DNA from: a virus
Taxonomy: Duplodnaviria > Heunggongvirae > Uroviricota > Caudoviricetes
Reading direction: 5' to 3' (one strand)
DNA length: 64,000 bases
Virus record (IMG/VR): IMGVR_UViG_3300022699_000502
Coordinates: 1-64,000 of that record
Shown: piece after piece, positions 1-64,000 of the stretch
Position numbering within the stretch: position 1 is the stretch's first letter
Layout of the letters: each line of letters begins with the position of its first letter
Translations under genes and position numbers: made by a program
Notes under the pieces: generated by a model
Database searches by the model: none
What the model was told of the DNA's origin: nothing
What the model saw: only the letters and a program-made list of their open reading frames with translations

Positions 1-1101
1 TTATCTTCCATCATTCAATAAATATTTCCTATATTTTTTCGCTATTTCATTCCAGATACCTAATTTTCTGATCTTCTTTGCAAAATCATCCGTTCTTTGT
101 TTTATCATTCTAAGTAACAATGTTCCGAATTCTGGCTGCATTCTGTTTGCTACTGTTGCTGCTACCTTCAACGATTGCTGTGTGTCTTTACCCAAATGGT
201 ATTCTGATATACCAGATGATACTGCATAACACAAGTCTGCTCTTGTCGGTAATTCTGCATCTTCTGGATTCTTTATTATGTTGTCTAAGTCTACTTGTTC
301 TTGTAGTTTTAAGAATGATACGAATTCTGATGCCCATCCACTTCCACAAGATGATGCTGCTAACTTCTTTATAAGTCGACTGTTTTCTGTGTCAATACCC
401 TTTATGTCCTGTGATACCATTGCTACCGATCTTGGTGTTGGAAATGCCTTCGTTTTATCATCTGGATTAAATTTGAACAACATTTCCTTCCTGTCATTTA
501 TGAAGGTTACTACTCTTGTATCGATGTCATGATTTACTGCCCAATTTGTCCATTTTTGTACTGACGGTGGATTTAGTTTCATATGTGAAAATCTGTTAAG
601 AAGTGGCTGTGGCATCTCAAACGTATTTGCTCTATCTTCGGCTCTGTTTCCTGCTGCTACCACACTGAATCCTTCAGGAAGCCTGTATTGTCCTAACCTT
701 CTATCCAATATAACTTGGTACGCTGCTGCCTGAACAACCGGTGGTGCTAAATTAAGTTCATCGAAAAAGATGACTCCTGATCCTTCAGTTGGAAACCAAT
801 CCGGCTTCGACCAATTTGTGCTTTCACCTTCCATCCTTGGTATACCTTTTATGTCAGCAGGATCCATCTGTGCTAATCTCTGGTCTATCACCCTGAACTT
901 ATCTTTGTCCTCAAACCTTTCAGATACTTCCATGCCCTTATTCTTCGCTATTTCATCAGAAGCTTGCCTTACAGCGTCACTTTTACCAATACCAGGTGCT
1001 CCCCATACAAACATAGGGACACCGGTTTCGTACTTTCGTATCACCATTTGCTTCATTTCGTCGTGGTCTACTTCGACCATTTTTCCTATTTTTTCATCCA
1101 T
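1..1101 (-). CDS. MoxR-like AAA+ ATPase
   Basis: 366 aa; Walker A GAPGIGKS, Walker B FFDELN, downstream AAGNRAEDRAN sensor region typical of MoxR/RavA AAA+; stop TAA at 1-3. Confidence 0.8.
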   Translation of the reverse strand: MDEKIGKMVEVDHDEMKQMVIRKYETGVPMFVWGAPGIGKSDAVRQASDEIAKNKGMEVSERFEDKDKFRVIDQRLAQMDPADIKGIPRMEGESTNWSKPDWFPTEGSGVIFFDELNLAPPVVQAAAYQVILDRRLGQYRLPEGFSVVAAGNRAEDRANTFEMPQPLLNRFSHMKLNPPSVQKWTNWAVNHDIDTRVVTFINDRKEMLFKFNPDDKTKAFPTPRSVAMVSQDIKGIDTENSRLIKKLAASSCGSGWASEFVSFLKLQEQVDLDNIIKNPEDAELPTRADLCYAVSSGISEYHLGKDTQQSLKVAATVANRMQPEFGTLLLRMIKQRTDDFAKKIRKLGIWNEIAKKYRKYLLNDGR

Positions 1102-1110
1102 TTTTTACAC

Positions 1111-1707
1111 CTACAAAACTCTAGCTACTATTTCATTCTCCCATTCTGGGGGAGTTAAACTTAAACTAACTTGTTCACCTATTTTATTTTTATCTAACGT
1201 AAATATAATATTATGATATGCATCCCAATAAACTTTTTTATTCCATCTTAAATCAATATCTTCAGTCACCTTAAATAATCTAGGTTCATTCTTCTTATTA
1301 TAATTATCATCCCAATAATAGATTTGTATTGCAACATATTGATCGTTCTTTTTAATTATCGGACATTTTCTATCTGTTCTTCTATGGTAACCACCATCAT
1401 CATCATAGAATTGTGTTGTGAATTTTTGTTGTTTTGCTTCGTTCACTATATCTTTTTTTGCCCACCACATAACGACTGCATTACTACCATCACTATTTTC
1501 ATGCACTTTATATGGTGCCATAAATGGTTTCCCGCCTAACTCTTGTACCTTCTCATAAAATGTCGATGAAAAAGGTTCATATCCCTTATTCTTTAATTCC
1601 TCTCTTTTCTTCCTTATTTCACACCTTATGCTGTTCTTATGTCTAGGATAACCATTCTTATGTATTATCCTACCACAATTAGGGCATTTAATATGGTTCC
1701 CTTTCAT
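1111..1707 (-). CDS. C2H2-like zinc-finger protein, paralog family member 1 of 3
   Basis: N-term KCPNCGRIIHKNGYPRHKNSIRC (CxxC-x9-HxH-x5-C); paralogous to 17421..18017 and 18090..18653; AAGAGG ribosome-binding site 8-13 nt upstream. Confidence 0.6.
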   Translation of the reverse strand: MKGNHIKCPNCGRIIHKNGYPRHKNSIRCEIRKKREELKNKGYEPFSSTFYEKVQELGGKPFMAPYKVHENSDGSNAVVMWWAKKDIVNEAKQQKFTTQFYDDDGGYHRRTDRKCPIIKKNDQYVAIQIYYWDDNYNKKNEPRLFKVTEDIDLRWNKKVYWDAYHNIIFTLDKNKIGEQVSLSLTPPEWENEIVARVL

Positions 1708-1732
1708 AATTTTACCTCTTATATATTATAAA

Positions 1733-1779
1733 CTTGTTCATCCTATATAAATATTATGGGAATGGATATGTATGGTTAG
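1733..1779 (-). promoter_or_regulatory. conserved viral promoter element copy 1 (TATA box plus CCATTCCCA upstream element)
   Basis: plus-strand cttgttcatcctatataaatattatgggaatggatatgtatgg; on the minus strand CCATTCCCATAATATTTATATAGG lies ~40 nt upstream of the ATG at 1707. Confidence 0.6.
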
Positions 1780-2523
1780 TTAATATTAGTTGATTCGTTT
1801 CTTGATGCTGTTTCATCCTCGATTATTACAATCCTACATACCTTATAAAAGTTCTATCACAAGTCCTTCCACCACCACTCACCATCCACAGGCTTAACTC
1901 TGTATGTTTTACATATTTCACCATCTTTGATAATTAACATACGAAATTCATCATTCCATGATACGATCATATGATGCACCATCTACCAAGTACCATTTTT
2001 TGGTTATCCACATAATCACATAGCATATCCTTACCTACTGCGGGTACAACATATACATTATCATGTTCCCTAATAATATTTAATGTTATATTTATATGGT
2101 GGGGTTCAAACTTCATCAAATCTCACTCCAAAATGCGTACCATATTGCATGTTGATATATGATATTGTGAAAACATATCCATATATAATCCTGATGGATT
2201 TTTCATCTACTACTATGTATGCTCTTTCATCCATCAATACATATTCAATTTTTACAGTATACATGTCAAATCGTTAAATGCCAATAACATTGTCCGTTTT
2301 TAAACCTTTGTATTTCATCATAGCTTATAATTTCTAATTCACCATCAATTATTGCGATTGTCTTACTAATATTCAATATTTTCCAACTTCTAATTATTAT
2401 CATAATGATATACCACAATTTTCATCATCAGATAATTCATTTCGGACGAATTGGTGTGCATAACTTATACCAAATATAACCTTTAATCCATATTCACAAT
2501 ACACTACACAAAATAAAAATGGC

Positions 2524-2715
2524 CTATCTCTTCTGAATGTACGCATCATAATCCTCCATTTCATTCATCAATAAATTGTCCCAACACACATCATCATAAA
2601 AAGTATTTTTAACGTAGTTAGATATACCACCTGGTAATTGATAAATCTTATTGCCTGTTATTACTATAGCATAATCTATTTCAAACATACGTGTAAAATT
2701 ATATATTACTTTCAT
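2524..2715 (-). CDS. hypothetical protein (63 aa)
   Basis: ORF on coding (minus) strand of polycistronic block; no motif recognised. Confidence 0.3.
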   Translation of the reverse strand: MKVIYNFTRMFEIDYAIVITGNKIYQLPGGISNYVKNTFYDDVCWDNLLMNEMEDYDAYIQKR

Positions 2716-2735
2716 AAATAAATAAAGGAAAGGGT

Positions 2736-3125
2736 TTATGGGGTTTCGTCTGTTGTTTCAACGATCCAGATGTCGTAAGTTTCATCATGTTCTAACTTAC
2801 ATTTACTATCCTCTTCACCTAACAAATCCCGGACTCTTGTAACACTTACAGTTTTGCTTTCAGTAAATTTTATTCCTGATTCATCAATTTTAAGTGCTAC
2901 CATATCTTGATCGTCGTTCCTTAATATTTTGACATGGTCCTCGCCTGGTTCTAATCCCATCCAAGCTTGAGCTCTTTGTGGAATATATAACGTACAACTG
3001 TCTTCACCAACCCTATATGCCACTTCATTCTTCTTATAGGATTGATATCCTCTTCCACCTCTGCTCGTTATCAACCATCCATCTTCAGCCATCTGTCGCT
3101 TCTTCTCTTTCTTCATGTTATCCAC
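2736..3125 (-). CDS. hypothetical protein (129 aa)
   Basis: coding-strand ORF; basic N-term, acidic C-term; no motif recognised. Confidence 0.45.
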   Translation of the reverse strand: MDNMKKEKKRQMAEDGWLITSRGGRGYQSYKKNEVAYRVGEDSCTLYIPQRAQAWMGLEPGEDHVKILRNDDQDMVALKIDESGIKFTESKTVSVTRVRDLLGEEDSKCKLEHDETYDIWIVETTDETP

Positions 3126-3313
3126 CTATTATATATAAGACCTTCATATCTTTGCCTTTGAACTTTATTTTGTTCGACTAAATCCAATACAATACTATGT
3201 ACTGTCGTCTTGTTTTCGTCTATTGCTTCAGCGATCTCAGATGCTGTCCATCCATTATCATCGTTCTCTTTCAAAAACGTCTTTACTTTGTCTTTTACAC
3301 TCATCATTTCCAC
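3113..3313 (-). CDS. small winged-helix DNA-binding protein
   Basis: 66 aa; TASEIAEAIDENKTTVHSIVLDLVEQNKV resembles MarR-like HTH plus wing. Confidence 0.45.
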   Translation of the reverse strand: MEMMSVKDKVKTFLKENDDNGWTASEIAEAIDENKTTVHSIVLDLVEQNKVQRQRYEGLIYNRWIT

Positions 3314-3558
3314 CTAATATAATTCATGTTATAATCTCCTTCTTGTTTTTGGTCAACTTCGTTTTTATCAACCAATGACCTAATTGCTTGATTTATTGAT
3401 TGTCTGCGAAATCCAGTTACTTCTTCTATTTGCTTCGATGATATCCAATCACCATCGTTAAGTTTGACTATTTCCAATATTTTACCCTGTACGTCCCTTG
3501 ATTTCACACTCTCACCTTCTCTTTCCATTTTCTCAATCGATACTGGCATATAAATCAC
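3304..3558 (-). CDS. winged-helix DNA-binding protein
   Basis: 84 aa; N-term MPVSIEKMEREGE is shared with 33493..33864 (MSPVSIEKMEEEGT); the central helices look wHTH-like. Confidence 0.5.
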   Translation of the reverse strand: MIYMPVSIEKMEREGESVKSRDVQGKILEIVKLNDGDWISSKQIEEVTGFRRQSINQAIRSLVDKNEVDQKQEGDYNMNYIRWK

Positions 3559-3823
3559 CTAACGTATTTGATTCTTTCGTAATTAGAGCCTTCAATACAT
3601 GCTCACTTTTTATAGTTTTCTTATTTTCAATGTCTGTATATGTTGCAGCAGTCTGCATAAGGTCCTTAACATATATGTCTGCGATTTGTCTAATCGTGTT
3701 CACCGCCGTATCACTTATCCACGGCTCTCTATTGATCGCCGCTTTCGCTTCCAGTTTGAAAATATCCTTTGTCGTTTGGTACCTTAATAGTTCTTTCTTT
3801 TCTATATTCACACACATCACCAC
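3533..3823 (-). CDS. histone-fold protein
   Basis: 96 aa; IRQIADIYVKDLMQTAATYTDIENKKTIKSEHVLKAL matches the archaeal histone L2/alpha3 signature (compare HMf AGRKTIKAEDIELA). Confidence 0.5.
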   Translation of the reverse strand: MVMCVNIEKKELLRYQTTKDIFKLEAKAAINREPWISDTAVNTIRQIADIYVKDLMQTAATYTDIENKKTIKSEHVLKALITKESNTLGDLYASID

Positions 3824-3995
3824 ATTGTATTATTCCTGCTAAATCTTCACACGTACACTTACATGTTGCATCCATGTCTTCTGCATTCTCCTTTATCTCA
3901 TGGAACACGCAACCGTCATCACAGTTGATGTGTCCATGTGGACCATACGGACATGCGTCCTTTCTTTTCATATACTCCTTTTTGTTGATCACCAT
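3729..3995 (-). CDS. Cys-rich small protein (88 aa)
   Basis: 11 Cys in CPYGPHGHINCDDGC...CKCTCEDLAGIIQCGDVC; overlaps the next ORF by 95 nt, so uncertain. Confidence 0.3.
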   Translation of the reverse strand: MVINKKEYMKRKDACPYGPHGHINCDDGCVFHEIKENAEDMDATCKCTCEDLAGIIQCGDVCEYRKERTIKVPNDKGYFQTGSESGDQ

Positions 3996-4249
3996 TTCAC
4001 CTCGAACACTTCACTGTATGGAATGTTTATTTTGCCACATACATTCTGAATTTTCTTTTTGACAATTCTGGATTGATCCCATTCTTCAAGTCTTTCCGGT
4101 AAATCCAGTTCGACTTTAATACCCCTCATATTTTTGGTATGGGCTACAAACGGTATCTCTAATTTCCTTGCTCTCAACTTAATATGCCCCTCTATTTCAT
4201 TTTTTGTTGCTTTTGTAACAACCACGTCTGCTTTTTCCTTTCTTACCAT
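3989..4249 (-). CDS. hypothetical protein (86 aa)
   Basis: coding-strand ORF; start overlaps the neighbouring stop. Confidence 0.4.
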   Translation of the reverse strand: MVRKEKADVVVTKATKNEIEGHIKLRARKLEIPFVAHTKNMRGIKVELDLPERLEEWDQSRIVKKKIQNVCGKINIPYSEVFEVKW

Positions 4250-4537
4250 TTAATCACCTGCTGGAAAACAATACTTTGGTTCCTCTTCAGTTACTAATAT
4301 CACATTCTGATTAATTAATGCATTTATCATATTTAATGCCGTGTTTCGTTCTATACCAAACTCATCCATAAGCCACTCTATTAGACACTCCTTCTTGACA
4401 CCATGATTTTTTCGTAAGTAGTTGAATATTTTCATCTTCTTACTCATGTCCAATTTATCACGATTTGTCCATGCTTCCCAGAAACTTGCCGTCGCTTCTT
4501 CTAATGATTTTGACCTTGTAAGATTCTCCTTCATCAA
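4250..4537 (-). CDS. hypothetical protein (95 aa)
   Basis: coding-strand ORF. Confidence 0.45.
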   Translation of the reverse strand: MMKENLTRSKSLEEATASFWEAWTNRDKLDMSKKMKIFNYLRKNHGVKKECLIEWLMDEFGIERNTALNMINALINQNVILVTEEEPKYCFPAGD

Positions 4538-4652
4538 ATATCACAACCAGTTCTCCATCAACGTCATACACATGTTTATGTTTGACATTTCCTAGTTTCT
4601 CTATGTTTGTTGTATCGAATAAAAATTGGAGTGACCTAATATGTTTTTCCAT
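4458..4652 (-). CDS. hypothetical protein (64 aa)
   Basis: ORF overlapping 4250..4537 by 80 nt in another frame; weak. Confidence 0.25.
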   Translation of the reverse strand: MEKHIRSLQFLFDTTNIEKLGNVKHKHVYDVDGELVVIFDEGESYKVKIIRRSDGKFLGSMDKS

Positions 4653-4690
4653 GATAACGAATCCACCGCAAACTATTTAAATATTGTGGA

Positions 4691-4996
4691 CTATCCGTAC
4701 AACATGTCCGGTTCGTCCTGTTTTACCTCTTTAGCTCTTTCTTCCATTTGTTCTGCCATCTGTAATAATTTCTGGGTTTGCGCCGTCATCCTAGATAATT
4801 CATAGCAAACACCTATTATTGTGTTCACACTATTTGCTTTCTCAATAGCATATTCAACTGTTTCCGATATCCTACCTTCACTCCTGGCTATTTTACCTAT
4901 ACATTCATTCACCAGTCTTTTATTTGCACCAATAGCATCCAATATATCTTCCTCGTTATGGTTAAATTCATTCACCTCTACTTCTTTTTCCATCAT
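4691..4996 (-). CDS. hypothetical protein (101 aa)
   Basis: coding-strand ORF; predicted helical and acidic. Confidence 0.45.
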   Translation of the reverse strand: MMEKEVEVNEFNHNEEDILDAIGANKRLVNECIGKIARSEGRISETVEYAIEKANSVNTIIGVCYELSRMTAQTQKLLQMAEQMEERAKEVKQDEPDMLYG

Positions 4997-5247
4997 TCTT
5001 CACCTACCGTACTAGCTAACAAACATTTTTGTTGGATTGGTATATCCATTTCTGTTATTTTTTGCAATACTTCACTTTTTTTCACATTCTTCGATGTCAT
5101 TTCGGCTATTTCTTGATTTAGTTCCTCGAATTCATCTTCGTCACTTATGTTGAAAACTTCCAACATATCTTCTTCCCCATGCTTAAATTCCCATTCAATC
5201 TTCTGCTTCATATTTTCTAACCTCGTATTTTGGTTCTCCTTTAACAT
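4993..5247 (-). CDS. hypothetical acidic protein (84 aa)
   Basis: ATGA-type overlap with the upstream gene's stop. Confidence 0.4.
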   Translation of the reverse strand: MLKENQNTRLENMKQKIEWEFKHGEEDMLEVFNISDEDEFEELNQEIAEMTSKNVKKSEVLQKITEMDIPIQQKCLLASTVGEE

Positions 5248-5575
5248 AATTATAATATCCGATGGCCTTTATGATAGGTACATACACCATAAACATAAAT
5301 ACTGGAACTATTAGTAACACTGGACAAAAGGCCGGTAATAGAAGCGACGTGTATGCCACTTCTATTTTTTTGTCTACCCAATAATCAATTCCTTCCTTAG
5401 GTAAATTATCTAGATTATCAGAATCAATAACAGATTTCGGATCTACTATATCACCTGTTTCCCTGATTGCCCAATACTCCATATCCGGTGCTTCTGGTAC
5501 ACCTTCAATGCCTTGATGCATATACATATCGTTTAGGGCATCAATGCCCGTCATATTGTCCGACCACGGACACAT
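5195..5575 (-). CDS. membrane protein (126 aa)
   Basis: hydrophobic segment LLLPAFCPVLLIVPVFMFMVYVPII. Confidence 0.45.
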   Translation of the reverse strand: MCPWSDNMTGIDALNDMYMHQGIEGVPEAPDMEYWAIRETGDIVDPKSVIDSDNLDNLPKEGIDYWVDKKIEVAYTSLLLPAFCPVLLIVPVFMFMVYVPIIKAIGYYNYVKGEPKYEVRKYEAED

Positions 5576-5845
5576 CTATAGGACCTCTGCGGTCAACCTC
5601 GCCAATATCGCTTCTGAAATTCTATCATTACCTTCTTCCAGTTCCTCGAACGTATAGTCTGGCTCGTCGTCTTCACACATCAATATTTGTCTTTGTTCAT
5701 TATTCCTTTTTGTTGCATATACTTCATTGTCGCTTGGTATCAATATTGCATACCAAATCTCCGATTCACCGTTTTCGTCCTCTATCTCCATCTCGTCTAA
5801 TACATAGACCAAATCTTCATCTAAATCTATTGCCATTTTTTTCAC
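5576..5845 (-). CDS. hypothetical acidic protein (89 aa)
   Basis: first gene downstream of promoter copy 2. Confidence 0.45.
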   Translation of the reverse strand: MKKMAIDLDEDLVYVLDEMEIEDENGESEIWYAILIPSDNEVYATKRNNEQRQILMCEDDEPDYTFEELEEGNDRISEAILARLTAEVL

Positions 5846-5860
5846 CTTATATTTTATATA

Positions 5861-5904
5861 TATTGTTCATACTATTTAAATATATTGGGAATGGATATGT
5901 ATGG
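5861..5904 (-). promoter_or_regulatory. conserved viral promoter element copy 2
   Basis: tattgttcatactatttaaatatattgggaatggatatgtatgg; 40 nt upstream of the ATG at 5845. Confidence 0.6.
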
Positions 5905-5908
5905 TGTA

Positions 5909-6205
5909 TCACATTGCTAATATTGACTCACACACATATACCGTATTCCCAATGTTTACGGGGATAGCACCTACTATCTCCCTCAACATATCATAATCGC
6001 ATTTCCTAACATCAACAATCTTATTTTCGTAAGTATTATCGATGTCTCGTTCAATAACTGCGCTGGGAATGCGATCATTAAATGTCATAATAGAGAATAT
6101 ATATTCTCTAATTCTCATCAAATACCGTCCCGACCCAATTTTCCTATATTTTCTCATTAATATACCACAGGTCTTGTATTTATAATGTCGGATGGTTCCA
6201 ACCAA
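5909..6205 (-). CDS. hypothetical protein (98 aa)
   Basis: coding-strand ORF. Confidence 0.4.
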   Translation of the reverse strand: MVGTIRHYKYKTCGILMRKYRKIGSGRYLMRIREYIFSIMTFNDRIPSAVIERDIDNTYENKIVDVRKCDYDMLREIVGAIPVNIGNTVYVCESILAM

Positions 6206-7821
6206 CCTCTTCTAGCTATACCTACTCCAAATCTTCTAACAAAATCCATCATAGTTGTTCCGTGTGCATCGCTCCCGATCTCATACATAACATCGGTATC
6301 CATTATCATCTCATCGTTCAAGTCTAAGCGTTGAGGTAAACTATTTATTTCAAATATAATTCCATAATCTTCATGGAATGTATTTATATGTTTTGGTTGT
6401 AATACCTCATTTCCTTCTCTTTCACCTATAACTCTACCAGTTGGATGAGCCAACACATCTATAGAGTTTGTGCTGAAAGCATTATGTAACCTCTCAACTA
6501 TATTTTCATCTGTTATGCTTTGATGGACTGCGCCTATAACATAATCATAGTAGTCCAACCAATCCTCTTTATATATGTCACCGTCTTTCATTATATCAAC
6601 TTCAACACCCTTCAATATCTTTATGTCATGTTTATCGTTCAAATCATCTATGAGCATATTCCTATTTATTATGTCGTTCTCGTCCATATCTCCTAACGGT
6701 CTTTGATGGTCTGCTATACCAACATATTCATAATCTAACTCTATTGCTTTACTCACAATCCCTGGTATATCTACGTTTCCATCTGAATAATCGCTATGTA
6801 TATGAATATCACCCATTATATCTGATTCTTTAACCAAATCTGGTAAGTTATTGTTGAGTGCTGCTTCATGTTCACCTCTATCATCGCGTAATTCAGGTGG
6901 TATATATTCGAATCCCAATTTTTCGTATATTTCCCGTTCCTTTTCACCTGCAATCTTTTCATCGGTTTCCATGTCTGCCATCCTATATTCGTTCAGTGTC
7001 CAACCATACTGTTGTGCTCTCTTCCTCACCTTTATGTTGTGTTCTTTGCTTCCTGTAAAATATTGGATTGCTGCACCCCAACACTCAGGCTCTATGACCC
7101 TCACATCTATTTGTAGACCGTTATCCAACATAACGGAAGTTTTGGTGTCACCGCTTACCAATACCTTCATGACATCCTCGTAATTTTTAGTGGCTTCCAT
7201 AATCGTATCGCTATCGCCTGTTGTCAATATATCTATGTCACCGACTGTTTCCTTGCGCCTTCGTAGACTGCCCACAATTTCCAATTTATTCGTCTTTTCA
7301 GATAAAAATGAGGCCAATGAATGTGCATTATTCCACGCATCATCTAACCTATATCTGTCTGAAAATTTACGTAAATATTCAATTCCTTCTAATATATTCT
7401 GTTCAGTCTTTTTACCAAACCCGCTTAAATTCCTGATTGTACCTGATTGTGCGACTTCTTCTAAATCATCTAACGACTCAACACCTAACTCGTCATATAA
7501 TTTTTTGACGGCTTTTTTACCAATACCTTGTACCTTCTTCACTTCTTTAAGCCCATCCGGTATCTCTTCCTTCAAATTTTCTAAATATTCGCAAGTACCG
7601 CTTTCAATTATTTGTTCTATTTTTGAAGCAGTACTATCACCAACACCTGGGATCTCTTTCAAATTACCTTTCTCATACAGTTCCCTTATGTCCCAATCAG
7701 TGCTACTTATATTCCTAGCTGCATTTCTATACGCCCTTATCTTATATTGGTTTTTATCCAATATCTCCATCAATTCAACTATCTCATAAAATTTATCCGC
7801 TATTTCTTTCTTATTCATCAT
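6157..7821 (-). CDS. family X DNA polymerase (Pol beta-like core with C-terminal PHP domain)
   Basis: 554 aa; helix-hairpin-helix motifs IPGVGDSTASKI and GIGKKAVKKL; nucleotidyltransferase GSLRRRKETVGDIDIL; PHP motifs HIHSDYSDG, ADHQ, LAHP, GSDAHG. Confidence 0.85.
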   Translation of the reverse strand: MMNKKEIADKFYEIVELMEILDKNQYKIRAYRNAARNISSTDWDIRELYEKGNLKEIPGVGDSTASKIEQIIESGTCEYLENLKEEIPDGLKEVKKVQGIGKKAVKKLYDELGVESLDDLEEVAQSGTIRNLSGFGKKTEQNILEGIEYLRKFSDRYRLDDAWNNAHSLASFLSEKTNKLEIVGSLRRRKETVGDIDILTTGDSDTIMEATKNYEDVMKVLVSGDTKTSVMLDNGLQIDVRVIEPECWGAAIQYFTGSKEHNIKVRKRAQQYGWTLNEYRMADMETDEKIAGEKEREIYEKLGFEYIPPELRDDRGEHEAALNNNLPDLVKESDIMGDIHIHSDYSDGNVDIPGIVSKAIELDYEYVGIADHQRPLGDMDENDIINRNMLIDDLNDKHDIKILKGVEVDIMKDGDIYKEDWLDYYDYVIGAVHQSITDENIVERLHNAFSTNSIDVLAHPTGRVIGEREGNEVLQPKHINTFHEDYGIIFEINSLPQRLDLNDEMIMDTDVMYEIGSDAHGTTMMDFVRRFGVGIARRGWLEPSDIINTRPVVY

Positions 7822-7827
7822 ATCACC

Positions 7828-8079
7828 TTATGCATAATATATTTTTAGCTCTCCATCAATTATTGACCAATTGCATATTTTTTTATTCTTCGTAACGTTT
7901 ATTGCTTCACGTCCCATCTCTCCTTGCATCATCGGATGTACAAAGATCGCAATTATATCTGTTCCATCAACACATATATGTATGGGGTCCTCATACAACG
8001 GATTACCCATAATTAGATGGTATCGTGGTTTAATCGTCATCATAATATCACGGATCCACAAATTCTTCTTTGTGTACAC
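7828..8079 (-). CDS. hypothetical protein (83 aa)
   Basis: coding-strand ORF. Confidence 0.4.
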   Translation of the reverse strand: MYTKKNLWIRDIMMTIKPRYHLIMGNPLYEDPIHICVDGTDIIAIFVHPMMQGEMGREAINVTKNKKICNWSIIDGELKIYYA

Positions 8080-8195
8080 CTTCTCGGTATGTCAGTTCGC
8101 TAGGGAACATCGAACATATTTTATCTCCGTCTATGATGATTTTTACCGGAACCTTCTCAATACTTTCATCTATCGTCGAATATCTTGCATAAACA

Positions 8196-8453
8196 CTAAT
8201 CATTAATTATCGTCTCCGCACTTATACTAATTTTAATTTTGAATCCTGGTAAGTTGTTACCTATATGTTCCCATTCACACAACGAGCGCCCTTCCCAAAA
8301 ATACTGAACGTCTTCCGCCATATTCAAATTGTATGCACACGTATATATGTCACCTTCTTCGAATACAATTGCTGCAAACGTATATGGGTGACACATCTGC
8401 TCTATCTCATACATATTATCCCAAATCATATTTCTGTTTATCAAGATACCCAT
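8196..8453 (-). CDS. hypothetical protein (85 aa)
   Basis: coding-strand ORF. Confidence 0.4.
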   Translation of the reverse strand: MGILINRNMIWDNMYEIEQMCHPYTFAAIVFEEGDIYTCAYNLNMAEDVQYFWEGRSLCEWEHIGNNLPGFKIKISISAETIIND

Positions 8454-8551
8454 CGATTATTCTTTCTTTAGTTAACGACGGTTCAGTATAATATGTAACA
8501 CCTCTTAGTTTCGTGCTATTGACCCACAAAATCAATTCCCAGCGCCCTTTA

Positions 8552-8785
8552 TCAATAGCTATCATTAATACCACTACCTATGTCTTCGGGCGATACAAGT
8601 CTATAATGCTCCATCTCACGTTCCCACAATTTTTCAGCGTCTGGTTCAGTGATATTACCACCATATAACTCGTTATCATTTATCCATATAACTACAAAAC
8701 CGTCATGTTCGAATAACCTCTTACAACTACCGAAATCATTTTCAATACGATAAACCAATAATTTCATATTACCACTTCGAACCAC
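8552..8785 (-). CDS. hypothetical protein (77 aa)
   Basis: coding-strand ORF. Confidence 0.4.
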   Translation of the reverse strand: MVRSGNMKLLVYRIENDFGSCKRLFEHDGFVVIWINDNELYGGNITEPDAEKLWEREMEHYRLVSPEDIGSGINDSY

Positions 8786-9008
8786 TTATAAGTTCAAATG
8801 CACTATTTTCACAAGTCCTATATAGATGTATACCGAAATCTACACCACCCCCATACAACATATCACCGTAACGCCATATCGTTACAGGCGCTTTCAGTTT
8901 TTGCCACGATCCATATTCTCCATTTCTTTTACTCACCAATAGTTTCATCCAGTTTCCTCCATTCCCCATCACAAGCAATCGTCCAAGATTTGAATGCATG
9001 AATACCAT
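8769..9008 (-). CDS. hypothetical protein (79 aa)
   Basis: coding-strand ORF. Confidence 0.35.
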   Translation of the reverse strand: MVFMHSNLGRLLVMGNGGNWMKLLVSKRNGEYGSWQKLKAPVTIWRYGDMLYGGGVDFGIHLYRTCENSAFELISGSKW

Positions 9009-9183
9009 GTAATCCGAATTCTCTCATCAATTTAGGAGGTACTCTATCATCGAAAGGAAATATTGATACTGTGTCCTCCCTCCTAAATATAAGACATTTT
9101 CCATAATAAATTGATGTTATCATATGTGTGTCCTCATATTTAAAGGTTGTGGATACTGTCCATCTTCGTCCAATTATCCTCAA
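8929..9183 (-). CDS. hypothetical protein (84 aa)
   Basis: overlaps 8769..9008 by 80 nt; one of the two may be spurious. Confidence 0.3.
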   Translation of the reverse strand: MRIIGRRWTVSTTFKYEDTHMITSIYYGKCLIFRREDTVSIFPFDDRVPPKLMREFGLHGIHAFKSWTIACDGEWRKLDETIGE

Positions 9184-9300
9184 TATTTCCTTTTTTAACT
9201 AATTGTTTTCCCGCATAAATATCATCAAACATCCAACTATGAACATCTCCATCATATACCCAAATAATCTTATTAAAATTATGAGAATTAAAATTTACTA

Positions 9301-9489
9301 TCATATCGTTATCTCACACCTTTCCATTAGGAGTTCGCTACTATCATAATTTCCTTTATATATGTTCATCTTAATATCCTCCTTTCTTTTTTTATTAACT
9401 GCTCCTCCCCAATAAAAGTAGAATAATGCTTCACCCACCCTATAAATCCAGATGGTCTTACTAAGATTTCTTTTGAATGCATAAATCAT
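9301..9489 (-). CDS. hypothetical protein (62 aa)
   Basis: coding-strand ORF. Confidence 0.3.
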   Translation of the reverse strand: MIYAFKRNLSKTIWIYRVGEALFYFYWGGAVNKKRKEDIKMNIYKGNYDSSELLMERCEITI

Positions 9490-9491
9490 AG

Positions 9492-9677
9492 TTATATGTA
9501 CTCAATATCAAGACATTGTTGTATCTGTTTGTCAAACCTATCCGTGTTTTTTATTGTACGGATCACACGCTCTGGTTTATGATATGCGGTTTTCCTAAAA
9601 TATGCACCATAAACAGCGTTGTTAGCATACCAATAAACAACATAATAGTTATCTGATGTGTGTCTTCTTCCAATCAT
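9492..9677 (-). CDS. hypothetical protein (61 aa)
   Basis: coding-strand ORF. Confidence 0.3.
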   Translation of the reverse strand: MIGRRHTSDNYYVVYWYANNAVYGAYFRKTAYHKPERVIRTIKNTDRFDKQIQQCLDIEYI

Positions 9678-10147
9678 ATCATCAATTCTTGTCTATCAAG
9701 TTTATCCGTATGTTTTACCGTGTTACGTATTTTTTGATTCCAATCTAAGAAGATGGCACCGTACACCTCGTTATCTACGCGCCAAACCATACAGCAACAT
9801 CCATCGTATCTTTTAGTTAACTCGCACGATATCGTAGTCATGTTAACACATATACATCATAATCATACATATCCGATTCACGAATCCTATCCTTGAGTAC
9901 TTCATTTAGTTTTCCGGTGTAAAACGTTAAATATAGCTTGTTGTATGCATACCAACACACAACTTTATCATCCTTAAGCTTTAATCGACTTTTCATGTCG
10001 ATTCACACTTGTGATAATAGATATCTTTAGAGATTGACGTCTTCACGACACGCAACGCACTCCTCCCATCATCTTCACCGAAATATGCGCCATATATGAT
10101 GTCAGATACACGCCAATACACCATCCACCCATCATGATGCTCCCTAA

Positions 10148-10333
10148 TTAATATGATGAATCACCATACACTAAATATATGTCGTCATATGCGTCAATGT
10201 GGTTCCAATCCCAATCATTGGTATTATCTATATCGATATCAAAAGTATTTGATGTTGTTTGCCCAAACACAATTGAACTACCGTCTCTAACCACATCAAC
10301 CAAGCTAATGATTCCCCTGCTCACTTTTATCAT
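10148..10333 (-). CDS. hypothetical protein (61 aa)
   Basis: coding-strand ORF. Confidence 0.3.
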   Translation of the reverse strand: MIKVSRGIISLVDVVRDGSSIVFGQTTSNTFDIDIDNTNDWDWNHIDAYDDIYLVYGDSSY

Positions 10334-10498
10334 AATAGTCTCTCCTCACTATCGAAATCTCCGTCTAATATCCTATCTTTTATTTCTTGTGTTATACCAT
10401 CATAATTGAATCCTATTCTGACCGCATTGTCCGTTACCCACATAACTAAGTGATCCGAGTAGTATGCTCCATGTGTTTTCTTCATCGCCGAAACCTCG

Positions 10499-10726
10499 TT
10501 ACTCTTCATGTATTTTAGTCATCTCATCTGTAAATTCTGAGACCTTCGATACAATATATATAGTATCCATAGTTTGGCTTTCATTAAGTTCTATTCCAAC
10601 TTTATCAAGCGATTTCTGTACTAAACTTAACGGGGTAGCATCCTGTGCTTCCGTCTCTTGTATAACCTCATATACTATATCTACGATCTCATTCCATCTT
10701 TTATCCATATTATCACCTTTGTCCAC
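10499..10726 (-). CDS. hypothetical acidic protein (75 aa)
   Basis: coding-strand ORF. Confidence 0.4.
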   Translation of the reverse strand: MDKGDNMDKRWNEIVDIVYEVIQETEAQDATPLSLVQKSLDKVGIELNESQTMDTIYIVSKVSEFTDEMTKIHEE

Positions 10727-10786
10727 AACCTTTATATAATCCTACGTATTTATTTATGTGCCAACCACACAAAAATAGTGAGGGGT

Positions 10787-11086
10787 TCACCCCTTTACTA
10801 TTTTACATGTGAGCTCGCGTAATACATCGACTGTTCTCTCATCATATTTTTCGTTAGTATCAATCACTATCTTCTTTATTTTAGATTGTCTAATCGGTAT
10901 ATAACCTTCCATCTTTTCGCCATCATAATGCCGTTCAGTCCTTAAATGCACCTCACCGGTGACTGGGTTTAACCTTAGCCCATTCCCTGGCCTCGTCCAA
11001 TGATCTGTTTGCATAGCTAACTTACCTTTATATTCAACATATTTGTTGCGTTCGCTATTACGACTCCTAACTTTTTCTTTAAACAT
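10787..11086 (-). CDS. hypothetical protein (99 aa)
   Basis: first gene after promoter copy 3; HWTRPGNGLRLNPVTGEVHL segment not assigned. Confidence 0.45.
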   Translation of the reverse strand: MFKEKVRSRNSERNKYVEYKGKLAMQTDHWTRPGNGLRLNPVTGEVHLRTERHYDGEKMEGYIPIRQSKIKKIVIDTNEKYDERTVDVLRELTCKIVKG

Positions 11087-11113
11087 TCTTTTTTCCTCCT
11101 ATTATATTATTAT

Positions 11114-11160
11114 ATATTGTTCATCCTATATAAATATTATGGGAATGTTAGGGAAGGGGA
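11114..11160 (-). promoter_or_regulatory. conserved viral promoter element copy 3
   Basis: tattgttcatcctatataaatattatgggaatgttagggaagggg, with a tandem second half-copy gggaagggg. Confidence 0.6.
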
Positions 11161-11339
11161 GGATCTAATGCGTAATCCTCGCCATTAGACGAAACAATTG
11201 TTTCACCGTCTCCATCCATTATAATTATTATCCTGTCTTTAACCATTATATACCCGCCAGTTATTTTGAGAACGAGTTTTGATTTATGCCAATGGAAAGA
11301 TTGTCCTTCCTTCCACGCGCCAACGTTAATTCTTATCAT
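11148..11339 (-). CDS. hypothetical small protein (63 aa)
   Basis: coding-strand ORF immediately downstream of the 167-aa and radical-SAM genes. Confidence 0.35.
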   Translation of the reverse strand: MIRINVGAWKEGQSFHWHKSKLVLKITGGYIMVKDRIIIIMDGDGETIVSSNGEDYALDPPLP

Positions 11340-11839
11340 ATGAAACGACCATTAACATCATATCCATTTTCATCACACCACTCCAAGAAATCACCTGTAC
11401 CGCCACCTCGTGTCTCAATCGCCGAATTAAATTCACTACATATTTTTGCGAAATCTTCATAGTCCTCTGTGTTCCATTCATTTATTTGGAACCCGACGCT
11501 GTCGTCATTTGGTAAGAAAAACCACACTCCGGTGTTCTCAACACCAACTACCGTTGTTATGAAGGCAGGTGGTACACTTATTGCCGTGTCTTTTACTTCC
11601 AATCCGTCTTTACTAAAATCGATATCTTCAATATCGATGATTTGTTTAATAGGAATATGTGACAACTTATCGACATTCATCCCAATATCTTCGAGTTTAT
11701 CGCATTTTGGCCAATACTCGACCTTTAGTTTAGCATCCAATAAGTCTAATGCTCTTTTTAATACTGCTTTTTTCGATTCCGCATCTGTATATGGGAGCCT
11801 CGTAACTATTTCACTACAATTCGGTTGATCAACCATCAT
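11336..11839 (-). CDS. hypothetical protein (167 aa), translationally coupled to the radical-SAM gene
   Basis: start overlaps the radical-SAM gene's stop by 11 nt; acidic; function not recognised. Confidence 0.5.
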   Translation of the reverse strand: MMVDQPNCSEIVTRLPYTDAESKKAVLKRALDLLDAKLKVEYWPKCDKLEDIGMNVDKLSHIPIKQIIDIEDIDFSKDGLEVKDTAISVPPAFITTVVGVENTGVWFFLPNDDSVGFQINEWNTEDYEDFAKICSEFNSAIETRGGGTGDFLEWCDENGYDVNGRFI

Positions 11840-12629
11840 ATTTCCTCCTTTTTATATATGGACAACTAAATCTTTCATCTAATTGAACGTCTTTAAGTTT
11901 AGTGATGTCGGATGGTTCATCGAGATGTACTAATATGGAGTCGGCAAAACTGCACCCTCTTACATCACCCGTTTGGTCTATACACACAGTTGATGTGCCA
12001 TAATGACATGGTGATCCCCAATGATTTCCCATATTATCTAATAGTTTTGAACTGCATTCATCTACATATACGTTTTCTAATTTCTCGAAGTATCCGAATT
12101 CCCAATACTTGTCCAAAATATCCACTGTTGGTTCGTTTTTCATCGATAATAAATATACTCTATCTGCCCGATTAGATATACTATCAACGATGTTTACTAT
12201 GTTATCAAATACGCCGTCCGTCATCAATATGTTCGCACCTATACGTGAATCGCTAAACATCCGTGCTTGCTTGATGGTTTCTAAATACTCATCCATATTC
12301 CATTTGTAGTCATCGTATGATATACTGATCATGTCGATGTTAGCACTGCATTCTATCAGTTCATCTAAATACTTACCGTTCGTCGTCAAATTCATTTGTA
12401 CTCCATTCCGCTTCCCTTTTGCTGCCATCTTATGCAATAAATCACCTTTGTTTTTTAGTACTTCACCGCCGCCCACGGCTATCTGTTTCGTGTATGGCGC
12501 CACTTCTTCTACTAACTGCATCCAAAACTCATCCGGCCGACCCTCTTTGTTTTCTGCATAACAAAACGGGCAATCTAAATTGCAATCATTTGTTATATGC
12601 ATACTTACTACTTCAAAATTCATTTCCAT
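11829..12629 (-). CDS. radical SAM enzyme with C-terminal auxiliary Cys cluster (SPASM/Twitch-like)
   Basis: 266 aa; CNLDCPFCY CxxxCxxC cluster; glycine-rich VGGGE SAM-binding motif; C-terminal GSPCHYGTSTVCIDQTGDVRGCSF extra cysteines. Confidence 0.75.
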   Translation of the reverse strand: MEMNFEVVSMHITNDCNLDCPFCYAENKEGRPDEFWMQLVEEVAPYTKQIAVGGGEVLKNKGDLLHKMAAKGKRNGVQMNLTTNGKYLDELIECSANIDMISISYDDYKWNMDEYLETIKQARMFSDSRIGANILMTDGVFDNIVNIVDSISNRADRVYLLSMKNEPTVDILDKYWEFGYFEKLENVYVDECSSKLLDNMGNHWGSPCHYGTSTVCIDQTGDVRGCSFADSILVHLDEPSDITKLKDVQLDERFSCPYIKRRKYDG

Positions 12630-12849
12630 CTTTTATCACATCATTTAATTTAATTTTGTATAACGTTGGTAATTCCCAAACTAAAAACTGGCTACCTTCC
12701 GATACATGTTCGTTTATTATCTCAACAACTGTGTCTTCTACTATATGATTGTAATCGGCAAGCCTTGCAACGAATAAAGTATCATCAATTATCATAACTG
12801 ATATTTTGTTAAGAGATAAACCCCTCATTTTATCTTCCTCAATTTCCAT
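12613..12849 (-). CDS. hypothetical protein (78 aa), tandem paralog of 13075..13317
   Basis: shared pattern ISVMIIDDTLFVARL / ISTLIIDGDIYIIRIL and C-terminal DVIKD. Confidence 0.45.
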   Translation of the reverse strand: MEIEEDKMRGLSLNKISVMIIDDTLFVARLADYNHIVEDTVVEIINEHVSEGSQFLVWELPTLYKIKLNDVIKDGNEF

Positions 12850-12863
12850 AGTCGTCCAGCCTC

Positions 12864-13085
12864 TTAACCATATTCTTTAATGCTGCTTAATTCGCATTCC
12901 CATCCTTCCGGCATCTTCCATACTCTCCATTCCGGATCGGTTTTACCGCGTACGATAGACATCGTGGCCTCATATGGAGTCATATCCATATCTCTTCTGA
13001 ACGTAGCAAAATACACTTCGCGACCAAACCTGATCACTGTATTTTTACACTCATTTATCCATTCCCTGTGCTTCCTATACTTCAT
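12864..13085 (-). CDS. hypothetical protein (73 aa)
   Basis: coding-strand ORF. Confidence 0.4.
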   Translation of the reverse strand: MKYRKHREWINECKNTVIRFGREVYFATFRRDMDMTPYEATMSIVRGKTDPEWRVWKMPEGWECELSSIKEYG

Positions 13086-13317
13086 CCTTTATCACATCTT
13101 GTAAATATGTCACGCTAAAGTCTTGGAGACGCCAAATTATAAACCCCCTCGCTTTTTCTAAGTGCTTATCCATAACTTCAACTATTGATTGCGATGTCAC
13201 ATTATTATGTGCTTGGGAAAAAGGTAAGATACGTATAATATATATGTCACCATCGATTATCAGTGTTGATATTTTTAAATCCTCGAATAGTTTTAGGTCA
13301 TGTTTCTTTATTCTCAT
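13075..13317 (-). CDS. hypothetical protein (80 aa), paralog of 12613..12849
   Basis: see 12613..12849. Confidence 0.45.
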   Translation of the reverse strand: MRIKKHDLKLFEDLKISTLIIDGDIYIIRILPFSQAHNNVTSQSIVEVMDKHLEKARGFIIWRLQDFSVTYLQDVIKDEV

Positions 13318-13538
13318 AATAGTTCAGCCACCAACACATCTTCAACTTCTTCAGGCCATTGTAATTTCCTAAATTCTTCTTCGGCTTCCTCTTCAGTATC
13401 ATAATCGATAATCACTTTAGTTTGCTTATGTGCTTCACCATCATTTAGCTCATCCAACACGTTGATCGTAACTGTATTGTGAGAGCCGTCGGCATCTAAT
13501 ATGATTTCGTATCTACCTAATGATTTAGCACTGTACAT
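13314..13538 (-). CDS. hypothetical acidic protein (74 aa)
   Basis: coding-strand ORF. Confidence 0.4.
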   Translation of the reverse strand: MYSAKSLGRYEIILDADGSHNTVTINVLDELNDGEAHKQTKVIIDYDTEEEAEEEFRKLQWPEEVEDVLVAELL

Positions 13539-13881
13539 ACTTCATATATCTCTCCCAACAATCCGGACACCTATCCGTTAGTTCCTGAAATGCCTCATCT
13601 CTATCTATTTCGCCTAAAGTTGGGTCATAAAAGTAAGGTAACGGTGAATTATGATTATACCCTCTCCTTTCCATCTCTATCACTAACTCTTCATGCCGGC
13701 TTCTTATATTATGCACTTCAACTAAACCGTTTTCTATATACTCCTTCAGTTTTCTCTCCAAATCATCATCTGCTTTCTGTATTGTCCCGACAAACATATG
13801 GAGTTCGTTATGTTCGTCTAACAAATGTTGTCTACACATAAATCTTGGGTTTACCATCCACATTCTCATAAGCATCATCAA
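13525..13881 (-). CDS. pyrimidine-dimer DNA glycosylase-like (T4 endonuclease V family)
   Basis: 118 aa; N-term VNPRFMCRQHLLDEHNELHMFVG parallels T4 DenV [24 protein letters not shown]. Confidence 0.55.
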   Translation of the reverse strand: MMMLMRMWMVNPRFMCRQHLLDEHNELHMFVGTIQKADDDLERKLKEYIENGLVEVHNIRSRHEELVIEMERRGYNHNSPLPYFYDPTLGEIDRDEAFQELTDRCPDCWERYMKYVQC

Positions 13882-13914
13882 TAATACAATTGTTATGTTA
13901 TTTAAATGTTATTG

Positions 13915-14100
13915 AATAAAGAGCAGGTGGTAGGTGTTGAACCTACATAAGACGGTGTGGCCGGGCACATATGCGTCTTACTCACTCCTTCGGGACCCAA
14001 CTCCCTTCAGCAACACCTGCAAAAAGGTTTTAGTCGAGAAGCCTGTCATGGATGTCAAACGCTATCCTATCGACTTCATGTGCTTTGGCTTCTCTCGACT
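13915..14100 (-). ncRNA. GC-rich structured element (candidate ncRNA or structured leader)
   Basis: GC island in an AT-rich gap; closing stem GCAGGTG..CACCTGC; CCTTCGGG (UUCG) tetraloop hairpin; second stem GAGAAGCC..GGCTTCTC; degenerate promoter-like tatactatttaaatgttgtgga at 14163-14185. Confidence 0.3.
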
Positions 14101-14654
14101 TCATATTCTTTATTTTATCTATTATTTTTCTTACCATTTTCTCACCATTTGAACCTAATATGTTATACTATTTAAATGTTGTGGACTATATCTTCCATAT
14201 GTCTTGAAGTCATGGTTTGCACCCCCATCCCAATAAAACACGATGTTATCATTACGATACACCGCTGATTTTAAGATCGTATCGTAGTGGTGTGCTTTAA
14301 TCACCATAAACACATCCTAATTTACCGTCATATACGTATTTTGTTGTTGTACTACCACCCATGAGGCGAGCCTCCACTATATAACAATTTGGTCCGATAT
14401 TTTGTTCGAACTCTATTTTAATTACGTCGTGTACTTTTATTGTTATCATATCGGTAACCCCTACGGTTCCTTTGAATACATAATAACTTCGTTATTGTCT
14501 ATTATTACTGAACTGATAACACATATGTAATTTTCATTTTACCAAACTACAAATGTAAAATCTGTATTATCTGTTACAAGAACTACATATATATTTTCAT
14601 AATATGCGTATTCGATTTTTTGTGGTGACTTGCATTCTGTGGTTATCATGATTA

Positions 14655-14885
14655 TTATCCTCGTATTTCTTGTAATTCCTTAAAGAATTCTTCTTCATAT
14701 ATGTCGTCTAAGTCGTATTCTCCGTTCAATTTGACCCTCTTTACAATTTTCAAATTGTTACCTTTCCAGCTACTTGATAAGTTTGTTATGCGACCAACTA
14801 ACATATATATATTGTTGTCTTTTCTGATAATTATCCTTTTGTAATGCTCGGGCACTACTATGTGATGTGGACGATATGACAACAT
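14655..14885 (-). CDS. hypothetical protein (76 aa)
   Basis: coding-strand ORF. Confidence 0.4.
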   Translation of the reverse strand: MLSYRPHHIVVPEHYKRIIIRKDNNIYMLVGRITNLSSSWKGNNLKIVKRVKLNGEYDLDDIYEEEFFKELQEIRG

Positions 14886-15379
14886 CAGAATACCCTTTCT
14901 TCAAGGTTCTTGTTATATTTGAAACCTATTCTTTCTATTAACATCTTTAAGTGGTCTTTATCCTTTATTTCGAAGTCCGGTTCATAATGACACGGTGATG
15001 TTTCTGTTATATCTTGTGGCATAATCTCTTTCATCGCCTCATACCACTTACCTGATGTTGCTATCTTACATTGTTGTTGGTCATATGGTCGTTTTGCTGC
15101 AAATATAATTTCGTTCGTGTTTTTTAATCCGAAATAAAAGTCTTCGGGATTCACTTTAATTGTAATTTCTGGTAGGTCTTCATGTGCTTGTTCTACCATA
15201 TCATCTAGTTTACCATCATATAGTTGTTCCCCAAAATATCCGTCATCTTCTAGGCGTCCGATCCCTTCCATCACATCATTTAATGATAAACCTGTCATAT
15301 CCCTTATTTCTTTTGCTGATAGTTCGGCATCCTCCTCGTATTTTTCCAAACATTCTTTAACAATATTCTTTTTATTCAT
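14885..15379 (-). CDS. putative wHTH regulator (164 aa)
   Basis: first gene after promoter copy 4; N-term SAKEIRDMTGLSLNDVMEGIGRLEDDGYF looks HTH-like. Confidence 0.5.
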   Translation of the reverse strand: MNKKNIVKECLEKYEEDAELSAKEIRDMTGLSLNDVMEGIGRLEDDGYFGEQLYDGKLDDMVEQAHEDLPEITIKVNPEDFYFGLKNTNEIIFAAKRPYDQQQCKIATSGKWYEAMKEIMPQDITETSPCHYEPDFEIKDKDHLKMLIERIGFKYNKNLEERVF

Positions 15380-15402
15380 ATTTTTCCTCTTATATTATTA
15401 TA

Positions 15403-15447
15403 TATTGTTCATCCTATTTAAATATATTGGGAATGGTTTTGGATGGT
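15403..15447 (-). promoter_or_regulatory. conserved viral promoter element copy 4
   Basis: tattgttcatcctatttaaatatattgggaatggttttggatgg. Confidence 0.6.
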
Positions 15448-15777
15448 GTGGATAGCTTCAACTATGTCATCAGTTACACTATCTACCGTATGAATAGTTA
15501 TTTCGCGTGCTATTACGTCAGTTGTTTCGTAGTTTTGATATATACATTTGTCTCCGTAGTGTCCGTAATCCCATCCAACAACACCATCTTCACAGAATGT
15601 TACGCCGCCATGCACATTTCCTTCTAGTATGCCGTCCAAATTTTCATCGCCCGAAATTATGTATGCATTGAAGTGGCTGTAGTCATAATCTTTACCTGCT
15701 AATGTGTTGAATGTGATGAGTCCGACATAATTTCCTATTCTAATCGCTTTTATCGGATCCGTATATATGATCGCCAT
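15418..15777 (-). CDS. hypothetical protein (119 aa)
   Basis: coding-strand ORF; last gene of the upstream unit. Confidence 0.45.
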   Translation of the reverse strand: MAIIYTDPIKAIRIGNYVGLITFNTLAGKDYDYSHFNAYIISGDENLDGILEGNVHGGVTFCEDGVVGWDYGHYGDKCIYQNYETTDVIAREITIHTVDSVTDDIVEAIHTIQNHSQYI

Positions 15778-16027
15778 ACAACCCCCTCCTTTGTTTCATT
15801 ATTAGAGTTATGTCAGGTGGTACGTAGTTGTCCCAACGGTTGCTTCCTATTCTTATTTGGTTCAATTCGTACGTTGAACTATTTGGGTCTCCACGAGCTC
15901 TGAACTCATCATCAACCAAATACACGTTTCTGTTTTCGACATAAAATAGCCAATTACTGCGCTCTAAAAAACACTTCGACCATATATATTCCATTCTGTC
16001 AAACGCTAACATATTTTTTTTCCTCAA
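15740..16027 (-). CDS. hypothetical protein (95 aa)
   Basis: coding-strand ORF. Confidence 0.35.
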   Translation of the reverse strand: MRKKNMLAFDRMEYIWSKCFLERSNWLFYVENRNVYLVDDEFRARGDPNSSTYELNQIRIGSNRWDNYVPPDITLIMKQRRGLYGDHIYGSDKSD

Positions 16028-16152
16028 TTTAGTTTTATGTAGAACGTTAGTGCTTCATTCAACAATTCTTGCATACATGGTAGTTCGCCTATCGCGTTTA
16101 TCTCTCTATTTGGTCTTGGTCTATCTTCCATTTTTGGTTCCATAATATCATC

Positions 16153-16338
16153 TCAATATATTATTCTGAACGCACCATAAAATACTAGTGCGAGAAGCGG
16201 AAACAATACTTCAACTGATGTTAAACCTAATATTATCAGAATTCCTAATATGACACATATGAATGTTTCAACTACCATCGCTTCTGCGTGTGCTGTCATA
16301 TACCCGTTTTGGAATATATGCTCGTATTTCTTTTCCAT
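16153..16338 (-). CDS. small membrane protein (61 aa)
   Basis: two hydrophobic segments. Confidence 0.3.
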   Translation of the reverse strand: MEKKYEHIFQNGYMTAHAEAMVVETFICVILGILIILGLTSVEVLFPLLALVFYGAFRIIY

Positions 16339-16342
16339 TTTA

Positions 16343-16543
16343 TCATAACCTTTTTAATGCGTTTAGTTGGTCTTCCGTGAACTCATCCGTATTTAACGTT
16401 AATATGTTTTTGTCATGTAGTGCAAAAAAGACCAATATGTCATTTACATCAACTTCAGTAAACACATATGCTTTTTCTTTACCTATTTTTTGTAACCCAT
16501 GAAAGTCTTCACCTTCAATTATTCTCCATCTCATCATTTCCAC
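16343..16543 (-). CDS. hypothetical protein (66 aa)
   Basis: coding-strand ORF. Confidence 0.35.
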   Translation of the reverse strand: MEMMRWRIIEGEDFHGLQKIGKEKAYVFTEVDVNDILVFFALHDKNILTLNTDEFTEDQLNALKRL

Positions 16544-16827
16544 CTATCAAGTTCTATTTTTATACATTTAAATATATTACCGTCATACGCTATTTGATGA
16601 GTGGTACCACTCATACTTTCCATAATACGTCCCATCATTCCATCAGGATGCATTATCACATAATCCATAAATATATAGTCCTTGTACCGAACAACTTCAT
16701 TGTTGAGGAATTGAAATCCCATTCCCCTGTATGACCCTCTAAACGTGTACATGTCAGTAACCTGGCGGATATATCTCTTCGATGATGGTGTCTTGTACGT
16801 GAACCTGTAAGTGTCCTTCACCATCAC
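16534..16827 (-). CDS. hypothetical protein (97 aa)
   Basis: coding-strand ORF. Confidence 0.4.
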   Translation of the reverse strand: MMVKDTYRFTYKTPSSKRYIRQVTDMYTFRGSYRGMGFQFLNNEVVRYKDYIFMDYVIMHPDGMMGRIMESMSGTTHQIAYDGNIFKCIKIELDRWK

Positions 16828-16990
16828 ACAACCTACAAACGGCTTTGTATTGGATACTACCTACTTTCATATCGATTGTTCCTGTACCTTCACATAATGG
16901 ACATCGTGCGTTCAACTCATTATCTATATCTACTTCGATTTCTCCCATATTATCAATCCTCATATATTTTGGTGTTATGGTATATACCAA
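16754..16990 (-). CDS. DnaJ-type CxxCxGxG zinc-finger mini-protein
   Basis: 78 aa; CPLCEGTGTI and CRLCDGEGHL repeats. Confidence 0.45.
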   Translation of the reverse strand: MVYTITPKYMRIDNMGEIEVDIDNELNARCPLCEGTGTIDMKVGSIQYKAVCRLCDGEGHLQVHVQDTIIEEIYPPGY

Positions 16991-17190
16991 TCACTTGCAT
17001 CTAAATACTCGCCTCTATATATTATACAATTTCCAACTTGCTCATCAAATAGTGAGTAGTTACCATAATCCCCATTCATATCTGCCCTTATTATTTTATC
17101 CTTTAACCAATTACCTTCTTCTTGAACATCAATTATGCAATATAAGTTTTTATATTCGAGTGTTATCGCTATGTTCCCTGATGGCCACAC
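16975..17190 (-). CDS. hypothetical protein (71 aa)
   Basis: coding-strand ORF. Confidence 0.35.
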   Translation of the reverse strand: MWPSGNIAITLEYKNLYCIIDVQEEGNWLKDKIIRADMNGDYGNYSLFDEQVGNCIIYRGEYLDASDWYIP

Positions 17191-17198
17191 CTCGAATG

Positions 17199-17393
17199 TT
17201 ATGATTGTATCAACTCCAATATTTCATCCTTGCGATCATCGTTTTTGCTTAGGAATTCGATCGGCACATAGTTAGGTCCTATCAAATACATTTCATTGCG
17301 ATCGTTGTAGACGAATTGCTCGACTACCCTGAACTCGCCCCTGTATATTATAAACGTCTGTTTCATCCTACCTATGTCATATTTAAGCACCAT
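17199..17393 (-). CDS. hypothetical protein (64 aa)
   Basis: coding-strand ORF. Confidence 0.35.
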   Translation of the reverse strand: MVLKYDIGRMKQTFIIYRGEFRVVEQFVYNDRNEMYLIGPNYVPIEFLSKNDDRKDEILELIQS

Positions 17394-17420
17394 ACCACCT
17401 TCCTATGTTTCTTTATGTTG

Positions 17421-18017
17421 TTATATGCGGAGGGCCACCAACATGTCAAATAATAGTTCTCTTTCTTCATCATCCTCAACATCTTGTATGGTTTGTTCTG
17501 GGCCTAAATACGTGCCTTGTGCAATCTTATGACCTCGTATATCATAAACTTCATTATCATATATCTTTACATATTTTCGTCTTTGATAGTGATCCGGCTC
17601 CCTCTTCTCATACAGCTCATCATCTACAAACATGTAGTTAGTTGTATGAAATTGGATTTCGCGGTTTTTGTACCGGTCTGTATGTGGTAACACTTCATTC
17701 ATAGCTTCCTTCATGTTTTTGCGTGGTGCCCAATATACGGCAACAAGCTGTTCTCCCCACAACTTGTATGTCCACGGACACTTACTGTTCTGAAATAAGT
17801 TCGTGTATTCTCTCTCCATTTCCATATCGTTTCGTTTCAAATACTCATAATATTTTCTGTGTTTTACCCGCATCCACCCTGCACCTTTCATCTTTTTTTG
17901 CATCTTAGTTGCATAACATCTATTGCTATTAATGTGGTTATGGAAGCCTCTCTTATCGATAGCTCTACCACATTCCGGGCATATTTTCATGTTGTCTTTT
18001 TTGCTCATAAATCTCAA
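17421..18017 (-). CDS. C2H2-like zinc-finger protein, paralog family member 2 of 3
   Basis: KICPECGRAIDKRGFHNHINSNRC; shared downstream W-containing block YWAPRKNMKEAMNE. Confidence 0.6.
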   Translation of the reverse strand: MRFMSKKDNMKICPECGRAIDKRGFHNHINSNRCYATKMQKKMKGAGWMRVKHRKYYEYLKRNDMEMEREYTNLFQNSKCPWTYKLWGEQLVAVYWAPRKNMKEAMNEVLPHTDRYKNREIQFHTTNYMFVDDELYEKREPDHYQRRKYVKIYDNEVYDIRGHKIAQGTYLGPEQTIQDVEDDEERELLFDMLVALRI

Positions 18018-18089
18018 AACTCCTATATTAATGGTATAATATATTGAAAAGGTTTTATGCGCTTTAAAGCGCCTTTATGCCTGTTATAC

Positions 18090-18653
18090 TCAAAGTTTAT
18101 GCGCCACTTTAATCTGTTCTAATTCTTGTTTCAATTTGCAATCTTTGATCGAACTCACCGGTGTTATTTTTCCTAATAACCTGCCATTTACGTCGTATAT
18201 TTTGATCGGCCAGCCGCTCTTCACCTTCACCTTTCTGTTTTTACATGATGGGTCGATTAACCTATATATCTTGATTTCATCATTTATTTCGATAAATACG
18301 TACTCGTTATGTCTATCGATTATTTTGCGCGATTTTATGGTTGTAAATCCTCTCAGTATGCGTTTTTCTGCCTCATGTTTAGCTTCACTGGATATCCAAT
18401 GCCCCACCCTAAGGTTATTGTATCTTCTATAGTTGTTGTAGTCAACATAATCCCTTTCAATGTGTTCTGGCATATTTTCCCGAACCCAATTTATTATCGC
18501 TTTATTTGATTCTATTGTCCACCCCATGCTTTCATACATCTTACGCGTCCTGTTCCACTTACATTGTTTGCTGTTGCGATGTTGTTTGATGCCTCGCGAC
18601 TCAAACGCTTCCCCGCACTTATCACATATTTTTATGTTGTCAGGATGACTCAT
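18090..18653 (-). CDS. C2H2-like zinc-finger protein, paralog family member 3 of 3
   Basis: KICDKCGEAFESRGIKQHRNSKQC; HWISSEAKHEAEKRI block. Confidence 0.6.
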   Translation of the reverse strand: MSHPDNIKICDKCGEAFESRGIKQHRNSKQCKWNRTRKMYESMGWTIESNKAIINWVRENMPEHIERDYVDYNNYRRYNNLRVGHWISSEAKHEAEKRILRGFTTIKSRKIIDRHNEYVFIEINDEIKIYRLIDPSCKNRKVKVKSGWPIKIYDVNGRLLGKITPVSSIKDCKLKQELEQIKVAHKL

Positions 18654-18654
18654 A

Positions 18655-18900
18655 TTATTCCCCCGGTGTTATTATCCACAATGCCAACCCAATTAGTAGT
18701 CTCGTCCAGACATTTGTGTAGTACGGTGCATCAAACAACATATGTGTTAGGTAGGTTGCTGCCCAACCAGATATGTATATCGCCAATACTAATATGCCGA
18801 TGATTAAACCGCCCATCAATACACTACTTATTAGCGATCCATCTTCCGTCGCTTCCTTCATCCTTCCTATTACTTTTGATATTCCTAACATATTTTTCAC
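18655..18900 (-). CDS. membrane protein (81 aa)
   Basis: two transmembrane-like segments; stop/start abuts 18653. Confidence 0.4.
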   Translation of the reverse strand: MKNMLGISKVIGRMKEATEDGSLISSVLMGGLIIGILVLAIYISGWAATYLTHMLFDAPYYTNVWTRLLIGLALWIITPGE

Positions 18901-18952
18901 CTATTCCTGGGATAGTAATGACGACCCGTCCCGTCCGAAGATTTAGCCACTA

Positions 18953-19207
18953 CTACCCTTTCAGGAGGTCAATATCGTCTTTTAGTTTTGGTGCATAAAG
19001 ATTATATGGTTCATCTTCAAGTCTTGTCACCAATATTTGGTATAAGAAATCCGATAACCTTACATGAAAATTGTCATCTTCATCATACATTAATGATTTT
19101 CCCGTCTCAATATCTATGACACGGATATTTAATGTACCATCAATTATTGCTAATCCCTTTCCTTCAAACCATAATATGATCGGGTGGTCATCAGTTTCAA
19201 TCTTCAT
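18953..19207 (-). CDS. hypothetical protein (84 aa)
   Basis: coding-strand ORF. Confidence 0.4.
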   Translation of the reverse strand: MKIETDDHPIILWFEGKGLAIIDGTLNIRVIDIETGKSLMYDEDDNFHVRLSDFLYQILVTRLEDEPYNLYAPKLKDDIDLLKG

Positions 19208-19212
19208 GTTAT

Positions 19213-19413
19213 CTACCTACAATTATTTTTAACGTATTCATCCAACAATTTATTGTGGTTGCGATACACACACTTACTGTATTGGTTTTTCACACACAAT
19301 ATGTCGGATCCGTGGTCAGAGAGCATCACAAAAACATCATCATTTATTGCCAATACATCTGATACATAACCATATAGTTGGCGGTCTACCTCATACATAA
19401 TTTTACCTATCAA
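19213..19413 (-). CDS. hypothetical protein (66 aa)
   Basis: coding-strand ORF. Confidence 0.35.
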   Translation of the reverse strand: MIGKIMYEVDRQLYGYVSDVLAINDDVFVMLSDHGSDILCVKNQYSKCVYRNHNKLLDEYVKNNCR

Positions 19414-19609
19414 ACCTATTAGCCAATGTTTCGTTTAGTTCACGCGTACTAGTATGTGCATACACGAAATCGCCTGATGAACCGTCTACAACATACAACC
19501 TGTTATCCACATCCACATCAGTAAATACATAATAGAGTGAATCCAAATCTATTATTGCAAGTAATCCACCGAGAGTTTCACTACCATGTTCTCTTTGTAC
19601 ACTTATCAT
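19403..19609 (-). CDS. hypothetical protein (68 aa)
   Basis: coding-strand ORF. Confidence 0.35.
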   Translation of the reverse strand: MISVQREHGSETLGGLLAIIDLDSLYYVFTDVDVDNRLYVVDGSSGDFVYAHTSTRELNETLANRFDR

Positions 19610-20124
19610 CTATATAACTCCAATATAGCGTCTGTCGTTTTTCCGCTATGTTTTGGTAACTTATCATACTCTTTTATTATGTGGTGTTTAAAATCTTCAA
19701 TGTTTACGAATGGTTCAACTATATCTTCAAATACTTCTCTGAGTCCATCTGGGTCATTAAGCGGGTCCTTTATATACTTCCACTTTAAGTCGTCTACGTA
19801 TTTGAACTCGAAACTGTTCGGGTATGAAGGTACAACAGGCCCATTAAATACGTCTAAGTATGTATGCGATGCCACTAATGTTTCGATCGCACACCTATGT
19901 TTTTCAGAGTATGGTGCATATCCTGTAACCTTTCCTTGTTCAATACATGTTGGGATGTTAGGCATCCCGTGTAACGACCACCTGTGTAATAAGAGCCACG
20001 TATAATGGTCATCACTAAAGTACTTCATGTCCGGAATCGCACACCAATCCTTATATCTTTCTGGTATGTTGAAATGTTCGCAAACTACATCTGCAAACAC
20101 ATAATGTCCTTCATTCATCCTCAA
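19606..20124 (-). CDS. hypothetical protein (172 aa)
   Basis: His/Cys-containing segment HRCAIETLVASHTYLDVF; function not recognised. Confidence 0.5.
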   Translation of the reverse strand: MRMNEGHYVFADVVCEHFNIPERYKDWCAIPDMKYFSDDHYTWLLLHRWSLHGMPNIPTCIEQGKVTGYAPYSEKHRCAIETLVASHTYLDVFNGPVVPSYPNSFEFKYVDDLKWKYIKDPLNDPDGLREVFEDIVEPFVNIEDFKHHIIKEYDKLPKHSGKTTDAILELYR

Positions 20125-20390
20125 GCACCCATTGTAATATCAGTATTTGAGTTCCGTAGAATTCCCTGAATTGACTATCACCGCTTAACCTATTCGCCTT
20201 CTTTTTGTATTCCTCCAACTTATCTCTTATTTCTTCTTCACTCCTCATCGCTATCGACCTCAGATTTTCCTAATTCTTCTATTCTTTTTTCAAGTCTGCC
20301 CATCCTCAATGCTTGATATGTATGTGTTACCAAATATATGACCGACAAAATAAATACAACTGTTTCTATTGACATGTTATCCAGTCCCCA

Positions 20391-20759
20391 TCACCACGTC
20401 CTGTGTTTTTCTCTGATGGTCTCTTTACCATCATATTCATCTATGTACCAATCCACACTGTCAGGTACCTCCACTACTTCTAAGGAGGCGTGTGGTCCAT
20501 TCGCTTCTTCACCTAACTCTTCAACAACCTGTATTAGTGCTTCATCATCTCTATCAACGTGTCTCATTCCCCAATAATATTCTTGTTGTTCATCTTCACT
20601 TAATTCCGTAAATTCCTCATATGGTATCGTGATATAATATGCGAAACCCCTATGGTCGACCTTATGTAGTTCGATATCTTTGATGTTTGCATATCTATCT
20701 ATTCCTTTTTTGCTTAATTCAAATCCGCCAAAACATCTGTTTACTACTACTTTTGTCAT
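20391..20759 (-). CDS. hypothetical acidic protein (122 aa)
   Basis: coding-strand ORF. Confidence 0.45.
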   Translation of the reverse strand: MTKVVVNRCFGGFELSKKGIDRYANIKDIELHKVDHRGFAYYITIPYEEFTELSEDEQQEYYWGMRHVDRDDEALIQVVEELGEEANGPHASLEVVEVPDSVDWYIDEYDGKETIREKHRTW

Positions 20760-20767
20760 CGTATCGC

Positions 20768-20983
20768 CTAATCTTCATCTTTGCCAGGTTTGTGGTCTAA
20801 CGATATGACGCCACTCATCCCACATTCTTCACAATAAAAGTCAACTTCGTAGAACTGCTCACTTTCGAGTTCCTGGATATCCTCCAATGTTTCACCGCAT
20901 ACTGGACACACCAACTCTATGTCCATATCTTCATCTATTTTGAGTCCGTTCTTAGCATATTTCATCTGATTCACCTTTTTCAA
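20768..20983 (-). CDS. zinc-ribbon mini-protein (71 aa)
   Basis: CPVCGE ... CEECG. Confidence 0.4.
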   Translation of the reverse strand: MKKVNQMKYAKNGLKIDEDMDIELVCPVCGETLEDIQELESEQFYEVDFYCEECGMSGVISLDHKPGKDED

Positions 20984-21251
20984 CTATTTTTTCTATCGCA
21001 TCTTTAAAAGCTAATGCGACTTCCATTTTCTGTTCTTCAGTAGCATCAGGATTATCTTCCATGGTGGACGCCGCTTCCTCAAAATCATTCCTTATTTTTT
21101 TCTCCGTTTCATCATACATCTCTTGTTTTTCTTCTTCACTGCTTGCCAACTCCTCAAATTCTTCTTCTGATTTAACATGGTTTACTAGATTTTCAAACTG
21201 CTCCTTCAATTTTTGTACATCTTCATCATCCATATTACCACTCGCCAACAT
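20952..21251 (-). CDS. highly acidic helical protein (99 aa)
   Basis: E/D-rich; EEEFEELASSEEEKQEMYDETEKK. Confidence 0.4.
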   Translation of the reverse strand: MLASGNMDDEDVQKLKEQFENLVNHVKSEEEFEELASSEEEKQEMYDETEKKIRNDFEEAASTMEDNPDATEEQKMEVALAFKDAIEKIVEKGESDEIC

Positions 21252-21385
21252 CCACTATATCAATACCATTCTCAGTCAACTTATGTACTCTCTCCCTCGC
21301 TTCCTCTTCACTGCCTGCATCTACAGTCAATGTTTGCTCTAATCCTTTACCTTCTTCCCTATAATATACTGCATATCTCATCATA

Positions 21386-21580
21386 TCACTCTTCAAACAT
21401 TCCATTCATTATCGTTTTTCTCACAGCCTCATTCAACGTTTCGTTTGGAAGTCCAAACTCACATACCGCTTCATAATATGTATAACCAAATGTGTTATGC
21501 ACCAATTCATCAAGCAATTGCTCATCATCTATTTCATCTAAGATACCTTTTATTCTTTTCTTTACCTTTTCCCTTTTCAT
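21386..21580 (-). CDS. hypothetical protein (64 aa)
   Basis: first gene after promoter copy 5. Confidence 0.4.
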   Translation of the reverse strand: MKREKVKKRIKGILDEIDDEQLLDELVHNTFGYTYYEAVCEFGLPNETLNEAVRKTIMNGMFEE

Positions 21581-21602
21581 CTTTTCACCTTATTAATATT
21601 AT

Positions 21603-21640
21603 ATATTGTGCATCATATATAAAAGTTTTGGGAAGGGTAT
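21603..21640 (-). promoter_or_regulatory. conserved viral promoter element copy 5 (variant)
   Basis: tattgtgcatcatatataaaagttttgggaagggtat. Confidence 0.5.
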
Positions 21641-21646
21641 TGTAGT

Positions 21647-21835
21647 TTAGTTTTTTTCGTTAATATCGTAGATATGCTCGAATTGTTCACGTAGCATATC
21701 CTCATCTATAGGTGTGTCAGTCGTATGTGCTTTCCTATACCCTCTCTTAAACCACTCAAATGCCATCTTTTTTTCTAACCCTTTACCTTCTAACCTATCT
21801 GCGACCTTCTCTACAATCTCTTCTAATTCCGTCAT
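21647..21835 (-). CDS. hypothetical protein (62 aa)
   Basis: coding-strand ORF. Confidence 0.35.
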   Translation of the reverse strand: MTELEEIVEKVADRLEGKGLEKKMAFEWFKRGYRKAHTTDTPIDEDMLREQFEHIYDINEKN

Positions 21836-22067
21836 ATTTCCACCTAAATATTAATTTTTTGTCTAAAATTCCGTGGAAGTGCACGCACCCCGTCCATGCT
21901 TTATAACCATCTTCATATGCGTCGTCATAATCGATGATGCATAAACTGCCACATATCGGGCATCGTGCTCTATTCCTCTTAGTACCTGAATAACAGAAAT
22001 ATTTTCTGTTATATTTAGCCTTTAATACGAAATATAAGTCACCATCAACCACATCTACCCTAATCAT
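21795..22067 (-). CDS. zinc-binding protein (90 aa)
   Basis: CPICGSLC ... CVHFHG. Confidence 0.4.
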   Translation of the reverse strand: MIRVDVVDGDLYFVLKAKYNRKYFCYSGTKRNRARCPICGSLCIIDYDDAYEDGYKAWTGCVHFHGILDKKLIFRWKYDGIRRDCREGRR

Positions 22068-22245
22068 CTTCTAATTGTTCATATACATATATGTATATGA
22101 ATATGCCACCAATTATACTAAATGTTAATATGGTCAACGCTTCAACCATATCGCTAAATCCTTTCTCTTTAAGCATTATGTCGAATGCAGCGAGACCAAA
22201 CCCGATGTAGGCAACAATACCTACTAACAACACAGTTCCTATCAT
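22060..22245 (-). CDS. small membrane protein (61 aa)
   Basis: two hydrophobic helices. Confidence 0.35.
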   Translation of the reverse strand: MIGTVLLVGIVAYIGFGLAAFDIMLKEKGFSDMVEALTILTFSIIGGIFIYIYVYEQLEDD

Positions 22246-22255
22246 TATTACGCCC

Positions 22256-22513
22256 CTATTCTATTTCGTGAATACATTCTAACCAGACCCATGTTTTCCA
22301 TAATATAAATATCAACAGTAATGGAAAAAGCATCAATGTTTTTATACCGATATATGAGTCTAACAATGATACAATTATTATATGGTGTAGGAATACTGTC
22401 GTAATATCGAGAGCTGCGATGTACATAAACATAATTTCTATTATGTCGTCTTTACCTATATTGTTGACCCATTTTGGTATAAGCTTTACCATATTATCTA
22501 TCTCCAAACACAT
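22256..22513 (-). CDS. membrane protein (85 aa)
   Basis: hydrophobic. Confidence 0.35.
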   Translation of the reverse strand: MCLEIDNMVKLIPKWVNNIGKDDIIEIMFMYIAALDITTVFLHHIIIVSLLDSYIGIKTLMLFPLLLIFILWKTWVWLECIHEIE

Positions 22514-22730
22514 CTATTATTGATTCGTCGTTCTCTAATACTTCCAATATTTTTTCCAATCGTTGTTTTAAACAGTCTTTACAATATTCTTTATCACTAT
22601 CGACAATCCATGATTCCTTAAACTCGTTCCAAATTTCCATTTTTTGGAGGACTATCCTATATAGTGGTTTACCATCCAATTCATTTATTTCTTCGCCGCA
22701 TTCATCACATATCCAAACTTCTTTATACAT
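22494..22730 (-). CDS. zinc-ribbon protein (78 aa)
   Basis: WICDECGEE ... CKDC. Confidence 0.4.
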   Translation of the reverse strand: MYKEVWICDECGEEINELDGKPLYRIVLQKMEIWNEFKESWIVDSDKEYCKDCLKQRLEKILEVLENDESIIDVFGDR

Positions 22731-22927
22731 TCTATCACCTATTTATATAATACTTCGTCGAAATACCCATCTGATATCTCACATTCTGTCCCACAATCTT
22801 CACATTTGACAGTGTACCATCTACGAATATATCCGTTTGCTTCGTTCTCTTTATATGATTTTATGTTTGAACTCCCACATTCCGGACAATATTTCACATC
22901 AATATCCATATTTATCCGTCCTTATTT

Positions 22928-23131
22928 TTATTTACTTTTGAACACACATTTTTTGTTTTCCCACATGGTACACTCATCTTCTATGCAGTAATCTCTGAGT
23001 TGGTCAGTTCTAAATGGACAAATGCCCTTCTCTTCCCTTTTCTTTCTAAGCTCTTCAATGTTTTTGTCTATTTGCTCGAACATCTCTTTTTCTTGTTTAT
23101 TTTCCATACAATTTTTTAGTTTTTCTAACAT
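22928..23131 (-). CDS. hypothetical Cys-containing protein (67 aa)
   Basis: CPFRTDQLRDYCIEDEC. Confidence 0.35.
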   Translation of the reverse strand: MLEKLKNCMENKQEKEMFEQIDKNIEELRKKREEKGICPFRTDQLRDYCIEDECTMWENKKCVFKSK

Positions 23132-23216
23132 AATCTTTTTTCCTCCATAACATTTTTACAATCCCAACACATCTTTTTCATATACCAACCACCCTCTTTA
23201 AATACCCTATATTTTA

Positions 23217-23381
23217 TTATTTTACGCATTCCGGGCATACTCTGTTTGTTTCCTTGTATATTTCCCATGCTGTTTTACCATTCTCAAACTCAGTACATGG
23301 TTCGCCCGGGGATGATAAACATCCTATATCTGCGCATACCTTGAAAGCCGGACACTCAACACTACATATACGTTTATCCAT
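23217..23381 (-). CDS. Cys-rich mini-protein (54 aa; hand-translated, below the ORF-track cutoff)
   Basis: MDKRICSVECPAFKVCADIGCLSSPGEPCTEFENGKTAWEIYKETNRVCPECVK; start overlaps the upstream ORF. Confidence 0.35.
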   Translation of the reverse strand: MDKRICSVECPAFKVCADIGCLSSPGEPCTEFENGKTAWEIYKETNRVCPECVK

Positions 23382-23553
23382 CATCTTCCTCCAAATCTGT
23401 CATTGTTACACTTTTTATGTTCCTCATGGGATAATATATTAGTCCATCATCAAAGTATATTTCTAGGTTTTGCTCCGACATATGTACGATTTCTTCTGTT
23501 GTTATCTCTTCCATATCTCCATTCATAAAATGGATTGTTACTTTTGTTTTCAT
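23374..23553 (-). CDS. hypothetical mini-protein (59 aa; hand-translated)
   Basis: MKTKVTIHFMNGDMEE...; ATG overlaps the ligase gene's stop as ATGA. Confidence 0.35.
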   Translation of the reverse strand: MKTKVTIHFMNGDMEEITTEEIVHMSEQNLEIYFDDGLIYYPMRNIKSVTMTDLEEDDG

Positions 23554-24437
23554 TTAAATGCCTCCCTATTTATAACTTGTCTTAATACTTCTTCGCACCT
23601 AGTCCCCACCATATTCCTTATTTCTTTGAAGTTTAGTTCCCAATTATTCCATATTATTTCGTCCCACTCTTCACTCCATATGTCTTTGTATACCGTATCC
23701 ATGAGTTGCGGCATTATCTCCATCTGTATGTTTCTGTTGTATTCGTCTCTTATCTTATATATGTTTTTTTCTATGCGGTGGTTAGTTACGTATTTGCTTA
23801 CGAATTTTTCGTTGTCGTCTGCTGCCCTGCCTTTTGGTTTCCCGTAAACTTTATCCCTTTTCTCAAAAAATTCTTCAGCTCGTTTTTTACTGAAGAACTG
23901 CGTACCATAACACTTTAATACCACTCCTTCTGCCTTACCATCTCTATATTCACTGTCTGGAACCTCTATGTCCTTTGGTGATACATGTCCTACAATAGTT
24001 ATTAAGGGCACCATATCAAAATTTAAGTCTTCAAATACTAACTGTTTTTTTGCATAACTTACAAATTGTTCATTTTCCTCGTCATATATGTCGAACCACA
24101 ACACATCAGGCATATTTTCCCAATCATACTCTAATGCATGCGGTACCATCTGTTCACCAAATAATGTTAAGTTATTATGTCCAAAATGTTCACATAATAT
24201 TTGTGACATCTCTTCAGGTGTTGTTTTGTTGTTAACATAATCTATTGTTTGCTGGAACTGTTCGCGATTACCGTTTAATCCAACAACGTTTCTACTCCTA
24301 AACAAAAAGCCATCGTTATTCAGTTTAACACCAACATTAGCACCATCCAACTTTTCTTCGATTATAACATCTCCAGAACCCTGTAAATTACTTATGTCTT
24401 CGCTCCCAAACTCACTTATTTTTGGATACTTCTTCAT
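23550..24437 (-). CDS. ATP-dependent polynucleotide ligase (nucleotidyltransferase superfamily; RNA-ligase-like)
   Basis: 295 aa; motif I EEKLDGANVG (KxDG); motif IV AEGVVLK (EGxVxK); small size and KLDGxN favour an Rnl2/Rnl3-like RNA ligase over a replicative DNA ligase. Confidence 0.7.
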   Translation of the reverse strand: MKKYPKISEFGSEDISNLQGSGDVIIEEKLDGANVGVKLNNDGFLFRSRNVVGLNGNREQFQQTIDYVNNKTTPEEMSQILCEHFGHNNLTLFGEQMVPHALEYDWENMPDVLWFDIYDEENEQFVSYAKKQLVFEDLNFDMVPLITIVGHVSPKDIEVPDSEYRDGKAEGVVLKCYGTQFFSKKRAEEFFEKRDKVYGKPKGRAADDNEKFVSKYVTNHRIEKNIYKIRDEYNRNIQMEIMPQLMDTVYKDIWSEEWDEIIWNNWELNFKEIRNMVGTRCEEVLRQVINREAFK

Positions 24438-24676
24438 AATTCCACCTCATTATCCATCCATTGGATTTCTATCCAAAATATCCATATCAACATAAATATT
24501 GTTAGTGGAAACAAATATATGCTGATCGTTAGTAGTAGTAACCCAATTGCAGTAACCGACCAAATGCCTGTTAGGAATCCTAACAAGACTTTCCTTTTTA
24601 TAATATTGTCATAAATGACTTTTATTAGTTTTATCGGTGAATACTGTATGTCACCCATAATATCACATGTGCTCAT
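24434..24676 (-). CDS. membrane protein (80 aa)
   Basis: two transmembrane segments. Confidence 0.4.
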   Translation of the reverse strand: MSTCDIMGDIQYSPIKLIKVIYDNIIKRKVLLGFLTGIWSVTAIGLLLLTISIYLFPLTIFMLIWIFWIEIQWMDNEVEL

Positions 24677-25067
24677 TTATCTTGTTTAGTAAGTGTTCGG
24701 CGTCACCGTATCGTTGCTCGACATCACCATTCATGTATTCTTGTACTACCATCCTAGATTTCTCTAATTCTTTTTTCGATAATTGTTCGATATCTTCACT
24801 CCATATGTCTGCATCCAACACACAATCCTCATATATGGTTTGTATGAGGTCAGTACCAAAGAACTCATCGAATGTGAACTCACGGTATTCACCATCTATT
24901 GCATTTTCATCCCATAACATCTGGATATCGTTATTTGTTCTCTCCGTCACCAACACCTGATCATCCCCAGGAGACATCACTACATAATGTTCGTTTCCGC
25001 CTATCTCTACATCAAACACATACGCAAATTCTTCTTCCATAAATTCTCTTATAAATTCTTCCATCAT
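24663..25067 (-). CDS. hypothetical acidic protein (134 aa)
   Basis: coding-strand ORF. Confidence 0.45.
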   Translation of the reverse strand: MMEEFIREFMEEEFAYVFDVEIGGNEHYVVMSPGDDQVLVTERTNNDIQMLWDENAIDGEYREFTFDEFFGTDLIQTIYEDCVLDADIWSEDIEQLSKKELEKSRMVVQEYMNGDVEQRYGDAEHLLNKINEHM

Positions 25068-25621
25068 AGTTCCTCCATTATCTCTTCTATTGAATCGTAT
25101 TCAATGAATCCACCATCAACAAGTAATTCATACCCATCATCATTCATAACTATGATATTGTCTGTGTTTAGTCGCTCATGCCTCATGAGTCTACTACCTA
25201 AGGGACCAACATCGTCTATTATGTCAACATATTGTTCAGTTGTTGGTTTTGCTTCCACACCTCTGTTCGGTAACACTACAGTCGTGTATGGTGCTCCATC
25301 TCTTATCTGTCGGATTTTTTCGTTCTGTTCATTCTGTTCTTCTTTGGCCTGCTCCACCCAATCAAATATTTTTAGTGCATGCCCTTTTGCTTTTTCAAAG
25401 TTCTCTTCATTTATTGGACTTTCGTCATTTACTGGGCTCTTGCTTTGTTGTATTTCCTTGCGGTGTTCCTCTAACGACATATCTCGTTTCAATATCTTTT
25501 CAACTTGGATATAAATGACATATCTTTCGTACCCATCTATGTCGTGCCAATGATTGCCGCGTGCAGCTCTCGCTAACACACCTACCAAATAATTCCTTTC
25601 CCAATCTGTTAACCCACTCAT
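25064..25621 (-). CDS. hypothetical protein (185 aa)
   Basis: coding-strand ORF. Confidence 0.5.
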   Translation of the reverse strand: MSGLTDWERNYLVGVLARAARGNHWHDIDGYERYVIYIQVEKILKRDMSLEEHRKEIQQSKSPVNDESPINEENFEKAKGHALKIFDWVEQAKEEQNEQNEKIRQIRDGAPYTTVVLPNRGVEAKPTTEQYVDIIDDVGPLGSRLMRHERLNTDNIIVMNDDGYELLVDGGFIEYDSIEEIMEEL

Positions 25622-25863
25622 AATACCATCTCCTTTACAACATCAACTAAATTATATATTGTGAGGCTCATCAATATTATACATAGTAGTTTCCACCAAT
25701 GAGATACGTGTAGTGCGGCATATCCCAATATGATTGTTGATGTTATATGTAAGTTCACGTTTGCTATATTTTTCCAATCCATCTCATTCACTCTCCATAT
25801 ATAGGTCGCCCGTTCCTGGATAACCACCTGCTCTAAAACTACAACCACCGTTAGTATCCTCAT
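25618..25863 (-). CDS. membrane protein (81 aa)
   Basis: hydrophobic. Confidence 0.35.
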   Translation of the reverse strand: MRILTVVVVLEQVVIQERATYIWRVNEMDWKNIANVNLHITSTIILGYAALHVSHWWKLLCIILMSLTIYNLVDVVKEMVL

Positions 25864-26365
25864 ACAGTTGTATCATCGCTGCTTCATAATTATCATGAGT
25901 CATAGGTTCTTTTGTTTGTGCCTCAATCTCCGTAACATGATACAATACCGATGTTTTATAATCTGGATATACTTTGATTGTAATATCCATACATTTCTCT
26001 TTCAACCATTTATAGAAATCCAAAGGAAAAGTTTTTGCGTTAGCACCGATGTTTGCTCCACACATCGTATCCATATGTTGTAAGTATGGTATCGGTGCAT
26101 TCAATATCCTTTTAGTAATAATACCTTCTGAGTTTTCCACTTCGATATCCATTATTCCTTTGCCTAAATCTAATGTTTCAACCATATCTTCTCCTTCAAG
26201 ATTCTCTACTATACTCTTCATCGCGTTCTTTATAAATAGCCCATCACGCGTTAATTTTTCATTATCTTCCATATAGTATTCATTATATAGGAATATGAAA
26301 TCTTCAAGTACAGATTGTGTTTGAACTCCCAATTGTTCATAATTCTCTATATTTTTAACATTCAT
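25784..26365 (-). CDS. hypothetical protein (193 aa)
   Basis: first gene after promoter copy 6. Confidence 0.5.
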   Translation of the reverse strand: MNVKNIENYEQLGVQTQSVLEDFIFLYNEYYMEDNEKLTRDGLFIKNAMKSIVENLEGEDMVETLDLGKGIMDIEVENSEGIITKRILNAPIPYLQHMDTMCGANIGANAKTFPLDFYKWLKEKCMDITIKVYPDYKTSVLYHVTEIEAQTKEPMTHDNYEAAMIQLYEDTNGGCSFRAGGYPGTGDLYMESE

Positions 26366-26389
26366 ATTCTCAACTCTTATATTATTATA

Positions 26390-26425
26390 ACTCTTTTCTC
26401 TTATATAAAAGTTTTGGGAATGGTG
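26390..26425 (-). promoter_or_regulatory. conserved viral promoter element copy 6
   Basis: ctcttttctcttatataaaagttttgggaatggtgt. Confidence 0.55.
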
Positions 26426-26589
26426 TTTAAAGTACTTTTTCTATGCGTATTATAGCGTTAGGTGGATAATAAACGCAAGGAAGTCCTGTGTCGCTCATCT
26501 TCACCCACCCATTTGGCAATATCTGCATTTCATCATAATGCTTACCTTTCTCCTCATGTGTATATATACGATATCCCATCATATCACCA

Positions 26590-26916
26590 TTATTTATAAT
26601 CCAATGCTCCTTTTTTGTATGTTGATATTCGTTCAGATAACTCAGGATCCGTCATAGGGTACACGACATATTCTATATCTGCTTTTTTGAACTCTTCAAT
26701 TTCCTGCTCATTCATCTTCCTCATCGGTTTGTTCCTATACTTAAATATGTCGTCCTCATCCGTACTCCTCCATCTGGTTTTTGCGAGTGGTCTAAGACCA
26801 CCACACCGAAATGCTTGTCCGTCATTTATGTCAACTGCATACAACGTTTCTACATTTTTATCGTCACAAACCAATACAGGTATTCCATCCTTCACATAAC
26901 CGCCAATTATTTCCAT
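26590..26916 (-). CDS. hypothetical protein (108 aa)
   Basis: coding-strand ORF. Confidence 0.45.
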   Translation of the reverse strand: MEIIGGYVKDGIPVLVCDDKNVETLYAVDINDGQAFRCGGLRPLAKTRWRSTDEDDIFKYRNKPMRKMNEQEIEEFKKADIEYVVYPMTDPELSERISTYKKGALDYK

Positions 26917-26938
26917 ATTTTCACCATTGTTTATATTA

Positions 26939-27388
26939 TCAATTATGTATTGTTATGTAGTCATACTTTGATAAGTCCACAAAATCATCAACATTCTCTT
27001 TGTGGTCTTTCCAATCTATGTCTTCCCATCCTGGACTTTTCATCATCCTTGGCTCATTTTCTAACTTAACTATGTCGTCTCCTTCTTTCAAATATACGTA
27101 CCAACTATTAGTCAGTAAGTTAGTCATATTTTTTCTGTCATTATATACTTCTGCTTCATCTTCTATATATATTTCACCGTATGACAACCAATATGGACAA
27201 TGATGTAGAATTGTTGCTGGACCTTCTATTGTGCCAACCTGCTCAAATTTATCCCATAACTTGTTTCTACCGTTGTTTTGTACCTGTCCTTTTGTTAGAA
27301 GGTGTACGCTCTCCGCCATCTCCAGACAGAAAATAGCATCCGTATCCGGCTCTTCTACTCCATCTTCCGTTATTTTTTTAATATACAT
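26939..27388 (-). CDS. hypothetical acidic protein (149 aa)
   Basis: coding-strand ORF ending 16 nt before the tRNA. Confidence 0.45.
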   Translation of the reverse strand: MYIKKITEDGVEEPDTDAIFCLEMAESVHLLTKGQVQNNGRNKLWDKFEQVGTIEGPATILHHCPYWLSYGEIYIEDEAEVYNDRKNMTNLLTNSWYVYLKEGDDIVKLENEPRMMKSPGWEDIDWKDHKENVDDFVDLSKYDYITIHN

Positions 27389-27403
27389 AAAATTCCTCCA
27401 TGA

Positions 27404-27475
27404 TTGCGGGTGGAGGAATCGAACCTCCGACTACCGGGTTATGAGCCCGGTGCCCTACCACTAGACCAACCCGCA
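27404..27475 (-). tRNA. tRNA-Met (anticodon CAU), initiator-like
   Basis: folds by hand as a 72-nt cloverleaf; 7-bp acceptor stem (U1:A72), U8, A14, D-loop GG, anticodon stem CCGGG/CCCGG, loop CUCAUAA with U33 and A37, 5-nt variable loop, T-arm GGAGG-TTCGATT-CCTCC; three G:C pairs next to the anticodon loop; no encoded CCA. Confidence 0.85.
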
Positions 27476-27477
27476 CA

Positions 27478-27771
27478 TTATCCTATAACATTTTTTATGG
27501 TGAATTCCCATCCACCCTTTCCGTACGTCCCTTCAACACTTACTTCCATCACATCATCTAAAGGCACCACAACTATGTCCGCCGTTATACCCTCATCATA
27601 GATGTCACCTCGTCCATCATTCTTAAAGTCATCAGCAACCATTGAACCACTATTGAACGTACTCGCATCGATATGTAGTTTGTTTATTGCATCTAATCTG
27701 TTTTTTGCCTCGATTGTACCTAAAATTTCGACTCTACCAAATTTTTTGATTCCAACCATATATTCCATCAT
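27478..27771 (-). CDS. hypothetical protein (97 aa)
   Basis: coding-strand ORF between the tRNA and aRF1. Confidence 0.4.
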   Translation of the reverse strand: MMEYMVGIKKFGRVEILGTIEAKNRLDAINKLHIDASTFNSGSMVADDFKNDGRGDIYDEGITADIVVVPLDDVMEVSVEGTYGKGGWEFTIKNVIG

Positions 27772-28754
27772 TTCACCTCATACCTCAATATTAGGCCGTG
27801 TTCGAATGTATCCTTGAAGTTTTTCCCATAATCCGTTGATGTATCTATATCTATTATGTTCGTTCCATATTTTTCAGCTAACTCTTTATGTTCGTCGTTC
27901 GTAGTTAGTAGTGTGTCGCCGGCTCCCATCCGTAATACCCTCTGTACGTCCTGCCCGTACGTCGCCATATCTTGTGTTATCTTCTTTTTGAACTCCTCTA
28001 TTTTTTCTTTCTGTTTACCTTTGTGTTTCTCTTCTATTGTTTTATGTGCCTTGTCCGTTAGTTCATTTAGGCCGTTTATGTTAGTGTACTCCACTGTATA
28101 TGTGTCTTGTGCTCCTATGTCGCAGTTTTTTAGGAAGTTTGTGGGGGTTAGGCCGGTCCCTCCCACAAACACGTAGTCGTGTGAGCCTATCAAATGCTTT
28201 GCTTTCTCACATACTTTCTTGTAGTATTGTTTTGCGCGCTCCTCTATGTCTCTTTCGAACCTTTGCGCCGATTGTCCACCCTGGCTATGTTTACTTGGTA
28301 CTAATGAATTTATGTGTTCTAATTCCATCGTACTATTATTAACGTGTTCACCTATGACGGCTTCTTTCCGGTCTAACACTATAAGACCTATCGATATTTT
28401 GTCTTTGTTGAGTACATCTAGTAGGGGTTGTACATAAAATGTGTTATCACAATAATACTTGTTTGGTACCTCACCTTCCACTTCGTATACCTCACATACT
28501 TCTTGTTTATCGACATCTCCTGAGAATACTACCAAAGATGTATCTAAATTGTTTATTCCTTTTAAAACGCGAATAATACGCTTTAGAGCAGCTTTAACGT
28601 TTCCCCTCGTCTCCTTACTCTTGATGTTATCGGATTTTGCGAGCTGTTGTTGTAATTTACTCTTCATCGCATTAATGTTATGGTCTTTATTTATGTATAC
28701 ACTTATCAGTTCCGTGTTGTTACCCCTCATGTCTTTTAGGTCCTCTACATCCAT
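27768..28754 (-). CDS. class-I peptide chain release factor, aRF1/eRF1 family
   Basis: 328 aa; N-term LKDMRGNNTELISVYI (compare eRF1 LEAARGNGTSMISLII); NIKS motif; YYCDNTFYVQPL (eRF1 YxCxxxF YLCDNKFH); GGQ motif HSQGGQSAQRFER. Confidence 0.8.
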   Translation of the reverse strand: MDVEDLKDMRGNNTELISVYINKDHNINAMKSKLQQQLAKSDNIKSKETRGNVKAALKRIIRVLKGINNLDTSLVVFSGDVDKQEVCEVYEVEGEVPNKYYCDNTFYVQPLLDVLNKDKISIGLIVLDRKEAVIGEHVNNSTMELEHINSLVPSKHSQGGQSAQRFERDIEERAKQYYKKVCEKAKHLIGSHDYVFVGGTGLTPTNFLKNCDIGAQDTYTVEYTNINGLNELTDKAHKTIEEKHKGKQKEKIEEFKKKITQDMATYGQDVQRVLRMGAGDTLLTTNDEHKELAEKYGTNIIDIDTSTDYGKNFKDTFEHGLILRYEVK

Positions 28755-28763
28755 AGTGTTTCC

Positions 28764-28988
28764 TCATTCGACATAGTAGTACCCGATCGTATCCTTGTCA
28801 CTTTCTTTGATATCGTTTACAAATTCGTTTAATGTTGCAACATACTCGATGTCTATTCTATATCTGTCCGATATTTTTAGGTCTGCTGCCTCTTTAGACT
28901 CTGCTTTCACAAATATGAGACCTCCGCTATACGGTCTCATTAGTTCATACACATATATATTCATTATTTCACCTTTGTTTTCGTCCAT
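28764..28988 (-). CDS. hypothetical protein (74 aa)
   Basis: coding-strand ORF. Confidence 0.4.
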   Translation of the reverse strand: MDENKGEIMNIYVYELMRPYSGGLIFVKAESKEAADLKISDRYRIDIEYVATLNEFVNDIKESDKDTIGYYYVE

Positions 28989-29185
28989 TCTTTAAATTTG
29001 TCGTAAGGAGGTTGTGTGTTGAACGTCCTACACACCCTACCATGTTCTTTGTTGGTGCGTACCACCCCGAAAAACCAATATTCAATGTGGTTTTTATTAA
29101 ATCCTCTTGTTAGCTCCAGTTTCCTCACACATCCATCATATATGTCTATGGACATATATAGTGGCTGATATTGGAAGGTAATCAT
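28964..29185 (-). CDS. hypothetical protein (73 aa)
   Basis: coding-strand ORF. Confidence 0.35.
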   Translation of the reverse strand: MITFQYQPLYMSIDIYDGCVRKLELTRGFNKNHIEYWFFGVVRTNKEHGRVCRTFNTQPPYDKFKEWTKTKVK

Positions 29186-29442
29186 ATTTTCCGTCTACTC
29201 TTTATTTTCGTTTTGTAACTGTTACAGTTCGGACACCTAATAGGTGTGTCTATTAGGCCGAACAACTTATCGCCCTTCTTGACGGCATACCCACCAATTA
29301 TACCAGTATGCCTTATGTCTGTCCCTTCTTCGTGTTTTTTAGTGAATTTGTGCGTACAATTCTTACATTTATATTTTACTTCAAAAACTTTCATTATCAT
29401 CAACTCCGTTGTTATGATGGTATGAGGGAATTGCACCCCCAC
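29182..29442 (-). CDS. zinc-ribbon protein (86 aa), paralog of 32169..32405
   Basis: KCKNCTHKFTKK ... CPNCNSYKTKIKSRRKI versus KCRNCNHVFTKE ... CPNCGVEKCEIKKRIPV. Confidence 0.45.
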   Translation of the reverse strand: MGVQFPHTIITTELMIMKVFEVKYKCKNCTHKFTKKHEEGTDIRHTGIIGGYAVKKGDKLFGLIDTPIRCPNCNSYKTKIKSRRKI

Positions 29443-29474
29443 AAACGTCTACGTACCACCGAACTTTAAAGGGT

Positions 29475-30422
29475 TTACTGGTCGGCCTCGTCGAGTGCAC
29501 CACTATCTTGTGATGTCGTTGGATCATACGTGTTGTTCGTATCGGTTTGTTCGTTTGGTATGGTTCCGTTTCCTATATCTAATATCAGACTTTGTCCACC
29601 TTCAGTTATGACCCACCTAACGTTACTTTCAGGATCCCTTAGTGCTTGTATATACCTAAGTGCCTTTATGTATTCCATCGTCTCTTGTGTCATATTTTCG
29701 GATTGATATGACAATATTTCTATCGCTTCGGCTTGACCTTCTGCTAACTGAACTGTTGCGTTAGCTTCACTGGCGGCTCTCACTCTAATCTTTTGCGCTC
29801 TTGCTTCTTCCGCATCCAACTCGTATTGTGCTGCCTTAACATCTATTCGAGCAGCTTCACGTTTTTCTGCAGCTGCCAACACGGCATTCGGCATATCAAC
29901 ATTCCTTATACGTACACTTTGTACATATAAATTCTCTATGTTCAATGCTTCTTTAACTGCAATCTGTACATTCTCATTGAATTTGGCTCTATTCTGGTTC
30001 AGTTCTAATCCCGTTAAGTTCATTTTGTTTGCCACCAATGTTATTTGTGATTCCAATTCCATCTTTATCTTTTCCTTGTATTGTGGGTTATTTACCCTTA
30101 AATCACCGACACTCTTCTCATCAATATTGTATTGTATCTGGTATGTGACCGGTACATTATAACCGTCATCCGTTATAACTTGTGTATCAACTTTTATGTA
30201 TTGTGTGTTATACCTGACCATTTCCGTCTCCAAAAATGGATTCTTAAAGTTGAATCCTTCATCGTATTGTGAACCGATTCCGCCGAACCCACTGACTCCT
30301 ACAGCTTTGTGTCCAGCTGGCACTATCACTACACTCATCGACAGTAGTACTATTAGTGCTACTACTATTATTCCTATTCCGACCATCAGGCCTTTTCTAA
30401 ATCCTTCATCTTTGCTTACCAT
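29475..30422 (-). CDS. SPFH/band-7 (stomatin/prohibitin/HflKC-like) membrane protein
   Basis: 315 aa; N-terminal transmembrane segment GLMVGIGIIVVALIVLLSMSVVIV then a band-7 core, then a long coiled-coil with AAEKREAARIDVKAAQYELDAEEARAQ. Confidence 0.7.
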   Translation of the reverse strand: MVSKDEGFRKGLMVGIGIIVVALIVLLSMSVVIVPAGHKAVGVSGFGGIGSQYDEGFNFKNPFLETEMVRYNTQYIKVDTQVITDDGYNVPVTYQIQYNIDEKSVGDLRVNNPQYKEKIKMELESQITLVANKMNLTGLELNQNRAKFNENVQIAVKEALNIENLYVQSVRIRNVDMPNAVLAAAEKREAARIDVKAAQYELDAEEARAQKIRVRAASEANATVQLAEGQAEAIEILSYQSENMTQETMEYIKALRYIQALRDPESNVRWVITEGGQSLILDIGNGTIPNEQTDTNNTYDPTTSQDSGALDEADQ

Positions 30423-30424
30423 AT

Positions 30425-30460
30425 AGGGACTATGGGGATCGAACCCACATCATCCCTCAT
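30425..30460 (-). other. tRNA 3'-half-like minihelix (T-arm plus acceptor-like)
   Basis: minus strand AGGGAT-GAT-GTGGG-TTCGATC-CCCAT-AGTCCCT-A; not a complete tRNA. Confidence 0.3.
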
Positions 30461-30794
30461 TTAGTTTCTTCCATGCTCTTCCGGTTGCTATAACTCTACC
30501 TAATTGTTTGTTGAACTGATCCCCTTTGCTACATACTGCATACCCTTTCGTTATCACTGGTGGTCCATCCAACTCTTCGTCCCAACTCTCTGGTATTATT
30601 TTTACACACGTTACTGCAATCGTATCTTCATACTGTTCATTATTGACTTCAACCATCGTAGGATCATCGTACCTATCATGATATATTTTTCGTTGTAAAT
30701 GTTTTTTATGCAGTTTCCTCTCTAACCTTTCTTCATCATCTTCTAAACACATGTTGAACCTCCACGAGTGGACAGGGAATTGAACCCCTACCAC
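30450..30794 (-). CDS. hypothetical protein (114 aa)
   Basis: coding-strand ORF flanked on both sides by tRNA-like T-arm fragments. Confidence 0.45.
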   Translation of the reverse strand: MVGVQFPVHSWRFNMCLEDDEERLERKLHKKHLQRKIYHDRYDDPTMVEVNNEQYEDTIAVTCVKIIPESWDEELDGPPVITKGYAVCSKGDQFNKQLGRVIATGRAWKKLNEG

Positions 30795-30812
30795 CCACTA
30801 CGAACGTTATTT
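30772..30812 (-). other. second tRNA T-arm-like fragment
   Basis: minus strand GGTAGGGGTTCAATTCCCTGTCCACTCG; imperfect. Confidence 0.25.
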
Positions 30813-31362
30813 ATTGGGTGTTCCGACCAGTTCCTACCGTCACATCCGAGTGGTTCGGTCTCGTTTTAACCGGGTCCTTCATACCCTTCACTTTATATAT
30901 TGTCGATGGCTTCGGATACTCCTTATGGTCTTTCTTTAGTATGACTCCTGACCCTTTCCAAACATGGCTATATTTTTCGGAAGGTAGCCACCTAACAGAC
31001 TTATGTGTACCTTTCAACATCTTCGCAAGTTTACGACCAAATGCATATGAGGCACTGCTAGCATTCTCTCCTTTGAATACGAGGTAGTGCGTCGTAGCTT
31101 TACGTGCCACCATGACAATCTGCACATTCCTATATTCCTCTTCGAGGTGCTTCCATTCAGCTTTATTGACGTCTAACCTTTTCCTATAGTGCTGGTCTAA
31201 ATTAACGAACTGTTTCCAACCATCATATTGTAAGTCTTCGATGCTCTTTTTATCGAGATAATCCTGTCCCTTTACCTGGACGATGGAATATCCCATATTG
31301 TCACCTTTCCTTTTTTCTAAAATCCATTTGTTCATCCATGTTTTTCGCCTCCTCAGTCGCAA
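30811..31362 (-). CDS. basic protein (183 aa), unusual in an otherwise acidic proteome
   Basis: K/R-rich; GYSIVQVKGQDYLDKK N-terminal segment; function not recognised. Confidence 0.45.
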   Translation of the reverse strand: MRLRRRKTWMNKWILEKRKGDNMGYSIVQVKGQDYLDKKSIEDLQYDGWKQFVNLDQHYRKRLDVNKAEWKHLEEEYRNVQIVMVARKATTHYLVFKGENASSASYAFGRKLAKMLKGTHKSVRWLPSEKYSHVWKGSGVILKKDHKEYPKPSTIYKVKGMKDPVKTRPNHSDVTVGTGRNTQ

Positions 31363-31513
31363 CCTGCAACTTTTCTTCTATATTTCGCTCTATCTTTTCC
31401 ATATATTCATCTACCTCCTTATGAAGTTCTTCTTTTAAACATGATAAATGATAAGGTTCCTTTTTATGTATGATTGCATTTTTAACCTTTTTTCCACATC
31501 TACAACAATTCAT
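31301..31513 (-). CDS. hypothetical protein (70 aa)
   Basis: first gene after promoter copy 7; CxxC...C. Confidence 0.4.
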   Translation of the reverse strand: MNCCRCGKKVKNAIIHKKEPYHLSCLKEELHKEVDEYMEKIERNIEEKLQVATEEAKNMDEQMDFRKKER

Positions 31514-31540
31514 ATTTTTCCTCTTATATTATTATAACTA

Positions 31541-31585
31541 CTTCCTATTATATAAATATATTGGGAATGGTGTTTAGGTTATGGG
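31541..31585 (-). promoter_or_regulatory. conserved viral promoter element copy 7
   Basis: cttcctattatataaatatattgggaatggtgtttaggttatggg. Confidence 0.6.
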
Positions 31586-31803
31586 ATGAGTTTGTAATAT
31601 TCACGAATTTTGGATTCTTCAATGTGTTCCTGATTATGTTCTTCAAATCTGGTCACGTTTGTTGTTTCTTTTGCAATCGTCACTTCATCCTGTTCGTTCT
31701 TCACAATCATTATCTTTGTGTTTCCGAGATTTATTGCCATCCAATCGCTTTTCCTTAAGCGTCTCTTTTTTGCTTCGTCCGGCGATATCTTCTCTAGTTT
31801 CAT
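31579..31803 (-). CDS. hypothetical protein (74 aa)
   Basis: coding-strand ORF. Confidence 0.4.
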   Translation of the reverse strand: MKLEKISPDEAKKRRLRKSDWMAINLGNTKIMIVKNEQDEVTIAKETTNVTRFEEHNQEHIEESKIREYYKLIP

Positions 31804-31957
31804 CCTATCACATCTTCATCAAATTCATCCGGGTTGTTCTGTTTATACTCTGCTTTACACTCATCACACAAACTCTTATTACCATATTTCTCTTTTACTG
31901 GTTTAGGTTGACTCGGTATTGTTTTCCCACACTCTTCACATTCTGTTGGTCCTACCA

Positions 31958-32176
31958 TTATTCTTCCTCCGGTTTATATATTTTAACATTGTCGTAGAAT
32001 TTACCCATCAATTCGTATGCTTTTATGATTTCGATGAGGTCCTCCACTGTTAAGTCATACCCCATCCTTTTTAGTGTCCTTCTTAAATGTTCAATTCCAG
32101 TTTCTTCATCGTCAATTATGCCATCCGCTTCCTCCTTAAATATTTCCCATATTTCCTTTTCATCCATATTAATCAC
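31958..32176 (-). CDS. hypothetical acidic protein (72 aa)
   Basis: coding-strand ORF. Confidence 0.4.
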   Translation of the reverse strand: MINMDEKEIWEIFKEEADGIIDDEETGIEHLRRTLKRMGYDLTVEDLIEIIKAYELMGKFYDNVKIYKPEEE

Positions 32177-32405
32177 CTACTGGTATCCTTTTCTTTATCT
32201 CACATTTTTCGACACCACAATTTGGACATTCCACATACCTTCGTCGATATTTCAACACTTCTAATATACCTTCTTTGAGATTCTTTTTTGTGTATGCGGC
32301 ACCATCAATTATCCCTTCACTGTCGACAATTATGTTTTTATCGTACTCTTTTGTGAATACGTGATTACAATTCCTGCACTTAAATCTCACCTTTGTTGTT
32401 TTCAT
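32169..32405 (-). CDS. zinc-ribbon protein (78 aa), paralog of 29182..29442
   Basis: see 29182..29442. Confidence 0.45.
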   Translation of the reverse strand: MKTTKVRFKCRNCNHVFTKEYDKNIIVDSEGIIDGAAYTKKNLKEGILEVLKYRRRYVECPNCGVEKCEIKKRIPVGD

Positions 32406-32620
32406 ACGCTCACCACCACATGTCCATATGTATCCACGTCTATCGTAGCATGTTCAGTTATTATTTGAACACTTCCCGGTAGCATCTCTATTTCACAGAA
32501 ATCCTTTATTTTGAACGATATTGTTGAGTTGTCTGAATATAGACGTATCCTTTGTGCATTCTCTTCGACTTCGATGTTGTTTGGCAGTTCTCTATCCAAC
32601 CTATCTCTTAATTTACCCAT
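32402..32620 (-). CDS. hypothetical protein (72 aa)
   Basis: coding-strand ORF. Confidence 0.35.
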   Translation of the reverse strand: MGKLRDRLDRELPNNIEVEENAQRIRLYSDNSTISFKIKDFCEIEMLPGSVQIITEHATIDVDTYGHVVVSV

Positions 32621-32846
32621 GTTTTATCACCATATAATTCTTATGTATCGTTAATGTCGTGCTAAACGTCTCTATTTTCACCGTGGAATTCTTATGTGTC
32701 ACTTGTAATATTTCATCCATCGGGACTTCATATCCTGCTTTTGGAGTAGTGAACCGAACAACTCCATCTTTAAACGTAGCCTTCACTTTAGTGTTTATGT
32801 CATCCATCCCCATCTTTATTTCGTCCTCAAACATCATAAGTTTCAC
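32613..32846 (-). CDS. hypothetical protein (77 aa)
   Basis: coding-strand ORF. Confidence 0.35.
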   Translation of the reverse strand: MKLMMFEDEIKMGMDDINTKVKATFKDGVVRFTTPKAGYEVPMDEILQVTHKNSTVKIETFSTTLTIHKNYMVIKHG

Positions 32847-33192
32847 CTACCATAAATTTAGTATGGTCTCCCACTAACACATATACCGGGTTATCCGTAA
32901 ACGATACCTTATCGACTTCTACTAAATCACTGTGAACATCCATCTTATCATCGTCTATCATCAGTGCCTTTATGTCGTCGCCTGTAGTTAGCGTACCCTT
33001 CCTAACGAGCACTTCTAGCGTGACACCGATACCAATCTCGTCGCGTTTTCCTCTAACATATATTTTCGTCATATCAACACCGCTCCCGGGTCGGACAACG
33101 AGTCGGAAGGGGAGAGGATTTCTTCCTTGAACCGTGATATTACTTATCCAGGCGAGGTACACATTTTGTGTACATTTGTTTTCCCGCCCCAC
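32827..33192 (-). CDS. hypothetical protein (121 aa; the true start may be Met41 at 33072)
   Basis: the N-terminal 40 codons lie in a GC-rich hairpin-dense region that may be RNA structure rather than coding. Confidence 0.4.
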   Translation of the reverse strand: MGRENKCTQNVYLAWISNITVQGRNPLPFRLVVRPGSGVDMTKIYVRGKRDEIGIGVTLEVLVRKGTLTTGDDIKALMIDDDKMDVHSDLVEVDKVSFTDNPVYVLVGDHTKFMVGETYDV

Positions 33193-33194
33193 GT

Positions 33195-33460
33195 TCTCAC
33201 TGTCCGTCCTATCGGGGGTGTGGGATTTTTAGGTGTCCCACAAACACCATCCTTTGGAGGAAGGATGTCAAGATTGGGCGACACGGTTCTTGACTGACCG
33301 TGGTTTACGATTTATTGTGAAGGGTAGTTTTACGTGATACCCAGCACGTGGATTTTTACGAGTGCTGCTCGGAGGCGAATTGGGTAAAATAACCCAGGTT
33401 TATCGTGATAATAATGAGGGTAGGGACGCTAATCCCTCTACCCTCTTTGGAGGCGATATT
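33195..33460 (-). ncRNA. GC-rich multi-hairpin structured RNA candidate (leader or ncRNA)
   Basis: at least 6 consecutive perfect inverted repeats: GTGTGGGA/TCCCACA, CATCCT/AGGATG, GTCAAGA/TCTTGAC, CAGCAC/GTGCTG, GGGT/ACCC, GAGGGTAGGGA/TCCCTCTACCCTC; sits downstream of promoter copy at 33466-33495. Confidence 0.4.
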
Positions 33461-33465
33461 ATCGT

Positions 33466-33495
33466 GATATAAATAAATAATGGGAAAGGGGTTTA
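33466..33495 (-). promoter_or_regulatory. conserved promoter element, variant copy
   Basis: tgatataaataaataatgggaaaggggttt. Confidence 0.45.
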
Positions 33496-33864
33496 TTCGG
33501 CTAAGTCGTCGAGGTCAACCTCATCCTCACTTTCGTCTGCTTCCTCTGTTCCTTCACTGTCTGTTTCCTCGTCCATCTGGAATTCTTCAGGATTGTCGAA
33601 CCAATCCTTTTTACCGTAGTGTATCAGGTTCTTGCCTTCATCGTTCTCGACTCTTCCCCTAACGAAATCGCCGTTATCACACAAACCTCTTAATTCTGTG
33701 TTTGCATGTGGACCCTTTATGTCCAACGCTTCGGCAACTTCGCCTTGGGTCATTAACGCTTCCTCTTCTTCAAAGAGGGACTTAATCCTATCTTTTACTG
33801 TTTCCTTCGATTGGTTTACTGGCGTTCCTTCTTCTTCCATCTTCTCGATAGATACAGGGCTCAT
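33493..33864 (-). CDS. wHTH-like protein with acidic tail (123 aa)
   Basis: N-term MSPVSIEKMEEEGT is paralogous to 3304..3558; C-terminal D/E tract. Confidence 0.5.
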   Translation of the reverse strand: MSPVSIEKMEEEGTPVNQSKETVKDRIKSLFEEEEALMTQGEVAEALDIKGPHANTELRGLCDNGDFVRGRVENDEGKNLIHYGKKDWFDNPEEFQMDEETDSEGTEEADESEDEVDLDDLAE

Positions 33865-33908
33865 AATATCATTCCTTCTTCTTTTTTTCTATTAACATTA
33901 TATATAAT

Positions 33909-33950
33909 ATGTTCATACTATATAAATATATTGGGAAAGGTGTTGGGGCT
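33909..33950 (-). promoter_or_regulatory. conserved viral promoter element copy
   Basis: atgttcatactatataaatatattgggaaaggtgttggggc. Confidence 0.55.
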
Positions 33951-34108
33951 TATGAATGTATTGTAACTTGAAGTGTTTTCGGTTTTCCTTCGAGCTTATG
34001 TTTTTTGACGTACAGTGTACCAACAACCGGGTCATCGCTGACTTCTTTGTATCTATATGTGCGTTTGGTCGATTTTTCAAATTCAAACTCAACTTCAATT
34101 TTGTCCAT
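33950..34108 (-). CDS. hypothetical mini-protein (52 aa; hand-translated)
   Basis: MDKIEVEFEFEKSTKRTYRYKEVSDDPVVGTLYVKKHKLEGKPKTLQVTIHS; AGGAGG 8 nt upstream; replaces the wrong-frame track ORF 33913..34098. Confidence 0.35.
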   Translation of the reverse strand: MDKIEVEFEFEKSTKRTYRYKEVSDDPVVGTLYVKKHKLEGKPKTLQVTIHS

Positions 34109-34159
34109 TTTTTTCCTCCTTTGCCATATTATATTATATTATATCATTATTACATTAGA

Positions 34160-34190
34160 TATATATAAAGGTTTTGGGAATGGATTGGTC
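34160..34190 (-). promoter_or_regulatory. conserved viral promoter element copy
   Basis: atatatataaaggttttgggaatggattggt. Confidence 0.55.
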
Positions 34191-34563
34191 ACTTCTTGTT
34201 TTGTCGTCTCATGACGAATGCCCTCGCATTCATGCTATCTGTGATCGCTTCCCACACATACATCGGTGCTGCATTATAAAAGTAACGCACGATGTATGGG
34301 AGTGCTCGTTGTATCGTATCGTCTGCTCTAGTAACACACCCAACCATGTCGTTCGCCAAGAAATTCTCGACGAAATGCCCGCCTTGACGTTCGTACATCA
34401 TACACTTATATATGTTGTGTATTATGCCGGCTACGTGGCTCACTTCCTTGTCAGTCCATTCATCTCGTTCCATGCGAGCCTCCTCACGAAGATACGCCAC
34501 GATATCTTCACGGCTCAAATCACGTTCTAACCAATTTTCCATACATATACTCTTCTTTTTCAT
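34189..34563 (-). CDS. hypothetical protein (124 aa)
   Basis: coding-strand ORF. Confidence 0.45.
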   Translation of the reverse strand: MKKKSICMENWLERDLSREDIVAYLREEARMERDEWTDKEVSHVAGIIHNIYKCMMYERQGGHFVENFLANDMVGCVTRADDTIQRALPYIVRYFYNAAPMYVWEAITDSMNARAFVMRRQNKK

Positions 34564-34588
34564 CTTATCAACTCATTATCATCTTTAC

Positions 34589-34621
34589 CCTATATAAAGG
34601 TTTTGGGAATGGATTTAGGGG
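34589..34621 (-). promoter_or_regulatory. conserved viral promoter element copy
   Basis: cctatataaaggttttgggaatggatttagggg. Confidence 0.55.
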
Positions 34622-35001
34622 GTTGGTCTGCTGTCGTCATCGTCGAATTCATATCCGGATTCTTCAAGGATTTCTTCGACAGATACCGTATCGACTTCTC
34701 CCATCGATGCTACACTAATGTTGTGTGCGTGTCTGTCTGTTCCTACTGCTTTGAACCGTGTCACAGCACATATTGGGCATCTCTGATATAATTTTCCATG
34801 TGATTCCCCGACCTTCATATCGTCTTCCTTCACTACGTGTCCGTTCTCGCATTCCCATACAACCGGCATCTCTAACCATCCGGCGAAATTCTTGCGTGCT
34901 AAATACGAACGCTTCATCGGCGTTTCATCATGTTCAATGATTACGATGTCACCTAATTCACATTCATGTACCTCATTTACCTCATCGCTCAAATCCATCA
35001 T
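34615..35001 (-). CDS. hypothetical protein with zinc-ribbon motif (128 aa)
   Basis: WECENGH ... CPICAV. Confidence 0.45.
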   Translation of the reverse strand: MMDLSDEVNEVHECELGDIVIIEHDETPMKRSYLARKNFAGWLEMPVVWECENGHVVKEDDMKVGESHGKLYQRCPICAVTRFKAVGTDRHAHNISVASMGEVDTVSVEEILEESGYEFDDDDSRPTP

Positions 35002-35234
35002 AGCAACTCCTTCAAATCGGTCGGGTCCATATCATATTTGCCTACCAACCAATTCGCTTCCTTGATTTTCTCCTTCGCATCCTCTATGTCTTCTGCATCA
35101 AATATTACGAATGGTATTCCTACATATCCCATACCGCTTGGTTCTTCCGGTTCACTGAATAAATGTCCGTTGTAGTCAAAGTACCTCCGACAATTACCAA
35201 AGTCATGGCTCCCTATGTGTGTCTGAAACTTCAT
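34998..35234 (-). CDS. hypothetical protein (78 aa)
   Basis: coding-strand ORF. Confidence 0.4.
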   Translation of the reverse strand: MKFQTHIGSHDFGNCRRYFDYNGHLFSEPEEPSGMGYVGIPFVIFDAEDIEDAKEKIKEANWLVGKYDMDPTDLKELL

Positions 35235-35437
35235 AGGGATTCCTCCATTAGCATTATGTCCTTCACTTCAGTTAAGTGCGGTGGTAACCCGTACAACTGA
35301 TGTGCTGATTGTTTTACGGCTTCACAGTCGTTGTATGTCACTTCTCGTACGAGCTCTGCGAACGATTGGTTATCATCCGTGTCGTCTTCAGTATACGTCA
35401 CCGTGTGGTCTCCTAAATCGAATTTAACCTTCAACAT
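35231..35437 (-). CDS. hypothetical protein (68 aa)
   Basis: coding-strand ORF. Confidence 0.35.
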   Translation of the reverse strand: MLKVKFDLGDHTVTYTEDDTDDNQSFAELVREVTYNDCEAVKQSAHQLYGLPPHLTEVKDIMLMEESL

Positions 35438-35702
35438 CGTCTAACACCTCATCTATGTTATTTAGGTTTTGTTCCGCTCTACCCTTTATCATTTCCCACG
35501 CTCGGATGGTTTCGTGACCCATCCTTATCGCTCGTTCATTGTCCGATTGTTCAATTCTTTCTTGTGTTCCTTTAATTTCGTCCTGTGCATCTTCAACTGC
35601 TTGTTTCACATATTTGCGTGCCTGTTTCAGTACACGTTTGGATACCTTAACATTTTTCTTCATTGTTAACACCTCATACATACGTGATTCATGTCTTGCC
35701 AC
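35424..35702 (-). CDS. hypothetical helical protein (92 aa)
   Basis: coding-strand ORF. Confidence 0.4.
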   Translation of the reverse strand: MARHESRMYEVLTMKKNVKVSKRVLKQARKYVKQAVEDAQDEIKGTQERIEQSDNERAIRMGHETIRAWEMIKGRAEQNLNNIDEVLDDVEG

Positions 35703-36061
35703 GTCATAAAACGTGTTAACAATTCGTCTCGTATAATGTCGTAGAAATTGATTTCATCTAGCCGTGATATCGATTCTATTTTCAAAACTAATTCGTTGTT
35801 TTCATTGCCATACTGATGATGCATGTCATGCCTTATTATCTTCATGGTCGTACTATTGAATACATCTTCGATGAATGTTTCGATTGATTCTTTTGTAACC
35901 GTACCTTCGAACAAAATCTTTATCATATGCTTATATTCCCTTGAACCGTCTTTCTTCTCGAACCTGAATACATTTTCATCGGAAATTGCATCACTTATTG
36001 TTTGCTCAACACTGTCGGCTTCGTCTCTTTCTACTTCTACACTGAATGATGTATACTTCAT
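35666..36061 (-). CDS. hypothetical protein (131 aa)
   Basis: coding-strand ORF. Confidence 0.45.
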   Translation of the reverse strand: MKYTSFSVEVERDEADSVEQTISDAISDENVFRFEKKDGSREYKHMIKILFEGTVTKESIETFIEDVFNSTTMKIIRHDMHHQYGNENNELVLKIESISRLDEINFYDIIRDELLTRFMTWQDMNHVCMRC

Positions 36062-36366
36062 TGTTTCACCTTCTGTGCCAAGTATTCGGTCAACAATTTT
36101 AGTTTCGTCACTTTAGTTTCGTCGTCATATTCGTATAGTTCGAGCGGTGTATAGTATTCGCTCACAAGGATATGACCGAAGCTTCCGCCCAACTCACCAC
36201 AACTGGTGCATTGATGACGTATGAAATCCTGTGCATCTTGTTTAAAGTCGAAGTCTTGTACGACCCATTCACGTTCAGTATCTATTCCGTCGTCGCCTCT
36301 CGGTAACTCTTTCGGATTCGCGTTCCTAATGGTAGGCGTGTTCGTCCGTCCTATAACTCTATACAT
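36058..36366 (-). CDS. hypothetical protein (102 aa)
   Basis: coding-strand ORF. Confidence 0.4.
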   Translation of the reverse strand: MYRVIGRTNTPTIRNANPKELPRGDDGIDTEREWVVQDFDFKQDAQDFIRHQCTSCGELGGSFGHILVSEYYTPLELYEYDDETKVTKLKLLTEYLAQKVKQ

Positions 36367-36499
36367 TTTTAATACGCTCCTTTTTCGTTTTTTGCCAATC
36401 CTTCACAGACTGTATCAGTATTTCCCAACCTTGTCGTTCCTCGTCGTCTGCTTCTTCGGCCCTTCGCTCATATTCTTCTAACTTTTTCGTCCAATCCAT
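36359..36499 (-). CDS. hypothetical mini-protein (46 aa; hand-translated)
   Basis: MDWTKKLEEYERRAEEADDEERQGWEILIQSVKDWQKTKKERIKNV; GGTGG 7 nt upstream; stop overlaps the start of 36058..36366. Confidence 0.3.
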   Translation of the reverse strand: MDWTKKLEEYERRAEEADDEERQGWEILIQSVKDWQKTKKERIKNV

Positions 36500-36570
36500 A
36501 CGTATCGCCACCTAATGTCGCCTCAGGATTTGCACCTGACTATGCCGCTATGGGACGACTACATAAGGGT

Positions 36571-36843
36571 TTATTCGATGTTATGCATACTTGCTATATC
36601 GTATGCTAATTCATCGTATTCATCAATTTTAATGAGTTCAACGAATACTTGTGGCCCTTTTCTAAAGATTACCGCATCAGGCACATTAACCTGATAGTTA
36701 TGGTTTAGCGATTCTAAGAATCTTATCGTACAATTCTCTAAATCTTCTAAACCGTTCTTTTTCATCAGAAACGAAGTACAATTATTATCGAATCCGACAC
36801 GAACAAATCCGTCGTGTTTACTTTTTCTTATCTCATATTTCAT
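36571..36843 (-). CDS. hypothetical protein (90 aa)
   Basis: coding-strand ORF. Confidence 0.4.
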   Translation of the reverse strand: MKYEIRKSKHDGFVRVGFDNNCTSFLMKKNGLEDLENCTIRFLESLNHNYQVNVPDAVIFRKGPQVFVELIKIDEYDELAYDIASMHNIE

Positions 36844-36902
36844 ATATATCGGCCTCTCATTTTTTCATTCATTTCTTCTTTATATTATAATAACACTCTA
36901 CT

Positions 36903-36932
36903 TATATATAAATATAATGGGAATGGTTTGGT
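36903..36932 (-). promoter_or_regulatory. conserved viral promoter element copy
   Basis: tatatataaatataatgggaatggtttggt. Confidence 0.55.
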
Positions 36933-36946
36933 TGTTTATGGTTTTT

Positions 36947-37231
36947 TCAGGGTAAATGTTCGAAATGTTCGACATGGTTCTTTATTATCTTATCATCTAT
37001 TCGTTCTGCCGCACAACTCGGTTTGTATGTCGCTGTCAGTTTTCCCGTAACAACTGCTTGTTCTCCTGCGTATTCGTATGTTGCTCCATACTTACACGGT
37101 CGCTTATGCAATATTTTCATGAAGTCCTTTCTGTCGACTTGTATGTATAGCTCGTCGAATTCGCTTATGTCTATCGGCCCGTTTGGTTCTATACTTATAT
37201 CTTCCGCCCCTACATCTTTTTCATTTTTCAT
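36947..37231 (-). CDS. hypothetical protein (94 aa)
   Basis: coding-strand ORF. Confidence 0.4.
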   Translation of the reverse strand: MKNEKDVGAEDISIEPNGPIDISEFDELYIQVDRKDFMKILHKRPCKYGATYEYAGEQAVVTGKLTATYKPSCAAERIDDKIIKNHVEHFEHLP

Positions 37232-37257
37232 ATTTATCTAATCTATAATACATTTAA

Positions 37258-37290
37258 TTATATATAAAGGTTTTGGGAATGGTATGGATT
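37258..37290 (-). promoter_or_regulatory. conserved viral promoter element copy (last before the strand switch)
   Basis: ttatatataaaggttttgggaatggtatggatt. Confidence 0.55.
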
Positions 37291-37363
37291 AAAAATTGAA
37301 AGTGTGGAATTTTGAAGATGTCATTATGTCATAATGCGTTATTCCGAAAACTTTAAATAGTAA

Positions 37364-37804
37364 TTGCGTATTATTTATATTATGCGATGGACTCCAGAAG
37401 ACGAAAAAGAGTTAATGGATTGGTATGAGCTGTGTGGTAGTGATATCCCGAGTTTGTTAAATAAAGGGTATACTAAGAGTCAGATTAGGAGTAAGGCGTT
37501 CAGGATGGGATTATCAGAGAAGAATAAGTGTGGTCCTGGAAAATGTGATTTGACGGAACAGCAACTACTAGATATGTACCATGGTGAATACATGACAATC
37601 GAGCAGATTGCCGAGAAGACTGGGTGGGCCGAACAAACCATCTATAGGAAGATGCACGAGTATGAAGTGCCGTTAACCGGCAAGTTTCGGTATACAAAAT
37701 GTAGTGAGTGCGGGAAACGTATTAAGGCGGAGCGCGCTGATATATTGGATGATGATGCGGTTTTATGTGATATGTGTAAGGTTATGCGTAATTTAGGTAT
37801 CTAG
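37364..37804 (+). CDS. HTH-repeat DNA-binding protein with C-terminal zinc ribbon
   Basis: 146 aa; repeated ~40-aa HTH-like units ending RMGL / HEYEV, resembling the N-terminal repeats of the adjacent LAGLIDADG protein; CSECGKR ... CDMC. Confidence 0.5.
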   Translation: MRIIYIMRWTPEDEKELMDWYELCGSDIPSLLNKGYTKSQIRSKAFRMGLSEKNKCGPGKCDLTEQQLLDMYHGEYMTIEQIAEKTGWAEQTIYRKMHEYEVPLTGKFRYTKCSECGKRIKAERADILDDDAVLCDMCKVMRNLGI

Positions 37805-38872
37805 AGACTTTTCAAATTGTCTTTTTTTACGTTCTAAATACGTTTGTGCATCATCATATAAATATTCGTAAATATTCCTTTTATCGGTTTGTTTTCCGTA
37901 ATGTACAACGTAGTTTTCCTTTGATGGGTGTTTATATATGTCGTTCTTCGAATTTATTATAGTACCAATTATTTCGTTTACGTCTTGCATAAGTTGACGT
38001 GACCCGCATATCGTGAAACTATTACCGCTAATACTGCCGTCTGCATCAAACAATCCCCTTATGAAATGTCTGTGGTATTTTTCGGGTATATCTGGCATAT
38101 ATGTCTTATGTGACTTACACGGAACGACACCATATTTTTCTAAATCCTCAACTATCTTCTTTCGGGTTATCGATAAAGCAAATCCGTCCTTACCCGATTC
38201 GTGTATGCTGTGCGACGAACTCATTGCGTTTCTTAGTTTCAAAAGATGGTCGGTATCTTTCGCGTTCAATGATACAGTTAAACTATATCCCGTACCACCT
38301 TCTCCTGTTTTACCTATGTTTCCATCACCAACTATGAACCCCAACCAATATGCCTTTTCAGAACTATCCATCTCTTCGAAATAATCTTCGTCTACTTCTT
38401 TATATGAGTACTTTGTGTTCAGCCCATACTTCTTCAGATTCCTATAGACTGTATGCGGCGAAATATTGAGTGCATCCGCAATTTCCTGTTGTGTCATATC
38501 CTTATCATGGTACATTGTGTTTAGCATATTTTCCGTCGAATCGTAATCATTCAAGCTAGTTCTACATAATCCCATATCCTTCAAATAATTCGATATTGTT
38601 GATGTTGAAACCGAGAAAACCGAAGCAATTTTTTCTCGCGACAGTCCTTCATCAATATACATCCGTTTTAACATATCCTTATCTAATTCTTCTTGTACTC
38701 TCGTTTTGTTTTCGGACCAATCAGTTCGTTCTTCTATTAACCCAAACTTGATTATATGTTCATTGATATGCGATTTATCTACGTCTAGCAGACCCGCAAT
38801 GCGCTTGTGTGAATACTTTTTGTCTACGTACAAGTTCCGCAAAATCCGCTTCAATAACTGTTCTGCATCCAT
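37793..38872 (-). CDS. free-standing LAGLIDADG homing endonuclease with three N-terminal HTH repeats
   Basis: 359 aa; two LAGLIDADG motifs LGFIVGDGNIG and GLFDADGSIS; N-terminal repeats (each ending K-F/M/Y-GL). Confidence 0.75.
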   Translation of the reverse strand: MDAEQLLKRILRNLYVDKKYSHKRIAGLLDVDKSHINEHIIKFGLIEERTDWSENKTRVQEELDKDMLKRMYIDEGLSREKIASVFSVSTSTISNYLKDMGLCRTSLNDYDSTENMLNTMYHDKDMTQQEIADALNISPHTVYRNLKKYGLNTKYSYKEVDEDYFEEMDSSEKAYWLGFIVGDGNIGKTGEGGTGYSLTVSLNAKDTDHLLKLRNAMSSSHSIHESGKDGFALSITRKKIVEDLEKYGVVPCKSHKTYMPDIPEKYHRHFIRGLFDADGSISGNSFTICGSRQLMQDVNEIIGTIINSKNDIYKHPSKENYVVHYGKQTDKRNIYEYLYDDAQTYLERKKRQFEKSLDT

Positions 38873-38879
38873 AATATAA

Positions 38880-39725
38880 CATTGTTGCCGCGCTATTTAA
38901 ACTTTTTGGAATGTTTGGCCAAATAACCACAAAATATGCTGTATTTTTGTCGTTAATCGTATAAAATACCAAAAGATTTAAATATTATATATGTGTATAT
39001 GTATATGTGCGGTCTTTCCTATTTAAATGTTGCGGTGAGTTAGCGGGGTATTTAAAGGTTGGGGTGGACAGATTTTCATATTTTTTTCATACCCCTGTCC
39101 CCACGGGGGCATTTTCCGGGAAAAGTATTTAACGTTCACCAACTAACTCTGCGAGCTACACCGGATAGTTGCTGTATAGCTGCAATTTACTCGTAGGTGA
39201 TTTTCGGTACAAAATTTGTAGATGGCGGGGGGTTTATATACCCCTTTATATACGCAAATTATATGCCAACATTTGGGCGCCCGAAACCCTATATAAACCC
39301 CCCGCAAAAAATCGCGATAAATGTATACTTTCATAGAATTAATAATATTATAGCGCATTGATATATCCCTGCCGATTTTGCGCTCTAGATGGGAGTTACT
39401 CGCAGATATAGCGCAATCCTGAGAGCTACTCGCAGAAGGTTGTTTACCCCCCCTAAAAAGCGATATATCCCTGCAAATTTTGCGCAATTTTAGCCTTCTC
39501 CTATATAAAGTTTTTGCATAAAGTTTATAAACCCCCCGGCAAAAATTCGATAATATTATAGATTTATCGCAAAACCGATATATCCCTGCTAAAAAGCGAT
39601 ATATCCCTGCAAAATCACCGCAAACTTTATATACTACTTGGGTTTTGTCGGTTTTGGGAAAAACCCAAAAACTACCCTTGGGCATCGAGTCCAGAATCTT
39701 TATATATCCCTTCAGGGATATACTA
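38880..39725. repeat. iteron- and palindrome-rich ori-like or strand-switch control region
   Basis: 4 copies of CGATATATCCCTGC (39360, 39463, 39577, 39596); inverted pair GGGGGGTTTATATA (39226) / TATATAAACCCCCC (39289), plus a TATAAACCCCCCGGCAAAAATTCGATAA repeat (39517); TATTTAAA x4 (38888-39056); TTACTCGCAGA x2. Confidence 0.6.
39702..39721. promoter_or_regulatory. perfect palindrome TATATCCCT-TC-AGGGATATA (operator-like) 6 nt before the ATG of 39727..40284
   Basis: 9-bp arms; its half-site ATATCCCT is the core of the four upstream iterons. Confidence 0.6.
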
Positions 39726-39726
39726 A

Positions 39727-40284
39727 ATGATGATACCGAACAAAAGAAAGGCGAGATTAGCTGGGAGTATCTATAGGAAGGGCGGAATATATGTGTATCC
39801 TGACCGGTATGAGTGGCGGGCACGCATGTATATGTTATCGAAGACGGACGCGGATAGGGTCGCAAACTCGTATTTGCGCAGAGTCGTCGGTAAAAAGGGC
39901 CAAGTTAAGGAAGTTGGAGAAAGATATAAGGTTGTTTTGTATGGTAAAGACCAGGTTGAACAGTTGCAAGAAATTTATGATGAATGTATGAACGCATTGC
40001 GCAATATGGAATTTGATGGAAACCCGTTTTTGGATGTCGATAAGGAAAATTTCTTGTGGGAATTTGTGAAAGGATTGTTCAAAAGCGGCATGGCAGATAA
40101 GGAAAATGGCTGTGTGTTCCACACGCACGACGAATACCTGAAGAATCTGTTGTTGAAAATCCTGATAGAACTTGGAGTTGACCACGAGATTTTGGGAAGT
40201 GGACCATGGCGCTTCAAATTTTCACAGGATACGAGGGAATATTTAGGTGGAAAAAAGATATTACCTGGAAACTTTGACTGGTGA
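39727..40284 (+). CDS. hypothetical protein with basic N-terminus (185 aa), candidate iteron/palindrome-binding factor
   Basis: first plus-strand gene after the repeat region; N-term KRKARLAGSIYRKGGIYVY; no secure family assignment. Confidence 0.45.
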   Translation: MMIPNKRKARLAGSIYRKGGIYVYPDRYEWRARMYMLSKTDADRVANSYLRRVVGKKGQVKEVGERYKVVLYGKDQVEQLQEIYDECMNALRNMEFDGNPFLDVDKENFLWEFVKGLFKSGMADKENGCVFHTHDEYLKNLLLKILIELGVDHEILGSGPWRFKFSQDTREYLGGKKILPGNFDW

Positions 40285-40599
40285 CCTTGGCGTCGATGTT
40301 CGCTTGCTCATGAAACCGAAACGCGAAGACGTCGTCTACCAGTACACCGTGTCCATAATCTTTATATAGGACCTGAAAGGTTATAATAGATGCCCAACCA
40401 ACAAGAGCCTCCCACAGGAAAAAGACGGAACGGTTCGGGTCATTATATATTAGCGCGATTCTTGGACGGATGTCGATTTGCGCTTTAGATTTTTGATGAG
40501 GTTGGGATTTTAGGGTATTTTTAGGGTTTTTGGTGACTTGTTGTGCTAGCTGGCAGGGTGGCAAACCCCGTTCGCGGTGGGAATTTTGTCGAGATGGAG

Positions 40600-40800
40600 G
40601 AGCTGTGCTCACTTACGCATGGTATGATGGAAGATACTGTGTGATAATGCCATAAAGTGCCTCACTTACGGTGGATCATAAAGGTGTGGTCACTAATGTA
40701 ATGGGTTTAGTGTAATGGGGGGTGTGGGATATGCGAAAATTCGCATATTAGAAATTGCGCGTTTTAGAAATTGCGCATTTACTAAATTGCGATTACAAAA
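40600..40800. repeat. left flank repeat block of the GC-rich module
   Basis: TCACTTACG at 40609 and 40662; palindrome ATGCGAAAATTCGCAT at 40731-40746; tandem TTAGAAATTGCGC x2 (40748, 40765). Confidence 0.5.
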
Positions 40801-40940
40801 TTTTTAAAATTCCCCCAAAATCCATAAGGTTTATATAGGTTTAAACCTATATGGTGTATTGAGTAGGTTCGTGGTGCGTAATATGTGTTATATTACGCCA
40901 GAAACCGAAAATTAAGAAAATTGTATTGGAGGCATAAAAT

Positions 40941-41246
40941 ATGGAACAAGACGAGTTTGAAGAAATGGAGTCGGTTAGTACGAGAGCAATACGCTTAGGT
41001 CGTGTACAAAAGTTAATTTTGAGGGCATCGATGGATGAAGGACCAATGCGACAGAGGACGTTAACAGAGAAAGTTAACGAATTAGGCGATAAAGAAAGAA
41101 GTGAACAAACAGTTCGACAAAGTGCGATAAAGTTGCATAAAAAAGAGGAAGTGCCATTTGAGCGCAAAGATAACGGGAATTATATATATTACGGTATAAG
41201 CAATATGAGTGCGGCAAAAAAGATGTTTGGGAAAACATACGACTAA
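40941..41246 (+). CDS. winged-helix transcription regulator-like protein (101 aa)
   Basis: RVQKLILRASMDEGPMRQRTLTEKVNEL ... wing ERKDNGNYIYYGI; visibly GC-richer codons. Confidence 0.5.
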   Translation: MEQDEFEEMESVSTRAIRLGRVQKLILRASMDEGPMRQRTLTEKVNELGDKERSEQTVRQSAIKLHKKEEVPFERKDNGNYIYYGISNMSAAKKMFGKTYD

Positions 41247-41250
41247 ATAG

Positions 41251-41682
41251 GTGGTAGACATGATAAGCGAATTTGATGAAGTAATGCATATAGTTGCGGA
41301 TACACATAAACGCGTGTTATTTAAGTATCCGGCGCATGATATTGAGAGTTTCGCGATAGCAACGCACGAGATACTGACGTGGATCGAGATGAGCGAACCA
41401 GGTGATGAATACCATTTAGTTGAGAATATGTGCGAGAATTTGGCGTACAAAATGAATACGAACGTACCGATAACGATACAGAACGAAGCACAGAAGTGGG
41501 AAGCGTTAACAGCGTATGAATACGATGATATGAGGATGGTCGGTGTTGCGTTGAATACGGAATTATGGGAAGAAGAAGTAGGAGACGTTAAAGTTGCGTT
41601 AGAACACAATGGATACGAAGTAGTCGACGTAGAATACGGTAGCGAAGTGCATAACGCGTGGAATAAGTTCATCCGCGACTAA
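41251..41682 (+). CDS. hypothetical acidic protein (143 aa)
   Basis: GC-rich module; predicted pI very low. Confidence 0.5.
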   Translation: MVDMISEFDEVMHIVADTHKRVLFKYPAHDIESFAIATHEILTWIEMSEPGDEYHLVENMCENLAYKMNTNVPITIQNEAQKWEALTAYEYDDMRMVGVALNTELWEEEVGDVKVALEHNGYEVVDVEYGSEVHNAWNKFIRD

Positions 41683-41702
41683 ATCCCTTTATTTCTTTAT
41701 TT

Positions 41703-42038
41703 ATGTTGGAGGCGAATAATATGGAAAAAAAGAATGTAGTCGAGAAGATAGTGGAAATTGGGAATCAGATGATGTGGCTCGGGATACACGTGAATAGAGG
41801 CGATTGGACGTTAGCCTCACAGAGATTAGGAGTTAGCGATGATGGCGGATTAAGTGTGGCGTACTTGGTTGATTCGTTAGAAGACGAGATGCCTGAGAGT
41901 TCGTATGGGATGCTGAATTGGTTGATAACGCAAATACAGGATGATGTGATAGATGAAGCGGATTCAGTGAAATTCGATGTGTATGCGGAAAAAATGATGG
42001 CCGTCATTAAAGAAGAAGTTATACCGGAGGTGTTGTAG
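41703..42038 (+). CDS. hypothetical acidic protein (111 aa)
   Basis: GGAGG ribosome-binding site upstream. Confidence 0.45.
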   Translation: MLEANNMEKKNVVEKIVEIGNQMMWLGIHVNRGDWTLASQRLGVSDDGGLSVAYLVDSLEDEMPESSYGMLNWLITQIQDDVIDEADSVKFDVYAEKMMAVIKEEVIPEVL

Positions 42039-42221
42039 ATGACGAATAGTTGTAGGGCAGCGGAATGCCAGTTTTATGACGGAAGTGGGCAGCCGTGTGA
42101 GGTACCCGCCGAATTTTGTCCGTTGAGTAGTGGAAGAGAAGAGTTGAGTCCGGAGCTTGAGGATATGATCGCAAAGAATGAGCCGGAGCCGTTGCCTTCG
42201 TTCGAGGAGGTGTTCGGATGA
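42039..42221 (+). CDS. Cys-containing mini-protein (60 aa)
   Basis: CRAAECQFYDGSGQPCEVPAEFC; start abuts the upstream stop. Confidence 0.35.
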   Translation: MTNSCRAAECQFYDGSGQPCEVPAEFCPLSSGREELSPELEDMIAKNEPEPLPSFEEVFG

Positions 42222-42604
42222 GTAGAGAATTGTTGGTTGAGAGGCGGAATTTTAAGTTGTATAGGGATGACGGGCAATATGAGCTATATATCGATGTTGC
42301 CGGGACTGATACGGAAGTGATGCTCAATTTCCCTGATTTCGATGATGCGGAGTATGAGGAGTCCCTTAAGGAAGCGGCGGAATTCATGGGGTACGCCGAA
42401 CTAGTTGAGTCGGGTGAGTTTGATAACCCGGTATGTCCGCGATGTAAAGTGCATATGAGGCATGTGCCGTTTGAGGAGCATAGTTTGGAAGAAGCGCTGT
42501 ATGTGTGTGATGAATGTGATGATGAGTGGCCAGCGACAACGCTGGTTGATATGCATGCGGAGCACGAAGCGGATAAAGCACAGATGGCGTCAATGGAGAG
42601 ATGA
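42218..42604 (+). CDS. acidic protein with zinc ribbon (128 aa)
   Basis: CPRCKVHMRH ... CDECDDEW; 4-nt overlap coupling on both sides. Confidence 0.45.
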   Translation: MSRELLVERRNFKLYRDDGQYELYIDVAGTDTEVMLNFPDFDDAEYEESLKEAAEFMGYAELVESGEFDNPVCPRCKVHMRHVPFEEHSLEEALYVCDECDDEWPATTLVDMHAEHEADKAQMASMER

Positions 42605-42792
42605 CGATGACAGTGTATCCAGATGAGAAGCCGGATGATTGGAAAGAACGAGCAACATGCCCCGAGTGCGGAGCACAAGGCGATGGTGATACGTATGTGT
42701 ATGATGCTGGAGCATCTACGGTGTGCGGGGAATCTACGTATAAGTGTAGGAAGTGCGGTACTAAGTGGAGTTTCCTGTATGCGAGGGATTGA
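42601..42792 (+). CDS. zinc-ribbon mini-protein (63 aa)
   Basis: CPECGAQGDG ... CRKCGTKW. Confidence 0.4.
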   Translation: MTMTVYPDEKPDDWKERATCPECGAQGDGDTYVYDAGASTVCGESTYKCRKCGTKWSFLYARD

Positions 42793-42895
42793 GATGCCGG
42801 AGCTGTATTGTAAGAGGTGCGGAATATATCAGGAGTTTGAGAAGGTACCCGGTGGATACGAGTGTAAGGAGTGCGGGTACGTCGTTGAAACGTGA
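42779..42895 (+). CDS. zinc-ribbon mini-protein (~38 aa)
   Basis: MRGIEMPELYCKRCGIYQEFEKVPGGYECKECGYVVET; preferred over the long overlapping track ORF 42623..42895. Confidence 0.35.
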   Translation: MRGIEMPELYCKRCGIYQEFEKVPGGYECKECGYVVET

Positions 42896-42924
42896 AACCC
42901 TTCCTTTTCTTTTTTTAACGTTAA

Positions 42925-43100
42925 TTGCGTCACTTACGCCATAGATTGGTTAGTGGTCGGCGCGTCACTTACGCCATAAAATTTGATGCGCATTTTCGCA
43001 ATTTAGAAATTTCGCCGTTTACGCATTTGCGCAGTTTACGAATTTTCGCATACACAAAATACTAGTTGCGAATTTTCGCAATCTGCGAATTTGCGCAGGG
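42925..43100. repeat. right flank repeat block of the GC-rich module
   Basis: TCACTTACG at 42930 and 42965 (variant TCACTAACG at 43241); palindromes ACGAATTTTCGCAT (43038), TGCGAATTTTCGCAA (43067), TGCGAATTTGCGCA (43085); TTTAGAAATTTCGCC. Confidence 0.5.
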
Positions 43101-43505
43101 TCCCGCCTAGCGCGCCGGTACATGGTCCGGTTGGTCCCGGACGCGTACCCGGTCCACAATTTGTTGAAAACGAAGCCGCGGGCTCACTTGGGCAATTTAA
43201 GGTGAACCCGGAAAAATTTGTTGAATACCGGGGGGTCCCCTCACTAACGCAATAAATTTTATTTACGGTTTTAAATATTTTATAAGATTTGTTAGAGGTA
43301 TAAAATATTTTTAATTTTAAATAATTTATTGTCCTAAATAGCACAACAGTAATTATTTAAAATTTAAATATTATAAGGATAATTTAAACTAAAATCAGTA
43401 AATATGACGATTGTATGACAAAATTAACTATTTGTCATAAAACTGTCTGACGGTGTTTAATTAATATATTTTTATTATTTAGTTATTTTTTAAATTATAC
43501 TTATC

Positions 43506-43524
43506 GTTTAGATGACATCTAAAC
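43506..43524. repeat. palindrome GTTTAGAT-GAC-ATCTAAAC (left copy)
   Basis: 8-bp perfect inverted repeat with 3-nt spacer; same arms as 46409..46429. Confidence 0.5.
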
Positions 43525-44017
43525 ATAAAATTAGTGTTTATTTTTATAAAAATAAAATTTCAATAGGTTTATATGTAAAGTCTGCGTTAATTAAAAAAAA
43601 GAAAAAAAAAAAGAGGTCGGCTGGGCATACCTCTCAAAAAGGTTTGTAGGTTAATTACCTATGAATCTTGAGATAAAAATAAGCAAAATTGTAGGTAATA
43701 ATTTAAATCCTTATCTAATTTATTAAGTAATTTCATAATAACTTTATTTGGTCGGTATTACTGACTAAATAGAAATTAAACATTAAACTATCATACAGTT
43801 ATTAACTACCCTTAAAATAGGTTTAAACAATATTCAAGAGTAAATTAATACATACTTTTAGTATGCTTAAACATTAATCCTAATAAATTAGATAATAGGT
43901 TTTTTAGAATTTTTTTGGATAAACCAAATATAAAAAATCAATAATTCTGTATGTATGAATTTAAGTAGTATATACAGAATTAAAAAACCATTAAAATATA
44001 TATGTGAGGCGAATAAA

Positions 44018-44500
44018 ATGAAAAAAGAAGATATAGATAAATGGATAGAAGAAGCGAAAATAACAACAAACAACAAACAAAATAGTCTAAATATGAATGT
44101 AAGGGCAGATAGGTTATTATACCTATTTATCGGAGATAAAGAAAATAGGAAAATCCTTTATGGGAATGGATTACAGCAAAAAAGGATAAGAGATAGTCTG
44201 GTAAAATTAGGAATAGAAGAAGATAGTATAACCAGTCAGACCATTAGGAAACAAATGAGAAAAAACGCAGTAATAGATTATAACTGTAAAGAAACTAATG
44301 GAGATAATCCAGAAAATAAAACAAACAAACCTATATGGGCTAATAAAAGAAATTTCATTTATTACAGAGTTAATCCATATTATGTTAAGGAAAATATGGA
44401 TTTAAGGAAAGTCAGTAAAGTTGAAGTCAGTAATACAGTTAAGTCTATCATTAAATTCATTAAAAACCATCGACCAAAATTATATAATCTAAAGAAATAA
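44018..44500 (+). CDS. basic K/N-rich protein P1 of the AT-rich island (160 aa from the GAGG-linked ATG)
   Basis: GAGG 8 nt upstream of the ATG at 44018; very AT-rich codons; possible HTH near RIRDSLVKLGIEEDSITSQTIRKQMRKN. Confidence 0.5.
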   Translation: MKKEDIDKWIEEAKITTNNKQNSLNMNVRADRLLYLFIGDKENRKILYGNGLQQKRIRDSLVKLGIEEDSITSQTIRKQMRKNAVIDYNCKETNGDNPENKTNKPIWANKRNFIYYRVNPYYVKENMDLRKVSKVEVSNTVKSIIKFIKNHRPKLYNLKK

Positions 44501-44514
44501 AAACCTTTTATTTT
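44499..44514 (+). terminator. intergenic oligo-T element AAAAACCTTTTATTTT
   Basis: repeated after P1, P2 and P4; followed by TTTTTATATAAA TATA-like box. Confidence 0.35.
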
Positions 44515-44540
44515 CTTTTTTTATATAAATGGTGATAAAA

Positions 44541-44930
44541 ATGAATTTAGAAGATATGTATAAATTAAACATAAAATTCAATAATAGATATAGACTTAAG
44601 AATACAATTAAGAAAATAAAAAACAATAGTGAATACAGTAATTATGAGAAAATAAAAAGAATCAGTAGGTTAAAAAAGACCACAAAATTACATAATTGGT
44701 ATAAGTTATTTTCTTATTTTATAAAAGATAAGAAAATAATAACTGATACCGATTTAATTTTTACTGCATACAGATATATAACCAAATATACAGATATAAA
44801 AATAACCACAGTAATAAATAAATTTAATGAAATAGAATCATCATTAAAAACTAAATGGATAAAAGAAAAATCATTTTGGGTTAATATACAAAATGATGAA
44901 TTTTATCTTATCAGAAGTCTATGGAAATAA
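44541..44930 (+). CDS. basic K/N-rich protein P2 (129 aa)
   Basis: GGTGATAAAAATG start context. Confidence 0.5.
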   Translation: MNLEDMYKLNIKFNNRYRLKNTIKKIKNNSEYSNYEKIKRISRLKKTTKLHNWYKLFSYFIKDKKIITDTDLIFTAYRYITKYTDIKITTVINKFNEIESSLKTKWIKEKSFWVNIQNDEFYLIRSLWK

Positions 44931-44935
44931 AATAA

Positions 44936-44950
44936 AAACCTTTTATTTTT
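44936..44950 (+). terminator. intergenic oligo-T element AAAAACCTTTTATTTT
   Basis: second copy. Confidence 0.35.
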
Positions 44951-44994
44951 TATTTTTATATAAACTAAAAAACCTTTAATTTAGATGTGATAAA

Positions 44995-45423
44995 ATGATA
45001 TATGAATTTAATAGACCAGAAGAAATAAATTTAAAACCCTTTAAGGTTATTTTCAATAAAATAACCCTATCTGAAAATAGAAATCATTTAAAGATAAAAC
45101 TATCCTATTGGGATAATTGCCAAAGGTTAAGAGAAATAAATAAAAGGAAAAAAGAAACTGACTTATATATAAAAATACCAAAGAAATTAACTGATGATAT
45201 TAAGGTAAATATCAATAAAACAATAAACCTAAATTTAGAATTGGAATTAATCCATACAGTAATTAAAAATATAAAATATTTAATTTTACATAAAAATAGA
45301 AATTACAGTAAATATCATTATACAAAAATACAGAAAATTATAAGATTTTTAGAAGATATAGAAAATAAAATTTCCAGAAGGATAGATGTTAAACCATTAA
45401 ATGACTTATTTGGTGGTGAATAA
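44995..45423 (+). CDS. basic K/N-rich protein P3 (142 aa)
   Basis: GATGTGATAAAATG start context. Confidence 0.5.
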   Translation: MIYEFNRPEEINLKPFKVIFNKITLSENRNHLKIKLSYWDNCQRLREINKRKKETDLYIKIPKKLTDDIKVNINKTINLNLELELIHTVIKNIKYLILHKNRNYSKYHYTKIQKIIRFLEDIENKISRRIDVKPLNDLFGGE

Positions 45424-45424
45424 A

Positions 45425-45790
45425 ATGATAAAAAATACTTCTCTTATTGGATTAGGGAAAATAGTACATTTAAGAATAAACCAAATAGTAACAGATATAT
45501 CAGAAAATACAATTTATTTAGAATTTAATAAACATAATAGTGATAAAAACCATACTGATACAATAAGAATAATTGAAATAGATAAAAATAACATTAAAAC
45601 CAATAAATATAATGACCCAATTACTGAAATAACAATAAATGATGATACATTTATTAAAATAACATTTAATCAGTTATATAGTTGGATAGATACAATAATA
45701 TCATTTATTACGATAAATAATCAGATAGAGTTAAAAAGAAAATTAGAGAAAATACAGTTATTCTTAAATGAATATATAGATTATATCTAA
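45425..45790 (+). CDS. K/N/I-rich protein P4 (121 aa from the GGTGA-linked ATG)
   Basis: GGTGGTGAATAAAATG start context; abuts the P3 stop. Confidence 0.5.
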   Translation: MIKNTSLIGLGKIVHLRINQIVTDISENTIYLEFNKHNSDKNHTDTIRIIEIDKNNIKTNKYNDPITEITINDDTFIKITFNQLYSWIDTIISFITINNQIELKRKLEKIQLFLNEYIDYI

Positions 45791-45804
45791 AAACCTATTT
45801 TTTT
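45789..45804 (+). terminator. intergenic oligo-T element AAAACCTATTTTTTTT
   Basis: third copy (variant). Confidence 0.3.
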
Positions 45805-46057
45805 TATTATATTTTTTTGAGAATTTTTATTGGAATTTTTATATATAAATTAATTAATCCTTAATATCTATTATCCTATTTTCTATCTTAACATATAGGT
45901 TATAGATTTATCAAAATTAGGTTATTAGAAGTCTTATAGTGGGGTATATTACCGATTGAATTAATTGATTAAGGGTTAATAACATTTAGACTTTTTAGAT
46001 ACAATATAAAAATTATGATAATAGAAAATATAAATCTAATTTTGTGTGTTTTATCAT

Positions 46058-46222
46058 ATTTCTATTTACTCAATTCTTATAAATTAGTTAATTGTTAAAT
46101 TTTTATTTCTATAAACCTTAATCCTATAATTAACCTATATTTTATTTCTATAAACCTTAATCTTATAATAAGATATTTCTTATTTCTATTTACTTAATTC
46201 TTATATTAATTAGTTATTTCTT
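46058..46222. repeat. nested direct repeats R1-R2-R2-R1
   Basis: R1 ~36 bp TATTTCTATTTACT(C/T)AATTCTTATA..TTAGTTA at 46058 and 46180; R2 ~29 bp TTTATTTCTATAAACCTTAATC(C/T)TATAAT at 46097 and 46140. Confidence 0.5.
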
Positions 46223-46408
46223 AATTGATAGGTTAATATATATTTTATATCTATAAATTAAAAAATTCTGTAATTTTTTTTTTATAAGATTAATCCTAAT
46301 ATTAATTAAAATTTAATTTTTTTTAGATTGAGTTAATAAAAATATTTTCTATATTGAGATATTTTTATAAAATATTTTTAGCCGAATCTCAAATAAAAAT
46401 CATCTAAT

Positions 46409-46429
46409 CGTTTAGATATTATCTAAACG
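46409..46429. repeat. palindrome CGTTTAGATA-T-TATCTAAACG (right copy)
   Basis: 10-bp arms; core GTTTAGAT..ATCTAAAC is identical to 43506..43524; preceded by a partial CATCTAAT. Confidence 0.5.
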
Positions 46430-46784
46430 GAGAGATGAATTTTTTATATTCTTATAAAACAATTAAGGTAAATTAATTAATTAGTAGGTTTATTAAAATA
46501 TCTCTATATATGTGTGTATGACATATCGTCAGACATATTTATATTGAGATTTTAAATATTATACGGTATTAAATTGAGAATTTAAAATAATTTTATTTGA
46601 GAAAAATTTTCATTAATTATTTAAAATTTTAAATAATTAACAAATCTGTAAAATAATTTTTAATTATTAAAATCACAAAATAAATTTCATTTGTCACTGG
46701 TTATTTAAATTATATACAAATTTAAAATTTTTTTACCCTCCAATTATTCCAAAACATTTATATAGTACCCCATTTATATAATAT

Positions 46785-47318
46785 ATGATGGGTTGCCCAA
46801 TATGTGACCATGAGAACAGGGATGATATCGAAGCGGAAGTCGCGAACGGTTTCCCTAAAAAGATAATCGCGCAAGATATTGGATGCAGTATCGAGGACAT
46901 ATTAGACCACATGGAAAACCACTCAAAATACGGCCAGCCCGGTGGTGAGGACGCTACCATGGAGGACCAAATTGGGGGCCACTACAAAAATATGTACCCT
47001 CCCAGGGACTCATACGAAAAATACGACGTGCTGAACACGAATATGGAGCGCCTTACAGACCGGTTCGACAGCTTGATGGAGAAAGACCATCTCGACAAAG
47101 ACGACACAAAACAGATAGTTAGTATGGCGCGCGAACTCAGGCAAACAGTGATGAATTTGGCCGAATTAGAAGGCGAATTACACAAGGAGCTTGCCCTAAC
47201 AAGGGCGCAATTTGAAGCGCTCAAAGAAGCCGTTCTACGCGAACTTGACCCCGACACGCAAGAGGTCATAATCAACGCGATCGATGAGTCCCAAATAGAA
47301 GTAGAAGCTGACCAATAG
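46785..47318 (+). CDS. terminase small subunit candidate
   Basis: 177 aa directly upstream of TerL; N-terminal CPICDH and HTH-like AQDIGCSIEDILDH; C-terminal coiled-coil, the usual TerS architecture. Confidence 0.55.
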   Translation: MMGCPICDHENRDDIEAEVANGFPKKIIAQDIGCSIEDILDHMENHSKYGQPGGEDATMEDQIGGHYKNMYPPRDSYEKYDVLNTNMERLTDRFDSLMEKDHLDKDDTKQIVSMARELRQTVMNLAELEGELHKELALTRAQFEALKEAVLRELDPDTQEVIINAIDESQIEVEADQ

Positions 47319-47327
47319 GCGAATATT

Positions 47328-47546
47328 ATGTCGACAACAATGACGTTTGAAGCGAACGGATATTCCTTTAAAAGACCATCTGGGATAAAAATAGCCCACG
47401 AGGTACAAGATGTGACCGGCAGGATGCCCGACGGTATATCTGATAACGGTGACCGTATAACATTCATATGGAATAAGAGCTTGCCGTACGAACTCAAGTG
47501 TGCGGTGCGTGACCTGATGGATAGATATAGGTATGAAGAATTATGA
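47328..47546 (+). CDS. hypothetical protein (72 aa)
   Basis: between TerS and TerL; start overlaps the TerL start region (ATGA). Confidence 0.4.
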   Translation: MSTTMTFEANGYSFKRPSGIKIAHEVQDVTGRMPDGISDNGDRITFIWNKSLPYELKCAVRDLMDRYRYEEL

Positions 47547-48967
47547 CGAGCGAACTCCAAAAACAAATGGCCATCGAGATGAAGGCCTTTAGAGATCCGC
47601 GCATCTTCGTAGAAGATATTCTAGGTATAGATTGGTTGTGGCCAGTCCAAGAAGAACTAATTTACGACTTCTATGACGGTAATTACCAACAGCTAGTTGC
47701 GGTCCTAGGTCAACGTAGCGGAAAGACAACTGCGGCATCAATAATAGCTACCTATGAACTATTTAAACTATTAGCCATCGGTAAACCATGTTCATATTAC
47801 GATTTGCCAGCAGGCCAGGACCTATATATTATATGCACCGCGTCAAGCGCGCAACAGGCAAAGGATACGATATATTCTCAGGTGGAAGCCCGTATTGAAA
47901 ATTGCGAATGGTTTAAAAATTACGGATATACAAAACATTCACGCGAATTCATATTTGAAACAGATGAAAACGAAATATATTTAAGATCAGAACATTCAAA
48001 TTCGTCGTCACTTGCAGGGCATACGTGTAAAGCCGTTCTTCTTGATGAAATGGCACGGTTCAAAGACACAGGCGGTCATACATCAGCCGATATGGTGTAC
48101 GACACACTTAGCAGAACACTCGCTACATTCGGTCGCCAAGGAAAAATGGTAGTTATATCATCACCGCTCTTGAAGGACGACTTCCTCATGAACTTATATA
48201 GGTCGGGGAAAGAAGATCCTCGGACACTCACAAAGCATTACGCGACATGGGAAGCGAACCCGAACATAACAATGGAGGATTTGGATAGCGAATTCCAAAG
48301 GAATCCTGAAGCAGCGTGGCGTGATTTCGGTGCACAACCGTCATCTTCATTAGAAGGTTATTTCAAAGAACAGGATCGTATCGATGACGTAGTAGATACT
48401 TCCATAGAGTTGTGCCCTGATGAATATACACCACCCGACATCCCATCCATCGAACAACCATGTTACATAGCGGGCGACCCAGCTACTAAAAACGACGCGT
48501 TCGGTATAGCTATGTGCCACCAAGACCCTAAAACTGAAAAAATATTAGTAGATATTGCGCATAGGTTCGAACCAAAAGGCACTAAATCAGCAGAAGTTGA
48601 TGCACAAAAGGTCGCGGAATTCATAGTTGAGTTAGCCGAAAAACATAACGTTGTATCATTCACAACAGACGTATGGTCATTCCAAAGAGCATTACAGCGC
48701 ATAGAACAGGCCGGCATACCAGTCGAACAAAACCACGCGCTCAAAGAGGAATATGACCACCTTAAAGAATTAATTTACACAAATCAAATTAAGTTACCCG
48801 ACACTAAAGTCGTGGAAGAATTAAAATCATTAGAGATCAAAAACGCAAAGAAAGTCGACCACCCATCAAAAGGTAGCAAAGATGTATCCGATGCTGTTTG
48901 TAACGCAGTATGGGCCCTTGAACAAAAAAGTGGCGATACGGAAGAACCGATCGCGCTTGTATTTTAA
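47543..48967 (+). CDS. terminase large subunit
   Basis: 474 aa; Walker A LGQRSGKTT, Walker B VLLDEMARF, C-terminal RNaseH-like nuclease acidic residues (GDPATKNDAFGIAMCH, TTDVWSFQ). Confidence 0.85.
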   Translation: MTSELQKQMAIEMKAFRDPRIFVEDILGIDWLWPVQEELIYDFYDGNYQQLVAVLGQRSGKTTAASIIATYELFKLLAIGKPCSYYDLPAGQDLYIICTASSAQQAKDTIYSQVEARIENCEWFKNYGYTKHSREFIFETDENEIYLRSEHSNSSSLAGHTCKAVLLDEMARFKDTGGHTSADMVYDTLSRTLATFGRQGKMVVISSPLLKDDFLMNLYRSGKEDPRTLTKHYATWEANPNITMEDLDSEFQRNPEAAWRDFGAQPSSSLEGYFKEQDRIDDVVDTSIELCPDEYTPPDIPSIEQPCYIAGDPATKNDAFGIAMCHQDPKTEKILVDIAHRFEPKGTKSAEVDAQKVAEFIVELAEKHNVVSFTTDVWSFQRALQRIEQAGIPVEQNHALKEEYDHLKELIYTNQIKLPDTKVVEELKSLEIKNAKKVDHPSKGSKDVSDAVCNAVWALEQKSGDTEEPIALVF

Positions 48968-49057
48968 TGGCTCAATCCCGTTCCGTTTTCCTTTCGGTGT
49001 TTGGGCGACTAACTATATGTGTAAGGTCATATATAAAGATTATGGACAGGTGTTCAC

Positions 49058-50326
49058 ATGTTTGAAGGAATAAAGAAGATGTTTAATTTGGACTCATCGA
49101 TCGCAGAAAGCAAAATTGCTGGATTTCCTAAAAAGCGTAAATGGAGTGATGAGTGGCCAGAAGAAATGGACGATTATGGTGATGTATACGAGCAAGTAAG
49201 TGTAGTTAGACAATGTATTAGTTTGATAGCCGATTTTTCGGTATCAACAGGATATCACGTTAAAACTCCGCATGATGATCTAGAGAAACGCATCAAAAAT
49301 ATGCAAAAACGTACCAATTTCGGTGAATTTTTGAAGACAGCCGTCAAAAAGCGTGAGATATGGGGTTATGCGGCTTTTGAGATCGTCACCGATGGAAATG
49401 GACATATAACTGGATTTAATGCACTAGATTCACGTAAATTAAAGGTTAAAGTTGATGAAAATACGATGGAAATAGACCATTTTGAGTACTTAACAGGTGG
49501 TACTCAATACGTTTTGGATCCTGATGACGTCTTTTACGTCACAAAGGATTCATTAGACACATCTAGAAAGGGTGTAAGTGCATTAGAGTCTATTAAGACG
49601 ACAATTAAGAGGAAATGGCAGCTTGAGAAGGATTTAGAACAAGCCGCGATGCGTTTATGGGCTCCCTACACGTTATTCCAATTTGACACATCGTATGTAC
49701 AAGATAAGGAGAAGCAGAAGAGGGAGATGCAGAAATTCACTGAGCAAATAAAACCCGGTAAAACTATTGTGCATAATAAGAAAGTTGAGCCGAGTATAAT
49801 CGATATGAGTCCTGACATTGGTTCACTTAATGAATCTATTGATAATGCTGATCAAGAAATAATGGGTAATTGGAGCATACCAAAGGCATTATTGTCAAGA
49901 GAACAATCTAGTACTGGTGCAAGTTTGGCACCTGCTGTTAGGTCCCTTTATGAATCCACAGTTGCTTCGGTTCAACAGTATTTTAAAAGTGAGATCGAGA
50001 ATCAAATTTATGATAGGATTGCAAAAGAGATGGAGTATGAACCTAATGTAGCTGAACACGCATGGAGGCCGCCTAAATTCCATGATAGTACACTTATTAG
50101 AGCATTATCATATGCTGTACGCAACGGTGTTATATCACCCAAAGATATGGTTACTATGTTGGGTTGGGATGTTGAAGATGTCCCAGATGCAGGAGCAGAT
50201 GGGGATGCGGCACCACGTGAAAGAGCACCTCCTGGTAATCAGCCGGAAACTATGTCGATGGATGTCGTTGAAGCGATCAAGGAAGATCCGGAGATGTTAA
50301 GACAACTCAAGGAGGCGTTACAATGA
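49058..50326 (+). CDS. portal protein candidate
   Basis: 422 aa immediately after TerL (conserved synteny); the size fits; no decisive motif readable by eye. Confidence 0.55.
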   Translation: MFEGIKKMFNLDSSIAESKIAGFPKKRKWSDEWPEEMDDYGDVYEQVSVVRQCISLIADFSVSTGYHVKTPHDDLEKRIKNMQKRTNFGEFLKTAVKKREIWGYAAFEIVTDGNGHITGFNALDSRKLKVKVDENTMEIDHFEYLTGGTQYVLDPDDVFYVTKDSLDTSRKGVSALESIKTTIKRKWQLEKDLEQAAMRLWAPYTLFQFDTSYVQDKEKQKREMQKFTEQIKPGKTIVHNKKVEPSIIDMSPDIGSLNESIDNADQEIMGNWSIPKALLSREQSSTGASLAPAVRSLYESTVASVQQYFKSEIENQIYDRIAKEMEYEPNVAEHAWRPPKFHDSTLIRALSYAVRNGVISPKDMVTMLGWDVEDVPDAGADGDAAPRERAPPGNQPETMSMDVVEAIKEDPEMLRQLKEALQ

Positions 50327-50664
50327 GTGAAGCTGAATTATGGATATATAGAGGTGATGATGAGAAATTCCAATTTGAATTCGAAGATAGTGAAGGTGTA
50401 CCAATCAGTATATCTGGATGTGGTATCACTATGACTGTTAGGGAAGATTGGGATAGTCAAGATGTTGTGATGGTTGATAGTGCCTCAGCAGGTACGCATG
50501 TTGATGCGGCTGGTGGCATCACGCAACTACAATTTACGCATAGTCAGACCGCATTATTAGAACCAAAGGGATATGTATATGATGTTCAAGTTACAGATCC
50601 GGCTGGACAAATAACTACTGTATTGGCTGATGACCTGTTTGTTAAGGAGGATGCAACGAGGTAA
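50323..50664 (+). CDS. structural protein, Ig-like beta-sandwich (113 aa)
   Basis: 4-nt overlap with the portal stop; beta-rich. Confidence 0.45.
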   Translation: MSEAELWIYRGDDEKFQFEFEDSEGVPISISGCGITMTVREDWDSQDVVMVDSASAGTHVDAAGGITQLQFTHSQTALLEPKGYVYDVQVTDPAGQITTVLADDLFVKEDATR

Positions 50665-50668
50665 TTAT

Positions 50669-51073
50669 ATGGCGCATTTTAGCGAGAAAGATGATTTAGT
50701 GGTCACTGTTAGCACGGGAATATACACGAAACATGCACAAAGTCATGTTGAAGGAGGGTATGATGAGATAGATACACCTTTAAATAAGAAGGCATATCCA
50801 ACAGGTAGAGGTGATAGTTTACCTGCAGCATCAACAGATGGTGAGCTATTTTACAATAGGAGTGAAGAAGCACTATATATTGTCGATGAGGATGAATGGA
50901 AAAGAACTGGTGTTGCAGCCGGTCAAGCTGTTGGTATCAGAAAGGTTGAATTTGCAAAATATACCGGTCAAAGCATACCCAGTGGATCAACATTTGTCGT
51001 AGGCGACGTAGATGTACCGCCTGAGTATGATACAGCGTCAATAGTTGAAGTGAGCGAAGTATTCTTGGAGTGA
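50669..51073 (+). CDS. structural protein with HxxxH-GG-DE N-terminal motif (134 aa)
   Basis: TKHAQSHVEGGYDEID motif shared with 52058, 56435 and 63590 ORFs; AGGAGG upstream. Confidence 0.5.
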   Translation: MAHFSEKDDLVVTVSTGIYTKHAQSHVEGGYDEIDTPLNKKAYPTGRGDSLPAASTDGELFYNRSEEALYIVDEDEWKRTGVAAGQAVGIRKVEFAKYTGQSIPSGSTFVVGDVDVPPEYDTASIVEVSEVFLE

Positions 51074-51077
51074 TATT

Positions 51078-52058
51078 ATGGCGAATTATCAGATTGAAGT
51101 TGAAGGCGACATCAGGGAAGACGTGTCGGTTGGTGATGATATCGATATCATCAATTCTCAAGTTAATGATGGTACATATACTGTTGACGATATTACGTAT
51201 GATGGTAATACTTTTTTGATTCTGGAAGATGAAACTTTAAATCCTGATGATAATACTGGTGATGTCAGATTTAATGTGGGTGGTGAAGGAGAAGAACCTT
51301 TTGCGTCGCATCCGAACGAATACGGTGATTATACAGACGGATCGTATGAATGGACACAACCTGAAGAAGGTGACGTTGTATATAGTAAAGAAGATGATGG
51401 CATATTTGTTTATGACGGACACAGTTGGTGTCAAATTACGGATAGCAAAATTAAGAACACTATTGATATTTATCACGATTTTACGGATCCATCAGAATTA
51501 AATGGTTGGTCGAAAGGATCAAATGAATGGGGTTATGCGCCAAGGATAACTAGTAGTTTACCGATAGGTACGGGTACAGGCGGATGGATAAACGCTGAGG
51601 CTGATGCATCTGAAACCGGGGTGGATGCATACAGTTACATGAGTTTAAATGTTGAAATCCCAATGAGTAATCATTTTGTTTTTACTACGAGGTTTTTAGT
51701 AGACGGGACCACACACGACATACAAATAGGATTTTCAGACACATATTTAAGTATACATAATTTGGCGGGCGACGTTAAGTTTGGCGAAGCGGGGATTGGA
51801 TTGTCGATGAATATAAGTGAAAATGAGGTACATACATTCCAACTACAAACATTTTGGAATGAACGAACTTTAGGTATCTGGCTTGACGGTGAATTACAGG
51901 TGTCAGTTACAATACCTGATGAGTATTGGTATGCGATCGATGATCCATATGTGAGGGTCGAAACAACAAGTACAGCAGCGCAAGATCTTTATGTTGATTA
52001 TTTATATTATTATGCTGATAATAGAGGTATAGTGATAGGAGAAGGGGGTCCATCATAA
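51078..52058 (+). CDS. structural protein with C-terminal lectin/jelly-roll-like domain (326 aa)
   Basis: acidic N-terminal half; C-terminal beta-rich region (FVFTTRFLVDGTTHDIQIGF ... TFQLQTFWNERTLGIWLDGELQVSV). Confidence 0.55.
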   Translation: MANYQIEVEGDIREDVSVGDDIDIINSQVNDGTYTVDDITYDGNTFLILEDETLNPDDNTGDVRFNVGGEGEEPFASHPNEYGDYTDGSYEWTQPEEGDVVYSKEDDGIFVYDGHSWCQITDSKIKNTIDIYHDFTDPSELNGWSKGSNEWGYAPRITSSLPIGTGTGGWINAEADASETGVDAYSYMSLNVEIPMSNHFVFTTRFLVDGTTHDIQIGFSDTYLSIHNLAGDVKFGEAGIGLSMNISENEVHTFQLQTFWNERTLGIWLDGELQVSVTIPDEYWYAIDDPYVRVETTSTAAQDLYVDYLYYYADNRGIVIGEGGPS

Positions 52059-52921
52059 TGGGTAGTGTAAAGGAGAAAAATAAGATTGTTATTCAAACTA
52101 ACAGAAATGCATTTGATAAACATGCATCTTCGCATAATAAAGACGGATTTGATCCCGTATCAGTAGCCGATTTACAATCCGATGGTTCAGATAATGAAGT
52201 TTTGACGGCGGATGGTTCTGGTGGACTTTATTGGGCTGAAAGAGGCACCGTTGGTGGTGTTGAATCGTTGAGTGGTTTAATTATTGATACTGATAAAGAT
52301 TGGAATGGATATAATATAACTAATTTTGGTAGCGGAAACTATGATATTGAAGATGAATTAGGTAATATTGTAACAACCATCAACAATATGGGCGGTATTA
52401 CTAATATAAGCGCAATGAAGTTAGGCGAGAGTTTTCCAGCGGGTCATACAACAAATAGGTTATTTTTTAAACCAGATAGTGGCATCTTGTATGATGATGG
52501 GAGTGACTGGAATAATATTTCATTTGTAGATCATAATGATATGGAGTTAACGTCATATGATCATCATCATCCGGAAAGGGACAGTGGAACGGATATACAG
52601 ATGACGCCATTTATTGAGTATGCAGGTGATTTAGATGCACAACCGATAATGGCGATATCGTTAGAACCAGATGAGAGGTTACAGGTATGGCGACTAGGAT
52701 ACGAAAAAACTGATGGTACTCATGGTAATGTTACGATCGATGTTTATGATGATACGAACGATGAGGTCATATATAGTACAACTGATAATGATAGTTCAAT
52801 AGGCGAGTTACCGGCATTAGCATATTCAGAATATGGGGTTGATATTAAGGTGAGATTGCATACATCAACGGGTACACCTGTTACACTGTCGGTTAATTAT
52901 GGATTTAAATTAAATGGATGA
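52058..52921 (+). CDS. structural protein with HxxxH-GG-D motif (287 aa)
   Basis: DKHASSHNKDGFDPVSVADL; ATGA overlap with upstream gene. Confidence 0.55.
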   Translation: MGSVKEKNKIVIQTNRNAFDKHASSHNKDGFDPVSVADLQSDGSDNEVLTADGSGGLYWAERGTVGGVESLSGLIIDTDKDWNGYNITNFGSGNYDIEDELGNIVTTINNMGGITNISAMKLGESFPAGHTTNRLFFKPDSGILYDDGSDWNNISFVDHNDMELTSYDHHHPERDSGTDIQMTPFIEYAGDLDAQPIMAISLEPDERLQVWRLGYEKTDGTHGNVTIDVYDDTNDEVIYSTTDNDSSIGELPALAYSEYGVDIKVRLHTSTGTPVTLSVNYGFKLNG

Positions 52922-53372
52922 TATTATGGATAAGATTATTGGTGATTCTAGGATCAAGATTACAAAGATTGGTGATGATGGAGTGGTTACCGAAGAATAT
53001 GAAGGTAATACTTTCTTGGATGAAGGTATAAAGCACATATGGTCGTTAGTATGTGGCGAAACGGCTAATGCATTAACTACAGATAATGCACAAGTTGGAG
53101 TTGGAAATAGTGGTGTTAGTACTTCATCCGATCAATTAAGCTTACAAGGAACATCAACGTATTTTTCACCAGTCGGGTCCGAATATCCTGTGTATGGCAG
53201 CACTACTCACATAACACTAAGAGGTACGTTTGGTGTAAATGATGCAAATTTCCATTGGAAAGAGATAGGTGTGAGTGCGGGTGACATCCTTATTAATAGG
53301 ATGGTAAATGATATGGGAACTAAAACAGATGAAGAGGCATGGATAGTTGATGTTAAATTATTGTTGGAGTGA
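52914..53372 (+). CDS. structural protein (152 aa), tandem paralog of 53369..53821
   Basis: shared pattern QVGVGNSGVSTSSDQLSLQG / MAIGSDTTSESVSDSQLGLQT and a C-terminal G-rich block. Confidence 0.5.
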   Translation: MDDIMDKIIGDSRIKITKIGDDGVVTEEYEGNTFLDEGIKHIWSLVCGETANALTTDNAQVGVGNSGVSTSSDQLSLQGTSTYFSPVGSEYPVYGSTTHITLRGTFGVNDANFHWKEIGVSAGDILINRMVNDMGTKTDEEAWIVDVKLLLE

Positions 53373-53821
53373 TATTTATGAAACTAAAAGGTAAAGTTAC
53401 AGTAGTTGAAATAAATGGTGATGAAAAAGTTAATGAGGTTGAATCTTGTAACGTTGTCGTTGAGAACGGAAAACAGAGAGTAGCACAATATATAAATGGT
53501 AATAGTGCTAATTCCTTCGAATATATGGCTATAGGTAGTGATACAACTTCGGAATCAGTATCTGATTCCCAGTTAGGTTTACAAACTGATATAGTGGGTC
53601 CAGTTCCCCATAGTGTTGTTGCTTTATCTGGTACGAATTATGGCGTTGAATACAATTATACTTATAGTGCCGGTGCAGGAGGTACGCAAGTTACTGAGAT
53701 GGGTATATTTGACGGTGATTCAGGGAGCGGTATCGATACGATGCTGAACAGGGTTACATTTGAGGCGATGAATAATCAAGACTATGAGTTAGATGTTAAT
53801 TATGTGGTTGAAATAGTATGA
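53369..53821 (+). CDS. structural protein (150 aa), paralog of 52914..53372
   Basis: see 52914..53372. Confidence 0.5.
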   Translation: MIFMKLKGKVTVVEINGDEKVNEVESCNVVVENGKQRVAQYINGNSANSFEYMAIGSDTTSESVSDSQLGLQTDIVGPVPHSVVALSGTNYGVEYNYTYSAGAGGTQVTEMGIFDGDSGSGIDTMLNRVTFEAMNNQDYELDVNYVVEIV

Positions 53822-54453
53822 ATACGATAGACGATTTTAATGGACAATCTAACGGTACATCGCCCGATGGTTGGACGATCGTAAATACGGGTGATGCGTT
53901 CGAGATCGACACTACCACTGTATATGAAGGTGACGCTTGTTTATATGTTGAGGGTAGCGGTAGCAGTACGAGAGCAGAAGGATATAAAACGTTTAGCACA
54001 TTAGCTCCAATGGAACTTAAGTTCATATTTAGGATGAATTATGAGAGTAGATCAAATGATGATGGAAGACAAGTTTATTTTGAGATGGATGATACGTCAT
54101 TAATAACAGTTCAATTGGATACGAATGGTGGAGACAACGATATTGATTTCGCTGTTGGGAATTCAGCTACATATAGTTTTGGTTCAACGCAAACGTGGTA
54201 TGAAGTATATATAAAAAATGTTGATTATACTGATTATTCGTTCGATTGTGTTATTTCTAAAATGGATGGAACTGAAGTATTTTCAATTTCAAATGTTCAA
54301 TTTAATAATAATGGTTCACAAATAAATAGTATTAGAGTTAGAGCAAAAGGTTGGGGTGCATGTGGGATGAGAGTTGATAATTTTGAGTATTATGCGTGTA
54401 CACCTCCCACCGTTTCTGCAGATGGAGTAACTAACATGGAAGTAGTGAGATGA
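53818..54453 (+). CDS. structural protein (211 aa)
   Basis: beta-rich; overlap-coupled. Confidence 0.5.
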   Translation: MNTIDDFNGQSNGTSPDGWTIVNTGDAFEIDTTTVYEGDACLYVEGSGSSTRAEGYKTFSTLAPMELKFIFRMNYESRSNDDGRQVYFEMDDTSLITVQLDTNGGDNDIDFAVGNSATYSFGSTQTWYEVYIKNVDYTDYSFDCVISKMDGTEVFSISNVQFNNNGSQINSIRVRAKGWGACGMRVDNFEYYACTPPTVSADGVTNMEVVR

Positions 54454-54457
54454 TAAT

Positions 54458-54970
54458 ATGGCATGGGATGATGAAAAACAAGTAGGCGATGAGTTAACTG
54501 CGCCAGAATGGAATAGCATGGTAGATGATCAAAAACCTAAATTAGGTGCATATTTTGATGCGTACGCGTCATCATCGCAAGCATTTGGTGACGGTAATAC
54601 AATAACTGTTAATACAGATACTATTGAATTTAATACGGATTTTAGCTTAAGTAGCGGAGAGATCACTTTTAATACTGATGGTATATATTTAATTATTGCG
54701 AGAGTATCGTCTGATTGGAATGATACAACGAATAGGGCTACATCGGAGGCTTGGATCGAAATAGACGGTGTAGAGGTTGCCGGTTCAAAAGGTCTTATGT
54801 ACAATAGGACAGACCCAGAAAGCGATAATAGTACTACAATACAATTATTACAGAATATTAGCTCCGGTGAAACATTAAGAGTCAGAGCGTCTGGTCGCAA
54901 TATGGTTGATTATAATAGAGTTAAGACTGTTCCAGATGGGTGTAGAACAACAATTATTAGGATAGCATAA
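54458..54970 (+). CDS. structural protein (170 aa)
   Basis: beta-rich. Confidence 0.5.
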   Translation: MAWDDEKQVGDELTAPEWNSMVDDQKPKLGAYFDAYASSSQAFGDGNTITVNTDTIEFNTDFSLSSGEITFNTDGIYLIIARVSSDWNDTTNRATSEAWIEIDGVEVAGSKGLMYNRTDPESDNSTTIQLLQNISSGETLRVRASGRNMVDYNRVKTVPDGCRTTIIRIA

Positions 54971-54971
54971 G

Positions 54972-56306
54972 ATGCCTTTTCCATACACATATCCGATACC
55001 GTTGACTGGTGTACGTGCAACACTGACAGGTAGTTATAATACTCAAGATTGTGAGGTTACAAGTGTCGGATTCGTGTGGGGTACATCTTCATATGAAGAT
55101 CCAGGTGATGTGCAACCTGAAGATACTAACTATGATAATTATGTGGAGACATCCGTTCAAGATAATTTCGAGGAAATTATACAATTATTACCAAATACAA
55201 CATATTATTATAGAGCGTTTGCAGAAAATGCTGGGGGTATCACGTATAGTGATGAAATACAATTCACAACTCCATGGTTAGATACTGGACAAGTATCTAT
55301 AAATGAAACCATGACAATCGATGGTGTTTATTCTAATGCAGTTGAAGAACAACCAGCTGATCCAGTATCGATAGATGATTCTATAAATGTTAGTGGTGAA
55401 GATGCGGATATTCCATCATATGATGATACGGCTGTAAGCATTCAAGATATTTTTATATATGAAGAAGGCAATAAATATCATTTAGCGATTGAAGTGTATT
55501 CATTATACCATTATAATTCGTATTCGGTTATGCTACCAACAAATAAAATCGAACAATTAATAGATATGGATATAATTACGAGTCTTTATGATTTAAATGG
55601 GATTAATTGTAATGTATGGTTTGATGATGAACATTACAGTTCGGATTATCCTGTATGGATAGAAATGCCGATAACACAAGGATCAAATGTTGCTGTAGTT
55701 GAAGTAGGCGAACCAGATCCAAGTGATACAAGGAATGACGCGTTTGCGTATCATAGTCCTGGTTATGATGCGGAATACAGTTTAAGTTGGGAAACAAATA
55801 AGTACGGGGAAGTCAATATTGATGGTCCAGTGTTAATCTATTGTTTAAGGGGTACTACGCATGAATCATCAACTGTTTATAGATATGCAAATTATAGAAT
55901 TCAGTTGAAGGTAGATGGTGATTGGATAACCGTATTACAAGAAACGCAGCCTTTCACCAATGGACCGATCAATATTAATACCGATAATTATGAAACATAT
56001 TCTGATTATTGGGGGTCCGATAACCGGGTTATTATGGGTCCAAACAGCAGAAATTACTATAGGATAGATTATGATAATATTGAGGCAATTAGAGGACAGA
56101 CATATACGGACGATCCGGATGGATGGCATACATATGCATTGTATTTAGCGGATTTACGTATATTTCCGATAATAAATGAAAAGGAAAATTACGATGTTTC
56201 GTGTATGTATCCTGGTAATGTTGTTAGAGCCAAATTCGATGGATACAAATTACAATCAAATGGTTACGGTACGTTATTAACTAAGCAAGATGGGAATAAG
56301 AAATGA
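54972..56306 (+). CDS. structural protein with N-terminal fibronectin-III/Ig-like domain (444 aa)
   Basis: TTYYYRAFAENAGGITYSDEIQFTTPW is an FN3-type signature. Confidence 0.55.
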   Translation: MPFPYTYPIPLTGVRATLTGSYNTQDCEVTSVGFVWGTSSYEDPGDVQPEDTNYDNYVETSVQDNFEEIIQLLPNTTYYYRAFAENAGGITYSDEIQFTTPWLDTGQVSINETMTIDGVYSNAVEEQPADPVSIDDSINVSGEDADIPSYDDTAVSIQDIFIYEEGNKYHLAIEVYSLYHYNSYSVMLPTNKIEQLIDMDIITSLYDLNGINCNVWFDDEHYSSDYPVWIEMPITQGSNVAVVEVGEPDPSDTRNDAFAYHSPGYDAEYSLSWETNKYGEVNIDGPVLIYCLRGTTHESSTVYRYANYRIQLKVDGDWITVLQETQPFTNGPININTDNYETYSDYWGSDNRVIMGPNSRNYYRIDYDNIEAIRGQTYTDDPDGWHTYALYLADLRIFPIINEKENYDVSCMYPGNVVRAKFDGYKLQSNGYGTLLTKQDGNKK

Positions 56307-56428
56307 TGTCAGAAGATGAAGTAGATGAGAAGTTCCGTGAAATGATAGATAGGTTAGACAAAACCGATCAAAGATATGAGATCTTATTGAAGAAACTGGA
56401 TAAAATTATTGATGATCTAGGAGAGTAA
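56303..56428 (+). CDS. small coiled-coil protein (41 aa; hand-translated), possible fibre assembly factor
   Basis: MMSEDEVDEKFREMIDRLDKTDQRYEILLKKLDKIIDDLGE; ATGA overlap with the upstream stop. Confidence 0.3.
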   Translation: MMSEDEVDEKFREMIDRLDKTDQRYEILLKKLDKIIDDLGE

Positions 56429-56434
56429 TAGACA

Positions 56435-59400
56435 GTGCATGATAAGATACATGGTGTTTCCCACGAATATGGTGGGGAAGACGAAATCAGCGTCGATAGT
56501 CTCAGTGGGCTATTAGTAGATCCGCAATATACACGCGTACTTGATAGTGGTGCGTATGAAGGTACTTCATATACTCTTGATTTTGATACTGGTTTGAGGG
56601 CTCAACTAGATGTTGATGATGTAGTTGTTACGCTTGATGCGATATTATCTGATTTAGATGATGTGTCAGGCATTTCATACGATACCGGGAAGGTTTTAGT
56701 AGGTGATGGATCCGAATTTCATGCTGACTACCTAAGTCATAGTGCATTATTAGGACTAACAGATGATGATCATTTAGAATATTTGCCAAGAGATGGCCAA
56801 AGAGCCATGTATGGCGACCTCGATATGGGTAGCCAAGAAATAACGAACGTAACATATGTGGATGGTATAGATATATCGGAGCATGATCATGATGGAGATG
56901 CACCAAATGTTCCGATGGAAGGATTGTTGGATATCAATGGGTTTTCAAAATTAGATTTAGGTAAATATGTTGATAGACCAATACCGGGTATCCAGGATAG
57001 AGTTTATACTGCTTATGATAGTCAAGTTGGTTTTTGGTATGACGATGGTAGTAGTTGGAGAGCATTAACTACTAAAAATCATCAAAGTTTAACTGGAATT
57101 AAATCTGATGATCATCATAGTAGGTATACTGATGGTGAAGCTATAACAGCTATAAATACTGACGGAGACCATGGAAGTACAGCTCAACACGACTACTATA
57201 CGGATAGTGACGCAATAACCGCTATAAATAACGATACTGATCATGGTAGTACAGCACAACATAACTACTTCAGTGGATCACACGACGACTTAACAGATGT
57301 GAGTGTGAATGACCATATAAGTAACATAACGGATATACCAAACAGAGATCATAATGATTTAAACAACATAGGAACTTCGGATCATCATGTAAAGACCGGT
57401 GATGATGAAGTATATGCACTTACTAGGTATCAAAGTGCGCAGCCGGGCACGCCTAGTGCTGGTATGACATATATGGATAGCGACAACGACATCATATATG
57501 TTTATGATGGTACATCATGGCAAGGAGCCAAGGCAGAGGCTGCAGTAGGAATATTATCCGATTTAGGCGATGTTACCAACGTAGATTATACTGATGGGTA
57601 TGTGTTGAGAGCGGATGGGTCAAAATACGTATCAACGACGCTTAATCATGATGATTTAACTAATGTAAATAGTGATGATCATCATAGTAGATATACAAAT
57701 AGTGAAGCAGTAACAGCGATAAACGACGACAGTGATCACGGAAGCACAGCGCAACATGACTATTTTAGCGGTTCTCATGATGATTTAACTGATGTAAGTG
57801 CAACAGATCACATTCAAAATTTAAACCAAATACCTACTAGAAGTCACGATGATTTACAGAATATCGATAGTAGTGATCATCATGTCAAAACGGGTGATGA
57901 TGAAGTATATGGTTTAATTCATTATGATGATAGTTCACCCGGTGATTCGCAACTTGGATTAGCATATGTAGATACGTATGACAACATATTATATGTTAAT
58001 GACGGAACTTCGTTTGTTGGTGTAAAAGGAGCATCACCGAGTATATTTTTGGAAGATATTCAAGATGTTAGTGATGTTAGTTATAATGCAGGGTATGTGT
58101 TGAGAGCGGATGGTTCACAGTACGCTACTTCAACATTAAGACATACTGATCTTACTAACGTACAGCCCGAGCAACATCATGTTGCATTTGTAGGGCTTGA
58201 AGATAATCAAGGTGTTGTGGTACAACCTGCACCTGATGATAGGGTTCAGTTTACTGATGATGAAATTGTTAATGCGGATGCTGTTGATAGTACAGTAGCA
58301 TTTTCAATAGATCAATCTAAAATTTCACATGATAGTATATCAGGAGTGTCACCTGATGATCACCATAATGCATTTATAGGATTAGAAGATGAAGACGGTG
58401 CTGTTGTTGATCCTGCAATTGATAACAGAATACAAATACTTGGTGATGATACCATCAGCATCGTTGGTAGCGCTAGCGTACTTAACCTATCTGCGTCTGT
58501 AGGAAACATACATCATGATAGTTTATTAGGTCTAACAGCGCATAATCATCATTACAAGACAGTAGATGATGAGGTATATGGGTTAACGAGAAGGCAATCC
58601 AATGCACCGGGTTCACCTAGTGCTGGTATGACATATATGGACGCAGAGAATGATGTGATCTATGTATATGATGGTACAAGTTGGTCCGGCGCGAGAGCAG
58701 AAGCAGCTGTAGGCCAACTTTCTGACCTTTCTGATGTACAAAATATCGGATATACTGATGGATATGTACTAAGAGCATCAGGATCATATTATGAGACTTC
58801 ACAGTTGAGTCACACTGATTTGGGTGACATCGGTTCTAGTGCTCATCACACAAGATATAGTGATGAAGAGGCACAAGATGCCGTAGGACCTATAGTAACA
58901 GGCGGTACAAACATCGATGTGACTTATAATGATGGTGTTCCATCTATTGTTGTTGATAATACACAAAGCAAGTATACTGATGAAGAGGCACAAGATGCCG
59001 TCGGCAACATAATGGTCGGAACCGGAGCTACTACGGTTGACTATGATGATAGTACTGACACAATAACAATAGATAGTACGCAACTGAATGAAGAAACAGT
59101 ACAAGATTATGCTTGGGACGTATTAGATGGCACTCAGACGCTCATAAACGTTACTTATGATGATCAAAATGATAATGTAGACTTTGTAGTCAGAGAATCT
59201 GAGATCAATCATAATAACTTAATAAACGGCAGTCAAATTGATGCGCATCATACTAGATATACAGATATGGAAGCAATTAATGCTGTTGAATCATACGGAG
59301 CACTTGATATATCTGTTACAAACTCTGATATGGTGGATAGTTACCATGCAAGTGCTTTCGTGTTAGAGTCCGGAGACAGTATGAGTGGTAACCTAAAGGT

Positions 59401-62400
59401 ACCATCACTAAAATTCAGTGATACTGTTGAAAGTGATGATCATGCGGGTGTGATATTATCAAGTGAGACGACTAACGATAAGCACACATATATACATAAT
59501 TATGACAATTCACTATTATTTATTGATGACAGAGAAACTGTAAATACATCACCGGTACCTGACATAAATAATACATCCGATATATTTAATGATACGAAAA
59601 GCCAATCTGCGCAATGGACGGATTGGGATGCAGCAAAACCAGTAACGATCACAATTGATTCAAATAATCATGATAGTTCGTCGATTGATTATATTTACTT
59701 TGATTTTGAGAATGGAAGATATTGTTCCGATATAAAAGCAGAGTATTATGATGGTTCATGGCATACATTTTATAATACAACAAATAATGATGATGAATTA
59801 CCATTTATACACAAAAGCGAATTTAGCGAGCAGGTTAGCGGCTGGATACAACTTAAGTTCACGTTTGACGGTACGTTAGCATACACGGATGATCTGCGTA
59901 TTGATGAAATAGGTGTATTTAGTCCGGATGAAGATGAAGGGTTTGTGATGAAACGTAGCGGTGGGAATATATATGATACCATCGATATGAACCAAAATAG
60001 TATCATTAATGCAAGCGCATATAATGGTGTGGACATAAATACACATATAACTGATGCAGATGCGCATCACTGGCATGATGATCATTATGGCCTCATCAGA
60101 TATCAGAGTGTACCGCCCGGAACTACCAAATTTGAGCAAGTATATATAGATACCGATGATGATACCTTACAAGTTTATGATGGCGGTGCATGGGTAACGA
60201 TAGCTGGCGGCGGTACAGCGCCACAAAACTTATCCGACTTGAACGACGTTACAGATGTATCATATTCGGCAGGCTATACATTAAGAGCAAACGGATCGCA
60301 ATATGTTACGGCCCAATTAGATCATAGCGATTTGGCAGGACTAAGTCCTGATAACCACCACACAGCGTTCACACCGACTGATCATGATTCTAGAGATCAT
60401 AGTCCTGTTGCATCTACAATGGACTTGAATGAGTTAGCAGCACCTTCCTCCCAACTCGACATCAATTATCAAGACCTCGATAATGTAGGCGTAATAGATT
60501 TCGATACAACTCCTTCAACAACATCACATCAAGAGGGTAGAGTAAGGTGGAATAATACTGATAAAACTCTACAAGCGGATACTGAAATAACTGATGTTTC
60601 ATTACAAGTCGGTCAAGAAATGTATGTAAGAGTCCAAAATAATACTGGAAGCACTATTAATAATGGCGATGTAGTATATATTAATGATGGTTCTTCTGAT
60701 AATCCTACTATCGGGTTAGCACAAGCAAATGATAAAAATAAAGCCCATAGAACCATAGGTATGGCAACACACGATATATCCGACGGCTCAATTGGATATG
60801 TAACAACGTACGGTAGAATTAGAGGATTAGATACTTCATCCTACACATTAGGCGACGAATTGTGGTTAAGCCCAGATACTGCTGGCGGTGTTACAGATAC
60901 AGAACCGGTCGGATTGGATAACAGGATAAAAGTAGGGGTAGTAATAAGAAGTGATGCAAGTGATGGTATCATATTCTTCAATAAAACTCAATTCTTTAAT
61001 GCATCAGATATAAAGCTCAATAATGCTGCTAATGCATCATATACTAACTTACAGCAAAAATTAGACCATACCGCTGCAACCGGCATATATGAAGGCGGGG
61101 CGATAACTGATAATGGTGACGGAACTATCGATATATCTGGTGGTAGTGCCCAAATTAAAACAAGTAGTAGTTGGACTGCTGAAGTATTAGAAATAGATTT
61201 TAGTAGTGCAACAAATTTAACACCAACAGACGATGATAGTACATATTATTATTTGGATTATAACGGTGGTAGTCCAACAATCTCGTCAACTACATCTAGA
61301 GATAGTATAAATTTCCAAGACGAATTATATATCGGTAAGGTATATAGGAACGGTACGGACATAACCATAATAAATACTTCACAACAAGTGGCTGGAATAA
61401 CAACTAAAGGTCTATATTCAACATATTATAAAGACGAAGTAAAAAGAGTAACTGGATTAACATTGAGTGAAACTGGAAACAGGTATTTACAAATAACGGC
61501 TGGGTTATTATTTTATGGATATACAAGGATAGACATAAGCGCTAAAGATACATCAGGAACAGACACATTCACATATTGGTATAGAGATGGTAGTGGTGGT
61601 TGGACGACGACTACTGGTAATACGCAAGTATCCAACCAGCAGTACGACGATGGTACTGGAACCCTAGCAAATATCGAAAATAACGACTACGGTGTATTTT
61701 GGGTTTATATGGGACACGACGGGAAATTACATGTACAATATGGACAAAATTCTTATAATAAATATGCAGATGCTTTGAATGCAACTATACCAGATGCGCC
61801 CGATTTATTGGGTACCTTCTGTACATTCATCGCTAAAATCATAATTGAAGAAGACGGAACTAACTTTGATGATGTACTGATACCATGGATGAACGGTGGT
61901 GTTGGTGGTGCTACCGTTACAGACCACGGTAATCTAAGTGGATTGGGCGACGATGACCACCTACAATACCTGTTACATGACGGTAGTAGAGCTATGAGTG
62001 GAAATTTAGATATGGGTACAAACAACATCACTAATGTAGGCAATGTAGATGGTGTAGATGTATCTGACCATAGCACGAGACATGAAGATGGTGGTGCAGA
62101 CGAATTGAATGTGGGTGGGTTATCAGGAGAATTAGCCGACCCACAAACGCCTAAAACACATGCTAGCACACATTATGATGGTGGAACCGATGAGTTGGAT
62201 GCTGCAGATTTAGCAGGAGCATCAGGAACATCCGGACAATATTTGAAGACGGATGGATCAACAGCAACTTGGGCAGATATAGAAGCTGTATCGGATCATG
62301 GAAACCTTACGGGGCTTGATGATGATGATCATACCCAATATTTGCTGGTTGATGGTACCAGGACTATGAGTGGAAACTTAAATATGGACGGAAACAATAT

Positions 62401-62644
62401 AAATAGTGTTGGGGCTTTAACAACTAACACAATAACAGTTAATAATTCGATGAGTGCAGATTCGATCACAGCAAACACAACGTTGGATTGGTCTGCAGGA
62501 GAAGCATTTCCAAATATTATTGAGCAGAATAGCGAACCAAGCTTGTCCTCTGGAGCTTGGGGAGTTTGGTATGATAATGATGACGACCAAATGTGGCTTA
62601 TCATTAACCACGGAGGAGATCAAAGAAAAGTAGAGATTGCGTAA
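56435..62644 (+). CDS. giant repetitive D/H-rich fibre-like (receptor-binding) protein, 2069 aa, GTG start
   Basis: internal repeats (TDxxAITAINxDxDHGSTAQHDY x4, VKTGDDEVYxL x3, DGTSWxGAxAEAAVG x2, LSDLxDVxxxxYTDGYVLRAxGS x4); HxxxHxxGGxDEL motif at the N-terminus and twice near the C-terminus; extremely acidic. Confidence 0.8.
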   Translation: MHDKIHGVSHEYGGEDEISVDSLSGLLVDPQYTRVLDSGAYEGTSYTLDFDTGLRAQLDVDDVVVTLDAILSDLDDVSGISYDTGKVLVGDGSEFHADYLSHSALLGLTDDDHLEYLPRDGQRAMYGDLDMGSQEITNVTYVDGIDISEHDHDGDAPNVPMEGLLDINGFSKLDLGKYVDRPIPGIQDRVYTAYDSQVGFWYDDGSSWRALTTKNHQSLTGIKSDDHHSRYTDGEAITAINTDGDHGSTAQHDYYTDSDAITAINNDTDHGSTAQHNYFSGSHDDLTDVSVNDHISNITDIPNRDHNDLNNIGTSDHHVKTGDDEVYALTRYQSAQPGTPSAGMTYMDSDNDIIYVYDGTSWQGAKAEAAVGILSDLGDVTNVDYTDGYVLRADGSKYVSTTLNHDDLTNVNSDDHHSRYTNSEAVTAINDDSDHGSTAQHDYFSGSHDDLTDVSATDHIQNLNQIPTRSHDDLQNIDSSDHHVKTGDDEVYGLIHYDDSSPGDSQLGLAYVDTYDNILYVNDGTSFVGVKGASPSIFLEDIQDVSDVSYNAGYVLRADGSQYATSTLRHTDLTNVQPEQHHVAFVGLEDNQGVVVQPAPDDRVQFTDDEIVNADAVDSTVAFSIDQSKISHDSISGVSPDDHHNAFIGLEDEDGAVVDPAIDNRIQILGDDTISIVGSASVLNLSASVGNIHHDSLLGLTAHNHHYKTVDDEVYGLTRRQSNAPGSPSAGMTYMDAENDVIYVYDGTSWSGARAEAAVGQLSDLSDVQNIGYTDGYVLRASGSYYETSQLSHTDLGDIGSSAHHTRYSDEEAQDAVGPIVTGGTNIDVTYNDGVPSIVVDNTQSKYTDEEAQDAVGNIMVGTGATTVDYDDSTDTITIDSTQLNEETVQDYAWDVLDGTQTLINVTYDDQNDNVDFVVRESEINHNNLINGSQIDAHHTRYTDMEAINAVESYGALDISVTNSDMVDSYHASAFVLESGDSMSGNLKVPSLKFSDTVESDDHAGVILSSETTNDKHTYIHNYDNSLLFIDDRETVNTSPVPDINNTSDIFNDTKSQSAQWTDWDAAKPVTITIDSNNHDSSSIDYIYFDFENGRYCSDIKAEYYDGSWHTFYNTTNNDDELPFIHKSEFSEQVSGWIQLKFTFDGTLAYTDDLRIDEIGVFSPDEDEGFVMKRSGGNIYDTIDMNQNSIINASAYNGVDINTHITDADAHHWHDDHYGLIRYQSVPPGTTKFEQVYIDTDDDTLQVYDGGAWVTIAGGGTAPQNLSDLNDVTDVSYSAGYTLRANGSQYVTAQLDHSDLAGLSPDNHHTAFTPTDHDSRDHSPVASTMDLNELAAPSSQLDINYQDLDNVGVIDFDTTPSTTSHQEGRVRWNNTDKTLQADTEITDVSLQVGQEMYVRVQNNTGSTINNGDVVYINDGSSDNPTIGLAQANDKNKAHRTIGMATHDISDGSIGYVTTYGRIRGLDTSSYTLGDELWLSPDTAGGVTDTEPVGLDNRIKVGVVIRSDASDGIIFFNKTQFFNASDIKLNNAANASYTNLQQKLDHTAATGIYEGGAITDNGDGTIDISGGSAQIKTSSSWTAEVLEIDFSSATNLTPTDDDSTYYYLDYNGGSPTISSTTSRDSINFQDELYIGKVYRNGTDITIINTSQQVAGITTKGLYSTYYKDEVKRVTGLTLSETGNRYLQITAGLLFYGYTRIDISAKDTSGTDTFTYWYRDGSGGWTTTTGNTQVSNQQYDDGTGTLANIENNDYGVFWVYMGHDGKLHVQYGQNSYNKYADALNATIPDAPDLLGTFCTFIAKIIIEEDGTNFDDVLIPWMNGGVGGATVTDHGNLSGLGDDDHLQYLLHDGSRAMSGNLDMGTNNITNVGNVDGVDVSDHSTRHEDGGADELNVGGLSGELADPQTPKTHASTHYDGGTDELDAADLAGASGTSGQYLKTDGSTATWADIEAVSDHGNLTGLDDDDHTQYLLVDGTRTMSGNLNMDGNNINSVGALTTNTITVNNSMSADSITANTTLDWSAGEAFPNIIEQNSEPSLSSGAWGVWYDNDDDQMWLIINHGGDQRKVEIA

Positions 62645-63542
62645 CGATAATAGAGGTAAAATAATGGTAGAACAATATAAAAATAAAAAAGTATTGCAGA
62701 AGTTATATTATGATAAGGAAATGAGTATGTCAGAAATAGGTAATAAATTTAATGTTTCACAACAAACAATAATGTATTATATGGACAAATATGATATTAA
62801 AAGAAGAAGTTTATCGGAAGCACTCAAAGGTGAAAATGCTCCTATGTATGGTAAAACACATAGTGAAGAAACTAAAAAGAAAATGTCAGAATCACATAAG
62901 GGTGTAAACCATCACCAGTATGGGAAAAAACTTCCTCAGGAAGTTAAACAAAAAATATCAGAGTCTATGAAGGGAGAAAAAAATCCTATGTACGGAAAGT
63001 TAGGTAAAGATGCTCCTTGGTATAATAAAAGTCATTCCGAAGAAACTAAAAAGAAAATGTCAGAATCACATAAGGGTGTAAACCATCATTTCTACGGCAA
63101 GAATTTATCTAAAAAACATAAGAATAAGATATCAGAATCTATGAAAGGAAAAACATGTAGTGAGGAAACTAAGCAGAAAATTTCCAAAGCATTATCAGGT
63201 GAAAATGCTCCGTGGTATGGTAAATCAGGTAAAGATAATCCTCATTGGAAACCTGATAGTAATAATTATGAGATTTGGAGAGAAAGAACTTTATCAAGTA
63301 ATAAGTATCAAAAAGTTAGAAAAAAAGTACTAAAAAGAGATAATTATAAATGTCAATTGTGTGATAATAATATGAAATTAGAAGTTCATCATATTATACC
63401 AATGAGAAAACTATGGGATATAGATAATAAAAAATTGGTTACAGATATAAATAATCTTATCACGTTATGTAAGAAATGTCATCAAAGTATAAAAGGTAGG
63501 GAAAAGGAATATAAAAAGATTTTTAAGGAGATTGTAAAATAA
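62637..63542 (+). CDS. HNH homing endonuclease with NUMOD3 DNA-binding repeats
   Basis: 301 aa; repeated (T/S)HSEETKKKMSESHKG... NUMOD3-type units (5 or more); C-terminal HNH CQLCDN..EVHHIIP..N..LCKKCH; N-terminal HTH. Confidence 0.75.
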   Translation: MRNDNRGKIMVEQYKNKKVLQKLYYDKEMSMSEIGNKFNVSQQTIMYYMDKYDIKRRSLSEALKGENAPMYGKTHSEETKKKMSESHKGVNHHQYGKKLPQEVKQKISESMKGEKNPMYGKLGKDAPWYNKSHSEETKKKMSESHKGVNHHFYGKNLSKKHKNKISESMKGKTCSEETKQKISKALSGENAPWYGKSGKDNPHWKPDSNNYEIWRERTLSSNKYQKVRKKVLKRDNYKCQLCDNNMKLEVHHIIPMRKLWDIDNKKLVTDINNLITLCKKCHQSIKGREKEYKKIFKEIVK

Positions 63543-63589
63543 GGTGAGTATTATGGTAGATATTAAGATTAAAATATTAGGTGATATAT

Positions 63590-64000
63590 ATGGCAGATGG
63601 ACATACTAAATTACATTCCAACGAACATCTTAAAGGGAACGTAGACGAACTGACAGGTTTAGACGCAACACAGATCGCCGATGGTACAGTTAACAACACG
63701 GAATTCGAGTACCTAGATGGTCTTAGCGGTACTATAGCCACCGAAGACTATGTTGATAGTAAAGTACAAGGGATAGATTGGCAGGATTCTGTTATAGATA
63801 AGGATGTTTCAGACCCATCAACTTTGACACCGAGTGATGGTGACCGATATATAGTCGCTGCGGGTGGTTCTGGAGATTGGTCAGGACATGACGATGACAT
63901 AGCAGAATATAATGGAAGTAGTTGGGAATTCATTACACCAAACGAAGGATTTGCAACGTGGGTAGAAGATGAAAATATCCAATATGTATGGAATGGTTCA
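63590..64000 (+). CDS. second fibre-like protein (partial, runs off the window)
   Basis: hand-translated MADGHTKLHSNEHLKGNVDELTGLDATQIADG... carries the same HxxEHxxGxxDEL N-terminal motif as the 2069-aa protein. Confidence 0.5.
   Translation, partial: MADGHTKLHSNEHLKGNVDELTGLDATQIADGTVNNTEFEYLDGLSGTIATEDYVDSKVQGIDWQDSVIDKDVSDPSTLTPSDGDRYIVAAGGSGDWSGHDDDIAEYNGSSWEFITPNEGFATWVEDENIQYVWNGS

Follow-up and report, generated by a model that had tools for sequence, protein, structure and literature searches.

A reduced archaeal-type class-I release factor, probably functional, encoded by a tailed virus with candidate halophilic Thermoplasmata hosts

The window analysed here, a stretch of 64,000 nucleotides belonging to a 137-kb metagenome contig, carries on its minus strand a gene coding for a class-I release factor of the aRF1 family (Table 1). 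A GAGGA element located upstream of the start codon was read as a putative Shine-Dalgarno sequence. An in-frame TGA occurs 12 nt 5' of the ATG, so that the short N-terminus of the protein is real and not a start-codon artefact. Genes for a large terminase (about 26% identical to bacterial phage terminases), a portal, a 2069-aa tape-measure-like protein and homing endonucleases were detected in the same window. These sequence assignments confirmed that the window derives from a tailed virus and bear out the viral setting that had been ascribed to the release-factor gene in a first-pass annotation of the DNA letters. The immediate surroundings of the gene are dense in ORFans, which make up most of its neighbours. 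An RNA ligase (PF09414) is also encoded in the window.

The predicted protein is organised into N, M and C domains, the limits of domain N being an approximate reading based on the Pfam span, the alignment and the secondary structure of the model. All three functional signatures of the family were found. In the alignment, N43 and K45 of the NIKS motif were invariant and I44 and S46 nearly so, while the invariant columns of the YxCxxxF motif corresponded to Y100, C102, D103 and F106, and those of the GGQ loop (context HSQGGQSAQRFER) to G159, G160, Q161, S162, R165 and F166. Compared with its homologs, the protein has a first helix of domain N shortened by about 18-20 residues and a domain C devoid of the Cys4 mini-domain of about 45-50 aa. 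Domain C is, in homologs, the site of contact with the GTPase partner and ABCE1. The viral sequence ends with GLILRYEVK, and an ILR[YWF] end is common to all the homologs aligned; for eRF1, a GILRY-type terminus of this kind is implicated in binding of the GTPase partner.

Table 1. Coordinates of the aRF1 gene, its domains and motifs, and the features discussed with it (positions in the window).
Feature	Position	Strand	Remarks
Promoter-like motif, copy CCATTCCCA..TTTATATA	31549..31570	minus	Repeated motif, TATA-box-like
Shine-Dalgarno-like GAGGA	28761..28765	minus	Read from sequence; ends 6 nt before the aRF1 ATG, overlaps the stop (TGA) of the preceding ORF
aRF1-family class-I release factor gene	27768..28754	minus	Single uninterrupted ORF, 328 aa, ATG start, TGA stop
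Domain N (stop-codon decoding)	28401..28754	minus	Residues 1-118, approximate; Pfam eRF1_1 at residues 7-85
Gln37 at the human eRF1 E55 position	28644..28646	minus	Alignment column otherwise invariant Glu
NIKS motif	28617..28628	minus	Residues 43-46, context KSDNIKSKETR
YxCxxxF motif (YYCDNTF)	28437..28457	minus	Residues 100-106
Domain M (peptidyl-tRNA hydrolysis)	28080..28400	minus	Residues 119-225, boundary approximate; Pfam eRF1_2 over residues 122-241, 69 bits
GGQ catalytic motif	28272..28280	minus	Residues 159-161, context PSKHSQGGQSAQRFER
Domain C	27771..28079	minus	Residues 226-328; Pfam eRF1_3, 27.5 bits; alignment
97-aa ORF	27478..27771	minus	ATG overlaps the aRF1 stop (ATGA); no Pfam match
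tRNA, CAU anticodon	27404..27475	minus	ARAGORN; Rfam RF00005, 67.4 bits; about 290 nt downstream of aRF1
Promoter-like motif, next copy	26402..26423	minus	Marks the start of the following unit
Large terminase	47543-48967		phrog_2 at 1.1e-26
Portal	49058-50326		PF04860 at 1e-19

The family assignment was investigated by profile and structure comparisons. All three Pfam domains scored above their gathering thresholds (eRF1_1, 25.7 against 23.8; eRF1_2, 69.2 against 27.1, with an E-value of 5.6e-19; eRF1_3, 27.5 against 25.8). The NCBIfam model TIGR03676 (aRF1_eRF1) matched with an E-value of 1.7e-64 and 218.1 bits, missing the curated equivalog cut-off of 234.7, a shortfall that fits the deletion of the helix, loops and mini-domain. 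Among the sequences of solved structures the best relative was the aRF1 4af1 (E 1.7e-36), with human eRF1 matching at about 6e-22, and the AF2 model (pLDDT 89.6) displayed the aRF1 fold, 4af1 being the top Foldseek match (1.5e-27, TM 0.73). The profile and sequence scores lie well outside what chance would produce. Motifs, Pfam domains, TIGR03676 and 4af1 uphold the original proposal of a virus-encoded class-I release factor with intact NIKS, YxCxxxF and GGQ motifs. The best reading of these sequence and model comparisons is that the viral protein may act as a working release factor.

The shortfall of 80 to 100 residues estimated at first sight with respect to cellular aRF1 was about right, as the nearest cellular proteins are 407-415 aa long and the viral one is 79-87 residues shorter. 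The missing parts, as judged from the alignment, are the N-terminal helix, the Cys4 mini-domain and three loops; the protein is a reduced aRF1 and not a truncated one. The mini-domain is dispensable elsewhere, because the cellular aRF1s of 358-373 aa from DPANN archaea and A. pernix are likewise devoid of it. The best genome match (L013) was also considered as a short form and turned out to be an ordinary cellular aRF1 of 408 aa.

Identity to cellular aRF1s was about 37% overall and about 40% at most to any of them, so the capture of the gene cannot be recent. The sole close relative, P0002, shares 52% identity, has an intact ORF and carries Glu at the E55 position. Out of 86 columns conserved in at least 90% of cellular aRF1s, 57 were kept in both viral proteins, including all motif residues. 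The maintenance of the motif columns at about 37% identity, together with the integrity of both viral ORFs at 52% identity, argues for selection on function. The remaining 29 near-invariant columns differed in one or both viral proteins, the E55-position Glu (Gln37 here) among them, and in the trees the viral protein formed a long branch outside every sampled cellular housekeeping clade. Because of this long branch and of the changed positions, its function may be altered or relaxed.

Cellular archaeal aRF1s (TIGR03676; 4af1 from Halobacterium salinarum, 3agk and 3vmf from Aeropyrum pernix) share with the viral protein the N/M/C architecture, the three motifs and the ILRY-type end, whereas the latter is encoded by a virus, shorter, just below the TIGR03676 cut-off, endowed with Gln at the E55 position and placed on a long branch. 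The closest named cellular aRF1s, with 36-40% identity, are those of Thermoplasmata, halophilic soda-lake lineages included. Short, divergent aRF1 paralogs without the mini-domain and with NIKS and GGQ also occur in haloarchaea (P0005, 349 aa; P0057 and P0085, 358 aa; locus L085 on chromosome 2 of Haladaptatus halobius), and a neighbour-joining tree placed these and the viral pair together (87% bootstrap). Since all the branches involved are long, this grouping may reflect long-branch attraction. The paralogs differ from the viral pair in their cellular gene neighbourhoods, a GC content of 53-64% and about 10 additional N-terminal residues. As to its origin, the gene was probably captured from an archaeal host, likely a member of the Thermoplasmata, and then minimised during a long residence in the virus.

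A release factor in a virus had been described as rare at the outset, and this was substantiated: the GenBank phage collection (50,697 records), searched for cultured relatives, returned no aRF1 match, and a motif-anchored scan of 2.9 million IMG/VR contigs yielded only four eRF1-like loci. The terminase, given its low identity to those of bacterial phages, did not point to an informative relative either. A second family of minimal aRF1s (L009 type; IMGVR_UViG_3300042261_001929 and about 20 protein clusters) was found on viral contigs carrying Baseplate_J, terminase, NAMPT and NrdD genes. Its members, of 304-339 aa, possess the three eRF1 domains and NIKS, YxCxxxF and GGQ, likewise lack the mini-domain and the N-terminal helix, the chain starting directly with the GTELIS strand, and keep Glu at the E55 position. 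They are 29% identical to the window protein and were never grouped with it in bootstrap trees (0/200), and tblastx detected no further genes common to L009 and the window. This family therefore looks like an independent acquisition followed by convergent reduction. More generally, synteny comparisons of the window with the P0002 contig, L003/L004, L009 and L012 returned the aRF1 gene as the only one in common.

The gene appears to be linked to a tRNA. A TATA-box-like motif containing TTTA[AT]ATA occurs 13 times in the window (expectation 0.07), always on the minus strand, and two of these copies bracket the aRF1 gene and the tRNA(CAU). The upstream copy probably starts a transcription unit comprising an SPFH gene, aRF1 and the tRNA, and the downstream copy reads as the limit of that unit, so that aRF1 and tRNA(CAU) appear to be transcribed together. 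The overlap of the 97-aa ORF start with the aRF1 stop suggests that these two reading frames are translationally coupled. This ORF was not conserved beside P0002, and the small ORFs flanking aRF1 showed no conservation between the window and L002. The tRNA has a U1:A72 pair and three G:C pairs at the base of the anticodon stem, and we take it to be initiator-like from the tRNA identity elements; it may be an initiator, an elongator Met or an AUA-reading Ile2 tRNA. The loci used for comparison contained no cellular CAU tRNA. Proximity to tRNAs recurs elsewhere, the P0002 aRF1 gene lying directly downstream of 15 tRNA genes, in a virus-like tRNA island, and an M-domain-only homolog in L012 being found inside a 17-tRNA array.

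An archaeal host is suggested indirectly by the archaeal type of the aRF1, the similarity of PolX, the promoter motif, the AUA bias and the proteome pI. The PolX of the window shares 48% identity with proteins from Ca. Saliniplasma and Ca. Natronoplasma, being closest to Ca. Halarchaeoplasmatales (halophilic Thermoplasmata), and the AUA bias and pI of the virus match those of halophilic Thermoplasmata contigs. From the similarity of this one protein and from composition, the hosts are probably halophilic Thermoplasmata archaea.

We then considered the genetic code, as a reassignment of stop codons between virus and host had been put forward to explain the presence of a viral release factor. 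The standard code gave a strand-coherent gene map with a coding density of 0.88, and re-calling the genes with TAG, TGA or TAA as sense codons did not raise the density and broke the strand coherence. The 109 viral genes end with TAA (47), TGA (47) and TAG (15), and no in-frame stops were found in the conserved viral proteins, terminase, portal, PolX and aRF1 being uninterrupted. All three stops are also used in the candidate-host contigs, where TAG ends 6 of 36 genes. There is no sign of an altered genetic code in the virus, and the idea of reassignment was abandoned. Since the candidate host has the same stops and similar codons, no obvious mismatch in termination demand exists.

Taken together, we favour with moderate confidence the view that the virus encodes an omnipotent archaeal class-I release factor, probably functional and cut down to the three essential domains, which belongs with the tRNAs to a translation-support module operating under an unchanged code. 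The viral aRF1 would be produced early or midway through infection and brought to the ribosomes of the host by its aEF1-alpha-GTP, which also carries cellular aRF1. There the viral factor would read UAA, UGA and UAG in the A site, with the GGQ motif triggering peptidyl-tRNA hydrolysis, and the ribosomes would then be recycled by host ABCE1. Together with the viral tRNAs, it might uphold the termination capacity during take-over or substitute for the host factor. The other suggestion of the first-pass annotation, a rescue of termination during host shut-off, would fit the linkage of the gene to the tRNA.

A stronger version of such a substitution, which we hold to be unlikely, is that the host aRF1 disappears, or is put out of action by either the virus or a defence of the host, the minimised viral protein escaping inactivation and imposing its own stop preference, with Gln37 weak on UAG. 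Were this the case, the virus would control which messages terminate efficiently, and the N-terminal helix and mini-domain, lost convergently in two unrelated viral lineages, would mark targeted or regulated surfaces of the cellular factor.

The residue at the E55 position, where Glu takes part in reading the stop-codon purines, also raises the possibility, to which we assign a low probability, of a shifted specificity: Gln37, perhaps with other changes in domain N, would make the protein efficient at UAA and UGA and poor at UAG, so that its replacing host aRF1 would bias termination, for instance to the benefit of viral late genes or by permitting UAG read-through. Glu was found in this column in 40 of 40 cellular aRF1s. 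Human eRF1 bearing E55Q retains 75/35/80% of its activity on UAA/UAG/UGA, as determined in vitro for the human protein and not in an archaeal system (PMC4698671, Table 1); since the mutant is still active, Gln37 is compatible with the aRF1/eRF1 family and does not exclude membership. TAG is indeed the rarest viral stop, ending only 3 of the 52 genes that encode at least 100 aa; in the structural block it ends none of the 17 genes, and in the other one 15 of 92. However, this difference is not significant (Fisher p = 0.12), which led us to discard an avoidance of TAG in late genes, and low TAG use is common in prokaryotes generally. Moreover, Gln37 is not a feature of the lineage, because both P0002 and the L009 family keep Glu.

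It is quite improbable that the trimmed protein acts as a decoy, engaging aEF1-alpha or ABCE1 of the host, or the A site of the ribosome, in a non-productive way and thereby halting or reprogramming host translation. The loss of the N-terminal helix and mini-domain, the many changes at conserved positions and the sub-threshold TIGR03676 score would suit an inhibitor, but an inhibitor has no need for intact GGQ, NIKS and YxCxxxF motifs in two viral proteins 52% identical and in an independent family, and the viral mRNAs must terminate on the same ribosomes.

The first-pass annotation had named Pelota/Dom34 as the competing family. The overall eRF1-like fold is common to the viral protein, Pelota/Dom34 and bacterial Balon, which might suggest a stop-codon-independent role in ribosome rescue or quality control during infection, and the RNA ligase encoded in the window hints that RNA damage matters to the virus. 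Foldseek values for Pelota (1e-13 to 1e-9) and Balon (1e-17) stand against 1e-27 for aRF1, and by sequence Pelota matched the C-terminal part alone (residues 195-327, E 1e-3). Pelota/Dom34 has an Sm-like N domain, and to our knowledge neither this family nor Balon possesses NIKS or GGQ, both of which are present in the viral protein. These motifs and the weak, partial matches rule out a Pelota/Dom34 identity; aRF1s head both the sequence and the structure matches, and the protein is aRF1-like and of archaeal type. With the stop-codon decoding motifs conserved, a rescue function is very improbable.

That the virus has adapted to a host in which a stop codon is reassigned, such as a relative of Methanomassiliicoccales with UAG read as pyrrolysine, where the viral factor would enforce termination, deserves hardly any credence. 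Many of the top cellular matches are indeed aRF1s of Methanomassiliicoccales, an order known for pyrrolysine use, but conserved viral proteins contain no in-frame stops, the gene map is no better under any reassignment, TAG is a stop in the candidate-host contigs, PolX points to the non-methanogenic Halarchaeoplasmatales, and Gln37 would, if anything, weaken the reading of UAG; a pyrrolysine-using host is thus unsupported and largely refuted. Finally, an assembly or binning artefact in which viral DNA was joined with a fragment of a host aRF1, or a recently captured gene in decay and without a role, could be imagined from purely metagenomic data and from a long branch that might mean relaxed constraint, but is extremely unlikely, as the protein was called on two contigs, the gene is embedded in over 60 kb of consistently viral sequence and flanked by copies of the viral promoter-like motif, with a GC content of 39% (37% in the window) and viral codon usage (AUA makes up 19 of the 23 Ile codons, the same preference as elsewhere in the virus), the low identity to any cellular aRF1 speaks against recent capture, and the 52% relative also occurs in a virus-like tRNA island.

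If the favoured reading of a functional viral aRF1 holds, the protein would represent a naturally minimised aRF1, about 80 residues smaller, with the same reduction apparently attained in two independent viral lineages, and thus a natural experiment on the dispensable parts of aRF1/eRF1. Large viruses infecting halophilic Thermoplasmata, a little-known group, would likewise gain a marker gene and a hypothesis on their host.

In a survey of tailed viruses of archaea published in 2021, tRNAs, Trm112 and ribosomal protein L21e are listed, with release factors absent, and a catalogue from 2026 covering 3,708 archaeal viral genomes makes no mention of one. We found no earlier report of a release factor in an archaeal virus, the precedents being giant-virus eRF1 and phage RF1/RF2. 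Catalogued viral proteins of the aRF1 fold (BFVD) all come from giant viruses. Their eRF1s (Mimiviridae; Klosneuvirinae such as Hyperionvirus, Catovirus and Bodo saltans virus; Orpheovirus; Marseilleviridae) are, like the window protein, virus-encoded class-I factors of the same fold, and often lie near viral tRNAs and other translation genes (BFVD matches; L010, L011; termination genes of Mimivirus and Megavirus in PMC3521657). The giant-virus proteins are eukaryote-type, belong to Nucleocytoviricota and are 10-20% identical to the window protein, whereas the latter is archaeal-type and encoded by a tailed virus. The Mimivirus and Megavirus eRF1 genes need recoding events for their expression, unlike the aRF1 gene of the window, which is a plain ORF. 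Bacteriophages with recoded stops reportedly carry RF1 or RF2, as Ivanova and colleagues are said to have described in 2014 and Borges and colleagues in 2022. Here too a prokaryotic virus combines a class-I release factor acting on termination with tRNAs, but RF1 and RF2 have an unrelated fold, are codon-specific and accompany a code switch, whereas the window aRF1 belongs to an omnipotent family and recoding was not detected. For eukaryotic viruses (eRF1 of giant viruses) and bacterial ones (RF1/RF2 of recoded phages), release factors are already on record, and, if the aRF1 described here is functional, virus-encoded translation termination would reach the third domain of life.

The first-pass annotation had proposed a virus-encoded class-I release factor of the aRF1/eRF1 family carrying intact NIKS, YxCxxxF and GGQ motifs, and profile and structure comparisons confirmed this identification, with similarity far beyond chance. 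The protein (aRF1) cannot extend further at its N-terminus, since an in-frame TGA lies 12 nt 5' of the ATG. It passed the Pfam gathering scores for all three domains (eRF1_1, 25.7; eRF1_2, 69.2; eRF1_3, 27.5 bits) and matched the NCBIfam aRF1_eRF1 model (TIGR03676) with an E-value of 1.7e-64 and 218 bits, narrowly missing the curated equivalog cut-off of 234.7. The top matches among solved structures were archaeal aRF1s (4af1, 1.7e-36; 3agk, 2.8e-29), followed by eukaryotic eRF1 structures at ~1e-22. The AlphaFold2 model, built with 42 homologs in the alignment, was confident (mean pLDDT 89.6), and Foldseek returned aRF1 4af1 as the best match (1.5e-27, TM 0.73), with Balon (1e-17) and Pelota (1e-13 or weaker) far behind. 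As Pelota structures also aligned in sequence to the C-terminal third only (1e-3), a Pelota identity was rejected. Architecture, fold and the three motifs agree with membership of the family, from which the protein departs in the TIGR03676 score and in one invariant Glu.

Coordinates and extents of the features discussed (window positions unless a contig is named)
Feature	Location	Strand	Details
aRF1 ORF	27768-28754	minus	328 codons, start ATG, stop TGA
NIKS motif	aRF1 residues 43-46
YYCDNTF motif	aRF1 residues 100-106
GGQ motif	aRF1 residues 159-161
N-terminal helix, missing			~18-20 residues, from alignment
Domain N loop, missing			5 residues, from alignment
Loop near M/C junction, missing			~8 residues, from alignment
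Cys4 mini-domain inserted in domain C, missing			~45-50 residues, from alignment
SPFH/Band-7 protein	29475-30422	minus	same apparent transcription unit as aRF1
tRNA(CAU)	27404-27475	minus	67 bits; ~290 nt downstream of aRF1
CCATTCCCAWWAWWTTTAWATA copies	1744, 5873, 11127, 15415, 21616, 26402, 31549, 33468, 33919, 34162, 34591, 36905, 37261	minus
RNA ligase	23550-24437	minus	PF09414
Radical-SAM protein	11829-12629	minus	best NCBIfam match prokaryotic viperin, weak
Low-GC region at minus/plus strand switch	43900-46750		GC down to 21%
38-nt tandem repeat	46099-46209		2.9 copies
Direct repeats within tape-measure-like protein	57064-57911		137-220 nt, 72% identity
HNH endonuclease	62637-63542		~six NUMOD3 repeats (62818-63227)
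tRNA array	L002 962-3377		15 tRNAs
Domain-M ORF	L012 10061-10444		127 aa, domain M only; IMGVR_UViG_3300005264_000029, 125 kb, 28% GC
L009-type aRF1s	L009 10010-10987; L093 10001-10915; L094 5105-6115		proteins P0248-P0267
Haloarchaeal short aRF1 paralogs	L005 10001-11050; L008 3324-4400; L085 3001-4044

The length deficit, put at about 80 to 100 residues in the initial annotation, amounted to ~80 relative to the nearest cellular aRF1s (407-415 aa). The conserved C-terminal ILR[YWF] end is still present, so the protein is minimised rather than truncated. The mini-domain is also absent from cellular aRF1s of 358-373 aa (DPANN archaea, A. pernix) and is thus dispensable in cells too. The window protein and its viral relative P0002 both retain 57 of the 86 alignment columns that are at least 90% conserved among 40 cellular aRF1s. 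As everything known to be required for aRF1 action is retained, canonical function is most likely, and nothing so far points to an unusual mechanism. The position of human E55, a Glu invariant in cellular aRF1, is occupied by Gln37, which might shift stop-codon specificity; human eRF1 E55Q has 75% activity on UAA, 35% on UAG and 80% on UGA (PMC4698671, Table 1) and P0002 retains the Glu, and we consider such a shift unlikely, if the best placed of the alternatives. A role as decoy or inhibitor appears less probable still, and stop-independent ribosome rescue slightly more doubtful again.

Stop-codon reassignment, also raised at first, found no support. The standard code gave the window a coding density of 0.88 with coherent strands, and reading TAG, TGA or TAA as sense scrambled the strands without raising density; the expectation that one type of in-frame stop would interrupt ORFs failed, as none occurs in the conserved viral proteins. 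All three stops are used: TAA, TGA and TAG end 47, 47 and 15 strand-coherent genes, and 25, 24 and 3 genes of at least 100 aa. TAG ends none of the 17 structural-block genes (not significant, p = 0.12) and 6 of 36 genes on contigs of the candidate host. Neither virus nor candidate host showed signs of recoding, and an adaptation to a recoded host is very improbable.

The genome around aRF1 is viral. Genes for a large terminase and a portal protein are present in the window, as are those for a 2069-aa tape-measure-like protein, homing endonucleases of the HNH and LAGLIDADG types and a PolX-PHP polymerase, with dozens of ORFans around the annotated genes. The genes lie in two blocks, one on the minus strand (1 to ~43 kb) and a structural one on the plus strand (~44 to 63.5 kb). 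The radical-SAM protein scored 53 bits against the prokaryotic viperin model, whose cut-off is 180. Gene calls on two contigs include an identical aRF1 protein, and the longest of these contigs has 137,081 bp (JGI 3300022700). The gene has a GC content of 39% vs 37% for the window and uses AUA for 19 of its 23 Ile codons, a viral composition that argues against an assembly chimera or recent capture; a passenger or artefact is scarcely credible.

The low-GC region consists of four basic ORFs (pI about 10) followed by ~940 ORF-free nt holding the tandem repeat, and might serve as a replication origin or have been acquired as an island. An exact match to locus L001 puts the window at positions 76699-140698 of a contig recorded as only 137,081 bp; the window may derive from the second aRF1-carrying contig or from a circularised version (window 60384-64000).

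The 22-nt motif CCATTCCCAWWAWWTTTAWATA occurs 13 times in the window vs 0.07 expected. All copies are intergenic, have the same orientation as the minus-block genes and lie ~35-40 nt 5' of start codons with GAGG-like sequences ahead of them; none was found in the structural block. It joins a TATA-box-like core to a conserved upstream element, CCATTCCCA, which could be bound by a viral or host regulator. We take the TTTA[AT]ATA core to fit the archaeal TATA-box consensus, which AT-rich phage promoters may also resemble, and the motif is probably a viral promoter of the early or middle phase. The copies at 31549 and 26402 flank one apparent transcription unit, in which the SPFH gene, a zinc-ribbon ORF and two small ORFs precede aRF1, and a 97-aa ORF overlapping the aRF1 stop, tRNA(CAU) and three further ORFs follow it. 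The tRNA shows U1:A72, the acceptor stem GCGGG and an anticodon stem closed by three G:C pairs, presumably initiator-like features with the archaeal A1:U72 pair flipped. Because AUA is the commonest Ile codon of the virus (766 AUA vs 398 AUG), it may alternatively be an AUA-reading Ile2 tRNA. A similar tRNA lies at 3093-3165 on L002, the contig of P0002.

Among 1.84 billion representative proteins searched exhaustively, no relative of aRF1 exceeded 39% identity, and a word-indexed search returned one close relative, P0002 (330 aa, 52% identity). It is encoded directly downstream of the tRNA array on L002, a 6-kb, 34% GC contig whose tRNA anticodons mostly read A- or U-ending codons and whose remaining genes have no known domains. 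This tRNA linkage is the sole neighbourhood feature common to the two proteins; no other shared genes were found around them.

Motif-anchored scanning of IMG/VR gave four eRF1-like loci. The GVMAG contig L010 looks like a giant virus, as does L011, with eukaryote-like low-complexity proteins as neighbours. The domain-M ORF of L012 carries GGQSAQRF inside a 17-tRNA array and may represent either an autonomous GGQ domain or what is left of a broken release-factor gene; HNH endonuclease genes are scattered through that array. L009 encodes a full aRF1 of 325 aa that keeps NIKS, YxCxxxF and GGQ, begins at the GTELIS strand as the window protein does and lacks the mini-domain. Its type comprises ~20 further clusters (304-339 aa), some labelled 'peptide chain release factor subunit 1' by the JGI pipeline, and contexts were viral in all three examined (Baseplate_J, NrdD, dUTPase, terminase, NAMPT). 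In bootstrapped neighbour-joining trees, aRF1 and P0002 paired in 100% of replicates, never joined L009 and grouped with haloarchaeal short aRF1 paralogs at 87%, although all branches of this grouping were long. The L009-type family, the larger of the two, appears to be a lineage independent of the window protein, and the simplest reading of these sequences would be that archaeal tailed viruses captured aRF1 independently at least twice and that the same two parts were lost convergently.

The haloarchaeal paralogs (349-358 aa) are divergent, lack the mini-domain and occupy ordinary cellular neighbourhoods, one on Haladaptatus halobius chromosome 2. Many aRF1 homologs of 500-970 aa (P0392, P0417, P0419, P0441 and others) match in two or three separate stretches with a break near residue 162, just after GGQ, consistent with cellular aRF1 genes interrupted by inteins.

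A halophilic Thermoplasmata host is plausible on indirect support. The window PolX has one probable viral relative (57% identity), ahead of cellular matches, and shares 46-48% identity with the PolX proteins of Ca. Saliniplasma and Ca. Natronoplasma, two genera of the Ca. Halarchaeoplasmatales, a halo(alkali)philic order, and with those of other Thermoplasmata/Thermoplasmatota MAGs. The closest named cellular aRF1s are from Thermoplasmata (36-40% identity), including soda-lake isolates B1Sed10 and CSSed, Ca. Saliniplasma and Ca. Halarchaeoplasma, with DPANN aRF1s about equally distant. L002 comes from sample SL_8KL_010_SED, by its name presumably soda-lake sediment. Virus and candidate-host contigs agree in composition, with GC of 37% and 36-51%, AUA shares of Ile codons of 59% and 49%, and median protein pI of 5.1 and 5.2. 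In L014, a MAG labelled Candidatus Aenigmatarchaeota (isolate D5M12_30), both aRF1 termini (MEMTKKDEYDFKK...LLRFRIN) are of the halophilic Thermoplasmata type, and the contig may be mis-binned.

The recurring tRNA linkage, in the window with an initiator-like tRNA, suggests a translation-support module, and we favour, with somewhat better than even confidence, a canonical release factor acting within it. Host aEF1-alpha-GTP would deliver the viral aRF1 to an A site occupied by a stop codon, archaea being known to lack eRF3; peptide release would then be triggered by its GGQ, and ribosome recycling would follow through ABCE1. Together with the virus-encoded tRNAs, the protein would supply translation apparatus during take-over.

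Release factors RF1 and RF2 are known from recoded bacteriophages. Class-I release factors encoded by giant viruses are a further precedent (PMC3521657); all significant BFVD matches of aRF1 came from giant viruses, at 10-20% identity to the window protein. No report of a release factor in archaeal viruses appeared in full-text searches of non-subscription literature, nor is one mentioned in a 2021 arTV survey or a 2026 catalogue. Virus-encoded release factors now apparently extend, unreported so far, to archaeal tailed viruses, in a minimised form that offers a natural minimisation open to testing.

Follow-up and report, generated by a model that had tools for sequence, protein, structure and literature searches.

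Genes and promoter-like motifs at the locus

The DNA analyzed here, which we call the window, is a stretch of 64,000 nucleotides belonging to a 137-kb JGI metagenome contig. The contig represents a tailed virus that is remote from deposited sequences: a portal protein is present, and the terminase is approximately 26% identical to the best phage matches. Genes on the minus strand occupy positions 1 to approximately 43 kb, and the longest gap in this array is a non-coding tract that is also the most GC-rich, in a genome of 37% GC. Upstream of the tract, on the minus strand, is an ORF of 123 amino acids (33493..33864) with an acidic tail, whose stop codon abuts a promoter-like motif. Downstream, on the same strand, is an ORF of 81 amino acids (32827..33072), the first in a run of small genes. 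The two flanking proteins are almost orphans. For the 123-aa protein we found a match to phrog_18890 (E = 0.0087); its AF2 model, with a pLDDT of 57, has the topology H-H-H-strand-strand and matches winged-helix folds weakly (E of at least 0.01). It is probably a winged-helix protein. The 81-aa protein had no family match, and its AF2 model was unusable (pLDDT 41).

A preliminary description of this DNA had the downstream gene span 32827..33192 and gave the gene-free tract a length of about 270 nt. The upper boundary of the gene did not hold: the 40-codon GTG extension up to 33192 is out of frame in L002, the relative of the locus described below, and the gene starts instead at 33072, where the JGI gene call also has its ATG. 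L002 shares the N terminus of the protein that begins there, M(T/A)KI(Y/H)(V/I)RGKR. As the ORF 32827..33192 lacks conservation over its initial 40 codons, we enlarged the non-coding tract to 33073-33492; it is gene-free as described, but its real extent is 420 nt.

The motif next to the tract belongs to a repeated 22-nt pattern, CCWTTCCCA-N5-TTTAWATA, for which a pattern search found 13 copies compared to 0.19 expected. All 13 are on the minus strand, each is upstream of an ORF, and all 13 contain a TTTAWATA-like box that resembles a TATA box. The copy ahead of the tract, which the preliminary description had already called a promoter, is indeed one of them (CCTTTCCCATTATTTATTTATA, 33468..33489, minus strand); with 2 mismatches it is the most diverged of the set, and L002 has a diverged copy at the equivalent position. 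We infer that the motif has promoter activity. For the other 12 copies, an ATG follows 27-61 nt downstream, while for the copy at 33468-33489 the next credible start is 395 nt away. Two copies are 27-29 nt from an ATG without an SD, and the remaining ones are 35-61 nt from an ATG with an SD; the two shortest spacings suggest leaderless mRNAs. Among the proteins of the virus is also a release factor of the aRF1 type (E = 1.7e-64 against the aRF-1 equivalog), and its best solved relatives are archaeal. An archaeal promoter would have its TTTAWATA box some 23-30 nt ahead of the transcript start and would give mRNAs with a short leader or none. Based on the TATA-box-like element, the leaderless pattern and this release factor, the host is probably archaeal.

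Composition and hairpins of the tract

The segment that was originally flagged, 33195-33460, is as GC-rich as reported: its GC content is 47.7%, the window mean is 36.8%, and of all 266-nt segments in the window only 2.2% are this rich in GC. The GC skew reverses over the tract (+0.2 to +0.3), the plus strand being G-rich here and C-rich over the surrounding minus-strand genes. An RNA read from the minus strand (the sense strand of the genes) is C-rich, with 114 C and 85 G. Such a C-rich rather than G-rich composition is unusual among structured RNAs. A blastn search found no paralogue of the tract elsewhere in the window.

We counted perfect hairpins, defined by a stem of at least 6 and a loop of 3-14, and found 8 in 33195-33460, compared to 0.73 +/- 1.0 in 1000 dinucleotide shuffles, one of which reached 8. 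Every stem listed in the preliminary description was located in the sequence: TGTGGGA/TCCCACA, CATCCTT/AAGGATG and GTCAAGA/TCTTGAC (7 bp each), CACGGT/ACCGTG and CAGCAC/GTGCTG (6 bp each), and GAGGGTAG/CTACCCTC (8 bp, then a bulge, then 3 further pairs). The last of these had been given as 11 bp; it is present but not continuous, consisting of 8 + 3 bp with a one-base bulge. Likewise, the hairpins had been described as consecutive, and they are present, but those at 33267-33294 and 33282-33302 interleave, so that they must be alternatives to each other or form a pseudoknot. Both copies of the repeat unit TTATCGTGATA (at 33400 and 33459) and all three TTTACG units were found where the tract was said to contain them.

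A single relative of the locus

In a database of 5.8 billion proteins, the flanking proteins matched nothing but the source contig and L002, a syntenic 2.7-kb Logan contig, which is the sole relative in the searched data. Between L002 and the window, the upstream protein is 82% identical and the downstream protein 58% identical. As a neutral yardstick for this comparison we used 4-fold degenerate sites in four flanking genes, which are 59% identical (48/82). A search of IMG/VR with both flanking proteins found no relatives, nor did a search of the INPHARED phage collection in near and distant DNA modes. Exact and gapped DNA patterns derived from the invariant blocks (see below) gave chance matches only in viral, metagenome and genome collections. 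These matches, to a eukaryotic eRF1 gene, a giant-virus contig and 20 unrelated genomes, were rejected after reading them and by blastn and nhmmer.

Helices of the predicted RNA

We aligned the window and L002 in the minus-strand sense. L002 retains all parts as helices except 111 nt of the window, and the two sequences together describe an RNA of approximately 380-420 nt with approximately 11 conserved helices ahead of a small virus gene.

At the 5' side, between the TATA-like box and the first hairpin, is an 18-mer, GATAATATCGCCTCCAAA (33446..33463, minus strand), that is identical to L002 at 18/18 positions. It holds the palindrome GATA-A-TATC plus an anti-SD-like CCUCC, and could either act as DNA, being an operator or initiator region, or form the RNA's 5' end. 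Because the usual spacing after the TATA-like box is about 23 nt in the other copies, the transcript probably starts at or just before hairpin H, at approximately 33455 to 33440. The conserved GATA-A-TATC would then lie between the TATA-like box and the predicted start, and it could be a small operator.

Hairpin H (33416..33445, minus strand; GAGGGUAG-A-GGG ... UCC-CUACCCUC) has 8 bp, a one-base bulge and 3 bp. In L002 it shows two double compensatory changes, from A-U to G-C and from G-C to A-U, and its outermost pair is lost. The 111 nt that L002 lacks follow directly (33305..33415, minus strand). This block closes on itself through ACGAU/AUCGU and contains three hairpins, the second TTATCGTGATA copy, the three TTTACG units and a third CCUCC. 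It makes up about a third of the originally flagged tract, includes three of the hairpins first reported there, and has no further copy in the window. In the alignment it has the character of an expansion domain placed between H and the pseudoknot-type stems; since it is missing from L002, it lies outside the conserved core. We also considered the TTATCGTGATA and TTTACG repeats as core features and rejected them as not conserved in L002, where the promoter-proximal TTATCGTGATA copy has lost ATCAC.

The interleaved stems (33267..33302, minus strand) are S1, which pairs 33302-33297 with 33287-33282 over 6 bp, and S2, which pairs 33294-33288 with 33273-33267 over 7 bp. Abutting S2 is hairpin b (33248..33267, minus strand; CAUCCUU-CCUCCA-AAGGAUG), whose loop shows another anti-SD-like CCUCC, and which is part of a 24-nt block, GACATCCTTCCTCCAAAGGATGGT, without a single difference in L002. 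Hairpin a (33219..33242, minus strand; UGUGGGA/UCCCACA) has 7 bp and a 10-nt loop. In L002, its basal pair has changed from U-A to A-U, and its loop is replaced by GAAA.

The 3' part is a junction domain (33085..33216, minus strand), recovered in both sequences by RNAalifold and by single-sequence folds. It is closed by P-ext (33216-33213 with 33088-33085), followed by a conserved AUA bulge, and by PL (33206-33196 with 33102-33092, 11 bp). Enclosed are Pm (33193-33189 with 33137-33133), Pn (33188-33183 with 33156-33151), Po (33173-33167 with 33163-33157) and Pq (33126-33122 with 33109-33105), all on the minus strand. The closing helix measures approximately 17 bp, ends 13 nt 5' of the AUG, and pairs the GGG of a GGGAG next to the start. 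The junction domain is the best-supported domain of the RNA, and it lies almost wholly outside the coordinates that were originally flagged.

Several invariant blocks exceed what pairing needs: the 18-mer, the 24-mer with hairpin b, CCCCCGATAG, GGCGGGAAA, GTGTACCTCGCC and GGTTCAAGGA.

Conservation of the structure

Across the 11 helices, standard pairs account for 75/75 positions in the window (70 Watson-Crick and 5 G.U) and 73/74 in L002 (67 Watson-Crick, 6 G.U and 1 broken). Eleven pairs show double compensatory changes: two in H, one in S2, one in hairpin a, four in PL, two in Pm and one in Pq. A further seven changes are single and wobble-compatible, including three in PL and two in Pm. 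We counted covariation on one pairwise comparison, window against L002, and with only two sequences these counts carry no significance of the R-scape type.

Three controls address how much of this pairing would be kept without selection. Among the cells of the 53 pairs scored on alignment A2, 99.1% are paired, and both sides have changed in 8 of these pairs; when the 3' partners were slid by 1-3 columns, 34-46% of cells paired, with 0-2 double changes. When substitutions were placed independently, at 41% (the neutral rate) or 23% (the stem rate), a mean of 37.5 or 50 of the 74 pairs survived, and the maximum in 20,000 trials was 65, compared to the 73 observed. Finally, identity is 77% in paired columns and 61% in unpaired leader columns, the latter being about neutral (59% at 4-fold sites). 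Together, the sliding, simulation and column-identity controls support selection on structure, and we regard the comparative evidence for a conserved structure as strong for a two-sequence comparison. The earlier reading of the tract as a structured RNA is thus sustained: L002 preserves the stems, and does so through compensatory changes.

The comparison leaves next to nothing for the view that these are chance hairpins in a GC-rich spacer, or a functionless, decaying gene remnant. The fact that only two sequences are available is in its favor, but it is contradicted by the excess of hairpins over shuffled sequence, by the 73 of 74 pairs kept in L002 where approximately 37-50 would survive by chance, and by invariant blocks of 18-24 nt against a neutral identity of 59%. 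Nor is the tract protein-coding. The two sequences have ORFs with different starts, stops and frames, and none is shared on either strand; the indels between the window and L002 are not multiples of three, and one of 1 nt falls between conserved blocks.

The transcribed strand

Read in the minus-strand sense, the helices contain 11 G.U and 0 A.C pairs; on the plus strand, all 11 become A.C mismatches. Folding z-scores point the same way. For L002, the sense strand scored -5.9, with a minimum-energy structure equal to the centroid, and the antisense strand -2.9; for the window, the sense strand scored -4.2 (394 nt) and -3.9 (420 nt), and the antisense strand -2.5. This asymmetry in G.U and A.C pairs, together with the z-scores, indicates that the RNA is a minus-strand transcript in the sense of the genes, in agreement with the strand proposed in the preliminary description.

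A plus-strand product, either an antisense RNA or small ORFs behind three GGAGG motifs, is hardly credible by comparison. The plus strand is the G-rich one (GC skew +0.2 to +0.3), its raw folding energy is lower (-101 vs -77 kcal/mol), and a GGAGG stands 4 nt before the ATG at 33265. However, the lower raw energy results from the G-richness of that strand. Besides the 11 G.U pairs that turn into mismatches and the weaker z-scores, the plus strand yields fewer pairs and less covariation in Alifold, and two T5 runs occur there. The ORFs in question are 10 aa in one sequence and 38 aa in the other, with non-conservative changes, and are not conserved, and all 13 promoter motifs face the other way.

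The same strand asymmetry bears on whether the tract acts as DNA, with the hairpins as by-products of an operator cluster for the winged-helix protein (TTATC-GT-GATAA), a replication origin or a cruciform. Such an element would be consistent with the palindromic TTATCGTGATAA, two copies of which flank hairpin H in the window at a distance of 59 bp, with the conserved GATA-A-TATC between the TATA-like box and the predicted start, and with an upstream protein that is probably of the winged-helix type. However, neither full TTATCGTGATA copy exists in L002, one being in the missing block and the other being without ATCAC, and the helices are strand-specific. Moreover, the 11-bp helix PL joins segments approximately 100 nt apart and has 7 changed pairs, as expected for RNA and not for duplex DNA. 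We therefore consider a DNA-level explanation of the tract very unlikely; the RNA may have a small operator beside it at the promoter, but this leaves the tract unexplained.

Known families and motifs

No family in Rfam 15, which includes riboswitches, ribozymes, introns, pRNA, GOLLD/ROOL and tmRNA, matched the tract at the gathering score, and the scan suggested in the preliminary description thus assigns the RNA to none of them. In the whole window, the sole match at the gathering score is a tRNA-Met at 27404-27475. When the region 33000-33700 was searched at E <= 10, the only matches were at chance level: mir-2208 (18 bits, gathering 70) and IMES-1 (15 bits, gathering 81). ARAGORN found no tRNA or tmRNA in the tract.

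We next consider signals that would end or process the transcript. On the sense strand from 34700 to 31400 (3.3 kb) there is no run of five or more T and no hairpin followed by a U-tract. No intrinsic terminator was recognized among sense hairpins, the only candidate being hairpin b, which is followed by GUGUUUGUGG. A terminator after hairpin H was considered and rejected, as AUUAUUAU in the window corresponds to GGAACC in L002 and is not conserved. For archaeal C/D-box sRNAs we looked for a C box (RUGAUGA) with a D box (CUGA), and the C box is absent from both sequences. For a k-turn (the L7Ae motif), defined by a 3-nt bulge with tandem G.A pairs, direct reading of the conserved AUA bulge beside CCCG/CGGG found no G.A/A.G pairs on both strands. 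For a bulge-helix-bulge, defined by two 3-nt bulges 4 bp apart, direct reading found one 3-nt bulge in the closing helix and no second bulge.

These results bear on a trans-acting product, in which the structured part would be cut from the primary transcript, or be independently stable, and act as a sponge or mimic whose exposed, pyrimidine-rich and anti-SD-like CCUCC loops capture purine-rich sequences, or as a scaffold or decoy for a protein of the host or the virus. The loops and junction strands are invariant in sequence against a neutral background of 59%. The sense strand carries CCUCC three times in the window and twice in L002, with no GGAGG on that strand, and the long closing helix is a natural processing unit. 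In addition, the SD of L002 is free in the predicted fold, and occlusion of the start is therefore not obviously the purpose of the structure. On the other hand, there is no terminator or recognizable processing motif between the RNA and the ORF, no bulge-helix-bulge and no C/D boxes, and the element is immediately upstream of the same gene in 2/2 cases. We regard a trans-acting RNA as a possibility to be kept in mind, albeit an improbable one.

Interleaved stems as a predicted pseudoknot

S1 and S2 have the topology of an H-type pseudoknot, with an L1 of 2 nt, a junction of 0 nt and a last loop of 8 nt. L1 is CA in the window and UG in L002. S1 is invariant, S2 has one compensation from A-U to G-C, and the loops differ at 5/10 positions. 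CPK-1 pseudoknots combine an S2 of 6-7 bp with an L1 of 1-2 nt, and their stems adjoin without an intervening nucleotide, which allows the stems to stack; the founding member of the class is the autoregulatory pseudoknot of T2 gene 32 (PMC3835772). The stems described here have this geometry, with an S2 of 7 bp, an L1 of 2 nt and no junction nucleotide. In the opposite orientation, the 2-nt loop must cross the shallow groove, which is unfavorable. On this geometry, S1 and S2 would be able to form simultaneously. As separate hairpins in the window sequence, each has a folding energy of -7.0 kcal/mol, and because they are iso-energetic, a two-state switch is also possible.

Pairing around the translation start

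The start region of the downstream gene (33070..33087, minus strand) consists of GGGAG at 33087-33083, whose GGG is paired in P-ext, GGUG at 33081-33078 and the AUG at 33072-33070. The loop of Pq reads CUCCC in the window and GUCCC in L002. It complements the GGGAG or GGGAC beside the start, with one covarying position, and its pairing with the start-side GGG competes with the CCCG/CGGG pairing of P-ext. This alternative pairing is suggestive but thin. Occlusion of the start is predicted inconsistently between the two sequences. Specifically, in the minimum-energy fold of L002 the likely SD (GGGAA) is unpaired, and in the window the pairing of GGUG depends on transcription of the 5' 18-mer. 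Long-range pairing of this 18-mer with the start region was rejected as a conserved feature: it comprises 8 bp in the window and only 3 bp in L002.

Because of this inconsistency, two less probable readings stand beside a leader that acts in cis through its structure: the trans-acting RNA discussed above, and a sensor resembling a riboswitch. In the latter, the pseudoknot and the junction would form an aptamer for a metabolite or ion that shifts S1/S2 or P-ext/Pq, tuning the early small genes. A riboswitch combines a conserved aptamer, invariant where it contacts the ligand, with an expression platform of alternative pairings. In favor of such a sensor, the RNA has a multi-helix junction with a predicted pseudoknot and invariant unpaired nucleotides; S1 and S2 are iso-energetic and, as simple hairpins, mutually exclusive; and the Pq loop offers a competitor to P-ext with its one covarying position. 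Yet no Rfam riboswitch matched even at E <= 10, the downstream genes hint at no metabolite, and the proposed switch comes down to 5-bp complementarities with a single covarying position. Aptamers also rarely tolerate an insertion of 111 nt, though this one falls between domains. We consider such a sensor quite unlikely.

Proposed function

The reading we favor, with some reservation, is that the RNA is a cis-acting leader that sets message stability and access to the start site, possibly controlled by a factor that reads the invariant single-stranded blocks. It is preferred because of the closing helix, whose end is 13 nt away from the AUG and which includes the GGG of GGGAG in its pairing. 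Four observations speak for a leader rather than a separate gene: a copy of the promoter-like motif is directly upstream in both viruses, there is no terminator, the closing helix abuts the start region, and this motif copy is 395 nt from its ATG, compared to 27-61 nt for the other 12.

As a cis-acting leader, the RNA would be the unusually long 5' part of an mRNA that covers the 81-aa gene as well as the small genes that follow; its length of approximately 375-395 nt would vary with the true start. From 5' to 3', it would consist of a near-terminal hairpin, the 111-nt expansion (in this virus only), a pseudoknot-type pair of stems stacked on the CCUCCA hairpin, a 7-bp hairpin, and a multi-branch domain whose closing helix of approximately 17 bp ends 13 nt before the AUG. 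The folded body, that is, the 5' hairpin together with the compact fold, would set the stability of the message, while the foot of the closing helix would govern ribosome access to the start region. Control might be exerted by a protein or small ligand that recognizes the invariant single-stranded blocks. With no terminator in the way, the transcript would continue through the 81-aa gene and on into the small genes. Should read-through from upstream occur as well, the tract would instead be an intercistronic spacer.

Comparison with known systems

The pseudoknot in the leader of gene 32 of T2 and T4 is likewise an element of a phage mRNA leader, and the stems described here (S1 6 bp, S2 7 bp) have a geometry that fits its CPK-1 class (PMC3835772). 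There is no sequence homology to the gene 32 pseudoknot, however, and in the present case the pseudoknot would be one module of an RNA of approximately 300-400 nt, about 195 nt from the AUG. Furthermore, the gene 32 pseudoknot is autoregulatory, and the protein encoded downstream here is without a family match.

The RNA also resembles the large cis-regulatory leaders of bacteria, such as riboswitches, T-box and ribosomal-protein leaders, in having a putative promoter upstream and a start site downstream, a multi-helix junction with a predicted pseudoknot, invariant unpaired nucleotides and a helix that touches the start region. It differs from them in that it has no Rfam match and no terminator/antiterminator pair, and no ligand is implied by its gene context. 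Its host, moreover, is probably archaeal, and leaders of such length are rare in archaea.

Two stem-loops of approximately 35 nt form the HK022 put element, a promoter-proximal cis-acting RNA that acts on the bacterial RNA polymerase at terminators. As in put, and as in 5' stabilizer hairpins, the structure of the tract would begin a few nucleotides into the predicted transcript of a long co-directional array. Unlike put, it is in a region where no terminators were seen, it is by far the larger RNA, and the polymerase that reads it is probably archaeal.

GOLLD and ROOL RNAs, which are in Rfam, are 500-800 nt long and usually stand alone near tRNAs. They are comparable to the RNA described here in being virus-borne, large and multi-domain, and in that their function is likewise unassigned. 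In contrast to them, the RNA of the tract has no Rfam match, is 300-420 nt in length, and lies directly before an ORF without a terminator. Finally, the tract has the same detection signature as the GC-IGR candidates, which are long GC-rich intergenic regions in AT-rich genomes (PMC8632094). GC-IGR is a discovery heuristic rather than a family, and is silent on function.

We conclude that the RNA represents a new family within a general kind already known, the structured leader or non-coding RNA, without relatives detectable in curated libraries. Bacteria and their phages are well known to carry structured leaders of great length and large non-coding RNAs. To our knowledge, there are hardly any descriptions of such RNAs from archaeal viruses, where most mRNAs have a short leader or none. 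A folded leader of approximately 400 nt stands out in this virus because its other 12 promoter copies follow the short-leader or leaderless pattern. More speculatively, and with considerable doubt, the RNA might be the first of a new class of large multi-domain regulatory RNAs in archaeal tailed viruses: either a leader that senses a ligand or protein and gates an operon of early small genes, or a processed RNA with invariant anti-SD-like loops (CCUCC) that interferes with host or viral translation initiation.

The locus is a clean test case, in that two sequences at approximately 40% neutral divergence already yield 11 compensated pairs. If the structure controls the small early genes, it would give a handle on the timing of the early program of the virus; a trans-acting RNA would mean an additional device for host takeover, one based on RNA.

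Promoter-like motif and possible upstream regulator

The promoter-like motif occurs at 13 sites between positions 1744 and 37282 of the window, all on the minus strand, and has the form CCATTCCCA-N5-TTTAWATA. Downstream of it there is a gap of approximately 12 nt, then TATAATAATATAAGAGG, then the ATG; in two copies the ATG lies just 27-29 nt away and is not preceded by a Shine-Dalgarno sequence. With its TATA-box-like element and these two short-spaced copies lacking a Shine-Dalgarno sequence, the motif looks archaeal. The conserved upstream CCATTCCCA may be the binding site of a virus-specific factor.

The 123-aa protein encoded at 33493-33864 (minus strand), whose stop codon abuts one copy of the motif, is tentatively predicted to be a DNA-binding protein of the winged-helix type, and its C-terminal tail is long and acidic. 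It has a weak match to the phrog 'transcriptional regulator' (E = 0.0087), and its predicted structure (AF2, pLDDT 57) weakly matches the winged helices of archaeal Lrs14-type proteins, TFE-alpha and Stf76.

Non-coding regions and repeats

Two further non-coding gaps fold better than shuffled sequences, as computed from the window sequence alone: 13882-14154 on the plus strand (z = -3.3) and 40613-40846 on the two strands (z = -3.2 and -3.0).

At 39360-39621 there are three 24-nt direct repeats, GATATATCCCTGC(A/C)AATTTTGCGC (repeat families D10 and D11), spaced by 102 and 136 nt. They sit close to the strand switch and to the point where cumulative GC skew reaches its minimum. This array is a candidate iteron set or replication origin. 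A very AT-rich region (43345-46784, 16-21% GC), flanked by the early module and the structural module, has long ORF-free gaps and contains duplicated blocks, for example AAATAAAAACCTTTTATTTT and TTTTATTTCTATAAACCTTAATC.

Repeats also occur within coding sequence. The 2069-aa ORF in the tape-measure position (56435-62644, plus strand) contains internal repeats of 140-220 nt, and the next ORF (62637-63542, plus strand) has five 41-nt repeats, which encode a G(E/K)N(A/H)P.WYGK-like motif.

Accessory genes and release factor

Several accessory genes, all on the minus strand, encode a PolX with a PHP domain (6157-7821), a radical SAM protein (11829-12629), an RNA ligase (23550-24437), an SPFH/Band 7 protein (29475-30422) and an HTH + LAGLIDADG protein (37793-38872).

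The virus also encodes a class-I release factor of the aRF1/eRF1 type (27768-28754, minus strand), in which the full set of three eRF1 domains is present and which matches the aRF-1 equivalog at E = 1.7e-64; the relatives of solved structure that match it best are archaeal aRF1 proteins. Approximately 300 nt separate this gene from one for tRNA-Met(CAT) (27404-27475, minus strand). The release factor could indicate an archaeal host, or else a virus that manipulates translation termination or recoding.

Follow-up and report, generated by a model that had tools for sequence, protein, structure and literature searches.

The locus and its virus

The window analysed here is the whole 64,000-nucleotide stretch at positions 1 to 64,000 of IMG/VR record IMGVR_UViG_3300022699_000502, which derives from a tailed virus of about 137 kb. 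Within it, a non-coding region, here termed NCR1, lies between a free-standing homing endonuclease gene on its left and a gene for an orphan protein of 185 amino acids on its right. Beyond the endonuclease is the gene for a 140-aa protein, and further to the right a 101-aa protein is encoded at 40941-41246, which is winged-helix by eye and has no family match. The coordinates are collected in Table 1. Two relatives of the locus were found, on contigs L121 and L122, and both retain NCR1 whole. The first-pass annotation had placed the region at the point where the coding strand switches, which proved wrong: its minus-strand flank is an inserted endonuclease gene, missing from L122, where a plus-strand gene for a 141-aa protein (66% identical to the 140-aa product) directly abuts NCR1. 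The true strand switch is at 37232-37381, 1.5 kb to the left.

The host is very likely archaeal and, because of the promoter type described below, probably a methanogen. Archaeal-type genes on the same contig encode Hjc, AGOG and an eRF1_1/2/3 release-factor/Pelota-like protein. The large terminase (TerL) belongs to the MJ0330_N family; among phage records it is just 26% identical to the proteins of Streptomyces and Microcystis phages, and its relatives in GTDB genomes (30% identical at most) come mostly from bacterial MAGs, DPANN and Asgard archaea contributing a few. TerL homologues carry inteins, and the more distant TerL relatives (contigs L125 and L126) show no synteny upstream of TerL.

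Table 1. Features of NCR1 and its surroundings, in window coordinates.
Feature	Position	Strand	Sequence and remarks
140-aa protein gene	37382..37804	+	HTH_7/Myb-like domains and zinc ribbon; conserved left neighbour of NCR1
Homing endonuclease gene, free-standing	37793..38872	-	HTH+LAGLIDADG; phrog_4645 (5e-58), LAGLIDADG_3
NCR1, conserved non-coding control region	38873..39726		854 bp here, about 1045 bp in L122
TATA box of the endonuclease gene	38894-38901		TATTTAAA on + strand
Most AT-rich stretch of NCR1	38940..39029		18-23% GC, alternating TA/TG tract; sole DUE (DNA-unwinding element)-like feature
Two leftward TATA boxes	39020, 39049 (39020..39056)	-	TATTTAAA on + strand
16-nt perfect inverted repeat	39225-39240 / 39290-39305		GCGGGGGGTTTATATA / TATATAAACCCCCCGC; G-string and TATA-like box; 49-bp spacer
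Iteron I1	39360..39372	+	GATATATCCCTGC; L122 has TGTATATCACTGC at the aligned position
Two TACTCGCAGA boxes	39397, 39427 (39397..39436)	+	positions kept in L121 and L122
Iteron I2	39462..39474	+	about +7 to +19 past the presumed start for the leftward promoter (TATA 39502-39509)
TATA box, leftward promoter	39502..39509	-	GCAAAAAC-TTTATATA on minus strand; in most conserved block
Iteron I3	39577..39589	+	
Iteron I4	39598..39610	+	21 bp after I3, 15 bp upstream of TATA box 39626
TATA box, rightward promoter	39626..39633	+	CACCGCAAAC-TTTATATA; kept in L121 and L122
TATA box of the 185-aa gene	39699..39706	+	TTTATATA, GTCCAGAATC upstream; ATGs 20 and 23 nt downstream
Putative operator	39703..39722		perfect 20-bp palindrome TATATCCCT-TC-AGGGATATA; both arms equal the iteron core
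185-aa orphan protein gene	39727..40284	+	candidate binder of iterons and operator

Conservation of NCR1

The description of NCR1 as some 850 bp devoid of a convincing ORF is borne out by comparison with the relatives. No ORF is conserved across it, substitutions show no three-base periodicity (71/56/62, against 71/40/101 in a coding control) and the lengths of indels are not multiples of three. The core of the region (39340-39640) is 73% identical to L122, where the adjacent coding DNA is 62% identical, and 80% identical to L121, where the figure for coding DNA is 77%. Identity that equals or exceeds that of coding DNA supports functional constraint on NCR1. The block CCTATATAAAGTTTTT, which surrounds the leftward TATA box at 39502-39509, is the most conserved of the region and invariant in all three lineages; a second block, GGGTATTTAAAGGTTGGGGTGGACAGATT, around the leftward boxes at 39020-39056, is identical in L122, which also keeps the TA/TG tract, in duplicate.

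Two candidate reading frames were rejected. A minus-strand ORF at 39143-39865 (180-240 aa, and partly a JGI-called gene) is missing from both relatives, and a 32-aa ORF at 40390 was rejected because L121 has a 13-nt indel within it.

Searches for further relatives were conducted at both the DNA and protein levels. Neither NCR1 nor the 185-aa protein had a match by DNA or protein similarity in about 50,000 phage records. In IMG/VR, scans with the protein, its alignment and a conserved pattern of 21 specified bases gave no match, and a 14-mer scan returned isolated chance matches only (loci L001-L119, irrelevant here). Metagenome contigs scanned with the protein alignment and with a pattern of 26 specified bases likewise contained no match.

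Promoters

The repeated boxes reported in the first-pass annotation are present as described, TATTTAAA three times (38894, 39020 and 39049) and TACTCGCAGA twice. That reading had not recognised the TATTTAAA boxes as archaeal TATA boxes. Together with the TTTATATA boxes they are of the methanogen type (TTTAWATA), and NCR1 holds 10 in 0.85 kb, in both orientations, where the rest has 0.67 per kb and shuffles have 0.3. The rightward box at 39626-39633 repeats, in inverted orientation, the leftward box at 39020-39027. In front of genes lie about 30 further boxes, with ATTCCCAnnAnn or GTCCAnAAnn as the conserved element upstream. The TATA-to-start spacing in M. jannaschii is 23 ± 2 nt and its box TWTATATA (PMC2699501); the boxes of the window match that box, and their presumed starts would fit the spacing.

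At least two classes of promoter can be distinguished, with all putative start sites placed by spacing from the box. In one, found at 7 genes at least, the ATG lies 20-23 nt past the box and is not preceded by a Shine-Dalgarno sequence; in another, a GAGG Shine-Dalgarno follows the presumed start site. The 185-aa gene has its ATGs 20 and 23 nt past the box, implying a leaderless mRNA, and the distance for its L122 homologue is 23 nt. Bacterial sigma-70 promoters were also considered and rejected, with 5 sites against 6.0 expected and none above chance.

Repeat sites and the operator palindrome

Four exact copies of the 13-mer GATATATCCCTGC lie in NCR1, all on the plus strand. The first-pass count of four iterons therefore stands for this 13-mer and fails for the 14-mer quoted there, CGATATATCCCTGC, which occurs only three times because a T precedes copy 1. 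Counting the conserved flank (GATATATCCCTGCAAAWTT) the iteron extends over some 20 bp. Start-to-start distances are 102, 115 and 21 bp, with a single adjacent pair (I3-I4). The core TATATCCCT occurs six times in the 64-kb window against 1.1 expected, every copy falls inside NCR1, and none of 100 shuffles reached six; a further 8.9 kb of flanking sequence, bringing the coverage to 73 kb, contains no extra copy.

The two remaining cores form the arms of the palindrome that precedes the 185-aa gene, as the first-pass annotation had proposed when it equated half-site and iteron core. It had also called this palindrome perfect, correctly, and put it 6 nt before the ATG; the gap is 4 nt, or 7 nt to the second in-frame ATG at 39730. 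The palindrome covers the 3' half of the TATA box together with the interval between box and start (approximately -27 to -8 if transcription starts at 39730), and this placement between TATA box and leaderless start codon is that of a repressor site. The promoter itself, through its TATA box and AT-rich proximal element, partly dictates the outer TATA parts of the palindrome; only CCCT/AGGG is operator-specific. A second promoter palindrome, at 40833-40852, has no cluster of iteron-like copies.

Other repeats are also present. The inverted pair noted at first pass is confirmed and is perfect across 16 nt, with a third copy at 39523-39541; the C-string of its right arm is missing from L121 and L122, and the perfect dyad is thus specific to the window lineage. 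The first TACTCGCAGA box falls within a 39-bp imperfect palindrome (39378-39416), and a related inverted copy of the box is found at 39149-39159. The 11-mer TTACTCGCAGA occurs once.

Comparison of the sites between lineages reveals a concerted change. All four L122 iterons read (Y)GTATATCACTGC in place of GATATATCCCTGC, in flanks that are otherwise invariant and with YG upstream where the window has GA, and the left operator arm of L122 bears the same C-to-A change (TATATCCCT to TATATCACT), while the right arm, TATATACCT, departs from the exact iteron change. Such joint alteration of iterons and left operator arm is the mark of a single factor that reads several sites and co-evolves with them. 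The whole operator reads TATATCTCTTGAGGGATATA in L121 and TATATCACTGCAGGTATATA in L122, and iteron I2 has decayed in L121 to GCGAACTATCCCTCC. Along the series I1-I2-I3-I4-operator, successive sites are spaced 102/115/21/103 in the window; the corresponding series is 103/116/20/115 for L121 and 103/116/21/206 for L122. The indels in the last interval, from I4 to the operator, come to about 1 and about 10 helical turns. With the sites approximately 10, 11, 2 and 10 turns apart, all would lie on one face of the DNA.

These data also bear on the idea that NCR1 acts as RNA, either through small non-coding RNAs transcribed from its internal promoters or through folding of the palindrome into a hairpin, which would mask a weak AGGGA ribosome-binding site on a leadered transcript begun at the 39626 promoter. 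NCR1 does have inward- and outward-facing TATA boxes followed by T-runs, its GC skew is inverted relative to its flanks (+0.13 left, -0.20 right) as if the halves were convergently transcribed, and in the L121 operator arm the C that became T would still pair, as a G-U wobble. Against this, the hairpin is broken in L122, and dispersed direct repeats that change in concert indicate recognition of double-stranded DNA. RNAalifold finds no covariation-supported structure for NCR1 on either strand (covariation term +2.9 kcal/mol on the plus strand, which is unfavourable, and -0.54 on the minus), and Rfam has no match to NCR1 at the gathering threshold nor at E <= 1. We consider a role as RNA very improbable.

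The 185-aa protein

Among about 15 billion proteins, the family of the 185-aa protein is represented by three lineages only. A profile of the three sequences run with HMMER against 1.84 billion cluster representatives returned P0003 only, and the protein has no match in Pfam, PHROGs or PDB sequences, the first two being empty even at E <= 10. Structure prediction from the three-sequence alignment gives a monomeric, two-domain LAGLIDADG fold, in a model of moderate confidence (pLDDT 65.8) that leaves the N-terminal LAGLIDADG helix (residues 1-21) unmodelled. Foldseek searches of viral models with it retrieve mostly LAGLIDADG or intein proteins, weakly. The chain ends with the second LAGLIDADG domain and has no C-terminal HTH domain.

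In homing LAGLIDADG enzymes an acidic residue closes each LAGLIDADG helix (D21 and E117 in I-DmoI). Weak alignments place K18 of motif 1 (LAGSIYRKG) opposite the catalytic Asp of GDG (hhalign, E = 0.11) and G121 of motif 2 (VKGLFKSGM) opposite that of DADG (BLAST, E = 0.48). On this assignment both catalytic acidic residues of the fold appear to have been replaced, and K18 and G121 are invariant in all three homologues. The gene sits next to NCR1 in all three lineages, down to 50% protein identity, and is under purifying selection (substitutions 71/40/101 by codon position). The protein has a pI of 8.9, and its divergence parallels that of the repeats: at 81% identity the repeat is unchanged and at 50% all copies are changed. 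It is plausibly a sequence-specific DNA binder.

The predicted fold might instead mark a selfish or recently dead homing endonuclease, the repeats being remnants of its target or an unrelated terminase or partition array. This lineage is indeed rich in such elements, as the neighbouring endonuclease gene and the inteins of TerL homologues attest. Retention of the gene at one locus to 50% identity under purifying selection speaks against it, as does the loss of both catalytic acidic residues with invariant replacements, weak as those motif alignments are. No ParA gene lies near NCR1 and the terminase genes are 7 kb away, which disfavours the array. We regard this as the least credible of the readings discussed here.

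A transcription-control hub as the preferred reading

We propose that NCR1 is a transcription-control hub whose cognate binder, the 185-aa protein, represses its own gene, and put the probability of this reading at roughly 0.5. A single recognition element would be present in five copies, four as direct iterons and one as a palindromic operator composed of two inverted cores, and would be read by a dedicated sequence-specific protein, for which the product of the adjacent downstream gene is the most economical candidate. That protein may be a domesticated homing endonuclease which binds and does not cut. Occupancy of the operator would block TBP, TFB or RNA polymerase and so repress the 185-aa gene. 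The upstream sites, on one face of the DNA, could support cooperative or looped binding and might tie the outward promoters to this one protein, with I3 and I4 just upstream of the rightward promoter (39626) and I2 just past the start of the leftward one (39509). What the sequences show is the repeats with their conservation and concerted change, the promoter grammar, the place of the operator and the predicted fold; the identity of the binder, repression as opposed to activation, looping and every start site we infer. The confinement of the sites to NCR1 within 73 kb fits a local, self-regulatory role rather than a genome-wide regulon.

The first-pass annotation had offered the downstream protein as an iteron-binding initiator or autoregulator. 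Of these the autoregulator is favoured, given an operator on the gene's own promoter, the predicted LAGLIDADG fold and the pI; the protein has no initiator domain.

Perfect palindromes are bound more typically by homodimers than by asymmetric monomers of two domains, and NCR1 is flanked by two other small DNA-binding candidates, the 140-aa and 101-aa proteins. The operators could serve one of these or a host factor, with the LAGLIDADG-like gene a mere target. A homodimeric HTH or winged-helix protein would suit the palindrome; the 140-aa gene keeps its place to the left of NCR1, directly adjacent to it in L122, and its product has likewise diverged (66% identity) between lineages of differing iteron sequence. 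In WhiA, moreover, the LAGLIDADG domain may have ceded DNA binding to another domain (PMC3384342). On the other side, the operator occupies the promoter of the 185-aa gene itself, and nothing favours the 140-aa or the 101-aa protein in particular. LAGLIDADG proteins recognise sites of 20-22 bp, a size that fits both the 20-bp operator and the iteron footprint of about 20 bp. A different binder is in our judgement possible, though unlikely.

Replication origin

A replication role is compatible with the same anatomy of NCR1. Initiator monomers, whether of the 185-aa protein or another, would bind the iterons and melt the AT-rich tract, and the palindrome would serve autorepression. Direct repeats accompanied by an inverted-repeat operator of the same core on the neighbouring gene's promoter are suggestive of this, as are the TA/TG tract with its retention in L122, the further repeat families and dyad symmetry, the strong conservation of non-coding DNA, and the restriction of TATATCCCT sites to NCR1. 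The iterons, however, though in helical phase, are spaced at 102/115/21 bp instead of forming a tight, regular array, and some 330 bp separate the AT-rich tract from the nearest of them. Neither flanking gene encodes a Rep, Orc1/Cdc6, MCM, primase or helicase domain, no orc1/cdc6 domain was detected among genes called within 10 kb on either side, and we know of no replication initiator with a LAGLIDADG fold. The ORB core TTCCANTGGAAA, allowing up to 2 mismatches, is found 22 times in the window against 29.5 expected and not once in NCR1, which thus has no ORB or mini-ORB motifs. In addition, other parts of the sequence resemble an origin at least as much: the ORF-free 1-kb stretch at 45790-46785 (about 20% GC) and the tandem arrays of NCR2 and NCR3.

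The cumulative GC skew of the window does have its minimum at about 37-39 kb, a point for the origin reading. The sign of the skew nevertheless changes with the coding strand from one gene to the next (+0.40 in 37382-37804, plus strand; -0.20 in the endonuclease gene, minus strand; +0.36 in 39727-40284), and the skew minimum consequently says nothing on replication; the skew analysis suggested at first pass is uninformative for an origin here. The initial proposal of an origin or master regulatory region therefore survives in its regulatory half, through the dense conserved repeats and the operator on a promoter, with nothing positive for an origin. We hold an origin in NCR1 to be doubtful. 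The more specific version, in which a nuclease-dead LAGLIDADG-fold protein is the initiator, opening the TA/TG tract by phased iteron binding and shutting the leaderless promoter by binding the palindrome, strikes us as improbable. Were it true, an archaeal virus would have an origin of the iteron/Rep style, run by a fold that is not known from any initiator.

Comparison with known systems

The arrangement is reminiscent of the iteron plasmids, which autoregulate their Rep proteins (pPS10 RepA, F RepE and R6K pi): direct repeats accompany an inverted operator of the same core over the promoter of the adjacent gene, and the sites are gathered at one locus. NCR1 differs in its irregular and wide spacing, its archaeal BRE/TATA promoter and its neighbour, which is predicted to be LAGLIDADG where plasmid Rep is winged-helix; any role in replication is, for NCR1, putative. 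Similarly, NCR1 resembles the archaeal oriC in being non-coding and in combining G-strings and an AT-rich tract with repeats both inverted and direct, and departs from it in having neither the TTCC...GAA core of ORB and mini-ORB elements nor an orc1/cdc6 gene nearby (PMC1904270).

For the preferred hub, the position of the operator has ready parallels. The archaeal repressors MDR1, LrpA, Phr and Lrs14 bind over the TATA box or between it and the start, and the NCR1 operator is placed such that its occupancy would in the same way block TBP/TFB binding or polymerase recruitment. Those proteins are HTH, winged-helix or Lrp-type dimers, unlike the 185-aa protein, and to our knowledge LAGLIDADG-fold regulators have not been described in archaea or their viruses.

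The closest precedent for the protein itself is WhiA (DUF199) of Gram-positive bacteria, a transcription factor domesticated from the LAGLIDADG family, which carries Arg and Gly at the two catalytic positions, does not cleave DNA and regulates its own gene (PMC3384342). The 185-aa protein is predicted to share its monomeric two-domain LAGLIDADG scaffold, with the catalytic acids again replaced by a basic residue and Gly (Lys18 and Gly121), and is proposed likewise to be autoregulatory. It comes from an archaeal virus and differs from WhiA in having no C-terminal HTH, sequence similarity or WhiA Pfam match, such that the LAGLIDADG body would itself have to read DNA. A homing endonuclease that represses its own promoter is exemplified by I-TevI, acting at the late promoter of the T4 td intron (Edgell et al. 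2004, as summarised in PMC3384342). There too a homing-endonuclease-type protein has an operator over its own promoter (binding by the 185-aa protein being putative); I-TevI belongs to the GIY-YIG type, is enzymatically active and has a single operator, in contrast to the apparently inactive LAGLIDADG fold and five sites seen here. If the assignment holds, the 185-aa protein would be the third independent homing-endonuclease scaffold turned regulator, after WhiA and I-TevI, and the first in an archaeal virus.

The lineages would then amount to a natural specificity experiment, in which proteins of the window/L121 type and of the L122 type are paired with two five-site arrays differing at defined bases. 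Such pairs make the evolution of DNA recognition by LAGLIDADG proteins directly testable, which is relevant to meganuclease engineering. For origin hunting, the locus is a warning, since its GC-skew switch is an artefact of the coding strand. Regulation is almost unknown in uncultured archaeal viruses of this sort, and the window provides a promoter grammar for one of 137 kb, with two or three classes that include both leaderless and Shine-Dalgarno-led genes.

Repeats and coding potential of NCR1

The non-coding region NCR1 (38873-39726) contains four exact copies of the 13-mer GATATATCCCTGC (iterons I1 to I4, at 39360, 39462, 39577, and 39598); the 14-mer reported in the first-pass annotation occurs three times rather than four. 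The palindrome said to lie 6 nt before the start codon of the downstream gene, which encodes a 185-aa protein, is a perfect 20-bp element (39703-39722, hereafter the operator), although its distance to the ATG at 39727 is 4 nt. Both arms are indeed made up of the iteron core TATATCCCT, all six copies of which in the 64-kb window fall within NCR1 (versus 1.1 expected by chance), and a further 8.9 kb of flank contained none. The 16-nt inverted pair (39225-39240 / 39290-39305) and the repeated boxes (TATTTAAA, n = 3; TACTCGCAGA, n = 2) are also present, the perfect inverted repeat being lineage-specific because its right-arm C-string is missing in L121 and L122, the contigs of two related viruses.

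The absence of a convincing ORF was likewise borne out, with no conserved reading frame in NCR1. A 180-aa minus-strand gene placed across the repeats by the JGI gene caller was rejected, as the ORF is missing in both L121 and L122. Substitutions by codon position in this region (71/56/62) lack the periodicity of the neighbouring gene (71/40/101), and its indels have lengths that are not multiples of three. An Rfam search of NCR1 gave no match at E <= 1 and structured RNA is unsupported by RNAalifold (covariation terms of +2.9 and -0.5 kcal/mol, one per strand), such that a function of NCR1 at the RNA level appears very improbable.

Promoter grammar and host

A 137,081-bp contig from a JGI metagenome (sample 3300022700) matches the window; it is a tailed virus that encodes a large terminase (TerL), a portal protein, and a tail protein of 2069 aa, and in which small genes form a long leftward block opposite a rightward structural block. 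Nothing similar was found in ~50,000 phage records, IMG/VR, or the metagenome and genome collections searched. Proteins encoded just beyond the window, at a locus reaching left of its start (L123), are DUF2201, Hjc, AGOG, RNase H, and NAD-dependent DNA ligase. The 84 kb inspected showed no gene for a replicative polymerase, helicase, primase, or Orc1.

An archaeal host is very likely. The contig's Hjc, AGOG, and eRF1/Pelota-like protein (three domains) are archaeal-type, and TerL belongs to Pfam family MJ0330_N; TerL relatives in GTDB genomes (<=30% identity) are too remote and too mixed in origin for a host to be named from them. An 8-bp box, TTTAWATA, is found repeatedly ahead of genes together with conserved upstream elements. 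In the first of two promoter classes (13 copies), ccATTCCCAnnAnn-TTTAWATA is followed by ~23 nt, an A, a GAGG Shine-Dalgarno sequence, and ATG; these highly conserved cassettes (consensus ccATTCCCAnnAnn-TTTAWATA-ggatgaacaa-tatataataatataaGAGG) precede small-gene blocks and, from their sequence, look like one temporal class with an extra upstream element (ATTCCC). In the second, (G/A)TCCAnAAnn-TTTAWATA, the ATG lies 20-23 nt past the box without a Shine-Dalgarno sequence, which implies leaderless mRNAs. This layout agrees with the TATA box (TWTATATA), 9-nt upstream BRE, and measured box-to-start spacing (23 +/- 2 nt) of M. jannaschii, a box pattern that the study's authors regard as seemingly restricted to methanogens (PMC2699501).

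Since the archaeal grammar fits, the TATTTAAA and TATATA boxes noted earlier are TATA boxes. NCR1 holds 10 such boxes in 0.85 kb, in both orientations, compared with 0.67 per kb elsewhere and 0.3 +/- 0.6 in shuffled NCR1, and a sigma-70 scan of NCR1 gave fewer matches than shuffled sequence. Separately, antisense-facing boxes, GTCCAnAAnn-TTTATATA, occur at 10731 (+), at 49030-49037 (-), and in L123, ~4.2 kb to the left of where the window begins; two have ~30 nt of downstream sequence in common, one sits between the terminase and portal genes, and antisense or non-coding RNAs may be made from them.

The operator and its co-varying sites

In L122, exactly 23 nt separate the TATA box and ATG of the homologous gene, and the encoded protein lacks one N-terminal residue relative to that of the window, which suggests 39730 as the true leaderless start and hence places the operator at about -27 to -8. 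From positions of this type, archaeal repressors (MDR1, LrpA, Phr, Lrs14) block TBP/TFB or polymerase. The TATAT...ATATA symmetry of the palindrome is partly imposed by promoter elements, leaving CCCT-TC-AGGG as the operator-specific part. Another promoter of the module, with its box at 40830, likewise has a perfect 20-bp palindrome of different sequence at the equivalent position, so placing a palindrome on a promoter is a design that recurs here.

A search of 5.8 billion clustered proteins gave only two relatives of the 185-aa protein, P0002 (contig L121, 81% identical) and P0003 (contig L122, 50% identical), and no more were found when 1.84 billion representatives were searched with a profile. 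Both contigs retain the upstream non-coding region, whose core (39340-39640) is 80% identical in L121 and 73% in L122, as against 77% and 62% for the nucleotides of the 185-aa gene. L121 retains the window-type repeat, whereas in L122 all four repeats are changed to (Y)GTATATCACTGC between otherwise invariant flanks (TTATCGCAAAAC...; ...AAAATCACCNCAAAC), and the left arm of the L122 operator shows the same C-to-A change. The spacings I1-I2/I2-I3/I3-I4/I4-operator measure 102/115/21/103 bp in the window; the corresponding values are 103/116/20/115 for L121 and 103/116/21/206 for L122. The I4-to-operator indels add ~1 and ~10 helical turns, respectively. Such concerted change with kept phase is what one would expect of several sites read on one DNA face by a single co-evolving protein. 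That they are read by another flanking DNA-binding protein is doubtful.

The 185-aa protein as candidate regulator

No sequence method recognises this mildly basic protein (pI 8.9). The AlphaFold model, built on an alignment of three sequences, is of moderate confidence (pLDDT 65.8) and predicts a two-domain LAGLIDADG fold; its structure matches align over 136-152 residues (single-domain enzymes over only ~70), and Foldseek against viral models agrees weakly with this fold. The two motif helices are LAGSIYRKG (residues 11-19) and VKGLFKSGM (residues 114-122). In the first, K18 aligns with the catalytic Asp in GDG (hhalign, E 0.11, weak); in the second, G121 aligns with that of DADG in the neighbouring endonuclease (BLAST, E 0.48, weak). 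Neither residue varies among the three homologues. LAGLIDADG monomers recognise sites ~20-22 bp long, with which the operator (20 bp) and the ~20-bp conserved iteron footprint agree. WhiA, a domesticated bacterial LAGLIDADG regulator that does not cut DNA, similarly has Arg and Gly at the two catalytic positions (PMC3384342). The 185-aa protein is apparently a nuclease-dead LAGLIDADG-fold orphan, and a purely selfish endonuclease is an explanation to which we give almost no weight.

Our preferred reading, with a probability of roughly one half, is that NCR1 is a promoter hub in which this LAGLIDADG-derived protein would occupy five cognate sites. Binding at the operator would repress its own leaderless promoter, and the phased upstream sites might, through cooperative binding or DNA looping, influence outward promoters; the 39626 box has I3 and I4 immediately upstream of it, and I2 sits a short way downstream of the start inferred for the leftward 39509 promoter. 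The binder's identity, the sign of regulation, and looping are what we infer. The evidence supports the regulatory half of the earlier interpretation. Autoregulated operators and repeat-rich control regions are ordinary; unusual here are the archaeal-virus setting, an apparently nuclease-dead orphan beside a five-site array that co-varies with it, and a natural specificity pair that could be swapped by experiment.

Strand switch, replication, and neighbouring regions

NCR1 had been taken for the strand-switch point, but a plus-strand gene for a 140-aa protein lies to its left, beyond a homing endonuclease gene that has its own TATA box (38894-38901; ATG 21 nt downstream) and, at its 3' end, a 12-nt overlap with the stop of the 140-aa gene. 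In L122, the 140-aa homologue (66% identity) directly adjoins the non-coding region, which identifies the endonuclease gene as inserted and puts the actual switch at 37232-37381. The GC-skew minimum does fall at 37-39 kb, yet neither it nor the GC-skew check proposed in the first-pass annotation is informative on replication because skew follows each gene's strand (+0.40 for the 140-aa gene, -0.20 for the endonuclease, and +0.36 for the 185-aa gene).

An origin of replication in NCR1, which would be compatible with regulation, is unlikely: the iteron-plus-inverted-operator logic and an AT-rich TA/TG tract (38940-39029) speak for it, but iteron spacing is wide and irregular, neither an initiator domain nor ORB boxes were found, and the tandem arrays of NCR2 and NCR3 and an ORF-free 1 kb (45790-46785, ~20% GC) are at least equally origin-like. 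The latter belongs to a low-GC island that also contains four ORFs without family matches and 38-39-bp repeats (46101-46207), and has two imperfect inverted-repeat pairs at its edges (43256-43313 with 46337-46394; 43350-43385 with 46604-46639). Its right end is kept in L124, a locus from the same sample as L122. The island may represent a mobile element or else a region for origin function or unwinding.

ATTTTGCGC boxes, related to those of NCR3, flank iterons 1 and 2 and make up the NCR2 array, connecting the three regions through a second binding-site family. The transcript from the NCR2 box at 40361 is probably non-coding, since the 32-aa ORF after it is not conserved; we read the 101-aa gene downstream of the NCR2 palindrome as winged-helix. 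The block right after the 185-aa stop codon is near-identical in all three lineages, including that of L122 with its only 50%-identical protein.

Coordinates of features in the window and, where stated, in related contigs
Feature	Position	Strand	Remarks
MoxR-like ATPase	1-1101	minus	leftward block
PolX-PHP polymerase	6157-7821	minus	leftward block
Radical-SAM protein	11829-12629	minus	leftward block
RNA ligase	23550-24437	minus	leftward block
Class 1 cassettes, 13 sites	1744-37268	minus	~50 nt; e.g. 1744, 11127, 15415, 21616, 26402; also 31549, 34162, 36905, 37261
tRNA-Met gene	27404-27475	minus	adjoins eRF1-domain gene
328-aa protein	27768-28754	minus	eRF1 domains 1, 2, 3 (archaeal release factor or Pelota-like)
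140-aa protein	37382-37804	plus	HTH/Myb-like domains, zinc ribbon
Homing endonuclease	37793-38872	minus	free-standing, HTH+LAGLIDADG; phrog_4645, 5e-58
TATA box, 185-aa gene	39699-39706		ATG codons 20 and 23 nt downstream
Post-stop block	40285-40310; L121 1070-1095; L122 2451-2476		26 nt, CCTTGGCGTCGATGTTCGCTTGCTCA
NCR2	40285-40940		second non-coding stretch, 650 bp
NCR2 tandem array	40735-40795		16 bp, GAAATTGCGCnTTTTA, 4 copies
NCR2 palindrome	40833-40852		perfect, 20 bp, ATATAGGTTTAAACCTATAT; overlaps promoter box at 40830
NCR3	42896-43260		third non-coding stretch; GCGTCACTTACGCCATA twice
NCR3 boxes	42990-43098		near-palindromic GCGAATTTTCGC/GCATTTGCGC, 6-7, 16-17-bp period
Low-GC island	~43250-46790		20-27% GC vs ~38% genome

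Inteins were seen among TerL proteins (L124 1301-3130; P0007, P0022, P0051): the TerL of the L122-lineage virus has one, although it is 87% identical to the intein-free TerL of the window, and LAGLIDADG-domain inteins occur in more distant TerL relatives. Window position 1 corresponds to position 76699 of the 137,081-bp record, which the window would therefore overrun by ~3.6 kb (60383-64000), reflecting either a circular contig with a wrapped window or a second contig with the same genes; the 2069-aa ORF is uninterrupted across the record-end point.
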